DNA of 63,772 bases, filler included, from Folioceros fuciformis (taxonomy: Eukaryota), in the NCBI GenBank assembly GCA_049999805.1. It is 7 parts of 7 records of this genome, joined end to end, with 100 filler letters (N's around TTAATTAATTAA, not from the genome) between each part and the next. Parts side by side here need not be neighbours in the genome. Positions count along the whole stretch, not along the records: positions 1 to 5,809 come from JBNGIO010006096.1; 6 more parts are not named here. The stretch is one strand, 5' to 3'. Within the stretch, counting starts at the first letter, position 1; each line of letters begins with the position of its first letter. Positions 1 to 63,772 of this stretch are shown here, in pieces. The notes under the pieces were generated by a model. The model did no database searches. It saw nothing but the letters and a program-made list of their open reading frames with translations, and was not told the origin of the DNA. Made by a program: the position numbers and the translations under genes.

Positions 1-2719
1 TTTCTCCCACCAGAAATCTGTGTACCTCCTTATTCACCTCAATGCTTGCCACTGCTGGCTTCTTGTTAGCTCCTGCTGCCCTTCTCTGTGTTTCAATCCT
101 GTCTACATCGGTCCACCTACCTGCATCTGCATACGCATTCGCCATGAGAACATAGGCAGGTGCCTTCTGGGGGTCTAGCCTAACAATGCTTTCAAAACAC
201 CACACAGCCCTCTCTAGGTCTCCGTGACTTTTGCAGGCATTCAACAAAGATGTCAAACACACTACATCACTTTGGCCCTCACATGATAATAGCATCCTCT
301 CTGCCTCATCTAATTGGCCAGCACGCCCAAGAAGGTCAATCATGCAGTTCTGATGCTCAACAGTAGGTATGACACCATGCTCTTCAGCCATGGAATCAAA
401 GAGCTTGCGACCCTCCTGGACTAGACCGCCATGACTGCATGCTACTAGAAGGCAAGTAAAAGTAGCATCGTCAGGCTGAACACCGACAGCTAACATCTCC
501 TCAAAACAAGCTAGCGCCTTGCGACCTTCATCACAAGCACCATACCCAGCAATCAGGGCTGTCCATGTAACCACATTCTTTGTGTTCATGGTGTCAAAAA
601 CATGGCGTGCATCTTCCACCTCGCCACATTTTGCATACATGTCCACCAGGCAGTTTCCCACCACTATATTATCCAGCAGTTCTCTTTTGACAATCTGTGA
701 GTGAAGCTCCCTGCCCTTCTGCAAGGCACCAGTGCTTGCACACGCCTTCAGAAGGCAGGCAAAAGTAACCCGGTCAGCCACCACGAGGCCCGCCTCCTGC
801 ATTTGGCCATACACAACAAGTGCCTCTTGGCCGAGTCCTTGCTGTGCATACCCAGCAATCAGGGCATTCCATGTCACCACATCTTTAGTGGCCATGCTGT
901 CAAAAACCTGGCGTGCATCTTCGACCTCACCACATTTTGCATACATGTCCACCAGGCAGTTTCCCACCACTAAATCATCAAACAGTTCTCTTTTGACAAT
1001 CTGTGAGTGAAGCTCCCTGCCCTTCTGCAAGGCACCAGTGCTTCCACACGCCTTCAGAAGGCAAGCAAAAGTAACACAATCAGCCAAAACAAGGCCTGTC
1101 TCCTGCATCTGTCTATACACAACCAGCGCCTCTTGGCCGAGTCCTTGCTGTGCATACCCAGCGATTAGCGCATTCCATGTCACCACATCTTTACTGGCCA
1201 TGCCGTCAAAAACCTGGCGTGCATCTTCCAGCTCACCACATTTTCCATACATGTCCACCAAGGAGTTTCCCACTACTATATTATCCAGCAGTTCTCTCTT
1301 CACAATCTGTGAGTGAAGCTCCCTGCCCTTCTGCAAGGCACCAGTGCTTGCACACGCCTTCAGAAGGCAGGCAAAAGTAACCCGGTCAGCCACCACGAGC
1401 CCCGCCTCCTCCATTTGCCCATACACAACATGTGCCTCTTGGCCAAGTCCTTGCTGTGCATACCCAGCGATCAAGGCATTCCATGTCACCACATCCTTCG
1501 TGTTCATGCTATCAAAAACCTGGCGTGCATCTTTCATTCGGCCGCATTTTGCATACATGTCCACCAAGCAGTTGTTAACAAACAAGTCAGTACGGAAGCC
1601 ACTGCGCAACACGTCGCGGTGCACTGTTCTGCCAGATTCTAAGTCGGCAGCAAATGCACAAGCTTGAAGGGCGGCTACAAAGACGTAACCATTCGCCTTC
1701 ACTTCTGACCTACGCATTTCATGGTACAGTTGTATGGCCTCCTTCGCCTTCCCGTGCTTAGCATGTGCAGAGATTATGGAAACCCACATGAAGACATTCG
1801 GTTTCCCTACCCTGTTGAACACATCCATCGCCTCCTTTAGCCTACCTCCACATGCATACATGCGCAAGATATGGTTCCCCAAATATGCATTCGACTCGTA
1901 CCCAAGTTTGACTGTGAGATCATGAACTCGTCGCCCCACCACCAAATCCTTCTTAGCTGTACAGAGCTTTAACACTGTGTAAAACAGAGAATGAGAAACG
2001 CCAGAGTCTGACTGCACCAGAGATTCCAGGGCTCCAACGGCCTCAGAAAGCTTCCCCTGATCACATAACATGCTCACGGTTGCACCAGTTACGACGCCCG
2101 TTTCCAATTCTGCACGCCTGCCAGATCCACGCTTATACACAGAGCTGCACTCCAAAGAAGAGACTTCATGGCCCATTGGATGTGGAAGTGCTGGGTTTCT
2201 TACACTGCTGCTCCTGGAGCCCATTTCACCATCTGTACGCCTTCCAGGTTCAGGATAATCTGGAGAGCTCAAGTTGGAGGCAGGGGACCGGAGACGCATC
2301 TGCATATCCAACGAGACGAGCTGCTCATCAACCCAAGCTGGCTTAAACCTGTTGTCCAACCACAGCACCTCGCCGGACCCCTTACGCCGGAAGTCAGGGG
2401 AACGGGAGCTCTTCTTATCTCGTCTGTTATCCCACCACATGGTAGGGTCCAGAAAAAGTTGTTGCCACAACTGCTCCTGCTGCTCCTGCTGCTCCTGGCA
2501 ACTACCAGCATCGTCGGAAAACCCGTCCCTGCCCACACACGTTCTCGTTCTCGGAGGTGGAAGTGCTGGGCTCCTCACACTGCTGCACCTGGAGCCTTTG
2601 TTTGCAAAGAGTTCACTCCCGAAGCTGAGGTGAGCGGGGGTTCCTGGTAGAGTCCTTGTACACACACCAATTCCAATTTGTTGGGTCCACAACAGGTCCG
2701 GTTGCCATACTGTGGCCAT
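1..2719 (-). CDS. PLS-class PPR RNA-editing factor (PDF motif-PLS array-E1-E2-DYW:KP), copy 1; 3' end runs off the window start
   Basis: Manual minus-strand translation is open from ATG at 2719 (MATVWQPDLLW...) in frame with MRRSEVK at 1717. It reads S/R/P-rich leader, PDF motif, then L-S-P-L-S-(P-L-S)x3-P2-L2-S2-E1-E2 and the start of KPAVASIEV. Combined with copy 2 this gives an intronless ORF of about 1019 aa. Confidence 0.92.
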   Translation of the reverse strand, partial: MATVWQPDLLWTQQIGIGVCTRTLPGTPAHLSFGSELFANKGSRCSSVRSPALPPPRTRTCVGRDGFSDDAGSCQEQQEQQEQLWQQLFLDPTMWWDNRRDKKSSRSPDFRRKGSGEVLWLDNRFKPAWVDEQLVSLDMQMRLRSPASNLSSPDYPEPGRRTDGEMGSRSSSVRNPALPHPMGHEVSSLECSSVYKRGSGRRAELETGVVTGATVSMLCDQGKLSEAVGALESLVQSDSGVSHSLFYTVLKLCTAKKDLVVGRRVHDLTVKLGYESNAYLGNHILRMYACGGRLKEAMDVFNRVGKPNVFMWVSIISAHAKHGKAKEAIQLYHEMRRSEVKANGYVFVAALQACAFAADLESGRTVHRDVLRSGFRTDLFVNNCLVDMYAKCGRMKDARQVFDSMNTKDVVTWNALIAGYAQQGLGQEAHVVYGQMEEAGLVVADRVTFACLLKACASTGALQKGRELHSQIVKRELLDNIVVGNSLVDMYGKCGELEDARQVFDGMASKDVVTWNALIAGYAQQGLGQEALVVYRQMQETGLVLADCVTFACLLKACGSTGALQKGRELHSQIVKRELFDDLVVGNCLVDMYAKCGEVEDARQVFDSMATKDVVTWNALIAGYAQQGLGQEALVVYGQMQEAGLVVADRVTFACLLKACASTGALQKGRELHSQIVKRELLDNIVVGNCLVDMYAKCGEVEDARHVFDTMNTKNVVTWTALIAGYGACDEGRKALACFEEMLAVGVQPDDATFTCLLVACSHGGLVQEGRKLFDSMAEEHGVIPTVEHQNCMIDLLGRAGQLDEAERMLLSCEGQSDVVCLTSLLNACKSHGDLERAVWCFESIVRLDPQKAPAYVLMANAYADAGRWTDVDRIETQRRAAGANKKPAVASIEVNKEVHRFLVGE
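2318..2470 (-). other. OSB-type PDF motif within the N-terminal extension of the PPR protein
   Basis: Translates to LWQQLFLDPTMWWDNRRDKKSSRSPDFRRKGSGEVLWLDNRFKPAWVDEQL. This matches the W-x4-P-x2-WWDNR-x2-K-x4-PDF-x2-K-x2-GE-x-LW...P-x-WV pattern of the PDF repeat in plant organellar ssDNA-binding (OSB) proteins. Confidence 0.88.
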
Positions 2720-2839
2720 CGTTCACGGACCGCTGTCGGAAGATGACTCTAACGGAAGTCTCGTCTAGGCAGATCCCCGGCCGGGTACACTGCACATCCG
2801 TATATATGACCACAGCAGCCTGAAGGGGTGAACCGTGAC

Positions 2840-2934
2840 CCGTCCTGCCTAAAGGGGTCAGCCGTCCTGCCTAAAGGGGTGAGCCGTCCTGCCTAAAGGG
2901 GTGAGCCATCCTGCCTAAAGGGGTGAGCCGTCCT
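2840..2934. repeat. 22-bp tandem repeat (CCGTCCTGCCTAAAGGGGTGAG, about 4.3 copies) in the putative PPR promoter
   Basis: Units start at 2840, 2862, 2884 and 2906. A TATA-like TATATA at about 2801-2806 lies between the array and the ATG. Confidence 0.9.
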
Positions 2935-3686
2935 AAAACACCTGTGCGCGAGCTGTCGGACTGGTGCTTCAGACCACTCGCCCATGTGACAGATATTTGG
3001 TAGTAACTTTATGTTTCAGTTTAGATATACAAAACAGTTCATTGCTTGTCACCCGCCAATAGAAAAACAAGATTTCATTTCAGGCTTGTCAACGTTAAGT
3101 GCATGCCAACCTACATACCCCAAGATATTTTAAACGAGCCATGGTATCACGGTCTCTGTTTCTCATCACGCAGTTCGGTCAGTTGGTCTCTTGAAGGCCG
3201 AAACGGCAACGCGGGCCTGGATGTGACAAGACGAGGAATTGCCGTTAAGTAAAAGTCTAGATATGTGCCTCGCACTGCCTGGATTCTAATTGGGGTTGCT
3301 AGTTTCACCTGCTTCCTGTGAATTGCCAAGCTCTTGTGCCTTGATACTCCTCGGCATACTGGCTACCGATGTGCTTTCACCTGCACTGTACAACATCATA
3401 TACATACGGCAGTATTGGTAAGGAGAAGGAGTTGACGAGACCTGCAAAGCACGTGTACAACGTGCTCATCATGAAGAGTGTGCAGGAGTGCAGGGAAAAC
3501 ATGCTAGGCTTGCTACAAAGTTGTGAAGTACCTGGTCCCACAGAGCGAAATGCCCTCAAGTGCACGATCATACAATTCTTCTTGTTTGTCTTCTTGTTAG
3601 GGGAACATTGGTACTTGCCAGCAACAAGAATCCGAACACCACTCGGGATCCGCCTGGCACTGGCTACATTCCCTTCTTCATTTTTC

Positions 3687-5809
3687 TTATGGTCGACCCT
3701 TACAACTGCAACAACCATTTGCGAATCGATGCACACGGTACCCATCCCTCACAACAATGTCTCTCTGCTCAAGCCTCGACATGATCGCCGTCGAGCTGTG
3801 GCAATCACTGCACATGCGTAGATTCTTCGTTACCATCAGAGGTGTCCCGTTCGGAGTATTCAACAGACCAAACGCCAGGGCTAGCTTCTCAGCATGCCCA
3901 CAGAGCACACCTTCCTTTTCCTTCTCACTCAGTGGCTTCAACACCAACTTTGTGTGAGGTACGTGGCCTCCTTCCTGCTTCACACGCGCATTCGTGCTCT
4001 CTACCTTAAGCGCAATATCCTTTCTCCTTTCTCCCACCAGAAATCTGTGTACCTCCTTATTCACCTCAATGCTTGCCACTGCTGGCTTCTTGTTAGCTCC
4101 TGCTGCCCTTCTCTGTGTTTCAATCCTGTCTACATCGGTCCACCTACCTGCATCTGCATACGCATTCGCCATGAGAACATAGGCAGGTGCCTTCTGGGGG
4201 TCTAGCCTAACAATGCTTTCAAAACACCACACAGCCCTCTCTAGGTCTCCGTGACTTTTGCAGGCATTCAACAAAGATGTCAAACACACTACATCACTTT
4301 GGCCCTCACATGATAATAGCATCCTCTCTGCCTCATCTAATTGGCCAGCACGCCCAAGAAGGTCAATCATGCAGTTCTGATGCTCAACAGTAGGTATGAC
4401 ACCATGCTCTTCAGCCATGGAATCAAAGAGCTTGCGACCCTCCTGGACTAGACCGCCATGACTGCATGCTACTAGAAGGCAAGTAAAAGTAGCATCGTCA
4501 GGCTGAACACCGACAGCTAACATCTCCTCAAAACAAGCTAGCGCCTTGCGACCTTCATCACAAGCACCATACCCAGCAATCAGGGCTGTCCATGTAACCA
4601 CATTCTTTGTGTTCATGGTGTCAAAAACATGGCGTGCATCTTCCACCTCGCCACATTTTGCATACATGTCCACCAGGCAGTTTCCCACCACTATATTATC
4701 CAGCAGTTCTCTTTTGACAATCTGTGAGTGAAGCTCCCTGCCCTTCTGCAAGGCACCAGTGCTTGCACACGCCTTCAGAAGGCAGGCAAAAGTAACCCGG
4801 TCAGCCACCACGAGGCCCGCCTCCTGCATTTGGCCATACACAACAAGTGCCTCTTGGCCGAGTCCTTGCTGTGCATACCCAGCAATCAGGGCATTCCATG
4901 TCACCACATCTTTAGTGGCCATGCTGTCAAAAACCTGGCGTGCATCTTCGACCTCACCACATTTTGCATACATGTCCACCAGGCAGTTTCCCACCACTAA
5001 ATCATCAAACAGTTCTCTTTTGACAATCTGTGAGTGAAGCTCCCTGCCCTTCTGCAAGGCACCAGTGCTTCCACACGCCTTCAGAAGGCAAGCAAAAGTA
5101 ACACAATCAGCCAAAACAAGGCCTGTCTCCTGCATCTGTCTATACACAACCAGCGCCTCTTGGCCGAGTCCTTGCTGTGCATACCCAGCGATTAGCGCAT
5201 TCCATGTCACCACATCTTTACTGGCCATGCCGTCAAAAACCTGGCGTGCATCTTCCAGCTCACCACATTTTCCATACATGTCCACCAAGGAGTTTCCCAC
5301 TACTATATTATCCAGCAGTTCTCTCTTCACAATCTGTGAGTGAAGCTCCCTGCCCTTCTGCAAGGCACCAGTGCTTGCACACGCCTTCAGAAGGCAGGCA
5401 AAAGTAACCCGGTCAGCCACCACGAGCCCCGCCTCCTCCATTTGCCCATACACAACATGTGCCTCTTGGCCAAGTCCTTGCTGTGCATACCCAGCGATCA
5501 AGGCATTCCATGTCACCACATCCTTCGTGTTCATGCTATCAAAAACCTGGCGTGCATCTTTCATTCGGCCGCATTTTGCATACATGTCCACCAAGCAGTT
5601 GTTAACAAACAAGTCAGTACGGAAGCCACTGCGCAACACGTCGCGGTGCACTGTTCTGCCAGATTCTAAGTCGGCAGCAAATGCACAAGCTTGAAGGGCG
5701 GCTACAAAGACGTAACCATTCGCCTTCACTTCTGACCTACGCATTTCATGGTACAGTTGTATGGCCTCCTTCGCCTTCCCGTGCTTAGCATGTGCAGAGA
5801 TTATGGAAA
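3687..5809 (-). CDS. PLS-class PPR-E1-E2-DYW:KP (GRP-type) protein, copy 2; 5' end truncated by scaffold end
   Basis: 685-aa ORF, extending upstream to the gap, with P/L/S triplets and E1/E2. The deaminase-like domain at 3687-4088 reads KPAVASIEV...HAEKLALAFGLL...KNLRMCSDCH...CSCKGRP. Confidence 0.96.
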
Positions 5810-5909
5810 NNNNNNNNNNNNNNNNNNNNNNNNNNNNNNNNNNNNNNNNNNNNTTAATTAATTAANNNNNNNNNNNNNNNNNNNNNNNNNNNNNNNNNNN
5901 NNNNNNNNN
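5810..5909. other. Artificial scaffold linker
   Basis: N-run + TTAATTAATTAA (stops in all six frames) + N-run. Confidence 0.97.
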
Positions 5910-6122
5910 GACGATGAAATCCAAGGGGGCAATTCAGTGAAACCAGCTTTTTAGAATATGTTGGAGTGAGGACTGGGAGCGAGTATTTCTGATCAGGACT
6001 GTCCTCAGGAAGCTCTTGGGTCAGGTTGAAATGCTTACTGATTTAGGGTTTAGGGTTTTAGGGCTGCCAGCGTGACTGCAGGCAACAAAGTCAGTGTTTT
6101 GTGGGACAGGGTTGGTAGAGTC

Positions 6123-6214
6123 CAGTTCCATCAATGCTAAGAGAAGGGACAGTTCCATCAATGCTGAGAGAAGGGACAGTTCCATCAATGCTGAGAGAAG
6201 GGACAGTTCCATCA
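6123..6214. repeat. 27-bp tandem repeat (about 3.4 copies)
   Basis: CAGTTCCATCAATGCTGAGAGAAGGGA units at 6123, 6150, 6177 and 6204. Confidence 0.9.
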
Positions 6215-6857
6215 GCGCTAGTGGAAACACCTCCAAAATACTGTACGTGAAAAAACGTTCTTGTTGGGGCCCGGGACCCACGAGGAGTGAGGCCAACGTG
6301 CCTAATATGCAGAATTGGAGTGAATCACATCCTACTACGGGTCGACTTCAAGGGTGTTTGGATGGACTTCAAGGGTTTTTGGATGGACTTCAAGGGTATT
6401 CACATGTACAAATCCTGAAAGGATGCAATCTCGGCCTCAGAGCGTTACTTGTGGAGTTCTTACTTTTAATAATTGGTTGCATGCACCGGTCCGGGTATAC
6501 AACTCGATGACGCTACTTGGTACCAAGGTGGGGTTCGATGCTTTGAGTGTTCGTAGATCGCCCCGGCTCTGCCCGGGAACGCTGGGCTCCCAAATAGGAG
6601 GTATGGATATGATATTACTGCTTCGTAGAGTAAAGCACATGGAAAAGCGTGTTTGGCATCCTTAGATTGGGCCACTGTTTGTCAATTGTACTTCAAACTC
6701 ATGTCCCTTTCTTTCACAAGGGACTCACGTTTTGGACGGAGTCCACAAAATCATTTGGAAGGCAAAAAACAAGGACGTCTCACTCCAAGGCAAAAAACAA
6801 GGACGTCTCACTCCAATTTGATGTCACCATTGATAGTTGTGGAACGAAATAGGTTGA

Positions 6858-6967
6858 AGCTTGACTTTGAAATAAGCTCAAAGACTCTAAGCTTAGCTTG
6901 ACTTTGAAATAAGCTCAAAGACTCTAAGCTTAGCTTGACTTTGAAATAAGCTCAAAGACTCTAAGCT
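6858..6967. repeat. 37-bp tandem repeat (3 copies)
   Basis: AGCTTGACTTTGAAATAAGCTCAAAGACTCTAAGCTT units at 6858, 6895 and 6932. Confidence 0.9.
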
Positions 6968-9900
6968 CTGCACTAGAGCTAGCATCCTATGTCAAGGTGT
7001 GGGTTCGGTAGATCAGAATGGTTCTCAGCTATCAATTGATATTGATTCGGCTAGTACAACTAGTCCCTTCCCATTGCTGAATCTCGATTTTGGTAATGAG
7101 CTCGGTCCTTACCCATGGACTAATATCGACCAAAATGGTGAGGTGGATGACAATGTTCTAGTGCAAAATGCTATCGACACGAAAACTGCTTTTAGTGGAG
7201 AGCTTAATGTCCACAAAAAATTGGTTGGGTTTCTTGAAAAAGACGAATATGAAATATAGGCAAGCCCAAAGCATTTCAAGTACCAGCTGCAAAATTTCTG
7301 TCAGATTTGGTTGTCACCTCACCATAATTCCTACTTCAATCTATGACCACACAGATTGGAGAACTCATAGAAACTAATTTACCCAACATCTTAGAGAAAT
7401 TAAAAGTTGAAGCAAACTCTTTGTTGGGACCAGCTATGTGTGAAACAAGAAGCTTATGTGAATAAATGCTTTCTACTCCAAATCCCGAGACATCTTCCAA
7501 TGTAGCAAAGAAACAATGCATAACATTGTTTGAAGATATGACCAGCTTTATAACCTCATTGGTTCCTACACAAAGTACACTTACCAACGGAAAGCCACCA
7601 TCTAACAAACAAATTCTTGGATATGGTAACTTCGGGGTTATGAATGTGGAATTGAAAGACAACAACTATTACACGGATAATTGATAATTGTCATTCTCCA
7701 TATTCCAGATATAGAATTGAGTTGTGTCATAGTGTGGACTTAGTTAGACCTTATACCATTACCTTGGAATCTTCAAGTCCAAGTTCAAGTAAGATAACCA
7801 TTCTGGCTATGTGTGATGGAGATACTTCAAATTGGAACCCTCATCATCTTGCTTTCAAAATATTAGGATCGCATCAAGAGAAGAAGCAATTTGTCATTGG
7901 GTAGAGCCTAATGACATTCAACTTGTCCTTTTTGTTGACTTCAAATAGATTATGTTTCGTTTCTATTGTGTTGTAGTAAAGTTATAAAATAGGCTATCTA
8001 ACTTCAACTAAAGGATCTTATAAAAATTTGCTCAAGATCATGTATTAATATTACAAAAAAGGTGAAAAACATCATCCACCTCAAAAAGGAATAGGAACAA
8101 CAAGCAAAGGGCCAAATGAAAGCTAGTGCCCATATGTGTTGATTGAAGATAAATTTATATATTTTATTTTTTTAATATAATATTATTATATTTACTTTAA
8201 CTAATGGGTGTGATAAATTTGAGGGGTGCAAAATAGCTCTTATGCGACGCAGGATGCTCTTCTCAACTTTGCCAATTGCCCTTAGCTAGTATGCGCATTG
8301 AGAATCAGATTTATATGCTCGGAATTGGGGATACGCCCTTGGCTACTCTAGACCTTTCCTTTTCTTTCATTTCCTTTTTAATATTTGAATGAAAATATTC
8401 CCTGGACATAATTTCCTTGATAGTATGTGGATTGAGAACAAGATTTATATGTGCATGGCATACTTAGACATACGCCCTATTTCCTTAGTGGTGTCTTTCT
8501 TTCGTCAACATGTATCCATTGCTTTGTAAAGAGCATTGGCTACTACGGTTTTTTTAGAGCGTTGGTTAACATGGTTTTTCAAAATAGCAATAGGAGTTTC
8601 TTCGGCACACTCATGGCAGGTAGGTCTTTTATTATTCCACATCATGACATTTTGGAAGAAGTAAGAAGCTAAGATGAAGAAGACATACATATTTTGAACC
8701 ACAAAGTTTACCCATAAGGGAAAAACATGGTAAGAAACCTTCAAATTTGAAAATACTATTAAAATAATTAAAAATATAATAAATTAAAATAATAAATATT
8801 AAATTTATCATATTTTTAAAGTTTTCAAGAAAGAAAAAGATAAGTCCTTCAATCTAGTGTATGCCTTGCCTCAAAAAACTCGTATCAACTTTTTGTATAA
8901 TTCTTATGCTTGTTTGTGGGGATCCTTCCCCTTTGACGCATAGCAAAAGAGGCCTAAAAATGCCTAGAAAAATGGTGACTTTTACGTGAGGAAAGATGAT
9001 TTTTCTTGCACAAACCCATTCTACCTAAATGTTTGTAGGAGTAACAACCCCTTCAATGGGGTGGGGCAGAACCACGTAGTTAAAAGCCAAAGCAAGGGTC
9101 AGTTTTAAACGCTGGACACAGCACTAGGTCTTCGAGTAGCCCACCCTCCTTATTCTAGGAGGACTCGCAGCCAGCACCCTTGCTGCTGCTCTTTATTCAA
9201 ATCACGAGTCAACAAGAACATACAGAGCTCGAGGGCTAGAGAGAACTCCCCATCTTTGCCTAAACTAGGAGTTTAGCTCTCTCTTCTCTTGGCCTCCTCC
9301 CACAGCTTCTTCAAAGCACCTTTCATGTGCTCTCACAGCCCAAGCAACGCATGCTCTCAAGGCATAGCCCAAGCACCCAGTGCTCTCAAGGCTTTGAGGA
9401 GATATTGATCTCAACTCCACTGTATTCAACTTGCCTTAGCCCTTGGCTAGGTCCCTTTTTATATACAAGCTCAAGTCACTAACTTAGCAACTACTTACTT
9501 AAGTACTTACTTAAGCCTTAAACGATTATTCACTACCACACACTTTTTCCTAGGGCTGCATGCTTCTCATGCTCTTAGTAACCTGCTCTGCTAAAACATG
9601 CCTCTACATGGAGCTTACTTGCTTGCCACTCAAACCAAAGTTGTTACTGTAGGTTTTGTTACTGTCTTCCGCTGAAATAGAGTTTGGAGTGCACTTGGAC
9701 TGCATTTAAGCACGTCATCCTCCACCCTAGCTTCTATTCACGAGACACACCAATTGTTCCATAAATGTGCTCAACTTGTGATTCCTCCACTCCTGGCTAA
9801 TCATTCTCGTTTGGTGAGATCTCGTCCGATGCCACAGTCTGCACTGCTGATGGTTCTAACGCAGTTGTTACTATATCGGTGAATCTGTCAACCTACGTTT

Positions 9901-10374
9901 CCTCCCCATCTAACACAAGGGCTTGTTACTCTCATTCCTCCTCCACTACCAAATCATCCTCTCTTATCTAAACACACTGTGAGATCTTGTCCCATTCAAC
10001 AGTTCGCACTACCTACTTTTACCTATGTCGGTGGACCTATTAATGCTCCCATCATCTCCACAGCGACGGAAGGGCGCTCACAAGCCTTACTGCCAACTCT
10101 TCTTTTGTCCATAGTACCGTAGGTGGAAGGCTCTCCAAGACATGGAGCTTCGCATAATTTCGTGAAAAAACACGCTGCCAGCGAGTGGAGGGATCAAAAA
10201 GCTAGTAACCTTTTAAGTCTTGACAGTAACCGACGAAGACGTGCCTTGTGGTCCTGGCATCGGACTCGATGGGATGTGACACTGCCTTGCTGGGAACATG
10301 ATCGCTCTGAGTCAGCGTTTCTCGCTGCGGACCGTGGCTTCAAACTCAGAGGCCCACAGTACTCGCCTTCTAGT

Positions 10375-10589
10375 GTAGTATCGAACATGTCTTAACCAAG
10401 CTCTAATACAGCCCCCTACCAAGAAGGTCGTGTAGAGCGGCAACTTGCAAGCTGTCCCTTGTCAAAATTGCCAGGCAACTTGCAATTCCACAGCAAATCA
10501 ATGCTCGATTGGGAAGAATCGCCCGAGGTCAGGCCGTACACATGGATGATCGCTTCTCTCCTTTCTGTACAGCACACATTCTCTTTTTG
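10375..10589. repeat. 215-bp dispersed repeat, copy 1 (copy 2 at 21377-21591)
   Basis: Direct comparison by eye gives about 10 substitutions in 215 nt and no indels. Confidence 0.9.
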
Positions 10590-10804
10590 TCGTGAAAGTT
10601 GCGGTTCAATCCATATACAGCACACATCCTTTCGGAAGAGAATCAGAGGCGGAATCAAAAGTAGACTCCAGCAATGATATACGGCCGATGTTGGGCTCCG
10701 CAAACTCATATCTACCCATGCCAGCTTGCGAGCATTGGCATTCAGGATTTCTCCCGACCTCAGGAAGCGTCAAAAGCTACCATAGCTAACCAGCCAACCG
10801 ACGA

Positions 10805-13800
10805 TCCATAGGAGCTTCCCTTCAAGAATAAAACTACAAATTGGGCCAAGGCTGTGCTGGAATTGATACATGCAGATATTGCTGGAAAGCTACCAGTCAA
10901 ATCCTTGGGAGGAGCATAATACTACCTTACTTTGACTGACGACTTCTCCAGATACATGTGGACCTTTCCTTTAAAACTGAAGAGTGAGGTTTTTGAGACC
11001 ATCTATAACTAGATTGTGATGGTTCAAAGACAGACTGGCCATCTCGTCAACTGCTTCCGAATAGATAATGGCAGAGAGTTTACTGGACATCAGTTTGATG
11101 ACCTGTTCACACAATTTGGCATTGTCCGTCAGCTCTCTATTCCATACACCCAACAACAAAATGGTGTTGCAGAGAGGAAAACCAAACCCTAATGGGAATG
11201 GTTAAAAGCATGCTATCATGGTCAGCTCTACCTAAGTCATATTGGGCAGAGGCTATTGTGAGTGCTACCTACATTCTTAATAGGGTAGTCACTTTAGCTC
11301 TTCCTGGTAGAACACCTTACAAAGGACTTTGGGGACGAAAGCCAAGTCTATTACACCTAAAGGTCTTCGGCTCACCTGCTTTTGCCTATATACTTGAACC
11401 CAAACGTAGAAAGTTAGATGACAGATCTAAGTCTCTCATCTTTCTTGGTTATTCAGAAGAGTCAAAGGCATACAAGCTATTTGATCCAATGACAGCAAAT
11501 ATCACATTATCCAGAAGTACCACTTTCAAGGAACTGTTGTCTTCTAGGTCAGGTCTTACAGTTGATGATATGCTCTCAACTGAATTCATTTAGGATAAAA
11601 CTCCTGAACTTGAAGTTGAGGATGATTAGCAGTTCTCTATGCACTATCCAGCTTCAGATGGTGACCCACCAACACAGGCAGACATCGATGATGTCGATCC
11701 TCTCCTTGTTGACAATAGTGATCCTGTTAGTGACACATCTGACCTGGGTGGTGAGGACTCTGGTGATGATGTTCAGTCCCTTGTTTCAGTAAACAATGAT
11801 GATGTCCTTGATGACTCTGCTGATGAAGAACTTGCAGCACCTGTGTATGTGGACCCAGATCCTCCTCCAGTTATTCCCTCTCGCTATCCCACTAGAGACA
11901 GACGTCCAAGGGAAGAGTGGAGTGAGCCCCCATACAATTCAGTGGATTTCAGGAAACATGTTGCTAACATCACTGACCTTCATGTTCCAGAGATCAGACC
12001 TGATCCACAGAGCTACACTGAAGCCCTGAATGGACCATATGGTGAACACTGGCGGGTCTCCATAAATGACGAATATAATTCGCTAGTCAAAAACCACACT
12101 TGGGAGCTTGCAAATCTTCCTCCTGGATGAAAGCCTATAACCTGTAAATGGGTTTTTAAAACCAAGTTGAAATCAGATGGCACTATTGCTCGTTACAAGT
12201 CCAGACTTGTTGTACAAGGGTTTTCACAAATACCTGGGAAAGACTATGGAGATACTTTCTCCCCTGTGGTCAAGCCTCCTTCAGTCCGAATCTTACTTGC
12301 TATGGCAGCTAAGTTTGATTTAGAACTGCACCAGATGGATGTCTGTAAAGCGTTCCTTCATGGTGAGCTCGAAGAGGTGTTGTTCATGGACCAGCCTGAG
12401 GGGTTTGTTGATAAGGAATGTTCGAAGAAAGTGTGTAAGCTCTTGACGACCCTGTATGGCCTTAAGCAAAGTTCTCATGCCTGGTACAAGCGTATTATGA
12501 CATTCCTAAAGAAACGTGGCTTCGTTCAATCACCAGCTAATTCAAACCTTTTTTACCAGGTTTTACCTTGTTTTTGATGACCTATTTGTCATCTTGGCGC
12601 TGTATGTTGATGATGCTATCTTGTTGAGCAATAGTCCAGCTCAGCTTGATCAAGTGAAGGCCCTTTTACGCTTAGAGTTCAAGATGTCTGATCAGGGCCC
12701 CTTACAATATTGTCTAGGCATGCAAATACTGCGCAACAAGACACAAGGGTCAATATTTCTTCATCAAACAAAATACCTGAAGGAGATTTTAAAACGGTTT
12801 AATATGGATGCTGCTAAGTCAGTCTTGATGCCATCAGTAGTGGGGGAAAACCTTACCAAGGAATAGTCTCCACTAGCTGATGATGACCAGCTAACCATGT
12901 CAACTGTGCCATATGCTGAAGCCGTCAATTGCCTGATCTTTTTGGCCAACTGGACACATCCTGACATATCTTACTCTATTAGTATAATGTCATAGTTTTT
13001 GAAAAATCCCAGCAGAGTCCACTGGTCAACTGTTAAGCACATTTACAGATACCTGAAAGGCACTCTCACTTATGGATTACACTATGTGGCTAGTGGACAG
13101 TAGTAGTTCTTACTGACAGCATTTGCATATGCTGATTGGGCATCTGATGCTGACTCCCGTAAGAGTCTCTCGACGTATGTCTTCCTACTGGCTACAGGAG
13201 CTGTGAACTGGTTTTGTAAAAAGCAAACATCCGTGGCGTTGTCATCCATTGAAGCTGAATACAAAGCCCTGACAGACGCATGCAAGGAATTAGAGTGGGA
13301 GAGGCAATTCTTGGAAGCAATACACTTACCTCTGATTGGCCCCACTACTCTACTATGCGACAACATGTCGGCTATAGCACTTGTCCAAAACCCAAGGTTC
13401 CATGCCAGAACCAAACATATTGAACTTTATCACCATTATGTTCGTGATGTAGCTGAAAGGGGCATGGTGAGAGTTCAGTATGTCAGTACCAATGAAAACA
13501 CTACTGACATCTTTACTAAGGGTCTGTCCAAGGAGAAGCACTACAAAGACTTAGAAGCCCTTGGGCTGAGGGCATTTTCCATGCCCATTACTAGTACGTG
13601 ACCTACCTAGTTAAGTCCTCATGGAGGCAGCTTGCTCAGTTTGCAGTAGTCCATACTTGGTCCTGCTGTTCGCACAAAATACAGGGCTTGCCTTATTGTC
13701 TCCTATTTACAGTAGGTCAACATTGTGGTGCCCTCAATGGATGAAGCCTAAGTTCAGAATCCAGTCGTGAGTAAATCACATGTTAGATTTTTGTAAGATG

Positions 13801-14573
13801 ACAGGTTTACCTCTCACTTGTTGTTGACCGAAGGATGTAGCTAAGCTCTTCAAGCTCTCGCATCAGTGCACTGTACTCTGCAGGTGTTAAGGGTTGTGAC
13901 AGTTCATCCTCTACAGGTGTCATAGCCTACTGTAGCGCCCCTAGTTCCCTTGCTTTCTTATTTGCAAACGAGAGGAGGTCTTCCAGTTTGTTGCACTTTT
14001 TGAGCACCTTGATCTGATGCCACAGCAGCTCCATGTCAGCTTTGGTTGGCCACCATGACTTCCCAGTCACAGAGGGAGCTGACAGAGCTGGAAGCTGTCT
14101 GGGTGGCAGAGGTCTCAGACGCTCGATGCTGCTGCTGCCCATCCCTAAAGAATCAAAGCTGTTGCAGGCCATGTTGTAGGTGCAAGTGGTGATGGTGGTA
14201 GTGCACTGCCGTGATTGGAAGCAAGGCTCCTATTGATATGTCAAAGTTCTGCTACTGCTAAGCGCCAAGTCGCCTTTTGTAGCTTGGATGAATAGCCAGA
14301 CTGTAGGCTGTGATCGCAATCAACGCCATAGCAGAGAAGGTTATCATGACAAGTAATGACGGCAGCTGAAGTGCCGTCACGAGGAAACATGGTGCTAGCT
14401 GGAGTTCGTGTGAGTCATCCTTCAGTCCTTAGCTCCTGAGCTTCGTTTTTAACCATTGCAGGTTAAGAGGGAGTGTTAGGGTTAATCAATAATTAATAAA
14501 TTTAACCTGCTTAGGTTAAATATATTCAAGAGTCACACCCTTAGGGTTGCCCATAAAAACCAAGTATTTTACA
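10805..14573 (+). mobile_element. Degenerate Ty1/Copia LTR retrotransposon (INT-RT-RNaseH, PPT, short 3' LTR); 5' part missing
   Basis: Motifs LELIHADI, QQNGVAER, YWAEA, RYKSRLVVQGF, LHQMDV, LYVDD and RTKHI, with stops and frameshifts; pol ends at 13601. PPT AAGAGGGAG at 14465-14473 is followed by TGTTAG...TTTTACA (14474-14573). Confidence 0.9.
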
Positions 14574-14914
14574 CCATTTGTTGGAACACTTTTTATTACA
14601 GCAACACTTTTGTCTTTTTGTCCAAGGCTTCCGCTGATAAAGAAACAAAATCCCCTTGCCATTTGCCCTCATCCACATGCCTACATACTTGAGAGTAGCA
14701 CTGCAATTCAGATCGTACAGGTTCAAGTTGCAGTAGATTGGAGCTCTTCAATGGCTTGTACAACTGCTGGCTCTAGCTCAACTTGGTCAAGCCGCACAAA
14801 AGCATCACAGGATCAGTTGCAGGGTTAACTGGAGCAACAGCTAGCATCCCCACCAGCAGTATGGCCAAGTGCTGGAACAGGAGGAGCTTTTGTAGTGGTC
14901 GGTGCCCCCTTGGA

Positions 14915-17900
14915 AGTCGAGAAGCTGAAGATGAAGATGCTTCTTATTAAGGAGGGAGTGTGGAAGTTTGTTGTCAAGGGTCTCGATGTTGCACCCATAG
15001 AGAAACACCTCGACAAAGAAGGATGAGCACAGGCAACAATCCTTTTGAATGTCTCAGATGACGTTCTCTCTCAATTGAGCGAATGCGCAACGTCACAAGA
15101 AGCTTGGATCACCCTCTGCAATACATCCGAAAAGAAAAACATGGCAAGTTCGATGCTGTTGGAACAACAACTTGCAAACTTCACGATGGCCGCAAGCGAC
15201 ACCATCCAGCAACACGTCAACAAATTAAAGACCTTAGTGGACCAAATGAAGGCGATGGACATCAAACTGACCGATGAAAGGATCCTCGTGTTGTTGTTGT
15301 GTAGCTTGCCATCAACCTACAAGCCATTTGTGTCAGCCTTCAGGACAACGGTCGCGATGCGTTCAAGCGACAAACTGCTGTCGTTGGATGAGGTGGTCAT
15401 ATTGCTTTTGCTGGAAGAATTGGAGTTTTCAAATAAGAAAGAGAAGACTGATGATGCCGTCCTTTTTGCCAAGAAAGGCAAAGTTCAAGTGTAAGGACGA
15501 GTCCAAGTCCAAGTCTGTGGGGCGTCATATGTCTGGAGGTCCTCCTACCGTGGAGGAACTAGAGGAGTGGGTGGCTCGAGTATCGGGATGCCCTCCAGTG
15601 TATGTTTTCTTGAAAGCAGATGGTTCTTTCCAGATTAAGTGTGATGAGGCCACTAGGGCGCAGGCTCTTCTACAAACAACACTGTTCGTCCGAGATTCAG
15701 TACCGATGGTGGTAGAGGCCTGGTCCCCAGGGAACTCCATCATGCAATCTAAAATCAAGCAGCATTTCCTGTGGGTGGGTCTGCCTGCTTTGCCGGTTCA
15801 GCTCGTCCCACTGGTTCGCACAATTTTGGGGACCATTGGCAGGGTGGTGGAGGTCCCTAAGGTGGACTCCAGATTCTTTGACAGCACCAAACCACCCCGT
15901 TTCGGGGTTGAGGGTCAACAGCCTCCAAGATCTGCCTGAAGGCGTAGTTGTTCGTGATCCGGAGGACCCATCTAAGAGTTTTACACAACTTTTTGATTAC
16001 CCGGATCTTCCCATCCGGTGCGGAGTGTGTGGCTTGCATAATCATCTGAAGCAGGCTTGTCCTTTATGGGCTAGATCGGGAGGTCGGGGCAAGACTTCGG
16101 AGAAGGCACATTCTGGCCCCCTGCCTGGCTTCAAAGGTGCCCCTACGAAGTTTTGGAGGACTAACCCGGGAACGCAGTTGTGGGCAAAACGAGTTCAGGA
16201 AGTGTTCTTCTTAGGGAGCGGGGGCGTACACAATGCACAGGCTAAGCTGTGTGTTCTCCTGAGGAAGAAAATGGATAACACTTACTTTTATTGGATGCCG
16301 AAGGGAGGAGACCTCATAGCCTTACCTACACGCTCATTCCAGACCGGCGGGTCGATTGGGGGTCAGCCTCTTGGGCTCTGGTCTACTGCTAGACTAAAAG
16401 TCAAGGGCATGTTGCAGACGAGTTTGGGGTTTGATGAGCAAGCTATTAACATGATCCTGCAAGAGGCACGACATAGTTTGGTGTGTCACAAAGTGGAGGA
16501 TAGCTCCTCTATCATATTCGTGAATACCTTGATTGAATTGAAGGACAAATGTCGAATCCGAGACTTCAAGGTTTCGCAATGGATGGGGGAGCCCCAGTTG
16601 TTGGCTTACATCAAGGACGCAAAATTTGGCAAAGGTAGGGTGACTCTAGCCTCTAGAGTGGTGTTCAAGGCACATCTTGGTTTTCTTGGGCTTATCCATG
16701 CCCCGATATCGACTAAACTCCCGGCAGTTGGGAGCTAAGATGGGCAGAGGATATGACAGTTGTGGCTACGATGCCTATGGAAGAGGACTCCAACAGTGGG
16801 GACGTAGGTAGTGCGGCACCAGCAAAAGGTTTTAAAGGTCCTGCAGCTGAAGACAAGGGTTACAGCGAGGGGGCCCATCAAAGGGGAAATGCTCATCAGC
16901 TCAACAACCCCGCGCCACAGCAGGCGTCTTTTACTACCAGGCAGGAAGCAAGCATTGCAGGGATCGGACTCCGAGCTACATTATCAGGAGGAAAACTGCA
17001 GAGTGGGATAAGTAAGGCAGCTGGTAGGACGGGCTTACAGGGGGAGTTGGGTCAACCTCATACATTGGGGAACCAAAGACAAAGGCAGACATCCTGGTCA
17101 GCCTCTCATGGGGAGCGGCAGAGGGATCTTTAGAATCTAAAGGTAGGGAAGCTCCATAGCTTCCCAGATAAGTTTGAGAAGCGCAACCTAGTGCCTCATC
17201 TGGGGAACGCGGTGGGCGACGGAGTCTTTCCAAGCTGCCAGCAGGGGGTTGGAGGTGAAAGACAACCTGATCAGTGTGTAGGTCCAAGGGNNNNNNNNNN
17301 GGGGGTTGGAGGTGAAAGACAACCTGATCAGTGTGTAGGTCCAAGGGATAGGGCTGCTCCCTTGGCCCGGCAAGGTGGGGTGAGCCCTCCACTGGACGAT
17401 GTGCCACTTAACGGGAAGGGGATTGGGGAAGGAGCTGATGGTACGTCGTCGGAAGTGGGGGGCAGCACAGGGAACTTTGCCCTGGGGATTTCCGCCTCCC
17501 AACGTCTAGATGCATGGCGTGTTGGCTACCCGTTGCCGGGTCCCAGCACTAGTTCTGCCTCGGCAATGGAGGAGGATGAACCTACTGATCGGGAGAGGCA
17601 AGAGTTGGAGCACTCCACTGATAAAGGAGTGGTCAGGCAGGAGGCCTTGCAAGCCTGGCATTCACAACGAGCCTCCCAGGAGACGTCTGGAGGGTGTCAA
17701 GTTGGGGAGCTCCCTAACGGTGTTGCGTTCCAATTTGGCGAGGAGCTTTTTGAGCACCGGCTCCAAACCCTCCCTACGGCACTGTCCAGGAAGGGAGAGC
17801 AGTGCAAGGGGGAAGGATGGGGCAAGGTGGCATTATTGCAGGAAGCTATGTTATCATGCCAAAGAATGTAAAACCAAGCTGGAAGACGAGTCGAAGAAGG

Positions 17901-20900
17901 AGAAATCCTCTCAATTCAATCAAGTGAGTAAGCAACGTTAACAGGAACAATCTTTTGTGGCTAGCGATGGAGCTACTTCATCGACGAAGGATGAGAGTCT
18001 TTATCTTGACTCTGGTGCATCTGAACACTTCAATTACAACCTTCGAGGGTTCACTAGCTACACTAGACTCCCGAAGGACCATACAGTGGCACTCGTTGAC
18101 AATACGTCACATGATATCGAGGGGAAAGGAGTCTTACACGTTCAGTTGCAGGGCGGTAACCCCGCACGTATTGAGAATGTGCATCATGTACCCAATCTCA
18201 TGAGGAATCTTCTTTCGGTTGCGAGGATTGCAGATGCAAGTCATGAAATCATCTTCACCTTTGCAGGCTATCGCATTCAACTTGTACAGCATGAGCTGTC
18301 ACACGTGGTTGCTCGCGGTGTTCATGTGGGAAATCTATACACACTTTGTGCTTCAATGAGAAAGCAAGCTTGTACGTTCCTAGCCAGTTCACACAACCAG
18401 ATTGGGTCTGTCCATTTATGGCATCAACGTTTGGGCCACATCGGAGTGGACAAATTCAAGTTGATGATGACTCATGACATGGTGATAGGATTGGATTTGA
18501 CGGAAATTACTGCAACACAGTTGTGTCTAAGATGTCAGATGGGGAAGCTAAATCGCATAAAGTTTCCTAAAGCTGCGACACATCGTGCGCAGAAGGCAAT
18601 GGAATTAGTCCACACTAATGTGAGCGGGCCCATGCGGAACCCTACCCAGGGTGGGAATCGCTACACGCTCATCTTTATCGATGATTTTACACAGAAGACT
18701 TGGACTTACCTTTTGAAGACTTTTAAGGAGTGGAAGACTCTGGTCGAGACCGAACATGGTGAACGCCTTAAGATGCTCGGAGTGACAATGGAGGAGAATA
18801 TCTCTTCTTAGTTCCAGAGTTTTTGTAAGGAGAACGACATCAAACGGCAACTCATGATTCCGCACACCTCGCAACAAAATGGAGTCGCAGAGCGGAACAT
18901 ACTGAGGGAGCCTTGTGGAAGCAGCCAAGTGCATGTTGTTTCACAGCGGCTTGCAGGTCAACTTTTGGGGAGAGGCTGTCATGACAACAACCTATGTGTT
19001 GAACAGAGTTCCGACAAAGGCCGTATCCAGTATGACACTAGAGGAAGCTTAGTTTGGTATAAAACCTAATATCCGACATTTGAGGGTTTTCGGTTCCGTA
19101 GTCTATGCTCGTATCCCGAAGGAGAGCCAGACCAAATAGGATGCTAATGGAACGAATTCTCTCCTACTTGGCTATTTTGATGTAGTGAAAGGCTATAGGT
19201 TATACGATCTTACTACGTTGAAGGTCTTTTTTAGCAGGGATGTTGTTTTTCGGGAGGCTGTAGAGATAATGCCTGGAGTGGGCCCTTCAGATGTTCAATC
19301 TGCCAAAGACAGCGGTGTGCCTTCTCCAACTAGCTGCCACCTTGACCCGCCTGATCCGATGCCTGACGACTCTTCTCACCCTTGTGACATGAGGGGGGGA
19401 AGGGGGAGACACTCCTAATGTCCCTATGGTTGAAGACGTTGTTGGAGCCTTACCCCCAGCCGCAGATGTAGATTGCGACATTGAGGGGGGCAGGAGTGAA
19501 ATTTCCGATGTTTCTGAAGAAGTAGCAGACTATCCTATTATAGCACCGCAACCAGAATTATGTAGATCCACCAGGTTGTGTAAGCCTTCTCAGAGGCTTA
19601 TCGACTCTATCACTGGATCTGAGGAGGTGTGTTTTGCAGATGTAGGAGAACCCCACAGCCTGAAGGAGGCATTCGAAGGCCCAAAGGCAAAAGAATGGAG
19701 AGCAGCCGTGGACAATGAATACAACTCCCTCATCGCCAACAAAACTTGGATTATTACTCCCCTACCTCCTGGAAGAAAATGCATAGGATCAAGGTGGACT
19801 TTCAAGATTAAGCGGAAGGTTGACGGCAGCATAGAGTGCTACAAGGCGAGGCTAGTAGGGAAAGGGTATAAGCAAATTCCAGGCGTGGATTATTCCGATA
19901 CCTTCTCACCTATTGCAAAGATAGCCTCTATTCGAGCACTCCTTGTTATTGCCGCTACCTTGGATATGGAGGTACATCATATAGATGTTCAAACTGCCTT
20001 TTTGAATGAGGATCTGAACGAAGAGATCTACATGGAGCAACCCGAGGGCTATATGGTACCTAGATGTGAGGGCGAGGTATGTAAGTTACAAAAGGCAATT
20101 TATGGTCTTAAGTAATTCGTCCTTACCTGGTATTCTAAAATTAATGATCATTTCCAGTCTAGAGGTTTCACGAAGACTAATGTAGATTGGAATATTTATG
20201 TGAAGCAAGTGGGAGCTTCTGTTATTATCATTGCTGTGTATGTGGATGATTTAGTCATTATTAGCGATGATCAGGAGCTTTTGGCCTTTGCAAAGCGAGG
20301 GCTCAGCGAAAGCTTTGTTGTACGAGACCTTGAGGAGCTACATCATTTTCTAGGTATAAAGGTTGATAGAAATAGGACCAATAGGACAATCTCTCTAAGT
20401 CAGCAAACGTATGTGCAGACTATACCAAAACAATTTGGGATGCTAGATGGCAAATTGACGTAGACGCCAATGATCCGCAATGAGAAGTTATCACAAGTGG
20501 TGGATCCCACTATGAAGGAACAGGTAGATAAGCATCTCTACCAATGTATTGTTGGTTGCCTTATTCATTTGGCGACAAGCATTACGCCCGACACTGCAGA
20601 GGCAGTGGGAGTTGCGAGCCAATTCTTGGTCAAACCCCAGCCACAACATTATCAAGCCGTCAAGAGAATACTCAGATGCCTGCAGGGCACAAAACATTGG
20701 ATGTTGACTTATCGAAAGAAGAAGGACGAAGAAGCTAGTATTGTAGAATTTTACGACTCAGATTGGGCAGGAGATGTCGATACTCGCAGGTCTACCACAA
20801 GGTATGCCTTTTGCTATTTGGGGGAGCCATTTCATGGAGTAGCAGGCATTAGCGTACAGTGGCGTTATCCTCTACAAAGGCTAAGTATATGACAATCTCT

Positions 20901-21376
20901 GCCGCAACCGTGGAAGTTATATGGCTTAGGCAATTGCTCAAAGAAATGAGGTTCAAGCAGCAATGTGCAACACCCATCTTCAACGACAATCATGGCTATA
21001 TTTATCTAGTTAAAACTGCTATTTTCCATACAAGGACTAAGCACATTGAAGTTAAGCATCACTTTATCAGGGAGAAAGTGTAGTCAAAGGAAGTAGTTTT
21101 AGTTTATTGTCTTACAAAGGACATGCCCCACCAATATTTTTACTAAAGGTTTAGCTTTAGAGAAGCATATGAAGTTTTACAAAATGCTAGGGTTAACTAA
21201 GTGAGTCGTGTATAGGATAAGTGATAGATGTATTGAGTGGAAATATTAGAAAACCAATATTATTTAGAATTTGTGTGCACCATATATAGGACTATATATA
21301 ACTAAGCATAGCTCCCATTGTAAATGTACTGAATTGAGGCTCTTACTTGGGGCTTATCTGGGATATTGTGTTTCTA
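14915..21376 (+). mobile_element. Degenerate Ty1/Copia element (gag-PR-INT-RT-RH), interrupted in gag by a LINE fragment
   Basis: UBN2-type gag at 15045-15494, then a Zn knuckle (HYCRKLCYHAKEC) at about 17830, LDSGAS protease, LWHQRLGH, integrase, RT (YKARLVGKG, VYVDD) and RH (TKHIEV). A purine tract and LTR-like sequence follow at about 21235-21376. Confidence 0.9.
15524..17817 (+). mobile_element. LINE (L1-like) ORF1 fragment, degenerate
   Basis: DUF4283/RRM-like segment (LWVGLPALPVQL...LGTIGRVVEV), CCHC knuckle YPDLPIRCGVCGLHNHLKQAC, and a long disordered tail. No endonuclease, RT or poly(A). Confidence 0.72.
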
Positions 21377-21591
21377 GTAGTATCGAACATGTCTTAACCA
21401 AGCTCTAGTACAGCCCCCTGCCAAGGAGGCCGTGTAGAGCGGCAACTTGCAAGCTGCCCCTTGTAGAAATTGCCAGGCAACTTGCAATTCCACAGCAAAT
21501 CAATGTTCGATTGGGAAGAATCGCCCGAGGTCAGGCTGTACACGTGGATGATCGCTTCTCTCCTTTCTGTACAGCACACATTCTCTTTTTG
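21377..21591. repeat. 215-bp dispersed repeat, copy 2 (cut by scaffold end)
   Basis: About 95% identical to 10375-10589. Confidence 0.9.
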
Positions 21592-21691
21592 NNNNNNNNN
21601 NNNNNNNNNNNNNNNNNNNNNNNNNNNNNNNNNNNTTAATTAATTAANNNNNNNNNNNNNNNNNNNNNNNNNNNNNNNNNNNNNNNNNNNN
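21592..21691. other. Artificial scaffold linker
   Basis: N-run + TTAATTAATTAA + N-run. Confidence 0.97.
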
Positions 21692-24600
21692 CTTTTTCAA
21701 CCAAAACAAACTACTACCCCAAACTTTGGAGGTTCACATGCCCCCCTTCTCAGCTGTTTGCGTCCTCGCAAACAACTAACCCTCTCAGGGTTGATAATAC
21801 TTCTTGACTTGCCAACCATTGACCCTAGTTGGCAACAAATCACCATCCAATACCCTCAACTGGACAGACCCATTCTCAAACACTTCCTCCACCTTGTAAG
21901 GACCCATCCATCTCAGCCTCAGCTTACCTGGAAAATCCATGTACCTACTGTCATACAGTAGCACCAGATCGCCCTGTACGATGGTCTCCTTCTTCCTCAA
22001 CCTACCATCATGGCGGGTTTTCCTTTGCTCTTGTATCCTATGAGTCTCCTCCAAGGCTTCTTCTCGGTCCTCCTCGTAGGTGATGAAAGCTTCCAACCTA
22101 GCTTCTTGGCTCTCCCTCACCGGTAGCCTAGCCTCCTCCATGACACGGTGAGTGGGAATCTCAAACTCAATGGGAAGAACAGGCGACATACCATAGGTCA
22201 AGTAGTATGGAGTCCTCTTCGTGGTGATCTTCTCTGCCGTCCTGTAAGCCCAAAGTGCTGAATGCAACTTGGTATCCCAATCGTACATGTGAGTCACAGT
22301 CACCTTGGTCAAGATGGTCCCCAAAAGACCATTGGTCTTCTCCGTTAACCCATTCGCCTTCGGATTGTAAGGAGTGGTCTTCCTATGTCGAATGTTGAAG
22401 TAGGTGGTCAAGGCGGTGATGACTTCATTGAGAAAATGTGTACCTCTGTCGCTGACCAACTCCAATGGACACCCATAGCGTGTGATGATGTTCTCAAACA
22501 GAAATTTGGCCACTGTTGGTGCATCGTCCCGTCGGGTAGCCTCCGCCTCCACCATCTTGGTGCAGTAGTCCGTCGCCACTAAGATGTATTGCTTCCTTGT
22601 CCAGCGAGTAGGTGGACGAATCGGCCCTACAAAGTCGATCCCCCACTTCTCGAACGGAGCCAACGGCAAAATGTAGGTCAACGGCCACCTGGTTGTCAAT
22701 GTGGGTCTCCCTACCCTTTGACAAGCATCACACCTTCTTACAAACTCCCACACATCCCTCTGCATGGTAGCCCACCAAAACCCAGTATCCAAGATCTTCT
22801 TGATGGTAATGGGGACTGAATAGTGGCCTCCTGCCTCTTCCGCATGCAAAGCTTCAGTCACCACAACACCTTCATTCACTTCCAAACAACGCCTCACCTT
22901 ACCATCTGGGCCTAGTTTGTACAAGACCCCTTGCTTCAAACAATATGGGCCTGTCTTGTGCAAGAACACTGCCCTACCCTCGCGGCTCAATCCAGCTGGC
23001 ATGATTCCAAACTCCAAAAATCTCCTCACCTCAACTGGTAGCAATTGCCTAGCACAAGGCCTTCCCAACCTGTCGCTACGGCGGTTCCTCTTCCTCCGAG
23101 CCTGGCTGACCTTCTGGCTACTCTCAACCCTTGTAGAGGTTCCTCCTCCCTCACCGGTAACCTGTTCATCGAACTCTCCCTCTTCTACTGTATGTACAGC
23201 AGCAATCAACTCCTCATCAGGAAACCTGTCATCCGTTTCTCTAACCTTCCCTTTGGTTTTGAGTCTAGAAACAAAGTCAGCATTAACATGGCTCTTCCCT
23301 GCTCTTGTTTCCACCTCAAAATCAAACTCCTGCAGAAAGAGAATCCACCTAGCGATCCTCCCCGATAGGTCAGGCTTGTTCACAAGATACTTCAAAGCAA
23401 AGTGGTCCACATGAAATACTACCTTGCAAGCTAGAAGGTAGTGACGGAGCTTCTTACAAGCGTAGATGATGCCCAAAGCCTCTCTCTCCGTTGTGGAGTA
23501 ATTCCTCTCCGCATCTGTGAGTTGCCTTCCGGCATAGAAGATAGGGTGATCCCTCTTCTTGTCGTCTTGTTGGCTGAGGATGGCCCCTATAGCATAGGCT
23601 GACACATCCACATACACATGAAAGGTCTTCTCCCAATTTGGTGGGCTCAATGTGGGTGCTGCCACCAAACTCCTCTTCAAGTCCTGAAACGCTTCCTCCC
23701 TCTCCGGGGTCCACTCATACAGCACATCCTTCTTCGTTAGCTGGGTCAAAGCTGCCGCCTTCTTAGCGAAGTCCTTGATGAATCTCCTGTAGTAACCCAC
23801 CAACCCAATGAAAGCCCTGACCTGTCTCACGCTCTGAGGTGCATCCATCTCCGAGATGATCTTCACCTTTTCCATGTCGACTTGCAACCCCCTGGCTGAA
23901 ACTCTATGGGCTAGCAAGATACCCTCCGTCATGCAAAAGAAACACTTCCCCGGATGCAACTTGAGGTTAGTCTCCCTACACCTCTGCAAGCACTTCCTTA
24001 GCTGTTCCAAGTGTAGGTACCTCCTTCCAAAGACACAAAAGTCATCCAAGAACACCTCCATGAACTTCCGAAGGAACTCCTTGAAAATGGTATTCACCAC
24101 CTGCTGAAAAGTTGCCGGAGCATTGCAGAGCCCAAAAGGCACCTTGGTGTAGGCGTACGTCCCCCAATCAGTTGTGAAAGTCGTCTTGTCACGATCCTCC
24201 TCCCGCAGTGTGATCTGATTGTAACCTGAATACCCATCTAGGAAACTGTACATCTCATGTCCAGCAACTGTGTCCAACACACTGTCCATGAAAGGGAGTG
24301 GATGATGGTCTTTCTTGGTTGCCTCATTGAGCTTCCTGAAGTCCTGGCAAACCCTCACCTTGCCAGCTTGCTTCTTAGGCACCACCACAATTGGAGCTAC
24401 CCACTCACTAGTTAGGACAGGATAGATGACTCCAGCCTCCAAGTACTGATCCAACTGCTCCTTCACAACCATGGAGTACTTTGGGTTCAATCGGTATTGC
24501 TTCACCCGAACCGGTGTGCTTCCCTCCTTGAGATCTATCCTATGAACACCCAGCTCCTCCGGAACACCTGTCATGTCCGTCACCTTGAAGGCAAACACAT

Positions 24601-25723
24601 CCAAATATTCAGTCAACAGTGCCTTCAAACCTACCTTCTCCTTGGGTGTGAGGTACTTGGACACCTTGACTTTCTTCCCTGGGGTCAACTCCATGTCCTC
24701 GACAGCATCGGGATCCACGTAAACTCCTTCGGGACTACTCCCTACACTTGTTCCTGATCCTTCTTCTGGGAAATCATAGTCATAGGCTTTCCCCTTCCAA
24801 AAGGCAGCTCCTTCCCTTTGCTCTTCATCCTCCTGTGGATCTTCATTCTCCACCACTTCAGTATGGAAACAAGTCACCTCTTGACCCAAATCCACCATCC
24901 TGACAGTATGCCCTACTCCCTTGTAGGCTCCTGTACTGCTGGAAGTGCTACCTCCAGCACTACCGGATGTGTACCCGGGGGATGGTCCTGCTGTTTCTCC
25001 CCCATAGGGAGCTTTGCTCCACGAGACAAACGAAACTTCAGCAGGTCCTGTAGGTTTAGACCTAAAGGTCACACCTTTCCTGCCAAAATCAAACACACAA
25101 GCTGTCCCGTACAACCACGGTCTCCCAAGGAGCCCCTTGTACCCTAGGTCAGACACTGGCCTCATGACAATGTAGGTTAGCTTGAACATGATCCCTCCTA
25201 TCACCGTGGGCACATCCTTCAACACTCCTAGAGGCTTCCTCTTGGTCTGATCTGCCATCCGAAGGTACACGCGGATAGGGTCAAACTCTGTGAACCCCAA
25301 ACGATGGGCTGTGTCCTCCGTCATGAGGTTGACACCAGACCCCGTATCCAGCGGTACATCCGGTACCAGACAACCTGCAATCTCCACCTCTATTTCAGGA
25401 GCTCCACAATCAGCCAACTCCACTGAACTCATCCAAGTCGGGACTGTCTTCCCTTCGAGTGGCTCCGGTATCCCTCGGATGGCTTCCGTGATGATCTTCC
25501 TGGCCTTGGGACTAACAGACAAGAGCTATCTCAAGCTCACCACAAACTCCTGGTCAAGCAAGGCGTCAGCAAATCCAGCAACCTTCATGGCCAAAGCCTC
25601 CCTTGTTGTTGTTGTCTTAGGAGGATTGATCCCTCCATCCTCCTCGCTTCGATCAACCTTCTCTCCTTCCTGTTCCTTCTCCAAGGGACTTGCACTCTCC
25701 ACCACCCCTGTCACAAGAGGGTC
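21692..25723 (-). mobile_element. Ty3/Gypsy LTR retrotransposon (non-chromovirus): pol, PPT and start of 3' LTR
   Basis: Domain order PR-RT-RH-INT. PPT GAGAAGGGGGG at 21751-21741 is followed by CA and then TGTGAACC (LTR start at 21738). No chromodomain after the integrase GPY motif. Confidence 0.95.
21785..25525 (-). CDS. Gypsy Pol polyprotein (aspartic protease, RT, RNase H, integrase)
   Basis: Uninterrupted 1245-aa ORF with LDTGSG, CQDFRKLN, PFGLCNAPATFQ, FLDD, NYSTTERE, H-H-CDAC, WGIDF, SDRG and GPYKV. Confidence 0.95.
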   Translation of the reverse strand, partial: LLSVSPKARKIITEAIRGIPEPLEGKTVPTWMSSVELADCGAPEIEVEIAGCLVPDVPLDTGSGVNLMTEDTAHRLGFTEFDPIRVYLRMADQTKRKPLGVLKDVPTVIGGIMFKLTYIVMRPVSDLGYKGLLGRPWLYGTACVFDFGRKGVTFRSKPTGPAEVSFVSWSKAPYGGETAGPSPGYTSGSAGGSTSSSTGAYKGVGHTVRMVDLGQEVTCFHTEVVENEDPQEDEEQREGAAFWKGKAYDYDFPEEGSGTSVGSSPEGVYVDPDAVEDMELTPGKKVKVSKYLTPKEKVGLKALLTEYLDVFAFKVTDMTGVPEELGVHRIDLKEGSTPVRVKQYRLNPKYSMVVKEQLDQYLEAGVIYPVLTSEWVAPIVVVPKKQAGKVRVCQDFRKLNEATKKDHHPLPFMDSVLDTVAGHEMYSFLDGYSGYNQITLREEDRDKTTFTTDWGTYAYTKVPFGLCNAPATFQQVVNTIFKEFLRKFMEVFLDDFCVFGRRYLHLEQLRKCLQRCRETNLKLHPGKCFFCMTEGILLAHRVSARGLQVDMEKVKIISEMDAPQSVRQVRAFIGLVGYYRRFIKDFAKKAAALTQLTKKDVLYEWTPEREEAFQDLKRSLVAAPTLSPPNWEKTFHVYVDVSAYAIGAILSQQDDKKRDHPIFYAGRQLTDAERNYSTTEREALGIIYACKKLRHYLLACKVVFHVDHFALKYLVNKPDLSGRIARWILFLQEFDFEVETRAGKSHVNADFVSRLKTKGKVRETDDRFPDEELIAAVHTVEEGEFDEQVTGEGGGTSTRVESSQKVSQARRKRNRRSDRLGRPCARQLLPVEVRRFLEFGIMPAGLSREGRAVFLHKTGPYCLKQGVLYKLGPDGKVRRCLEVNEGVVVTEALHAEEAGGHYSVPITIKKILDTGFWWATMQRDVWEFVRRCDACQRVGRPTLTTRWPLTYILPLAPFEKWGIDFVGPIRPPTRWTRKQYILVATDYCTKMVEAEATRRDDAPTVAKFLFENIITRYGCPLELVSDRGTHFLNEVITALTTYFNIRHRKTTPYNPKANGLTEKTNGLLGTILTKVTVTHMYDWDTKLHSALWAYRTAEKITTKRTPYYLTYGMSPVLPIEFEIPTHRVMEEARLPVRESQEARLEAFITYEEDREEALEETHRIQEQRKTRHDGRLRKKETIVQGDLVLLYDSRYMDFPGKLRLRWMGPYKVEEVFENGSVQLRVLDGDLLPTRVNGWQVKKYYQP

Positions 25724-25823
25724 NNNNNNNNNNNNNNNNNNNNNNNNNNNNNNNNNNNNNNNNNNNNTTAATTAATTAANNNNNNNNNNNNNNNNNNNNN
25801 NNNNNNNNNNNNNNNNNNNNNNN
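25724..25823. other. Artificial scaffold linker
   Basis: N-run + TTAATTAATTAA + N-run. Confidence 0.97.
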
Positions 25824-26865
25824 AGAGACATGCTACTTTGAGCTTGAAACATGTCTTTGAAAGTTATCCAGATTGCGTTGGAAGTAATTTGTCCGCTCGT
25901 ATGGTGCATCATGCTTTTGTCCACACCTGAAATAAGGATGCTTCTGGCGCGCTTGTCCTTTTTGGACCAGGCTGCAATCGGATCTGGGGTTGCAAGAGGA
26001 GTTGAGGTGGTAGTCGGTATAGGGACAGTACCATCTACGATACCCATGAGGTCGTGCTCCTCTAATAGCACGGTGATGCGCATTTTCCAGATGTCGTAAT
26101 CGCTTCCAGTGAAGCGGTCTCTGTCTCGAAACTCCACCTTTGTTGTATTGATGATATTGGTAGCCATCACTACGTGATGCGCGTGACGGGTAATTCTCTT
26201 TGCGACCAAAAGTGTGGTATGTTGTCCGATACGCCTGCTTAGAGTGCTTCTGACTCATTATGTGCATGTTCACATAAATTAGAGATGGTGACGAGGAGTG
26301 CCTCCATCTGCGACTTGATCAGCACTAAATGGCTCTTGATGTGATCGTCAAATGAAATTGATGAGTGACGAAAAAAAAAAAAAAACCGTAGGAGTTATGC
26401 CGCTGAAAGACACGGTAAGGTTGCCGGAGTGTGGGATGTCCTTCTGCAATTAGAACATAAACGCTCTAATGGTGGCGTTACAGGTCGTGCGTGACGGAGT
26501 TGCGTGAGGACGTTGCTGCCTTGAACGACACTCGCTGGAGTGCGGCGCCGAGGCATGATAGATGGCCCGGGATCATTGAGGCTGGCTACCGCTGCTCCAG
26601 ATGCACGCCATGTCGGGTGGCTAAGAAGGCCAAATGCGAGGTGCGTTAGTGGAGCGAGATGGAGTGTGGCCGATAAAGCTCTGATACCATAAAATGCAAA
26701 CAAATGTGCGTAGAAGAAGGAGCATTTTGATTAAGGGTGTTGGTCCATTTATACAAGTACTTTGGTAGTTGTAATCGTGTCCAGTAATAACTACTTGATT
26801 AATAACCGTTGGTGAACAACTGATTAATCGCTATTAACCGACTTTAATTGAACGTAATTTCCACA
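25824..26865 (-). mobile_element. 5' end of a Copia element: 5' LTR, tRNA-iMet PBS, leader and start of gag
   Basis: PBS TGGTATCAGAGC at 26689-26678; putative LTR 26865-26690 starting TGTGG; gag FTGSDYDIWKMRITVLL...WSKKDKRARSIL. Confidence 0.88.
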
Positions 26866-27022
26866 TCTGCGAAACCTGCCCTAAACGGGCGCTGCCCTGT
26901 GTAGCTGGCGCATGGTGCACAACATGGGACAAGCTGAACTTAACATCTGCGAAACCTGCCCTAAACGAGCGCTGCCCTGTGTAGCTGGCGCATGGTGCAC
27001 AACATGGGACAAGCTGAACTTA
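26863..27022. repeat. 80-bp tandem duplication at the LTR edge
   Basis: Two near-identical units starting at 26863 and 26943. Confidence 0.9.
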
Positions 27023-28402
27023 ACTGATGTATCGTGCATAGTCAACCAAGGAAGAAACTGCAAAGAAGCATATCCCTATATTGTCTAGTCCCATGCAAGC
27101 ACCATTCAATAACGAGAGAGGTCTGTTATCGAACGTGATGCATTAGTCGAGAAGCATGTTTATCTCTTTCATGACAAACATGTTGTGTGCTCATGCTAGA
27201 GGTTGTAAGGCTTGATGATGAGACTGGTGAAGGCTATTTGCAAGAAAGGATAGTGGGTCATGCTTGTGTGTGTAAGAAGTAGGACAACCTTATTAACGAC
27301 GATACTGAATGGCAGGACCTACATTGTAATTGAGGCAGATGAGATGTGCCACTTACATTCCCTAACATATGTAGGGGTATGAGGTCCTCCTAGATGTTAA
27401 GAAAGCGCTATCGTTTGAACCGCATCTACGAGACCCTTCTCAATTTTTGGCAAATTGCTCAAAATTGATGAAAGCAGGTGTGCATCAATGACTTGGACTA
27501 TATGAGAGCTCAAGTTGTGTAGTTGAGTGAAAGGAGGATGCATGCAATTGAGGGAATAGAGGTAGGCCAACATACTCTCGATGGTATTTGGTCCAATGTT
27601 GTAGATGCCTAGGAGGCTGTGGGCTCCACATTGAGAGAGATTGAAGACTTGAACAATTTTGACCTTGAAGAGACGAGTAGACTAGGGAAGCCGAAGTAGT
27701 CTATGACTTTATCACCGCATAAGAGGGTGGCTGGATCATCGATATTGTCATCCCATTAGAAGTGCAATGTGTGTAAAGTTTTTTGAAGTAAATGTGTGCT
27801 AGTCTTACAATGTGTACCTGTAGGAGTCCTACAAGTACCTTCTTGCAATAATACTAGCTCTAGAACGTAGACAATATGGCATGCAAGTTTCTCAGCATAA
27901 GAGTTCTCACTTCTCACTTTAAGCTCCTACACGTATGTGTACGTATAGATCCTTAATTCCCTATATATATGTGTACCTATAGACGACCTTCAAGTATCTT
28001 ATCACTATGAGTCCTTACACATATGTGTACCTATAGACCCTTAGTCCCTTAGCTTGAGTCTGAGAAGGACTAGGGATTGCTGTGCCCTAGGTGAGGACAC
28101 CTCAAGTCTAGGTGGATACTTTCTCTTGATATAGAGAGATCGTTGATATACACGTTTTTTTCTTAATAAAAATTATCCGAATCTATCTAACAACAGTTTT
28201 GTGTGCCACCCGTGTTTCGTACGAAGATGGACTCACGGATGGCAAGTGTAGTGTCACTGAAAAAAATATCTCGTCTCCTCTTTCCTTGATAAAATCTTCA
28301 AAAAATGTACCAGATTAGTGACACTTTATCTCGTGCTGCGCAAGAAAAGGAAGGGGATACCAACATGGGCTACAGTATCCAGTAGGCACGGTTACCACGG
28401 CG

Positions 28403-29047
28403 ATGGTGATGGCGATGGCCACGACAGCCCTCCTGTCTCGCCCGACGGCAGGTTCTGCCTTCCCTCGGGCAAGTATTTCATGCTGCTTTCTGATCGCTTT
28501 GGCTTCCTTGAATCCGCAAGTACAGTGTGGAGCTTAGGCTTCGTGCAACGGGCTTTGTTCTCTTCTGCCAACTACCTCCCCAACCTGTCTGGTTTCTTTT
28601 GAATGCTCCTGACGCGATGACCCTGCCTCCGCACAATTCAGCTAGGTTTATCACCATGTGAGATCTCATCAGGTTCGAAATTGATCACAAGCGTGCCTGC
28701 TTTCCAGTCACGGCCACACGCTGGCCGTGGAAATGACGGGAGGAGTTTCATCAATTTCCAGGATGACCCCATTGTGAAGGAAGCTTTGAAGGTGTGATCC
28801 TCAGAATGTTGGTTTCCCGTTTGGTTCTTCAACAGGCACTCAGGATTGCTCACTCCAAGTCGACTTTCCTTGTAAGCAGGAACCAGTTGCTTTCCTTGGG
28901 GGTGTCTTCGCAGGCCTACTACGGCTGGATTTGAACGAGGAGCCGCTCAAGGAATGGGTTACTAAGACCTCGGAGGCAGCTGGTGTGAAAGCGGACGAGG
29001 AGGACGCGTCTGCGGAGGATAAACCGGAAGAAATCGCTATAGAATGA
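28403..29047 (+). CDS. UPF0426 family chloroplast protein (At1g28150-like); exons 28403-28468, 28642-28791, 28880-29047
   Basis: Spliced translation ...DDPIVKEALK|EPVAFLGGVFAGLLRLDLNEEPLKEWV...PEEIAIE*; exon phases are consistent. Intron 1 is inferred to be GC-AG. Confidence 0.85.
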
Positions 29048-29727
29048 GTGTTTCGCTAGTCGGCATAGCTTGTTTCATGCTTAGAGTCAGGTAGTGATAC
29101 CATGTATGGGTTGCCCTGGCTTTGCGACGCTGCTTGGATTCTTAAATGCCAATGGACTGTGTCTTGAACACCATGTTACAGACAGGGGCAATCACGAAAA
29201 CTGAAAGGCCGGCTCCTACTGTGGCCATGTCTCTTTTGCTCTAAAGCAGCCATGCCGCTACCAATGGAACCCACTGAAATCCAGAGCGATGTACACTAGG
29301 TCTACCAAAGACAATCGGACACGAGAGGGTCAGCTCAGTCGTCCAGTTTTCATTCAGTTGCGAGTCGGAAAAGAGGTTTGCTCCAGCTACCCTAAGCTCA
29401 TCTGGGAGGGGACAGACGCCGCGCCGAGTTCCGTGCCTGTTGCCCGCCCGCTCTTTGGGTCGGAATCGGTGGCGAGCGTGTTGCAGGATTGCAAGGTTGC
29501 AGGTCTCAACCGAAACTGCATGATACCTGGCGAGAAACTGGAGCCTTGGGTGTCGGGCATCTGAGGAATCCGGCAACTGGGCTGCAGGTTCTCCCGCACT
29601 TTTGAAAGGCCGCTGACAGTCTGGTCTGTTTGATTCATTTATTGAGGTCGATTGTGAGGTACCCTCACACTGTGTGCCACTTCTGCATACAGACTGCGCA
29701 CGCAGGGTTTGGTTGTGAGGAGGCGGG

Positions 29728-30799
29728 ATGGCAGATAAAGGGCCGCAACCCTCCGAGGGTGAAGGTTGGACGCAGGGTGAGGATGCAGGTCCCGTTGTGA
29801 CGTATGACGGACCTCAGATGTGTCTCTTCAAAGGTATCGGCGACGCACTGGCTGGCTCCATCATGGGATCTGTCTTCGGCCTAGGTATGTGGGTTGGCGC
29901 AGTTTCTCCTTCCTGTCGCTAGCCCTTTCATTGTGTTTGCGGTGATCGGCATTCTCTGAGAGATTATGATTGGGCAGGTACAGGCATCTTCAAGAAGGCG
30001 GGTTTGAAGGGAGCGTTTCTGGAGGCAGGGAATTCTGCTAGGGTACATGTTTCCACCATGTTTTGGATTTGCTTTCTCCCTACATGACAGATGGAGCAAC
30101 GAGCTTTGGTCAAAAGTTTGAGCTTCTAGGTTCGAGTATACAGTGCATTGCATTGGTTTACACCGTTGAGTCGGAATCTTTCTGCAGACTTTCGCTTTGC
30201 TATCTGGAGTGCACAGTCTAGTTACCTGCTACTTGAAGCGTTTTCGGGGCAAGGAAGATGGTATTAACACAGTAACTATATTGATGCATCTCCGTGTGAC
30301 ATAGTTAGTTTTGTAGCGTCTGGAGTCGCAATAGTTTGTTTTGCTGCAACTGGAGTCAGTCACTTCCTTCACATTATTGTCTACTGACAGCTATCAACGC
30401 GGGGATTGCTGGCTGTGCAACCGGCCTCGTTCTGAGCACGCCAGGTATGTTATCCGGGTAGGCTGGTTTGCGAGACACTCACGCTCATTAAGCCAAATCT
30501 ACTTTCCTTCTCCTAATCCCTCCACTTGGCATGCAGGCTCACCTCAAGCACTTCTACAAAGCTGTGTCAGCTTTGGGGCTTTCTCTTACCTCTACGAGGC
30601 TGTCATACAGACCCGGCCCCCTCCTGCAGTGGCTGCAACTTTGCACGACGCCACGCGTTCATCAGACTACTCTACCTCGCTCCCTGTGCTGCCTCCATTC
30701 TGTCTCCCACCGATCCTGGGCATGGCTGACTCCGTGCACCGAATAGCAGCTGATCTGCAACTCAGGTGCAACGTAGGTAGGAACCCCAGGCGCTCCTAG
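29728..30799 (+). CDS. Tim17/22/23 (PRAT) family protein, TIM22-2/HP20-like; exons 29728-29884, 29978-30042, 30188-30260, 30391-30444, 30537-30799
   Basis: [20 protein letters not shown]|...[52 protein letters not shown], with GT-AG introns in phase. Confidence 0.88.
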
Positions 30800-31047
30800 A
30801 TGGTGTTCAGGGGTGGGCAATGTGCAGAGCAACGTTCTTGTATTTTTCTGTTGTAGAACTCGTTCCCTGTCTCGTAAATTGAGTCATCTGGGAAGGACGT
30901 GAAAGTAAAGTGAAGCACCTGTTGAGCGAGCCTTCCAGGTACGTGCAGGCTAGCCGAAGGATAACCATGGGTTAACCAAATTTGGAGCTGTGGTTAGCGA
31001 GACAACGTTTACCGCGGCTATTGTGTAATGAGCTGTGTCCCATGCCA

Positions 31048-31168
31048 GCAACATCTGTCACTGTGTGGACTGGAGGTGTGGAGACGAGTTCTTGCACTGG
31101 CAGCTGGGCAACATCTGTCACTGTGTGGACTGGAGGTGTGGAGACGAGTTCTTGCACTGGCAGCTGGG
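31048..31168. repeat. 60-bp tandem duplication abutting an assembly gap
   Basis: Identical units at 31048 and 31108. Confidence 0.85.
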
Positions 31169-31267
31169 NNNNNNNNNNNNNNNNNNNNNNNNNNNNNNNN
31201 NNNNNNNNNNNNNNNNNNNNNNNNNNNNNNNNNNNNNNNNNNNNNNNNNNNNNNNNNNNNNNNNNNN

Positions 31268-32676
31268 NGTCCAATACTGCCACCAGCATCGAGCATCACC
31301 AGGTGCGTCCGGAAGTTGGGCTGTTGAGAGAGTTGCAATGCAGATCGTACTGCTGGGACGTGAATTCGCTTTTCTAGGGCAGTGCATCAGGGTCTGTATG
31401 GATGCAAGATTTGTGGGTCTCATGCATTCTGTCCTCTGCAGGCATCCCGTGTGATCGGCACGGGTACGTTTGGATGCGGCACGGCGATTGTGGAAGGAGA
31501 GGATTTCATAGCACAGGGCATCACTTTTGAGAATGCTGCACCCAAGGCACGGCTCCTAGACTCTACAGCCACCAGGCACGCCTGCTTTCTTCCTTATTCT
31601 GCATTGGCTGTTCAGGCATCTCAGACTTCGGCGTTGGGCCTTCATGACTATCTTCAGATCTATCTTCCTTGCACTGACTGGGTGTTTGTTTTCACCTCGA
31701 AAATTATCTCTGCAAGCAGGGATCTGGACAGGCCGTGGCGATCCGTGTAACAGCTGATCGATGTGCGTTCTACTCATGTCGGTTTTTGGGATGGCAGGTA
31801 TTGTGACTATGAGCTGTCTCACATCTTGTTGGTTTACTGGCCATGCGTTTGTGCGTGTGCTAATAGCCTTTCCATAATCTTCAGATTCTGTCTGTGACTT
31901 ATGATGGTCAATTGCCAGGATACCGCGTACCTGCACTATGGTAGGCAGTATTTCAGAGATTGCTACATTGAGGGCAGCGTGGACTTCATTTTTGGGAATG
32001 CATCTGTTCTACTGGAGCATTGCCACATCCACTGCAAGGCTAATGGGTACATCACAGCACAACAGCGAAGGAGTCCTTTCGAGGCCTCTGGTTATGTGTT
32101 TCTTAGGTTTGTCGATCGTCCCTTTGTGGGTCCTCGATCATTCTCATTTTGTGCGTATAGGGCAGTAAGTTGCCGGATGAACCTCCTCTCACATCGCAAG
32201 TTGCTGATCGTGTGACCTTGTCCAGGTCTGTGATTACTGGGACTGGTGCAAGCTCTCCATATGTGCACCTAGGCCGTCCGTGGGCTCCTTATGCCCGTGT
32301 AATTTTTGCCTACACCTGGATGGATAGCTGTATCTTACCCACGGGCTGGAACAACTGGAACAATCACGAGAACGAGAAAACAGCGTGCTATTATGAATAC
32401 AGGTGCGTTGTCTTTGCCCCATTTTACATTTGATGCCTTCATACATGGATTTTTGTGTGATTCTTGTCTCTGACCACCACACTCTGTTGCCTTGTGTGCA
32501 GATGTTCTGGCCCTGGCAGTAATACTGCCAAGCGTGTTTCATGGGCTTCACAATTGAAGGATGACGAAGCCAAGCAGTTCCTCTCTGTCCATTTTATTGA
32601 CCCCCAACACTCGTGGTTGAGTGAAGCCGGCAAACCTGTAGCGGTACCTTACATACCGCTACCTCTCGCTGCCTAG
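31268..32676 (+). CDS. Pectin methylesterase, PME31-like; 5' exons lost in the gap
   Basis: GTGTFGCG, GQAVAIRVTADRCAFY, FLGWQ|DTAYLHYG, YIEGSVDFIFG, LGRPW and GWNNW across six visible exon segments; ends ...PLPLAA*. Confidence 0.93.
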
Positions 32677-33169
32677 GCCTTAGAGCGTTGAAAGACTTTG
32701 AGAAGTATATGGAGACGGGCTCTTCGGGTATATTTGTTTCGGGAGTCTTTCGAGATCCGTGCGATGAAAATGCGAAGCTTCAGCAGACGTGAGGGACGAC
32801 GTGTATGTATATAGTTCTAGGTATTTCGCGTCCCAGGAAGTCGTTACTGTGCTCTGAAGATATTTTGGCACTCGACGACGTGATGAGGTGTCTGATACGT
32901 GGAGTCTGTAACTGGAGTCTGCTTGTGGACTCCCGGTGCACACGCAGTTCTCGGGGATACAGTTGTCTTCGGAGCAAAAGCACTCAACATTATAGAACAA
33001 AGCATCTCGGCCATGCCCAGACGCGATTCTAACCAGCCGCAAAAATCCGCAAACAGCCGCAGCAATCGAGAGAGACGATCGCTTAGGCTACTGTCACGTG
33101 CCTGTACAGTCGGGATCCAACCCCCGAGCCAATTCTATTTGCAAAATCTCAACCGCGAGCTCCAATCTT

Positions 33170-33744
33170 CTAGAAGGACAACTCGGAGAAGAGCAGTTCC
33201 AGCTCGTCACCCCGGCACGCTCTCAGCTGCAAAAGTGGAACACTGTCCTACATCAGTCCTGTTCAACTAGCGAACAGCACAACATGGAAGGCACGACACG
33301 ACGGATCTGACAGGGGAATATCACTTAAAAAAGACGGTGGAGGCTGGGAAAGAACTCCAAGCACGACAGGAGGATGTAAGGATGTCCAAGGCGGCGGATA
33401 TGTGCGACATCATTCAGACAGATCGCGACGAACCTGCTCTGTTCCGTAGGCTGCTATGTGTGCTGAGCATCAGGCTGGCAGACAGCATGCCTACGCATCT
33501 ACGACATGGAAAGGGCAAAGGATTGTGGAGTCACCGCATTACTGGCACTGCTGGGACTAGGAGGAGCAGAGTTAACAATATCAACGCTCTTGGGATGAAT
33601 AGCCAGTAAGTCCAGCATTTTGTTCAACACACGGAGACGATGCGCGGCGTAAGCGCTGGTGGAAGGCAGCTGCTTGATTCGCTCTACTTCCGCCTGCACT
33701 TCCGCCGCCGCCTTACCCTTCTCACTCTCAAGCCCCGACTCCAT
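33170..33744 (-). CDS. Small conserved plant protein of unknown function (spliced; internal junction uncertain)
   Basis: Exon EVERIKQLPSTSAYAAHRLRVLNKMLDLL, and terminal exon 33226-33170 ...DELELLFSELSF* after a TTTTGCAG acceptor; resembles a conserved small green-plant protein. Confidence 0.6.
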
Positions 33745-34067
33745 CCATCTACTTGCGCAGCTTCCCTGGTTACACCACAATCCTTCCTCGCCCGATGCCG
33801 AGCACGGTGCGGATCACCACGCACAGCCAGATGGCTGTTACTGACTAAACTCCTCCTTCAACTATGAAGTACATAGATTACAGGGGAGTTGAATCACCTG
33901 CAACTTAACTGTCCCGGCAATTACTGGCTGCCAGAGTCGCAAACGTTACAACTTAAGGGTAAGGAGTCACGGGGTTAGACAGTCGGTGAATTTCATTGCA
34001 CTGCAAATCAATTCAGGATCTCAGAGCAAGCTACGGCCAACGCTCTTGTGCCATAAGATACTATGGA

Positions 34068-36366
34068 CTAAAAATTTTCGGAAGGAATTCGTAGCCTTCC
34101 AGGTGGAGGTGCAGATATAGTAACTACCTGCGTGGCAACGAACTGGAGGTAAGTCGAGATCCCACACAGAAAGATGCATTCAACCTTCCTACCATTCTGC
34201 AGTGGGCAGACTTACATGTCCCTCGACCGGATGATGAAAGGACATTTGAAATGCATGTAGCAAGTACCCAGTGTCCCCTGGAACAGGTGAAGTTGGCTTT
34301 GCATACCCCCTGCCATACAAACACATGTAAGCTGCTCCAAAAACAAGAGCAGAACCACATGATTGCTGAAGCAGGTAACAATCCAGTACCCATCCTCTGC
34401 GGGAGTAGCATTTTCTTCCAGATCCAGTCTTGACTCCACAGACGGTTTTCCTCCCTCTACGTACAAAGGATCACCTGCATATGCCTCTAAGGTCAGTGTC
34501 TAAGTTAAGTAAATGACACCCTGGGGGGGTATACTCTCAGAAGAACCCTCACCAAGCAGCGGATGGCCTATCGTGGCCATGTGGATCCTGATTTGATGGG
34601 GCCGTCCAGAGAATATTTCTACCTGGAGCAACAGCAGCTACAAATGAGACGTCGTTTAGATTCATACTGCCAAAGCTCGCCCCTGTATGGGTGACCACAG
34701 CCGTACGTACTAAGAAGCCATACCTCAACCAGAGTGTTTTGCTCAGTTTCGTCCCGCCAGACGACTGAAACTGAACTTTGAGCCGGCTTACCTTCGAACA
34801 ACAAGGCGGAGGCAAGATCAATTTTGCAATTTCGGTTGCACAACACCAGCCCCATACAGGTCGACAAAGAGAAGTTGTCCACCCACAAGCTAGACAAGGG
34901 GAAAACGGTAAACTTGGGGGATGAAAATACCAGTTGAAGATGCCATGTGAAGGCCACCAGAAACTCCTGGGTACTTAAGCCTGCCAATAGGCTGGTCAAT
35001 GACCATCTGAATGCATAGGCAGATGTAAGATTCTCTCTTAACCAGTCAGCAGTGCCATTGGCAAAGGTCGTCGCACAAAGAAACAACCTTATCGCTTTGT
35101 ATGACTCCCTTCACAAGAGCTCTGTATGTTTTTGTCATCCGCCGCTTGGTTTTTGTGTTGACATCTGGTCTGCAGACAGCAAACACGTCGACCATGTGTG
35201 AGGCATGCATACCGGCAGTGATAGGGATCAGGGGTAAAGTTCAACGAAGGACTTACATGCATTCAGAGCACGATGACGTCGATCCAGCAAAATCTGCAGC
35301 AAGTCTCGATTTCGACTCTGGTGTTTTTGCACAAAGCAGTACACCTAACAAAAGCGAAACGTTTTCCGTAAACAAAAGACACAACGTGAGGTACACACCG
35401 TGGGCGTCTTGCTGAGGAGTAACCAAGCAACAGATGAAAGGATCGGGTGAGACCTGAAGTGCCCCTTCCAAGTCGATGTACAGGAGTAGGTTGAGATACA
35501 TTTGATGGATCTCCCAGCTTCTGTGACAAGGCAGAGGACCACCACTGTAGTTGCTGCAGAACCGTTCTCTGCTGAAACAGGCCTCCGGGAAGAACTTGCA
35601 AACCGGATGGCTTGTTGATGGCGATCTGAAACACATCAAAACCACATCTCAACATATGAAGGTGTCGAGAGCATCAACCCCAATGCAGCATCCTTACTCA
35701 CCAGGTGCACATCCTCGAAAAGAACAGGTATTTCATAGGGAACAGAAGGCTCACTCCAGGGAAGCCTACGGTACACAATCGTAGACCCGAAACTGAAACC
35801 GGAATCCGCTCCATCAGGAGCTGTTTTAGCTGGAGTTTGAGACATCAAGGGAATGGGCACAACACCTGAGCTTGGCATCCGGGGACGTGATGACCTGCCC
35901 ATTCACCTTAATCTGGAAACAAGGAGGATACAAATAATGAATTCAGGCAAGATCTGCAACTTCTTGTTTTGAGCTTCCATGGGCAGCTTGGCTCCTTACT
36001 TGCCCGTTCCTGATCCTCTGCAGCCAACTGTCCGCTGGTTTGTCAGAACAGCCGAAATCGTCAGTCCAAAACTGAGCAGATACTTGCTGTGGGCTCTTGA
36101 AGCAACCACAAGAGCATACCCTTGTTCAGAAGCGGAATCCTTATATGTGGAGGCATAGTAGTGAAGCAGGGTTTCATCTACAAGCAAGCACTGCATGTCA
36201 AGGGCACGGGCGGCGCTCCAAGCAGCCAGGTTATTGCGAAATCGGATTCAGCTCTTGCACCTGAGCTGGAGGACTTCACGACGTCCGTGTACAACACTCC
36301 CTCGTTGAGAACGGGCCACGGAGTCCCAAAGGTGTACAAAGGGGGCGGAGCGGCAGCCATAGCCAT
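34068..36366 (-). CDS. RluA-family RNA pseudouridine synthase 5-like, multi-exon
   Basis: FGTPWPVLNEG, WLQRIRNGQ, YRRLPWSEP, NKPSGLQVLPGGLFQQRTVL, PVHRLGRGTSG, SGRPHQIRIH, GHPLLG|DPLY and YLLHA; last exon ends RIPSENF*. Confidence 0.9.
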
Positions 36367-36444
36367 ATGCTGGGAGGGCAGCGGACGCTATTGCCTCCGA
36401 ATATATAGGGCATGCCGTGATCCGAGTTGTGGGCCTCGTGAGCC

Positions 36445-37524
36445 ATGCTAGCACAGAAGGAAGCGGAGGGGGACATCCCGGGAGACAGGCTCATCCAAGA
36501 TGGAGACATGGTGGTGGTTTACGAGAGGCACGACCGGATGAAAGTGGTGACGGTGAAGAAGGACGCAAAGCTGCAGAACCGATTCGGTGTGTTCGACCAC
36601 AAGGATTGGATCGGCAAGGCGTTCGGATGCAAGGTGGTGGGTTCCAACGGGAAGTCGTTTGTGCACTTGCTGGCGCCAAATCCGGAGCTCTGGACCCTAT
36701 CTCTGCCGCACAGGACGCAGATCCTGTATGTGGCAGACATCAGCTTGGTGATAGCCCATCTGGAGCTTCGACCTGGAAGCATCGTGCTGGAATCTGGGAC
36801 AGGGAGCGGGTCCTTGACAACATCCTTGGCCCGGGCTGTGGCTCCCACGGGCCATGTGCACACTTTCGACTTCCATGAACAACGATGTGAAGCTGCTAGG
36901 GAAGACTTCAGCCGCAACGGGCTGGGCAAATTGGTGACGGCCTACAAGCGGGACATTCAGGGGGCGGGCTTTCCTGAGGAGTTCAGCAACCAGTGCGATG
37001 CTGTTTTCCTGGACCTACCGCAGCCATGGCTAGCAGTACCATCGGTGTCCATATGCCTGAGATGGGGTGGGGTCATCTGCTCGTTCTCTCCTTGCATAGA
37101 GCAAGTCCAGCGTACAGCCTCGGCTCTCAGGGACCACAAATTGACAGGTACGTGTTCGATTCAGTTCATGGGCATTTGCGCTTTCGTGCAACCGACTACT
37201 GGGTGGGTGGTTGATGGGTGGCTTCCATTCCGACATGCCCTTGCAGACATCAGGACATTCGAAATTCTGCTTCGAACATACGAGGTTCAAAGGGTGGCTC
37301 CGGATGCAGTCCCACCCGTGGACAGAGCCGTCGTCCACAGGAACTCGTCCACGTCGCCGCCTCCAAAGAGGATTTGCTTGGCTGGTGCTGAGGACAATCC
37401 TGGTTCAGCTGGAAATGACACACGGGGCACAAACATAAATCCGTTGCGATCTATTATGGCCAGACCATGCTCTGAAACCAAGGGGCACACGGGGTATCTC
37501 ACGACAAGCACTGCCTCCACTTGA
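36445..37524 (+). CDS. TRM61: tRNA (adenine58-N1)-methyltransferase catalytic subunit; probable intron 37148-37246
   Basis: PELWTLSLPHRTQILY, VLESGTGSGS, DAVFLDLPQPW, SFSPCIEQV and HTGYLT. Confidence 0.95.
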   Translation: MLAQKEAEGDIPGDRLIQDGDMVVVYERHDRMKVVTVKKDAKLQNRFGVFDHKDWIGKAFGCKVVGSNGKSFVHLLAPNPELWTLSLPHRTQILYVADISLVIAHLELRPGSIVLESGTGSGSLTTSLARAVAPTGHVHTFDFHEQRCEAAREDFSRNGLGKLVTAYKRDIQGAGFPEEFSNQCDAVFLDLPQPWLAVPSVSICLRWGGVICSFSPCIEQVQRTASALRDHKLTGTCSIQFMGICAFVQPTTGWVVDGWLPFRHALADIRTFEILLRTYEVQRVAPDAVPPVDRAVVHRNSSTSPPPKRICLAGAEDNPGSAGNDTRGTNINPLRSIMARPCSETKGHTGYLTTSTAST

Positions 37525-38046
37525 TATTCCTGTAGCACGCCTTGTCTGATTTCATTGTCCTTTTGTCCGCGGAACAGTTGTATTTTTTTTTTCTTTCTTT
37601 CCTTCTCTTTTGGAGAAGTTTCTGGATGATGGAGCGAAGTTGGAGGGAGACGCACAGCTGATTCGCAATTGTGACGTTCGTGGTACGGGGGGATGACAGC
37701 TTTCATGACCTCACATGTTGTCTGAGGGAGGGAACCGTCACCCATGTCGGAAATTGACGACGCTACCAAATTAAAAAGCGACAAGGGATTTGATCGAGAG
37801 AGTACTCAACCTTTGCAACTTACAAGATGCTGAAGAAGCACGGATACTATAGCAGATAGAAGTTTAGCAAGCCGATGTTGGCAACGAGAGCACAAGTAGG
37901 GGGCAAATTTGTAACGTGATACGCAGTCTGTAAAGAGACTGCAGAAGATTACAGAAGGTATGTAAAGTAAGACCCCTGGAATGGCACCGTCGAAGGACTT
38001 TACATGCGAGGTATGTACAGGGAAGGCAGCAACCTGGATGGGGCGC

Positions 38047-40092
38047 TCACTGCTCCGAGATATGGAAGCCCGAGGATCGAAAAGTGACCACAAAGTTGGG
38101 AGCATCTTCCCGGGGACCGGCAAGGGACCTGTAGAGGTAGAGCTTGGACACGACAGGCTTCTCCTCGCTGGGCCAGTCGTCCTCTTTCATGATCTCCACG
38201 TTGAGGAGGGGTAGCCTTGTTGCCAGGTATCTGCACCCATGATAGGTGACATTGCAGTTGGACATCCACAGGAAGCGCATCGACTCGAACCGTTCGATGC
38301 CAGTGAGCAGGGCCCCATCCCCAAGAGGAGCGTCCCGGATCTCCAACTTGCGGAGCTTAGGGCAGCCTTCCAACACATACTTCATCGCCATATCGCTCTC
38401 TGCAGCGAAAGCTACAGATAGAGTCCGTAAACCCTTTCCATACTTCCCGATGTACGCAAACGCTCTGTCAGTGAGCAGGCCGGAGACAGCCAAGCGTCTC
38501 AGATGCTTGCAGTGCATGACGATCGCTCCGAAGCCCTCATCCATTGGCTCCCCAGTAGCACAATCGGGTAGCCGAGGTGTGATGATGCACAGGCGGAAGC
38601 GAGTGATGAGAGGGCATTTCCTGGCCATGATGTGGACGGCGTCATTGGTCATCTGCTTGCAAAAGTAGAGTATGGAGGAGAGCTTGGGGCAACCATGGGC
38701 GATGGAAATGAACCCCTCCTCCGTGACCAAGCCCGGCATTCCGCCATTCTCTTGCATGGGATAGACACGCAGCTCTTGCAAATTGGGGCAATAGCGACCC
38801 ACTGCCATGAGCCCCTCATCCCCGACGAAGTCCAGCATCTGGATAGGTGACACATGGAAAACAGAGCGCAAGAGGATGAGATTAAATCGGGAGCGAGCTC
38901 CAGGTGTTCCAGCCGTGCAGAAGGCGAAGAGAAGAAAGCAAGGGACTCACCGAGAGCTTCTCCAGGTTGTGGCAGCGCGACATGAGATTCTGGAACTCCG
39001 GGGGATGGACAGCCACGTAGCTGATGTCAAGCGAGATAAGGTTGGGAAAGACCGAGAGCATAGCACCGAGGTGGGATGGCGTCAAGTCCCAGCGGATGGA
39101 GAGCCTCCGCAATGCGGTGCAGTTCTTGATGGCGGCATCCAAGCCCGTGATGGAGGAGGTGGAGGTGACGTCATGAGAGCCGGTGCCGAGCTCCACCAAC
39201 TGCGGAGCCCGGTGCAAGATGGCCGGGAGGTGCTCCATGGACACCCCCTTGCTCACGTTGAGGCTCCTGAGATTGGGGCACCTAGCAACAAGGCTCCTGA
39301 GCGCGTCGTGGTTGACATCCGAGTCGGAGTTGATGGCAAAATTGAGAGTCTCGAGCGAGATGGAGGAGTCGGGAAACGCCTCGAGCCAGCACGGCTCCGG
39401 CTCCTCGCTGCTGATCGTAATGTTCTCTTGAAGGTCAAGTTGCGTGAGATGCCTGCGCCAAACGGGGGTGGGGGAAGAAGGAGCATAGCAAAACCAGAGC
39501 ACTCAGAGCTTGGCACCAGTAGGGGTAGAAGCGAAAGGCGGGGGGGGGATCTGAATGCGGGCTATCCGGACCCGGACCAATAACCTAACGAGCAAACAAA
39601 CAAATAGAGGAAGGAGGTTGGAAGCGACATATACCGACAATGGCGCGCAATGGTGGCCAACCCTCTGACGCTAAAGCCTTCGCAGGTGGTGAGCACCAGC
39701 ACCTTGAAAGCCGGGAAGGAGGTAGCAATGAGTTCCAGACTTTCATCCGTGACGAGCATGCGCTTGAAGCGCAGTTCCTCCAGCTGCGAGCACTCCTTGG
39801 CGAGGCGCAGCACCCAGGGATAGACACTGGCCCCCCAGTCGGCTGGCACGAGGCCGAAATCCGAAAATCTTGGCTTCCCCTTGAGCGTGACGGCCTTGAG
39901 CTTGGGGAACCTGGCGGTGACCACTTCCGGTGACACGGCGTAGCAGTTTCCGATGAAGACGTGGCGGCGGCTCCATCGCTCCGCCCTGTACCAGGCCTGG
40001 CACACGAGCGACACGCTGTTGCGGTCCTTGTGCGACGTGAGGAACACCAGCACATGCTCGAGCACCTCGTCGGGGAAGAAGAGCGGGGGCAT
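38047..40092 (-). CDS. TIR1: TIR1/AFB auxin co-receptor F-box-LRR protein; exons 40092-39635, 39452-38951, 38838-38047 (583 aa)
   Basis: [51 protein letters not shown] and [12 protein letters not shown] introns in consistent phase. Confidence 0.95.
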
Positions 40093-41677
40093 CTCGGGAT
40101 CCAGCTTTTCCAGACCTTGCTCCGTGCTTCTTCCTCTTCTTCTTCTTCAACGTCTTCTCGAAACTCCTCGTTCGTTCCTTCGTTCGTTCGATCGTTCACT
40201 CGTTCCTCCCCCTCCCACCTCCTCCTNNNNNNNNNNNNNNNNNNNNNNNNNNNNNNNNNNNNNNNNNNNNNNNNNNNNNNNNNNNNNNNNNNNNNNNNNN
40301 NNNNNNNNNNNNNNNNNNNNNNNNNNACTCTGCCGCCGCCATCTCCGGGCCTCCCAACCTGTAGAGCCCCCTGTTGCGGCGGCAGCGCATGCAAAGGCGC
40401 TCCAGCATCTCTTCTCCTCCTCGTCACCCTCCCTTCTCTTCTCCTCCTTCCCCCCTTGAGCTCCACCGGGCGCGAGACGCGGTCGCCTCAGGAGACGCGA
40501 CTCGCCCAAAGCAAGAGCAAGGGCGCGGAGCGAGAGCGGCAGACGGAGCAGGAGGCCCAGACGAGAGGAGTGGAGAAGGCGATCATCTTTGGGCAGACTC
40601 CGCGATGCATAGCGCGGGGGAAGGAAGAGGCGGAGGCGAGGAGCAGGCACGGTAGAGAGGTGGAAAGAGACAGAGGCCAGAGGGAGAGAGCGAGGGAGAG
40701 GGAGAGGAAGATGCAAAGTACAGGTCCAGCCCAACGCAGGGGCAGCAGGACACAAGTGGTGGCATCAGCCAAGTTGTTGAGCATTAGTGACTGAGTATCG
40801 CCGGTCACCGTCCGCCCTCACCCGAAGCTGTCGAAGTGGTTTTACCGCAGCCCGGCCATTTCCATTCAATACCCTTCTCATCATTTGCGCACACAACACA
40901 CGCAGACCATTTTGTACAATTGTGGTACACTTCCAGTGCTTTCCCGGCATGGGGCCGTGCAACGTCGGGCCGGGCCGGCCCGGCCCGGCCCGGCCGGGGC
41001 TGAATAATCCGGTCGAGCGGCTCCTGCTCCGGCTGGGACTCCGGCACCGATCCGGGAACTCCCAAGTACGGGCCGGCCCGGGCCAGGTCTGGTCTGGCCC
41101 GGCCTAATTAATCAAAAATGATTGGAGAGTCAGTCCCCTTCTCAGTCCAATTAACAACAGCTGTCTCGCCCAACTTCAAGGGACACAGAAGTTGAATGAG
41201 TTCAGAGCTGAGAGAGTTGATGAGATCATAAAAATGGTGGCGAGGCCCGGGCCGGGCCTCCGCCCCGATCCACGTCCAGGCGTGCGCTACGGCACCGGCA
41301 CGGGCGTTTTGTCGCGACATGGCGTGCCCGCATCCGGCGGCAGCTTCCGCCTTGGGATAGTCGTGGAACGCCTAAACTCACGCATTATGGGGCCTAAATT
41401 TATTCGCACGCCCAAAGTGGGCTCCAGTGGGCCAAGTGGCTCGCCCCAGGGACAAATTAAACATTTAGGATGGCTGGATGGACGGCTGGATGGCTGTATG
41501 GATGGACGGCTGGATGGATGCATCGATCACGGACTGCACACGCACATGTATGGATGTACAAATGAGGATATTTGTTATAAATTTTAGGGCAGCAGCAAAA
41601 AGACGGAAGCCGAAATTGGGCCGGGCAGCGCATGCGTGGAGGTGTAGGAAGTGGGCGACCGTAGTCGGCCTGATCCT

Positions 41678-41766
41678 CAGCCTGCGCCTGAGCCTGAGCA
41701 TGGGGCTGAGCCTGAGCCTGAGCCTGGGCCTGAGGCTGCGCCTGCGCCTGAGCCTGCGCCTGCGCC
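41678..41766. repeat. Hexanucleotide repeat (GCCTGA/GCCTGC)n
   Basis: Visible imperfect array. Confidence 0.8.
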
Positions 41767-44700
41767 CCTTGGCCAACTTTGAATGAGAGCAAAAGGGAGG
41801 TCAAAATAAGTCAGGGGGTTGAGTGGTCCCCGCCATCTCCAGCCCCCCACCCCCCATCCCTTGTCCATTGGCCTGCTTGCTTCCATTGTTAATCCACCCC
41901 TTGTCGCCTTGCGTCCTTGTTTTGGACGTGTCCGGCCTGGAAGGTTTTCTTCGCGCTGCTCTTCCTCCTCGCCTCTTTGCCCATCTTTCTACTATGCCCT
42001 GCGTACTAGAAGTGAGAGTCGTTGGGTTTCTCCAATCCTCTACGGACTCAAATCCTCTTCTATCCCTCAAGTTCGGAACGAGTAAACGTTTCTATCCCCT
42101 ATGCCTTCTAAAGTGAATGTACTTTAGAGGAATAGAAGAGTTGTATAAATGAATTGTACCCAAGTACCAACAACCTCTGATTTACATAGCTGGCTGCCTG
42201 GGCGCAAAGTGTGAAGATGTGAGAACTCCGTGACCACAATGATAATGCAGCAGTAGCAACCGTGGCATCGGTGTCAAGAGTGGCAACCGTGGCATCGGTG
42301 TCAGCAACAACATAGCAGAGATGCAACCAGTCAGATGAAGCAAAGCAGGAACCAACCAGACACAACCATCGTGATGCAGCAAAGCAATAACCAACCAAAC
42401 ACAACTAGCGAGATGTAGCAGAGCAGCAACCAACCAAAAGCAACTAGCCACATGCAACAGAGCAGCAACCAATCAAACACAACCGGCCTAATGCCACAAA
42501 GCAACAACCAATCAAACACAACCAACCAGATGCAACAGAACAGCAACCAATCAAATACAACCAGCCAAATGGAACTGAGCAGCAATCTACTAGAAGCAAT
42601 AGCCATTAGTGGAGTTGAGTCAGTAGTCAGGAGAAGTCAGGGAATGTGTCAGCAACTAGTGGAGTTGAGTCAGTTGTCAGGAGTAAGGAGAACAAGTACT
42701 CCGTAAGGTCATGTGAGTGTGCAAGCTTAAGGGGAGGGAGGGATTGGGGATGTTGGGAGGAGGGTAACAATGACCGGTGCACCTCCGGTCACCGACGAAT
42801 TGATGGATGGCAATCCATGTAGCGTATGAGGGCTATGTACATACATGGAGTAAGTTCTAGTGTACATGACATTGTATTGGATGGTTAGATAGATACTGTA
42901 TGGTTGCTATCGTGGATGAGGTATGTACTATACCATAGTGTACTAGTCTTGCGGAGCCTTCAAGCTTTTGCCGCGTGTATGTCCTTTGTCCTTTGGTCAG
43001 GTAGTACTAAGTACCGAGAAAGTACTTGGGACGGGTGATTGCAATGGATGGCGAAACCTGACCCACATTCTCGATGATACGACACGATATGACATGACAT
43101 GACATTACGTAACAAGAGCTAAGAGCACGCAGAGCCGCCAAGTGTTACTACTACAGTATGGTACGCGTGCACTTGTTTGCTGCAACACGCAATCTCTTTC
43201 CTTTCCTTGTCTTTCTTTAGTGACATAGTGTGCATTTGTATACGGATATCCTCCCCTTTCTTTCCTTTCCTTTCCTTTCCTCTCCTTCCTTGTCTTGTCT
43301 TGTCTTGTCTTGTCTCTTTTGGTTGTGCATTTGTTGCGTGGAAGCTACTGAGCATGTACGTTATCTACTTTGGTGTGCAATGGAGTGTACAGCGTACTGA
43401 ATAGTGCAGTGCAAGCAGCTTTCTTAAAAGCCAAAGAGGCTCATGAGATGACGTCAAGTCTGCACCTTCTCTTTTCTTCTCCTGTCTTGTCGTGTCTTGT
43501 GTCTTATCTTTGCTTGTACAATGCAATACATACCTATAGACATAGCTATCCTTGAAACCCAAGAGATGTGTGCTGTGACACAGGAAGCCTATCTTGTACA
43601 ACACAATAGATATGTAGCTATCGTGAACCCCAAGAGAAAACGTGTGGTGTGACACTAGAAGGCTGGCATCACGCCTCTGCAAAGATGTGCAGTAAGTGTG
43701 TGTGCCTGTATGAAACATGTGGCATCTGCAGGTCTGACAACAACACATCTGATGCAACACTCCTGGTCCCTGAGTGAGAAGCCCGGGTAACCTTAAATCT
43801 TCACCGAATCCTAATTCACATGAATGGGTGGAGGTTGTTTGCTTTGTTTGATGAAGTGAAAAGAGTTAAGCAATGCGGGTGGCGTGGGTGCGAGTGAGGC
43901 GTGGTGTGGGCTGCACGGCAGGTGCGGTTGCTGCTTCCAGGATGGAGATACCAACAGTAGGCTATGTGGAAAATAGGAAAATGAGGGTGGTGAGGTAAGG
44001 GAGTTAAACTATAAGGGAAGGGAGGCATGGCAGAGAGGGGGGCAGGACAGGCGTAAGCGGAAGATCCATTCCCCATTTTCCTTCCCATTTTTATCCCAAT
44101 CCCGATTGGAAGCGGGGCGCGCGAGGAGGAGGCTGGGGGTCACGCGTGATGCCATGCCCACACTTGAAGATTCGCGCGTGCGCTCCCTGTTCCCTGCCCT
44201 CCTGCCTCCCTGGCTGCCTGGCTCCCTGCTGCTGCTGCTGCTGCTGCTACTCCTCCCTGTGGGGCCGCCAGTCGCCCATCATCCATCCATCCATCCATCC
44301 ATCCGTCTGTCTGTTCTCCTTGATTAACTACTCACGCTCTTCACTGCCCTAATACCACCCGAACATAACATAACAGCAGGGAAGAGCAGAGAAGAGAAGA
44401 GAACTGAACTGAAGAGACCATGACATGCAGTGATGCAGGCTCCCTATGGAAGCCGCGTACGTGGTATGGTAACGGAGGGTAAGTGTACAGCATGTACAGT
44501 TTCCAGATAAGATAAGGTAAAGTAAATTAATGCGGCGCACATCACACCACACGGTCGCACCACAGCACAACAAACCTTGAAACAAAAACACAAGAAAATA
44601 ACGAAAGAAAGAAGGAAAGAAAAGGAAAGATAGAGAGATAGAGAGAAGGCCCGCTTCCCACCCCTCTAATCATTGTGGCCAGTAAGGCAAGGCAAGGCAA

Positions 44701-45057
44701 GGCCAACCCCCGTCGGTTCCCCCCCAATAGCTATGGCCCTGCACNNNNNNNNNNNNNNNNNNNNNNNNNNNNNNNNNNNNNNNNNNNNNNNNNNNNNNNN
44801 NNNNNNNNNNNNNNNNNNNNNNNNNNNNNNNNNNNNNNNNNNNNGCCCTGCACTGCCCTGGCTGCCAAATTCTTTGGATGCGGCCCGGATCGGGCCGCCA
44901 CAGCCCCCCTGCTGCTCTTGTCCGTCTGGGGTACTGACTTCCGTTGCCAACCGCTGCCCTGCAATCTGCCGCCCACCATACCATACCATGCCGTAACGTA
45001 ACATAAAGATAACATAACAAAATATACCATACCATACCGTACCATAAAATAAGGTAC

Positions 45058-45171
45058 CATAACATAACATAACATAACATAACATAACATAACATAACAT
45101 AACATAACATAACATAACATAACATAACATAACATAACATAACATAACATAACATAACATAACATAACATA
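45058..45171. repeat. (CATAA)n pentanucleotide microsatellite, about 22 units
   Basis: Perfect array. Confidence 0.97.
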
Positions 45172-47842
45172 GGACAGAATAACACAAGAGAGGAGAGGAA
45201 TGGAGAGGGTGTGGTGTTCCCGGAAGGCTGGGCCTGGGAGAGGGAGGGAGGCCCATGCCTTGCCTGATTATTGNNNNNNNNNNNNNNNNNNNNNNNNNNN
45301 NNNNNNNNNNNNNNNNNNNNNNNNNNNNNNNNNNNNNNNNNNNNNNNNNNNNNNNNNNNNNNNNNNNNNNNNNATGATTTGCAGCATCCAGGGCCCAGGA
45401 CCCCAGTGTGCACCGCCCAGGCCTGGTACCAGGGCTCCTGGCTCCTGGCTCCGGGGCCGAGGCCCGGACCCGGACCTAGCCCGGTCCGGGCCGGACCTCA
45501 GGTGGGCAGGGCAGGGCAGGGCAGGGCAGGCCAGGCCAGGCCAGGCCAGACCAGGCCAGGCTAGTGCAGGACCGGCGTGTCGCTACTATAGCATTATTTA
45601 TGATTCCAATTCTATATGCATACAAGTACCAGTTGGCCAAATGCCCATGGAATTTGTGTGTTGTGTGCTGAGTGTGGGTGTGTGGGGGTGTAGCAACGCA
45701 TATGCGGAAATGGGTAGATTAATGCCACCTGCTTGCCTACGCTACGCTATGCTATGCCCTGGCTCCTCACAATAGTATTAATTAATAGGGCAATTGGGGA
45801 TGGTGGAAGGAAGAAGCAATCCCATCCGGGGAGACGAAGGCAAGGCTTGCATTGCCTGGCTGCTTCTGGCCTGGCCTGGCCTTCCCAACCCTAGGGACCC
45901 AGCCTCGGTTCAGCCTCGGAGCCGGACCGTGATTAGCAGCAGCCGGCACGGGATCGCAGGCCGGGCGGGCAGGAGCCATGTGATCACGTTCCCGGCTTAG
46001 CAGCGCACCAGGTGGGGCCCGCCTCCCGGAGTGCGCTCCCAACGGGACCCCCGCCCCACCCCACTCCACTCCACTCCACTCCACTCCACGCCCCGTTGAG
46101 TTACGCCGCGGCCCGGCGAAACTCCATTACGTAACGGCAGCAGGCAGCGGGCAGCGGGCAGCGGACACCGGACAAACTTCTTGTGTTTGTAAAGGAAAAG
46201 CAGGCCCGGCCTTGCCTGGCCTGGCCTGACGCTCGGTTGGTGGAGGAGGCAGCCTGTCGCCGTCCGCGCCACACCCACACAACCACACTTATAAATCAAA
46301 AAGGAAACGAAAGCAAACGAAAGTAAAAGAGGCGGAGCGGGCCGGGCCGGGCCGGGCCGGGCCGTGAGTTGACGTGAAATGAAATTGTGCGGTGAGTCGG
46401 GGAACGCGTGGAGATGGAACGGAAGAGAACGGAATGGGGCCCAGAACGGTACATCCTGCAGCTGCCTGACGTTACAAGTTACGGGGGGTGTGACCCGTGG
46501 GCAAGGGACGTCTTAAATAGGGAGGGAGGGAAGGAGGGCTTGCTCTTTGCTCTTGCCCTTGCCCTTTGCCCACCCGGGTGGTGAATGAAGTTTGAAAGAT
46601 GGGTCCAGGTCAAGGCTGACATCAGCCAGCGGGTCAGTGTGTACTGCCACCGGGGACAGCGTGACGGCGTACACGTCACCCGGCGAGTTGGGCCTGTACC
46701 GACACGGCCGGTATTGAATGCGGTTGTTGCGACCGGGCGGCTCAGCCCGGCTCGGTCCGGACCGGCTTGGACCTGCCCGGTCCGGACCGGNNNNNNNNNN
46801 NNNNNNNNNNNNNNNNNNNNNNNNNNNNNNNNNNNNNNNNNNNNNNNNNNNNNNNNNNNNNNNNNNNNNNNNNNNNNNNNNNNNNNNNNNGGACCCTGTG
46901 GCCCCGCGGTCGCCCTCCACATCAAGGCCTCTCTCTCTTTCACACTGAAATGCAATGCCCCAGCTCGATTTCGTTTTGTGAGGTTTTTATTGGACCGGCC
47001 CCAGAAACAGCCTCCCGCAACCGGCACGGTCGGGGACACGTGACGGTGGATCTCGCCTAGCCCGATGGCGCGCCAGGCGTGCCATTCGCCTTGTCCTATT
47101 CGCCCAACTTGCGCACCGCCAGCTCTCCACTAGGCCCTCAGGGCCTGCCTGCCGTCTCCCGTTCTCGTATGCTCCATCTCGTCTCGTCTCGTCCCGTCCC
47201 GTTTATTCCATTCCATTCCATTCCCGTCCCGTTCCGANNNNNNNNNNNNNNNNNNNNNNNNNNNNNNNNNNNNNNNNNNNNNNNNNNNNNNNNNNNNNNN
47301 NNNNNNNNNNNNNNNNNNNNNNNNNNNNNNNNNNNNNCCCAGCCCAGCCCGTGGGCGACTGCCGGTCGCCAGTCGCCGTGCCCAATGATTGCATAGCGGA
47401 AAACACACAGAATCTCCAGCTATTTGATCGAGTATGTTTGACTTGACAGTGGACGCGGTCCGACACGCCTTTACCGTAAGGTAACAGAGCGGGATTAAGG
47501 GCTCCATCATCCATGGAATGGATGGAATGCACTGCGATGCAATGCAATGAATGGCTGGATGGACGGACGGAGAAACCGACGAACGGGCGCCCAGATACAG
47601 ATCATCCACATGTACGTACTTGAGGCAAGTATGTATGTATATATGTATGTATGTACATATTGATGATGTGCAGCGTAGCGGGACATGGATCTGTTCAGTA
47701 TTGTACGGGCCTGACCAGGGGTTATTTTTAATGCCGCCTACGCCTAACGGAACCAGTGGGGCCCTGCAGCTGCGCTTCATCATTTACGTCCATTTATAGC
47801 GCAGATGTTGCAGGCCTGCTGCATGTGCCGGTACCCGTGTTA

Positions 47843-47942
47843 NNNNNNNNNNNNNNNNNNNNNNNNNNNNNNNNNNNNNNNNNNNNTTAATTAATTAANN
47901 NNNNNNNNNNNNNNNNNNNNNNNNNNNNNNNNNNNNNNNNNN
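47843..47942. other. Artificial scaffold linker
   Basis: N-run + TTAATTAATTAA + N-run. Confidence 0.97.
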
Positions 47943-50900
47943 CTTCACACGCTGCCATTGCTGCGCCTCTGTATTCAGCTTCTGTACTAGACAAAGCCAC
48001 TGTAGGCTGCTTCTTGCTACTCCATGTAATTGCTGCACTCCCAAGTGAAAAAATGAATCCACTTGTAGATCTACGATCAGTAACACTGCCTGCCCAATAT
48101 GCATCTGTGTATCCACACAGGTTTATTTCTAAATCTGCAACATAAAAGAGAGCATGATTCATAGTTGCCTTCACATAGCGCAACGTTCGCCTTACTGCAT
48201 CCAAATGTGGCTTTCTTGGTGCCTGCATAAACTGACTTTGCAATCCCACTGTATAGTTCAAATCTGGTCGGGATAGAGTGAGATATATCAAGCTACCCAC
48301 AATCTTCGTGTACATTGTTGGATCTTCAAGTGCTTCACCATCATGAGCACTGAGCTTTAGATTTTGATCCAAAGGAATCGAGATTGGCTTGCACTCAACC
48401 ATACCATACTTAGTTAGTACATCCGACGCATACTTCCGCTGTGACAGCCAAATGCCTGTGTTGGTTCGTATAATTTCAATGCCCAAAAAGAACCTCAGTT
48501 CACCTAGGTCTGCCATCTTGAACTCTTGTTGTAGAAGTTCCTTGATCTGCTCCACTTGATCCAATTGATTACCTCCAATGATTAGATCATCCACATAAAT
48601 GGTCACAAAGACCAGTCGTTTTGTACTTTTGCACACATACAACGAATGATCCGCATCTGCCATGTTGAATCCGATGTGAATCAGATGCTGAGCAAGACGC
48701 TCATGCCAAGCCCTCGGGGCTTGCTTCAGTCCGTACAACGTTTTTTTTCAGCTTGCACACATGATTTGGATGATCCAAATCCTCATAACCTGGTGGCTGG
48801 TCCATGTATACTTCTTCCAGCAATTCTCCATGTAAAAACGCATTCTTCACATCCATATGATGTAGGACCCAACCTTTCGATGCCGCTAGTGCGATCACGG
48901 TTCAAATTGTTGCCATTTTGGCAACTGGACTGAACGTCTCCTCAAAATCTATTCCATATGTCTGGGCATATCCCTTGGCCACAAGCCTTGCCTTGTACCT
49001 GTTGATACTACCATCTGCGTTGTGTTTGACCTTGTACACCCATTTGCAACCTATTGGTTTCTTGCCTTCAGGTAGTTGTACTAGGTCCCATGTTGCATTC
49101 TGATTTAACGCATTCATTTCTTCATCCATAGCATGTTCCCACTTTGTGTCTCCAATAGCTTCTTCAAAGCTTCTTGGTTCCACATCCTGTACAACCTTTG
49201 CCATATAGGCATGGTGCCTAGCTACATAGCTATCATAGGTCAACCGCTGTATTGGAACCTTCTGCCTTCCAGATCTCCGTGGGATTGAACCACTTCCAGG
49301 GGCTGATTGAACCTCTTTTGCACCAGGTGTTTCGATTTTCGGTACACCGAATTCCTCATCCAGGCTCTACTCAGAGTCGCTTGAATCATCCGCACCTGCA
49401 CTTAGGTCTGGTATCTTTGAATCCTGGACTTTTTCCTTCCCTTTGCGAGACACAGCTGTGGAGCTCGTAGGACTCACACTACCTCGCAACTTGCCACTCC
49501 ATGGATTCTGAACATTTGTCGAGTTTGATGACGCTTGCGGTCCACTCAACACTTGTGATTGTTGACCTGCATTGCTTGTTACCTCAGTTTCAAGCACATC
49601 AGCTACACTACTTCCTTGTACTTCAAAGTACCAGCTACCCATTTCATCAAAGACTACGTCTCTGCTTACTCTCATAGTCCGTGTACTGGGATTGTAGCAC
49701 CTGTATCCTTTCTGTGTAACAGAATACCCAATGAAGACACACTTTTCTGCTTTTGGATCAAGCTTAGTCCGCAACTCATCCGGAATATGGACATAAGCAA
49801 TGCAACCAAATACCTTTAAGTGTGACAAGTCAGGTTTCTTCCCTGTGAACTTCTCCTCCGGTGTTACACTGTGCACCGCTGCTGTGGGAGTTCTGTTCAT
49901 GATGTACACTGCTGTGCTTATAGCTTCAGCCCAATAGTAGTGAGGCATCTTCTTCTCTGTCATCAATGCTCTCGCCACTTCTGCTATGTGCCTGTTCTTG
50001 CGCTCTGCAACTCCATTTTGTTGTGGCGTATAACGACATGTGTACTACCGTTGAATGCCCTGTTCTGATAAGAATTTGCTGAACTCTCTGGAGAAGTACT
50101 CTCCCCCTCCATCAGATCTTAGGCATTTGATGTGCCTACCTGTCTGCTTCTCAACCATCGCCTTGAAAGTATGAAAATGAGTGATCACTTCACTTTTTTC
50201 TTTCATGAAATAGACCCACACCTTCCTTGTGTGGTCGTCAATGAAGGTCACATAGTACTTGCAGCCTCCGATTGATGCAGTCTGTGTAGGACCCCATACA
50301 TCTGAATGCACAACATCCAACACATATCTGCTGACATGTTTGTCATGGGGGAACGCATTCCTAGGCTGTTTCCCAAGTTGACATGCTTCACATATACCTT
50401 GCAGTCCATTTTCTGTAAGCTTGGGTATGCCTGTGACAACCTTCTGATGCTGCATGGACTTCAACTTCTGCACATTTACATGTCCAATGCGTTTGTGCCA
50501 CATCTCTAGGTCTGTCACTACCCTTGTACCCTTCGCAAACATGGCTGACTTCGGCTTAGGAACCTCCACGTTCAAGGTGAACATCCGTCCAACCTTCTGT
50601 CCTTGAGCAATCAGGCGACCGCCTTTCTTGCACTCTTCAACAAAGAGTCCTGCAGGTGTAAATCTAACCTGCAGTCCTCGCTCAACCATCTGCCCAACTG
50701 ACACCAAGTTCTTTGTGATGTTGGGTACGTGAAGAACATATACCAGGCACTTCACTTTGCCATCCTGCATCTTCAGAGGTACAGTTCCTGTATGCACAAT
50801 TGCATGTGTTGTGTCATCTCCAGTTTCTACATATCCAGGTTTGTCAAGCACTTGCATTTCTTTGAACCACTCCCCATGGCATGTCATGTGGTTCGAAGCT

Positions 50901-52469
50901 CCTGAGTCCACATACCACACAATCTCACCATTGTTGGATCCATTAGCAGACACAGAGTTAAGCATATGCTGCATGACAAACAAGTTTTCTGAGTCATTCT
51001 GACTGCTGCTAGAGGCATAATTGTTCTGCTGCCTCCTGTTGCCTTGATTTCTCCTTGGACAATCTCTTTCGAAGTGGTCTAACCTACCACAAGTCCAGCA
51101 ACCATTATTGTCTGCATTTGCATCATTTTGTTGTTGATTTCCACGTCCTCTTTGACTCCCCCAGCCTCGAGAATTTTCTCCTCTTCCACGTGTACTCTTG
51201 TACTGGGACTCCTGATTCTGTTGTTGATTTTGGTGGGGATTCCGACCTCTACCACCTCTTTGCCCTCTGCCACCTTGGGCTCTACCTCTGCCTCTGCCAG
51301 AGTAGAAGGCCTGCTCAGAGTTTTCCTTAGGCTTAGAGGATGATTCCTCGCCTAGGTTTTTCTCCTCTATGATCAACATAGAAATCAGGTCTGAGAAATT
51401 GGGAATGTTTTCCCGAGTCTGTATGGAAGTCTTGAACTGCTTGTAGGCAGGTGTTAACCCGTGCAAGCAAACTTCGACCTTGTCATCATCTTCCACACTG
51501 ACACCAATGGACGCAAGGGATTCCACTATCCCTTTGATCTTTAACGCGTACTCATTGATTGATAAGTTCTTCTTCATAACTGTGTTGAAGTCATTCTTCA
51601 ACTGCAGTTTTCTCGCCTTCGTGTTAGTCTCATAGAGTTTTGCCAACTCATCCCATGCTTCTTTGGGCGACTCTGCATCCTGTATGTGCCCAATCATGGT
51701 GTCATGAATGCTGATTGACAGCCAATACATGACCTTCCGAGATCCTTGACTCCAATCCTTCAGCGCCTTAATCTGCNNNNNNNNNNNNNNNNNNNNNNNN
51801 NNNNNNNNNNNNNNNNNNNNNNNNNNNNNNNNNNNNNNNNNNNNNNNNNNNNNNNNNNNNNNNNNNNNNNNNNNNNTGAAAGAACCAAACTGCTTCTGAC
51901 TGGAGTTTTACTCACAAGACCTTAAGTCTCTTCTTCCTAAGAGCAATCTGGTGCGGAATCACGCTGCCTTGCGTGAACCAGATTGTCTCATGCTCCGTGT
52001 CCTTACAGACTCTTGACTGTCTGCCCACAAAGCTCCCGTGAGATTTCCTGTCAATTCCTTCCCTGCTGCCAAGCTAGGGTTAGCACACTTTCTTGCAGCT
52101 GCTGAGGCTATTGCAGCTGTTGCCTCCACTTGTCAGCCCTTCCACAGAGCTCTGGGGATCAACAGCTAGTCCAGTAAGCTGACAGGGCCTTGTTGCCCTT
52201 CTCCTCACTTCCTGCACACACCGATATGAGAGTTAGCTGCCGGGACGCTTGCTGCCGATCTCCCTCCAAGTTGCTCCAACTTCTCGTAGCTTCTTGCTAC
52301 CGATCTCCCTCCAAGCTGCTCCAACTTCTCGTAGCTGCTATAGCTTCTGGTGTGCACTCTTGTTGCCTCTTGCAGCACCTCCTACGCCGATCTTGCACCG
52401 CCTGCACCGGGCTCTAATACCATGTCAATAGGATCGACTCCAATCTACGTGCAAGTGTAGGAGAGGAGA
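47943..52469 (-). mobile_element. Ty1/Copia element, near-complete gag-pol with few lesions
   Basis: LTR end CA followed by PBS TGGTATTAGAGC (52422-52411). Then gag, [51 protein letters not shown] and RH up to the scaffold end. Confidence 0.95.
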
Positions 52470-52569
52470 NNNNNNNNNNNNNNNNNNNNNNNNNNNNNNN
52501 NNNNNNNNNNNNNTTAATTAATTAANNNNNNNNNNNNNNNNNNNNNNNNNNNNNNNNNNNNNNNNNNNN
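52470..52569. other. Artificial scaffold linker
   Basis: N-run + TTAATTAATTAA + N-run. Confidence 0.97.
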
Positions 52570-52816
52570 GCCTTGTGCTCGCTGTTAATCAATTTATCGA
52601 TCTATAAAAACATGAAAAGTGAGTTGCTCAGGTCCTACGCAAGATGTTCTAAGCTTAGCGGCGCAGTCAGGGACCTTACACGGTGAGGTTTATGGCCACA
52701 CAAGACTAGTAGTTGGGAGGTTTAATGAGTTCCTCACGTTTCTCTTGTGGTCGAGTATTTACGAACTATTTTTTAGCTGGTTTAAAATATGCATACGTAG
52801 CTAAGATATATTCAAT

Positions 52817-53009
52817 GAGTGGGAGTGTTAAGAAAATAAACGTTATTTTAGTACATTGGTTAGATATCTTAGGGCATCCCTAGGATGTTAGTTAGGTTAG
52901 TCATAGCAGTTGTAACTGCTCCTAGCTCCAAGAACATATATGTGTGGTGTTTCTCAATAAATACGCACACCTCTCTTAGATGCATAAGCGTGCATCTATA
53001 AAGTTTACA
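52817..53009 (+). mobile_element. PPT + 3' LTR of an LTR element nested in the integrase of the next Copia
   Basis: GAGTGGGAG followed by TGTTAAG...TTTACA; integrase coding (KIKIFRTNN) resumes directly afterwards. Confidence 0.6.
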
Positions 53010-55929
53010 ATTCCAAGCTTATGCGAAGAACCACAGTGAACAGAAGATCAAGATTTTTCGCACTAACAATGCAGAAGAACTCACAACACCACTTTTTGAG
53101 GGACATCTCCTCTCGCACGGGATCCAACACCAAAAGATAGTCCCCTATTCCCACCAACAATTGGGCAAGGCTGAGCGCCGCCATCGCTCCATTATGGACG
53201 GTGTTCGCAGCTCTCTTTACATTGCTGAACTCCCTAATTATATGTGGGCAGAGGCTGTTGCTTGTGTTTGCTACGTGCAGAATCGTTGTGGCACTTCCAC
53301 AGTTGCAGACAAAACACCTTATGAAATCCGGAAGGGGCAGAAACCAACCGTCAGCAATCTTCGGATCTTTGGCTGCACAGCTTACAACTATGTCCCGCCG
53401 GAGATTCGCAAGAAACTAGATCCTCGCTCAATCCCGCTTATCTTCGTCGGATATGGGGAAGATGTTGGCGTAAAAGGTTACTAGCTCTACAATCGCCACA
53501 TCCGCGGTTTTACGTTGGCTAGGAATGTAATCTTTGATGAAGCTTATGTTCTTACTACTCCTCCCCAAGATCCTCTACCAGCAGCCAGTGCAATGCGACC
53601 TTCGCCACTTCCTATTACCACGTTTAAGGAAGATGTCTTTCAGCCAACTCCTATTCCGGTGCCGCTTCCTAACCGTGCAATCCCTCCATTAGCAGCCACT
53701 CCACCCCCTGCGGTCACTCCGGCTGCTTCTTTTCCCTCCAATTTTTGGAGCTAACCCTCCCAATCCTTTCAACACTGATTGGCTTTTCGACGTAGACTCG
53801 GATTCTGATGGCCCATCGACAAGAGGGGACCCACTACTTGTGGATGACACCGATGGACCCTTACCACTCTTTGATCCTGCCTAGACATAGGGGGGGAATA
53901 GGAGCCGATCCTAATGTTGCTGAGCATGATGGACTTCAATCTTCTTTCGACAACACTACACGATGATCTACCAAGTCAAACGGAGGGATTCCAAGTGTAA
54001 AATTTCATGATCTCTCTTTTGACAAAGCTCAAGGCCTTTCTGCACATGCTCTCTTCAGTGCTGACATTGTTCCTGTTAAGGAAGCACCAGAGGGACCCAA
54101 ATCCAACTCTTGGAAACAGGCAATGGACAATGAATATTAATCCTTAGTTTCTAACAAGACATGGACCTTGGTTGATCCACCAAAAGGCCGAAACATTGTA
54201 GGCAGCAAATGGGTCCTAAGGAAGAAGCACAATGCAGATGGCTCCCTAGCCAGGTTCAAGGCCAGACTCGTAGAAAGGGGATTCACACAAAAGAGTGGAG
54301 TCAACTACTTTGAATCCATCATCTTCCGTCCGGTAGTTAATCTCACCTCTCTTCATGTGATGATAGACCTAGCTGCTCTATATGGTCTCGTTATACATGA
54401 GCTAGATGTGGGGACCACATTTCTCCATGGAATCTTAAAAGTTTAGAAATCTACATACAACTGCCTCTTGGATATGAAGTAAATAGCCAAGAATCAAAGG
54501 TCTACCTTCTTAAGAAAACTCTCTATGGACTGAAGCAGTCTCCGAGAGGCTGGTATGAGCGTCTCCTTCAGTATTTACTCAGCCTGGGTTATGTTAAAAG
54601 TTATGTCGACTCTAGCGTCTTCATAAGAAACAGGGGGCAGTAGATGCTTATGATGGGTCTCTATGTAGATGACTTGATCATAGTTTCAAATGATGAAAAG
54701 TACTTAGTGGAGTGCAAATATGTTCTTTGGAAAGAGTTTAAAATGACTGACAATGGGAGCATGTCATATTGCCTTGGCATTCAGGTTATTCAAAATCCAT
54801 CTAATCATACCATCACCTTGCATCAGGGTACGCATGTTTCTAACTTACTGACCAAGTATGAAATGTCAAGCTGCAAACCCGTAGAAACACCCGTGCAAAT
54901 CGGCCCAAGACTAAGCAAAATAATGTCACCTCAAGTAGATAAGGAAGCTACTGAGATGCAATAAGTTCCCTATGCAGGCGTAGTTGGCAGTGTTCAGCAT
55001 TTAGCTCAATACACTAGACCAGATGTAGCATGTCCTAATGGCCATGTTTCTCAGTTCGTGTCCAATCCTGGAAAGCTACATTGGGTGGCTGTTGAACGAA
55101 TCCTTGGGGACCTTCAGCGAACATGAACCCATGGAATTTCAGTACAAAGAAGGTCCTCATGCTGCAACCAAGCTTATAGGTTGGACTGATGCAGACTATG
55201 CATGCTATCCGAACTCTAGAAAATCCACAAGTGGCTGTGTTCATGCTTGCAGGGGAGCTGGAAGCCTTCCCGTGAGATGGAAGTTGAAGAAACAAATGTC
55301 GATTGCACAAAGCTCAGTTGAATCTGAATACATTGCAGTTGCCTCAGCCGCCAAGGAAGGACTATGGATCATTTAGCTCCTTCGAGACCTTGGTTACCCA
55401 CAGGATGGCCCTCTGGAATTAATGTGTGATAATACAGTTGTCATAGCTCTCTCAAAAGATCTAAGGTTTCATGAGTGATGCAAACACATAGAAGTACAAT
55501 ATCACTTCCAAACACATAGAAGTACAATATCTATTCCAAACACATAGAAGTACGATATCACTTTCTCCACCGTAAAGTGGACTTAGGAGCGCTAGTGTTG
55601 AAGTATGTCTCTACTGAAGACCAGCTCGCTGACATTCTTACCAAGCCCTTGGGGAAGATCAAACATGAGAGCTTCTATTCGGAATTAGGACTTGTTGATT
55701 TGTGATGTTTCAGATCATCTCGCTTCAAGGGGGGTGTGTGAAACCGGTTCCTTTCGTCAAGCTCGTTATTCTGAATAGGCATCATCATCGTAAGAGACAC
55801 GATTCAAATAGACGCGACTCCTCCTCGTACAGACTTGTTTAATACCTTTGTACATGCACATAATTAAAACACACACTTTGCATTCTCTCCTCTCAGTTGT
55901 GTGTGTGCTCTCCTTTACTTTGGTTCACA
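53010..55929 (+). mobile_element. Degenerate Copia INT-RT-RH with PPT and 3' LTR (55737-55929)
   Basis: MWAEAV, RFKARLV, LYVDD and ESEYIA motifs. PPT AAGGGGGG at 55727-55734; LTR TGTGAA...TTCACA with inverted termini. Confidence 0.9.
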
Positions 55930-56792
55930 CTCTAGCTTCATGCTCCGTTAGAACTGAGGGCGACTTCACTCTTCGTGAAGAGCGATACCGGACACCTAAC
56001 TTTCTGTTCCAACCTCTTCTCGGAGGCCTATAGTACGTTCGGTTTTTGCTGTTGCATGTCTTTTGTATTTGCAATTTGTTTCCCAGAGCCGCATTTGGAA
56101 GTTCTTGGAGCATGCATGTATGCTCTGTCATAGAATTGAAGGCTGAGTCTCACTTCTTATATGTGTGCGATTGTGGACAACCCTGCCCACGCCATATAAG
56201 TTGTGCTATGGTTGGAGCTTGCAGAGGAGTTCTGAGTCTGGGCCAGGCGGTAGCTGCTTCTATTTCTTGTTGCACGGAGTATAAGGTGGATGACCCTGCA
56301 GACTCCGAATGGTATAAGACAATAATCATGACTGGTGGCACATCTTCTTTTCCAGGACTACCAGCTATATGTCGGATCTCACGTTTGTAGTCTGCTGGCT
56401 TTGGTGTACATTCATTGCTTCCAAGGATCCATTCTTACCTCACTTATGTCACTTCCGTTCCCAGAGAGACTAGAGAAGGAGCTAAAAAAGTGCCTGCACA
56501 GTGACAAGAAAAACGGATTGAATGTTCTGTGCCCCATGCTAGGATTGGATGCTGCGTGGTTCGAGGCCAACATGTTGTGCAACGTAAGTGCCAAGCCTCC
56601 CCTTGCATACTTCCCTTCACTCATGCGCTCACACCCACACCTGCTAACATGTAACAAAGCGCCTCGTCTCTTTTGCCTTAGCTGAGTACTTTCGAGGAAG
56701 CATGGTGTGTAACAGTAGCACAATTCGAACAATTCGGACCAAGTGTCATCCACGCCTTGGCTCAAGACGACAAACCTGAAGTGCTTGCCTAG
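55930..56792 (+). pseudogene. ARP8: 3' exons of plant actin-related protein 8, disrupted by the Copia insertion
   Basis: EGDFTLREERYRT..LFQP, LGQAVA, WYKTIIMTGG, PGLP|ERLEKEL, NGLNVL..DAAWF and N|LSTFEEAWCVT, with introns retained. The coding exon begins immediately at the LTR end. Confidence 0.78.
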
Positions 56793-58347
56793 CACCAACA
56801 CCCGAAGAGGGATCGGATCAGAGGTGATGCTATATAGATTTGTCCCTCAATGCTGGCAAGTCAACATTTCCAACTCACTAGAAATTCGGGGATTGAGGAA
56901 TTCGTCTAACTCTGGTCACCAATTTGACCCTTGTAGGACTTGAGTTTTCCTTTGTCAACATATGTTTTTCTCGGTGGGGATTGCCTATCGGAGGAACCAA
57001 AGATGAAGGCCGGATTAACTACTACTGACCAGGCAATAAAATAGCAAATATAAAAAATATATATTCTTCAAACCAACTTCTCCTATAAAATTGAACAAGT
57101 TCAATGTAGAGCAAGGGCATGTTACAGTATAGTTTGGTTTGGTATCACAACTGAGCATTTGTGACAGGCGAGAAGTAGTGATCAGAAATATACCAGTAGT
57201 AACTCAGTATCTAGTATAGATGCTCGTCATGTACACACCATGTCACGGGGCCCACCTGAGTATAGTACACCAGATTATTTTTTCCTCTCTCCATACAGCT
57301 TATGGACCGATGGGGACACACAAGGTTTTGTTTAGGGTTCCTGCACAACATGGGCATGTTTTTAAGTACGAGTTACACACAAGAAAAAACTATTGCCGTC
57401 CTTGCATTGCCATGGGTTTAGGGTTCGTCTCGAGCACATTGCATCGAAGGGTGATTAGTTAGGAGTAGGACATCAGGAAGGAGGAGAAGGAGCCCTGCAT
57501 GCGTGACGAGCCTGCCATGTCATCATGGGCTGTAAAATAGCTTTGCACACAAGAGGCCGGTTAGGGGTGTGCGTGGAGGCAAGAGAGATGGGTGCACACA
57601 AGATAGAACAATGAACTGCAAGGTCTACTACGAACCTTGCTTGTGGAGGATGGATGCTGAACCACAAACCCTAACCCTAACCAAAAACAAGAAAGTGAAT
57701 GACTGTGAGTGGGAGATGGATCCGAACGGATGAGGGTTTGTCCCGATCGGGATGCCTAGATGGTGCCCGAGGACTGAAGGGGGTAGACGTGTTACATCCA
57801 AAAGTTTGGACTGTATACTACCGTGCAAAACTTTGTGTGAAAGCCAACATGACCGGTATTCCATAGCCCATGGCATATATTTAAAGGAATGGTTAAATAA
57901 GAAAAAAATATTTTAAAGCAAATTATTTATTTGATAGACCTTAGCCTTTGCCTTGACCTCGTCCTCTCCACAACCAAGAGGCCAACCTAGCCCTCCGCTC
58001 TTACTGGTGTGGCTACAAGGCCGAGGCTTGCGACGTGGAGCGCGGATGTGAAGCATACCTTGGCAAATAAGTGTTACATAGAGTCTTACAACCAATTTTT
58101 ACTTCGTTTTTTTATTCCTCAAGACAATTTATACTTCAGTAAAGTATCAAAATAGACCCTTTCAGTCTAAACTTGCAGGCCTAAAGTCATTTTATCTTAA
58201 AAAAAGAATTCTTTTTCTTTCTAAACAACCAAAAGAAAAACTATTCATAAACATGAAGGCACAAGATTTCATGGATTCATTTATCAACAAACCAAATACA
58301 GGATTCAAGGTTATTCGACGTTGCCAAACCTTAACGTATGTTAAAGG

Positions 58348-58587
58348 CCATGCATATTACCATCTCGGCACAAGTTTTAATAAGAGGCTATGCATGTTAC
58401 CATCTCAGCACAAGCTTTATCAAAGGCCATGTATGTTACCATCTCAGAACAAGCTTTATCAAAGACCATGTATGTTACCATTTCAATGTTACCATCTCAG
58501 TACAAGCTTTATTAGAGGTCATGTATGTTACCATTTCATCACAAGCTTTATCAAAGGCCATGCATGTTACCATCTTAGCACAAGCGT
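58348..58587. repeat. About 39-bp tandem repeat (about 6 copies)
   Basis: Consensus CCATGYATGTTACCATCTCAGCACAAGCTTTATCAAAGG. Confidence 0.88.
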
Positions 58588-59859
58588 TGTCAACATGGTA
58601 TTATAACGAGATATTTTCTAACCTTGCAGATTAATTGTATTATGAAATTGCATGAAAGATACATTATTCCTGCCATGGTAATATGCCATTTAAAACATAC
58701 AAATTAGACCATCAGATCTACACCCTATTGCATTCTTCACCACTTCCGTAAATCTTGGTATATCATGATCTTAGGCTCTAGTTGAGTTTCATTGAATTGC
58801 ATGGAAAGCATGTTTGTTGATAGAATTGGACTTATGTTTGCTGTGCTGTTGCACTAGTTGCTGCTAACTTTTCTTCCCATATTGCCCACAAATTTTACAC
58901 CAACCAAACTATCTTAGTCTCAACATTGTATTGAATCCATGGATACTTTCTCGATATGACTCCTGTCACTTCTCTGATGGTTAAGTTGTGTCTACTTCAA
59001 CTTCCTCATTATCATAGTCCTCCACATTCTCTGATGCTTCATCTGTAGGCCTCATCTGAGCAACTCGGAATGACTTGGATTGCTTAGACATCCTTACTAT
59101 GAATGGATTTGGATGTAGACACATATACTTGAACTTGTAATCTTAATGTAGATCTATAGAGTAAGAGTCTTTTATGTCTCGCTAATGCTAACGTACATCT
59201 ATAGAGTAGGAGTCTTTTATGTCTCGATAATCTTAACGTACTTAAGTCTCGCTAATCTTAAGGTACATCTATATAGTAGGAGAGTGTCTCGCAACTTCTG
59301 TTTTGAAAGTTGTTTTTTATTTTCATACTTAAAAATAAAAACTTATGTGATTTGATCTATGAATTATATTAACATTCTTAACTTTTTAATATAAATTATA
59401 ATACACAATTGAAGATATAAAATATATTTCTGAGTGCAAGAGTAAAAATTCGTATTTTTCTAAAAATAAAACTAAAAATCATTTTTCTAGGATTCTTGTG
59501 TGCCACTTTTTTTCACTTCAGTTGTAGGCTCAAAGCCATTTTTTTTGAAAAATGCCCCCCCTTTTCAAAGACTCATTTTCCGTCTCTGGCATCAATATCT
59601 CTAAACTTATTAATTTTTTTCTAACGCATCCCAAGAGATAGGTTTCTGTTATGTGATCTACCCAAAGCATATATTTAAAGGAATGATTAAATAAGAAAAG
59701 AAGTATTATGAAGATTATTTATTTGTTAGACCCCAGTGTTAACCTTGACCTTGCTTCAGCACAGGCTGTAGTGCATCAGCACAGGCTGTAGTGCATCAGC
59801 TGTGCTACTCACCTTTCGCATACAGGTTCATCAAATTGGTGGGAACAACCACACCTGCC

Positions 59860-60500
59860 TCAAGCCCATGTTTCATGAAACTGCCTTCCCAGGTTGAAAG
59901 CTGTCACACTCTCACATGCTAGTAGGAGGCAGACGAAGGTTGAAAACCTGGGGTGCAAAGAGCAACGGGATTTCTTCTTGCATATCTCTGTCCAGAGAGA
60001 GTGCATCCTGTGCCATGCCCTTTTGGACGTATGCTGCTATCATAGCATCATGGTCCACGTTACAACATTCTTTTCACCAAGCCCGTCAAACATGCCATGA
60101 GCGTTCTTTACGCTGTCACAATTTTGCATACATGTTAACCGAAGCCTTGGCTACAACCACAACAGCGTCAGGCCCAGACTCCTTCATTTCCCCATGAATC
60201 TGTTTCGCTTTGTCCAAAGCCAGGGTGCCCGCACATGGAAATGCTTGAAGAAGGCACACACATGTAACAGAGTTGGGTGCAAAGGTGCCTTCTCCTTGCA
60301 TGTGTCCGTGCATAAGAAAGGCTGCCTGCCCCATGCCCCTGCTGAGAATATCTTCCAGTGATGACATTCAGAGTTTCTGATCAGGTTGCTTCGAAGAAAG
60401 AAAGTAGAGCGTCATATAAGCTGCCACAATTGACATACATGTTCACTTAACGTCTGGCAATGAACGCATCAGCCTCTAGACTTATCCTCCAATCTGTGCA
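59860..60500 (-). pseudogene. Degenerate PLS PPR gene fragment
   Basis: PNSVTCVCLLQA...KQIHGEMKESG...VNMYAK and AMIAAYVQKGMAQDAL, with stops and frameshifts. Confidence 0.8.
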
Positions 60501-60967
60501 TGCAGCTGCCTGCCATACTCCAAGTCCTGGTTGCCCATCCTTGCACATGCCTGTAAGAGGCACGCAAGTGTTATGGAATCAGGTGCAAGAAAAGCTTCAG
60601 AAGGGTGCAGGCGAGAGATTGCTAAACGCAGCAGTGTGTGCACACGAGAAGCCCCAAACCTTCAACAGCCTCAAAGAGCTAGCCTAGCCCTGATGACGGA
60701 AATCCGCCACGGTTTCAGCCGTCACGCTACTTTGGTACCCTGCAGACTCAGGGCTAGTCGCACTGATTGCCAAGCAGGCTCCAGTTGCTTTTGGAGACAT
60801 CCTGCGCACTCTGGACCTCCCGGCACTCTCCGTTGCCCCGCTTTCTCTTCGCAGCCCGGCCCTCCCAGCACTCTCCGCTGCTCCTGCTGCTCTTCTTCTT
60901 CCTTCTTGCCTGCCATCTCACCGAAGAGTAGGTTTCCGCAAGATCTACGAAATCCCACCAGCCCTAC

Positions 60968-61067
60968 NNNNNNNNNNNNNNNNNNNNNNNNNNNNNNNNN
61001 NNNNNNNNNNNTTAATTAATTAANNNNNNNNNNNNNNNNNNNNNNNNNNNNNNNNNNNNNNNNNNNN
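60968..61067. other. Artificial scaffold linker
   Basis: N-run + TTAATTAATTAA + N-run. Confidence 0.97.
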
Positions 61068-61470
61068 CTTCGGCCAGCACCACTCTCAGCATGGCCCTGG
61101 ACGACGGCGTTCCAAGAAACCACATTCCTATCAGACAGCTCCTTGAACGCCTTTCGAGCACTCAACACCCCGCTCTTACAGCAGTCCAAGACACAAGGTC
61201 CTTCCCTCGCAATCCATCAAAAACCCTACGAGCATCCTCCAAGCTCCAACACTTGACATAGGTGTCAATGACGGTGTTCCTCACCAAGACGTGACCCTCA
61301 CAACCACTTTCCACGACAAGAGCACGAATCAACTTGTCAGCAGCCAGGGCAGCCATGCTGTCTCAGGCCCTTGACGGCACCTCCAAACACGTATTCATCG
61401 GGCTGCACAAACTCATCCCCCACATCCCACAGTGCAACCTCAAAGCCTGCTCAGCTCCTCCATGGTTTCC
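61068..61470 (-). pseudogene. Degenerate PLS PPR fragment
   Basis: NTVIDTYVKCWSLEDARRVFDGLRGKDLVSWTA and DRNVVSWNAVVQGH, with stops. Confidence 0.8.
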
Positions 61471-61834
61471 GTGACCTAAAATTGTGGAAACCGATGGCGT
61501 GGCATGCCATCGGTTTCCATAGCCGTGACATGCGACGAATTGCATAGTTTGTATAAGAAGCAATAAATTCTCTGCAGTCACGTTCTCATCAGATTGTCAC
61601 GGCCAGGTTTCGTGCAGAGGCTAGGATGGGTTGGTTTATGCGTTGCAGATTACTGGACTAGCACTCCGGCACACGATACCCAGTAGCAGCAGTTGCCACA
61701 CGAAACTGCAGATGGAACCCCATACTGCCCTCGGATTCTAACTGGGTCCTGCTTAGTTCGTGTTGTTTCACGGCACAGAACGTCGTCTGGAGATAGCACG
61801 ATCATTCCGAGAGAACCTGCTTGCTCCATTTCAT

Positions 61835-62150
61835 ACACGACGTACCTCCTGGCCGAGTCCATGCTGTGCATACTCAACAATCAGCACTGTACATGTCACT
61901 ACATCCTTTGAGGCCATGCTGTCAAAAAAAACCTTGCATGCACCCTTCCAGTGTCCACTACGCAGGTGCCCACCATCCTGTCATCCACTAGTCCTCTTCT
62001 CAAAATCTGAGACTGCAACTGCCTGTCCTGAGTTGCACTGCCTTTCTGTAAGGCTCCAGTGCTTCCAAAGGCCTTCAGAAGACCAGCAGAAACCACATAT
62101 CAGCGCATTCCATGTCACATCTTTGGAAGCCATGCTATCAAAAATTTGGT
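61835..62150 (-). pseudogene. PPR relic related to the GRP-type gene at 1-5809
   Basis: FDSMASKDVVT..LI..YAQHGLGQE and LLKAFGSTGALQKG, frameshifted. Confidence 0.75.
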
Positions 62151-62156
62151 CCACCC

Positions 62157-62896
62157 CTAAGTGCTATACGAGACGGGTTCCACAAGTTCCAAATCATAAT
62201 CTAAAGAATGCGCAATGCACTCGATTGCCCGGGCTTGCTCATAGGTCAGAGGCTCCCGTACTATTCTCCAGGTCTTCTTGAACCTCTCAAGTCTATTTGC
62301 ACTGTCAAACTTCGTGTTATGCACATGCCCAGAAAGAGTCTTGTATATTGTAACCATACCATTTGCGTATTGCTCCTCAGATGCCCAACCTGTGTCCTTC
62401 CGTAAACAGTTACTCAGTTTAGGGTGGGCCTTGCAGACTGCAGCCCACCAAGCTTTCCTATTTGTGTCTGGACGACCAAACTTCAACCCTACAATCACCT
62501 CCAGTTTGTCTTGGAAGAACTCAAAGCCTCCTTTCAGAGTATTGGAGTTCGAAGCCCTCAACAGGTCGTACTCCAGACATTGGATTCGGAATTTCGTATT
62601 CTCCTCCATCACCTTGATCTCCTTCTCCTTGTCTGCGATTGTCTTCTCCTTATCTGCGATCATCTTCTCCTTGTCTGCGATTGTCTTCTCCTTATCTGCG
62701 ATCATCTTCTGCATGACCTCTCCTTGTCTGCAATCATCTTCTGCATGACCTCAACGCTCCTTGCCAACAACTCCAAGAGCTCATCCCACTTGGGAGGATT
62801 CTCTTCCTTCTTGAGAAAATCCAGAATGATCCAACTTATATCATGCTTTAGTCTTGAACTAGGAGAAATAAATCTGTCTTCATGCTTGATGAACAC
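62157..62896 (-). CDS. Orphan coiled-coil protein with C-terminal helical domain (HEPN-like YxxLSxxxH); apparent frameshift near 62715-62745
   Basis: 185-aa ORF with 21-bp/7-aa IADKEKT/M repeats, plus an overlapping upstream ORF (62702-62896) ending in the same repeat. Confidence 0.55.
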
Positions 62897-62995
62897 AACA
62901 AACGATCTGTCAGCAACAACAGCCGATCTGTCAGCAACAACAGCGCCATCACAAACAAGACTCCATGAAGAGAACAGAAGAGAGAGCAGGCAACC

Positions 62996-63772
62996 TTGCC
63001 CTGTTCCGAGCTACATGTCCCTGCCCTGCCCCTGCCCTGTTTCGAGCTACAGGTCCCTGCCCTGTTCCGAGCTACAGGTCCCTGCCCTGCCCCTGCCCTG
63101 TTTCGAGCTACAGGTCCCTGCCCTGTTCCGAGCTATAGGTGTATGCTGCATGCTGCATCCTGGCCCAAGCACTTGGATACATACATTTTCCCCAGCCAGC
63201 CAACCAACACCCGCTCCCCAAAGCAAAACCCTTGTTTTATCCTGTCCTATCCCGAGATCCTGGCCCAAGCACTTGGATACATACATTTTTTCCCAGCCAG
63301 CCTCCCTCCCACCGCCCGTTCCCCAAAGCAAAACCCTTTTCATGTCCTGTACTGTCCCCAAGCTACAGCTGCATACTGCATCCTGGCCCAAGAACATTGA
63401 TGCATTTAGTTTTTCCCGGCCAGCCAGCCACCGCCCCTTTTTTTCCCAGCCAGCCTGTCTCCCACCGCCCGTTCCCCAAACCAAAATCCTTGTTCTGCCC
63501 TGTTCTGTCCCGAGCTCCAACTGCATACTGCATCCTAACCCAAGCACTTGGATGCATTTTTTTTTTTCCTAGCCCGCCTGTCTCCCACCTCCCCTTCTCC
63601 AAAGTAAAATCCTTGTTCTCCCCTGTTTTGTCCCGAGCTCCAACTGCATGCTGCATCCTGCATCCTAGCCAAGCACTTGGATGCATCTACTTTTTCCCCA
63701 AGCACTTGGATGCATCTACTTTTTCCCCAAGCACTTCGATGCATCTATTTTTTCCCAGCCAGCCTGTCACCC
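62996..63772. repeat. Composite satellite/minisatellite
   Basis: 25-36-bp CCCTGTTCCGAGCTACAGGT units, then about 115-125-bp units sharing CCAAGCACTTGGAT, then about 30-bp subunits. Confidence 0.85.

Follow-up and report, generated by a model that had tools for sequence, protein, structure and literature searches.

The locus and its reading frame

The window, the whole stretch of Folioceros fuciformis DNA that was analysed (63,772 nt), contains at its start two identical copies of a minus-strand gene for a PPR protein. Copy 1 is complete at its 5' end and runs past the edge of the window, and copy 2 comprises the 3' part. The features of the locus are as follows.

2..2719, minus: copy 1 coding sequence, 906 codons, 5' end complete and 3' end beyond the window (from ORF, ATG, and Pfam PPR and E motif)
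2504..2719, minus: presequence (suggested by composition), residues 1-72, predicted disordered (pLDDT <50)
2552..2596, minus: imperfect direct repeat of 45 nt (15 aa), first copy, GSRCSSVRSPALPPP, at residues 42-56
2288..2503, minus: PDF domain, residues 73-144 (from HMM, invariant columns, and model confidence); core residues 84-134 at 2318-2470
2099..2287, minus: linker from PDF domain to PPR array, residues 145-207, predicted disordered (pLDDT <50)
2177..2221, minus: the 15-aa repeat, second copy, GSRSSSVRNPALPHP, at residues 167-181, lying 125 codons downstream of the first
65..2098, minus: PPR solenoid of ~20 helix pairs, about one cap, 17 PLS motifs, E1, and E2 (Pfam; AlphaFold)
541..1573, minus: P-L-S triplet repeats inside the array, 3.4 tandem units of 306 nt with 88% matches
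38-226, minus: Pfam E motif, residues 832-894 (PF20431, 2.1e-13)
2720..3686, no strand: spacer of 967 nt from copy 2 stop to copy 1 start, with a 22-nt tandem repeat at 2835-2934
3687..5809, minus: copy 2, an identical gene represented by its 3' part; stop codon at 3687-3689, 5' side ending at the contig end
3696..3968, minus: DYW deaminase domain of KP (GRP) type (PF14432, 1.4e-33, residues 593-683 of the 685-aa ORF)
4568-5600: copy 2 counterpart of the 306-nt P-L-S units
5810..5909, no strand: gap of 44 N, a 12-base linker, and 44 N

Positions 1-1782 match positions 4028-5809 with 100% identity over 1782 nt, and the repeat period is 4027 nt (3060 + 967). The locus consists either of at least two tandem 4027-nt units or of one unit over-represented in the assembly. 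An earlier note on this DNA took the 685-aa ORF (3687..5744) for a truncated copy. The truncation is not biological: this copy is identical to copy 1 over the 1782 nt and ends at the contig end and gap at 5810. The same note placed the start of copy 1 334 codons further upstream, and the 685-aa ORF indeed begins with the residue that corresponds to M335 of copy 1 (ATG 1717).

The start codon of copy 1 lies at 2719-2717, with an in-frame TGA two codons upstream (2725-2723), and the minus-strand frame is still open where the window begins. A total of 225 codons are open ahead of the PPR array. Residues 1-75 contain six arginines and one lysine against four aspartates and one glutamate, in addition to eight serines and seven threonines. 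Residues 1-72 are likely an organelle targeting peptide. Further downstream, M141, M166, M183, and M217 are alternative start candidates, and M166 begins a presequence-like stretch that duplicates residues 42-56. A possible in-frame intron beginning with GTAAGA (2203) within the linker was considered and rejected, as the nearest AG acceptors would remove 59, 86, or 94 nt, none of which is a multiple of three (by eye).

Among the sequencing runs searched for the copy 1 locus, none recorded as RNA contains it. Short contigs at 90% likeness pile up over the gene, including 2329-2716, at 3168-29531 per run in four runs from three organisms. They are short unitigs of a multi-copy family, none spans the gene, and their joints stem from paralogues or repeats. 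The pile-up therefore shows only that related sequence is multi-copy, and carries no information on transcript, start, or splicing.

Copy 1 is matched by the Pfam families PF01535 (1.5e-90, 13 stretches) and PF13041 (3.4e-89). It contains tandem P, L, and S motifs followed by C-terminal E1/E2, as in PLS-class proteins. The full-length AlphaFold model has 40 helices in residues 212-881. In DYW:KP proteins the PG box is replaced by a box written KPAxA. The C terminus of copy 2 carries a KKPAVASIEV box just upstream of the deaminase domain, HAE (HAEK), CSDCH, and the end CKGRP. It thus combines a DYW-type deaminase with HxE...CxxC, an altered PG box, HAE for HSE, and a terminal GRP. PMC9478123 distinguishes the KP type from DYW:PG by an altered PG box, HAE for HSE, and a terminal GRP or DRH in hornworts. 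It ascribes the GRP end to a DYW:KP variant of hornworts and treats HAE as the form of the active site conserved in KP proteins. Since copy 1 continues beyond the window, its DYW:KP end is taken from the identical copy 2. With this reservation the domain order proposed earlier stands: the PDF segment and the PLS array lie in one uninterrupted frame, and the KP (GRP) end is read in copy 2. As a PLS protein of the DYW:KP (GRP) type, the product of the locus is a candidate factor for U-to-C RNA editing in organelles.

The PDF domain and its relation to OSB proteins

The PDF domain was identified with an HMM built from 185 PDF motifs, taken from 80 matches that bear an OB fold. Against this profile of motifs from OB-fold OSB-type proteins only, residues 75-141 score 79.7 bits (E 5.5e-27), level with the OSB motifs themselves, whereas 1000 shuffled versions of residues 1-225 reach at most 7.4 bits. 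The comparison with an OSB-derived HMM, suggested beforehand as a check, came out in favour of the motif. A phmmer search with residues 1-225 against 1.84 billion representatives returned 610 matches at E<=1e-3, including 164 at E<=1e-10. In each of the 150 matches listed, the best stretch overlaps the PDF motif, and matches by name include OSB3-like (Chenopodium) and OSB1-like (Populus) proteins. The phmmer matches, the OSB names among them, and the HMM score together identify the OSB-type PDF motif of the earlier note as genuine. The 51-aa peptide it pointed to corresponds, as given there, to residues 84-134, encoded at 2470-2318.

The Pro-Asp-Phe triplet occupies residues 107-109 of copy 1. 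Eleven columns (W, D, R, K, P, D, F, L, P, W, V) are invariant across 13 PPR-linked PDF motifs, and copy 1 keeps all of them. Pfam assigns no domain to residues 1-225, and the OB-fold SSB-like domain PF00436 has no match at E<=1 in the 906-aa copy 1 protein. A word-indexed protein search with residues 60-150 gave 31 candidates, none at E<=0.001; the exhaustive HMMER search revealed that this blank reflects limited sensitivity.

In the AlphaFold model, the PDF domain (residues 73-144) is a confident independent module, flanked by the low-confidence presequence and a linker of ~63 residues. Its pLDDT is 92.9 when modelled alone, and block means range from 73 to 95 in the full-length model. A Foldseek search of the PDF model against the PDB yields seven matches at E<=10 and none at E<=0.001, and there is no OSB or PDF structure for comparison. 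With no similar solved structure, the fold offers no functional hint.

A tree of 500 PDF motifs requires six label changes between PPR-linked and OSB motifs, compared with 99-104 in the five shuffles shown. The OSB motifs of ferns (Adiantum P0240 and Pteridium P0054) lie outside the PPR clades. The tree includes a 99-motif clade without support. The PPR-linked PDF motifs appear to form a lineage separate from OSB motifs, with the clustering partly due to the many Diphasiastrum paralogues.

PDF-PPR proteins in other plants

PDF-PPR fusions are found in Diphasiastrum, Selaginella, Adiantum, Ceratopteris, Pteridium (transcripts), two species of Sphagnum, and Calypogeia. Examples are XP_024517303 (Selaginella), KAJ7570437 (Diphasiastrum), KAI5076972 (Adiantum), KAH7429238 (Ceratopteris), CAM6033764 (Sphagnum), and CAM6093772 (Calypogeia). 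Such entries are labelled in public protein sets just as hypothetical or PPR proteins. The best 150 PDF matches include 12 with PPR arrays. With a PDF-only profile, PPR Pfam domains are present in 35 of the 120 matches listed; 32 of these 35 are from Diphasiastrum, every one under a different locus tag. Many Diphasiastrum PDF-PPR models are automatic predictions. In the Pteridium transcripts P0079 and P0188, PDF and PPR lie within a single ORF.

The proteins share one layout, in which one to three PDF motifs near the N terminus precede a PLS array, and the PDF is N-terminal of the array in 66 of 67 PDF-PPR proteins. Their C-terminal ends are mostly E-type or canonical DYW. Among 44 PDF-PPR proteins examined in two listings, 39 have no DYW domain, five have a complete canonical DYW, and none is of KP type. 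Among the 120 closest PPR homologues, typed as KP or PG by simple patterns that left 21 of the 120 unclassified, the PDF occurs in 14 of 80 proteins lacking DYW, in 7 of 30 whose DYW is canonical or unclear, and in 1 of 10 of KP type. The earlier note had implied a link between the PDF and U-to-C editors and proposed looking for enrichment in DYW:KP proteins. Neither set bears this out: KP ends number 0 of 44 in the first, and in the second the PDF is found in 1 of 10 KP proteins against 7 of 30 in the canonical or unclear group and 14 of 80 without DYW. The note had listed a lack of the motif in other PPR genes among the outcomes that would refute it; PDF-PPR proteins are, however, present in several lineages. 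As judged from these sequences, the PDF-PPR fusion is neither unique to this locus nor restricted to DYW:KP.

A second protein with PDF and DYW:KP(GRP), the sole other in the sets examined, is P0325. It is 950 aa long with a GRP end and shares 53% identity overall with the window protein and ~60% over the PDF segment (counted by hand). Its PDF is placed as in copy 1, behind its own 59-aa presequence, and it lacks most of the linker. Hornworts are counted in the spread of PDF-PPR proteins because of the GRP end. P0341, a GRP-type protein with the highest identity among the matches listed (57%), is without PDF.

These relatives bear on whether the PDF segment is part of the working protein at all. 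It might be a recent 5' addition, with translation starting downstream (for example at M166) and the upstream frame a young, undecayed duplication product. The two copies of the 45-nt repeat bracket the PDF segment, the region around the second copy is absent from P0325, P0341 is a GRP-type relative without PDF, and no RNA run was found to contain the locus, all of which suit such an origin. However, the 225 open codons begin with the first ATG right behind an in-frame stop, all 11 invariant PDF residues are kept and the score is as high as for OSB motifs, P0325 has an equivalently placed PDF with its own presequence, and Pteridium transcripts express PDF-PPR as one ORF. We regard a recent addition as improbable.

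The combination could also be spurious, with an OSB-like gene and a PPR gene wrongly joined in a chimeric assembly or in a fused gene model. The draft scaffold does contain 20 runs of N and identical contig ends, and the automatically predicted Diphasiastrum models could share such a fault. Yet positions 1-5809 contain no N, the PDF and PPR segments share a single uninterrupted frame, and no OB-fold domain lies upstream. The same order recurs in RefSeq Selaginella, two fern genomes, fern transcripts, two Sphagnum species, and one liverwort, which makes an artefact barely credible.

The gene rather belongs, as part of what we consider the probable overall explanation, to an ancient, widely distributed group of PLS proteins that carry an N-terminal PDF in liverworts, mosses, lycophytes, ferns, and hornworts, ending in E motifs only, canonical DYW, or DYW:KP. 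The earlier note knew of no description of this architecture. Among the papers open to full-text search, likewise none joins PDF with PPR or DYW. A word search of the 2024 PPR review PMC11897456 did not find PDF, and neither OSB nor DYW occurs in the main text of the hornwort genome paper PMC7027989. The PDF-PPR combination is common, yet apparently undescribed, in mosses, liverworts, lycophytes, and ferns.

Possible role of the PDF module and comparison with known systems

Our favoured explanation, which we hold to be probable, is an intronless nuclear gene for a PLS-class candidate editor of the DYW:KP (GRP) type with a disordered presequence, one PDF domain, a flexible linker, and a PPR array, in which the PDF adds single-strand binding. 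The PPR array would pick the RNA site, and the DYW:KP domain would carry out the chemistry. The tethered PDF module would contribute sequence-unspecific binding of single-stranded nucleic acid, and we infer for it the role of a helper of this kind or of a nucleoid anchor.

Two targets of the module can be envisaged. Since the 5' side of a bound RNA lies against the N-terminal PPR motifs, the PDF might contact RNA 5' of the PPR footprint. Alternatively, it might bind exposed ssDNA of the nucleoid or of a transcription bubble. Such anchoring could raise the local concentration of the protein and couple editing to transcription. OSBs are ssDNA-binding proteins that serve DNA maintenance in organelles, and the PDF is the module with which they bind ssDNA. 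According to PMC6963530, the PDF is a motif of ~50 residues with a conserved Pro-Asp-Phe, and that of AtOSB1, the one PDF for which such binding is reported, suffices for ssDNA binding. OSB1 and OSB2 favour ssDNA over dsDNA or RNA, as reported in PMC4166229. This preference counts against taking RNA binding by the PDF for granted and against a plain helper role on RNA, and lends mild support to tethering on DNA.

A module on a long flexible tether may instead bind proteins. In PPR proteins, the PDF could serve interaction or oligomerisation, perhaps recruiting to OSB or nucleoid proteins or to editosome parts, like seed-plant helpers. The grouping of PPR-linked motifs apart from OSB motifs would permit a changed function. 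One gene model with a kinesin domain (P0049) has a PDF as well, a hint that the module may be a portable adaptor. However, ssDNA binding is the sole PDF activity reported in PMC6963530 and PMC4166229, and the conserved positions hold aromatic and basic residues (W, F, R, K), as would fit a nucleic-acid binder. A protein-interaction role is rather unlikely on this evidence.

The fusion might also direct the deaminase-like domain to ssDNA, so that organellar DNA rather than RNA would be edited or damaged. This idea draws only on the ssDNA preference of OSBs reported in PMC4166229 and on the fact that the protein also has a nucleotide-modifying domain. DYW is absent from 39 of the 44 PDF-PPR proteins examined and from 14 of the 22 PDF-positive proteins among the 120 closest homologues, a long PLS array is what editing factors ordinarily use to read RNA, and synthetic DYW:KP proteins work on RNA (PMC9478123). 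DNA editing is very improbable.

The favoured single-strand-binding explanation can be extended to the whole set, though we offer the extension as a speculation that is doubtful at present. PDF-PPR proteins would be an old, undescribed class of organellar editing and RNA-processing factors of non-seed land plants. Their PDF would anchor them to ssDNA of the nucleoid or transcription bubble for co-transcriptional recognition and editing, both C-to-U and U-to-C. The cis-fused module would be an alternative to the trans helpers of seed plants and have been lost when those helpers took over.

PLS-class editing factors are usually drawn as a targeting peptide, a repeat array, and C-terminal E/DYW domains. 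In dozens of genes of one lycophyte a known ssDNA-binding module precedes the array, and the same is seen in Sphagnum mosses, a liverwort, and ferns. This suggests an accessory function omitted from current models and PPR annotation pipelines. The combination provides a testable handle on how targets are found where a lineage has hundreds to thousands of sites, and on whether editing is linked with transcription. For designer U-to-C editors, it suggests that DYW:KP template proteins may naturally use an extra nucleic-acid-binding part. For OSB biology, the PDF emerges as a portable domain not confined to OSBs.

The window protein shares with the OSB family the ~50-aa PDF motif with conserved P-D-F and W/R/K positions. 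OSBs consist of an OB-fold SSB-like domain followed by a C-terminal PDF, whereas copy 1 has no OB fold and an N-terminal PDF followed by PPR repeats. With the DYW:KP (GRP) PLS proteins of hornworts, lycophytes, and ferns it has in common the PLS array, E1/E2, HAE, CxDCH, the KPAxA-like box, and the terminal GRP, but copy 1 adds the PDF domain and a long linker between presequence and array. Nearly all other PDF-PPR proteins end in E motifs or canonical DYW, unlike the DYW:KP window protein. To our knowledge, MORFs are missing from non-seed plants. The MORF/RIP helpers of seed-plant editosomes offer a possible analogy, as accessory factors that make PLS proteins bind RNA more strongly; such enhancement is described for MORF9 in PMC11897456. 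The two are unrelated in sequence, and MORFs are separate proteins binding to the PPR array, whereas a flexible tether joins the PDF in cis to the PPR protein.

Reading frame and domain order of the PDF-PPR gene

The gene lies on the minus strand and is represented by copy 1 and by copy 2, its 3' part. Residues are numbered on the copy 1 frame.

From ATG 2719 to the window start (-): copy 1, 906 codons, 3' end open
2288-2503 (-): PDF domain of copy 1, residues 73-144
3687-5744: copy 2 ORF, 685 aa, same repeats as copy 1 plus DYW_deaminase at 1.4e-33 (Pfam)

An in-frame TGA is located two codons upstream of ATG 2719, which is therefore the furthest start possible without splicing. The peptide quoted in the earlier note is exactly residues 84-134, encoded at 2470-2318. 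In the 906-aa copy 1, Pfam matches begin at about residue 230 and consist of PPR repeats and an E motif; residues 1-225 have no match. The PPR array contains 3.4 tandem units of 306 nt with 88% matches, each composed of one P-L-S triplet, at 541-1573 and also at 4568-5600; the array is enlarged by recent internal duplication. The spacer contains, at 2835-2934, a tandem repeat with a 22-nt unit (4.5 copies, 93% matches), which lies ~120-215 nt before the start codon.

Copy 2 carries HAEK, CSDCH, a KKPAVASIEV box and a CKGRP end, and we infer the DYW:KP end of copy 1, the deaminase type of candidate U-to-C editing factors, from it. Positions 1-1782 and 4028-5809, the two ends of the first contig (1-5809), are 100% identical. 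Their offset of 4027 nt equals a whole gene (1019 codons plus stop, 3060 nt) and a 967-nt spacer. Copy 2 runs up to 5809 and is followed by a gap (5810-5909) made of 44 N, 12 bases and a further 44 N. As it is identical to copy 1 up to this gap, the supposed truncated 685-aa copy is a gene cut by the assembly gap, with the ORF starting at its first internal ATG. There are two readings of the identical contig ends: a very young tandem array or duplication, or a repeat unresolved or over-represented in the draft assembly.

The 12 bases at 5854-5865 translate as stop-Leu-Ile in the frame read and resemble a stop-codon linker for joining contigs. The same gap pattern occurs at 21592-21691, 25724-25823, 47843-47942, 52470-52569 and 60968-61067, and the other gaps are plain 100 N or 10 N. 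Further features of the window are the following.

36442-37524 (+): ORF matching the tRNA methyltransferase GCD14/TRM61 subunit (PF08704, 5.6e-86)
21785-25525 (-), 17942-18811 (+), 47887-48747 (-), 50045-51907 (-): retrotransposon frames, one gypsy-like (RT, RNase H, integrase; 1246 aa open), the remaining ones copia-like pieces with gag, pre-integrase, integrase and RVT_2

Identity and predicted fold of the PDF motif

The N-terminal region contains a genuine PDF motif, the ~50-aa motif of OSB organellar ssDNA-binding proteins, as the earlier note had proposed. When 1.84 billion cluster representatives were searched by phmmer with residues 1-225, 610 proteins matched at E<=1e-3; of these, 164 passed E<=1e-10 and 16 passed E<=1e-30. 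In each of the best 150 of the 610 matches the best segment overlaps the PDF motif, and many of the 150 hold 2-13 motif copies. Named matches include "protein OSB3, chloroplastic/mitochondrial-like" (Chenopodium) and "protein OSB1, mitochondrial-like" (Populus), and OSB1-4 names are far more numerous among the listed matches of the PPR-linked PDF profile. The Pfam SSB model matched four of ten scanned proteins, with the database protein P0004 alone reaching the curated cut-off. An iterated search seeded with the OB region of P0004 marked 80 of the 150 as OB-bearing. The HMM built from 185 motifs of these 80 proteins, themselves found with the window motif as query, matches the window protein at residues 75-141 (79.7 bits, E 5.5e-27); among 1000 shuffled versions of residues 1-225, the top score was 7.4 bits.

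The PDF motif was modeled from alignment A1, which comprises 13 PPR-linked PDF motifs, with a mean pLDDT of 92.9. It is sequentially composed of a helix, three short strands and a helix. Foldseek returned no PDB structure resembling this model at E<=0.001. The model of all 906 aa (alignment A2, 25 sequences) has a mean pLDDT of 80.7; residues 73-144 are confident in it, and both residues 1-72 and residues 145-207 have pLDDT <50. Residues 212-881 form 40 helices, or ~20 helix pairs, a predicted number that fits a cap, ~17 PLS motifs, E1 and E2. The PDF is thus predicted to be a self-standing fold on a flexible tether.

Distribution and C-terminal types of PDF-PPR proteins

The architecture, of which the earlier note knew no description, recurs in Diphasiastrum, Selaginella, Adiantum, Ceratopteris, Pteridium, Sphagnum and Calypogeia. 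Twelve of the best 150 PDF matches are similar to the window protein in its PPR-E-DYW part as well, including proteins of the first four genera (Selaginella, RefSeq XP_024517303) and of Sphagnum compactum, and one Pteridium transcript. Profile A1, searched against longer proteins, gave 857 matches among 8000 scored candidates. PPR Pfam domains are present in 35 of the 120 matches listed; 32 are from Diphasiastrum, each under a different locus tag, and the remaining three include one Pteridium transcript and one Adiantum protein. The OSB-derived HMM detects the motif in 22 of the 120 closest homologues of the 906-aa protein (two weak or partial), including proteins of the liverwort Calypogeia fissa and Sphagnum magellanicum.

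All searches together yielded 67 PDF-PPR proteins with one (n=30), two (n=30) or three (n=7) PDF motifs; in 66 of them the last motif is complete before residue 341. The Pteridium transcripts P0079 and P0188 contain three PDF motifs and PPR within one ORF, so the fusion is transcribed as a single reading frame in a fern. The replication-protein table of PMC4166229 gives OSB as N.D. for Selaginella moellendorffii, yet Selaginella possesses a PDF-PPR protein (P0118); the PDF may therefore be retained solely in the PPR context there. Several Diphasiastrum E-type members (e.g. P0199, P0221, P0232, P0198, P0186) have a common C-terminus, ...W(M/V)QLD. The PDF also occurs in a 1526-aa kinesin-motor gene model of Coptis chinensis (P0049) and a 1063-aa model of Striga hermonthica named 'Interactor of constitutive active ROPs 2' (P0033), which may be true fusions or merged gene models.

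A FastTree tree was built from 500 motifs, 111 PPR-linked and 389 OSB-linked, leaving out those of 65 unclassified proteins. The PPR/OSB label changes 6 times on it, compared with 99-104 times in the five label shuffles listed. The window motif groups with fern members in a 13-motif clade that is entirely PPR-linked (support 86), and the PPR clades do not include the fern OSB motifs (Adiantum P0240, Pteridium P0054). The tree hints at few origins of the PPR-linked motifs; it is a hint rather than proof because the alignment is short, the big clade is without support and many rows are Diphasiastrum paralogues.

Complete DYW domains are found in five of 44 examined PDF-PPR proteins, all of them canonical (...DYW) and none KP.

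PDF motif by C-terminal type among the 120 closest PPR homologues (typed by simple patterns; counts per type are rough)
C-terminal type: proteins with PDF
No DYW domain: 14/80
Canonical or unclassified DYW: 7/30
KP-type: 1/10

These counts do not bear out the proposed tie of the PDF to U-to-C editing, and in this respect the finding is less special than the earlier note supposed. It is wider in another respect, as the PDF is a family-wide module in non-seed plants.

The sole KP-type protein with a PDF in this set, P0325 (950 aa, GRP end, HAE), shares 53% identity with the window protein over the PDF, array and E motifs, and ~60% over the PDF segment (counted by hand). P0341, also of GRP type and with the highest identity among the matches listed (57%), has a presequence followed directly by the array, without a PDF. 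Thus, the PDF is present or absent among close relatives. PMC9478123 describes GRP and DRH as the two hornwort variants of DYW:KP, and states that the active site of the KP type has the conserved form HAE. The gene is therefore probably from a hornwort or a plant closely related to hornworts.

The main rival explanation for this locus views the PDF part as a young, unexpressed 5' addition. Three observations favour it: the PDF segment is flanked by a 45-nt imperfect direct repeat at residues 42-56 (2552-2596) and 167-181 (2177-2221), M166 starts a presequence-like stretch, and the region around the second repeat is missing from P0325. The repeat encodes GSRxSSVRxPALPxP twice, 125 codons apart, and may record the way in which the N-terminal region arose.

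Possible role of the PDF module

A full-text literature search found no paper that connects PPR, DYW or PLS with a PDF motif or domain, and an earlier mention may exist. By word search, PPR does not occur in a 2026 survey on the evolution of OSB, nor PDF in a 2024 PPR review. PDF-PPR proteins are already in public databases, named hypothetical or generic PPR.

The sequences show the domain order, the homology and the conservation across land-plant lineages, and the architecture is near certain. PLS arrays recognize RNA on the 5' side of the edited base, and DYW-type domains carry out base conversion. To these the PDF module would add unspecific single-strand binding, to RNA upstream of the PPR footprint or to nucleoid ssDNA, and thereby may keep the factor close to nascent transcripts. 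This mechanism as a whole is tentative, with a chance of roughly a third to a half. In known systems, U-to-C editing is carried out by designer DYW:KP proteins (PMC9478123). Reviews describe the AtOSB1 PDF motif as sufficient for ssDNA binding (PMC6963530) and report that OSB1 and OSB2 prefer ssDNA over dsDNA or RNA (PMC4166229).
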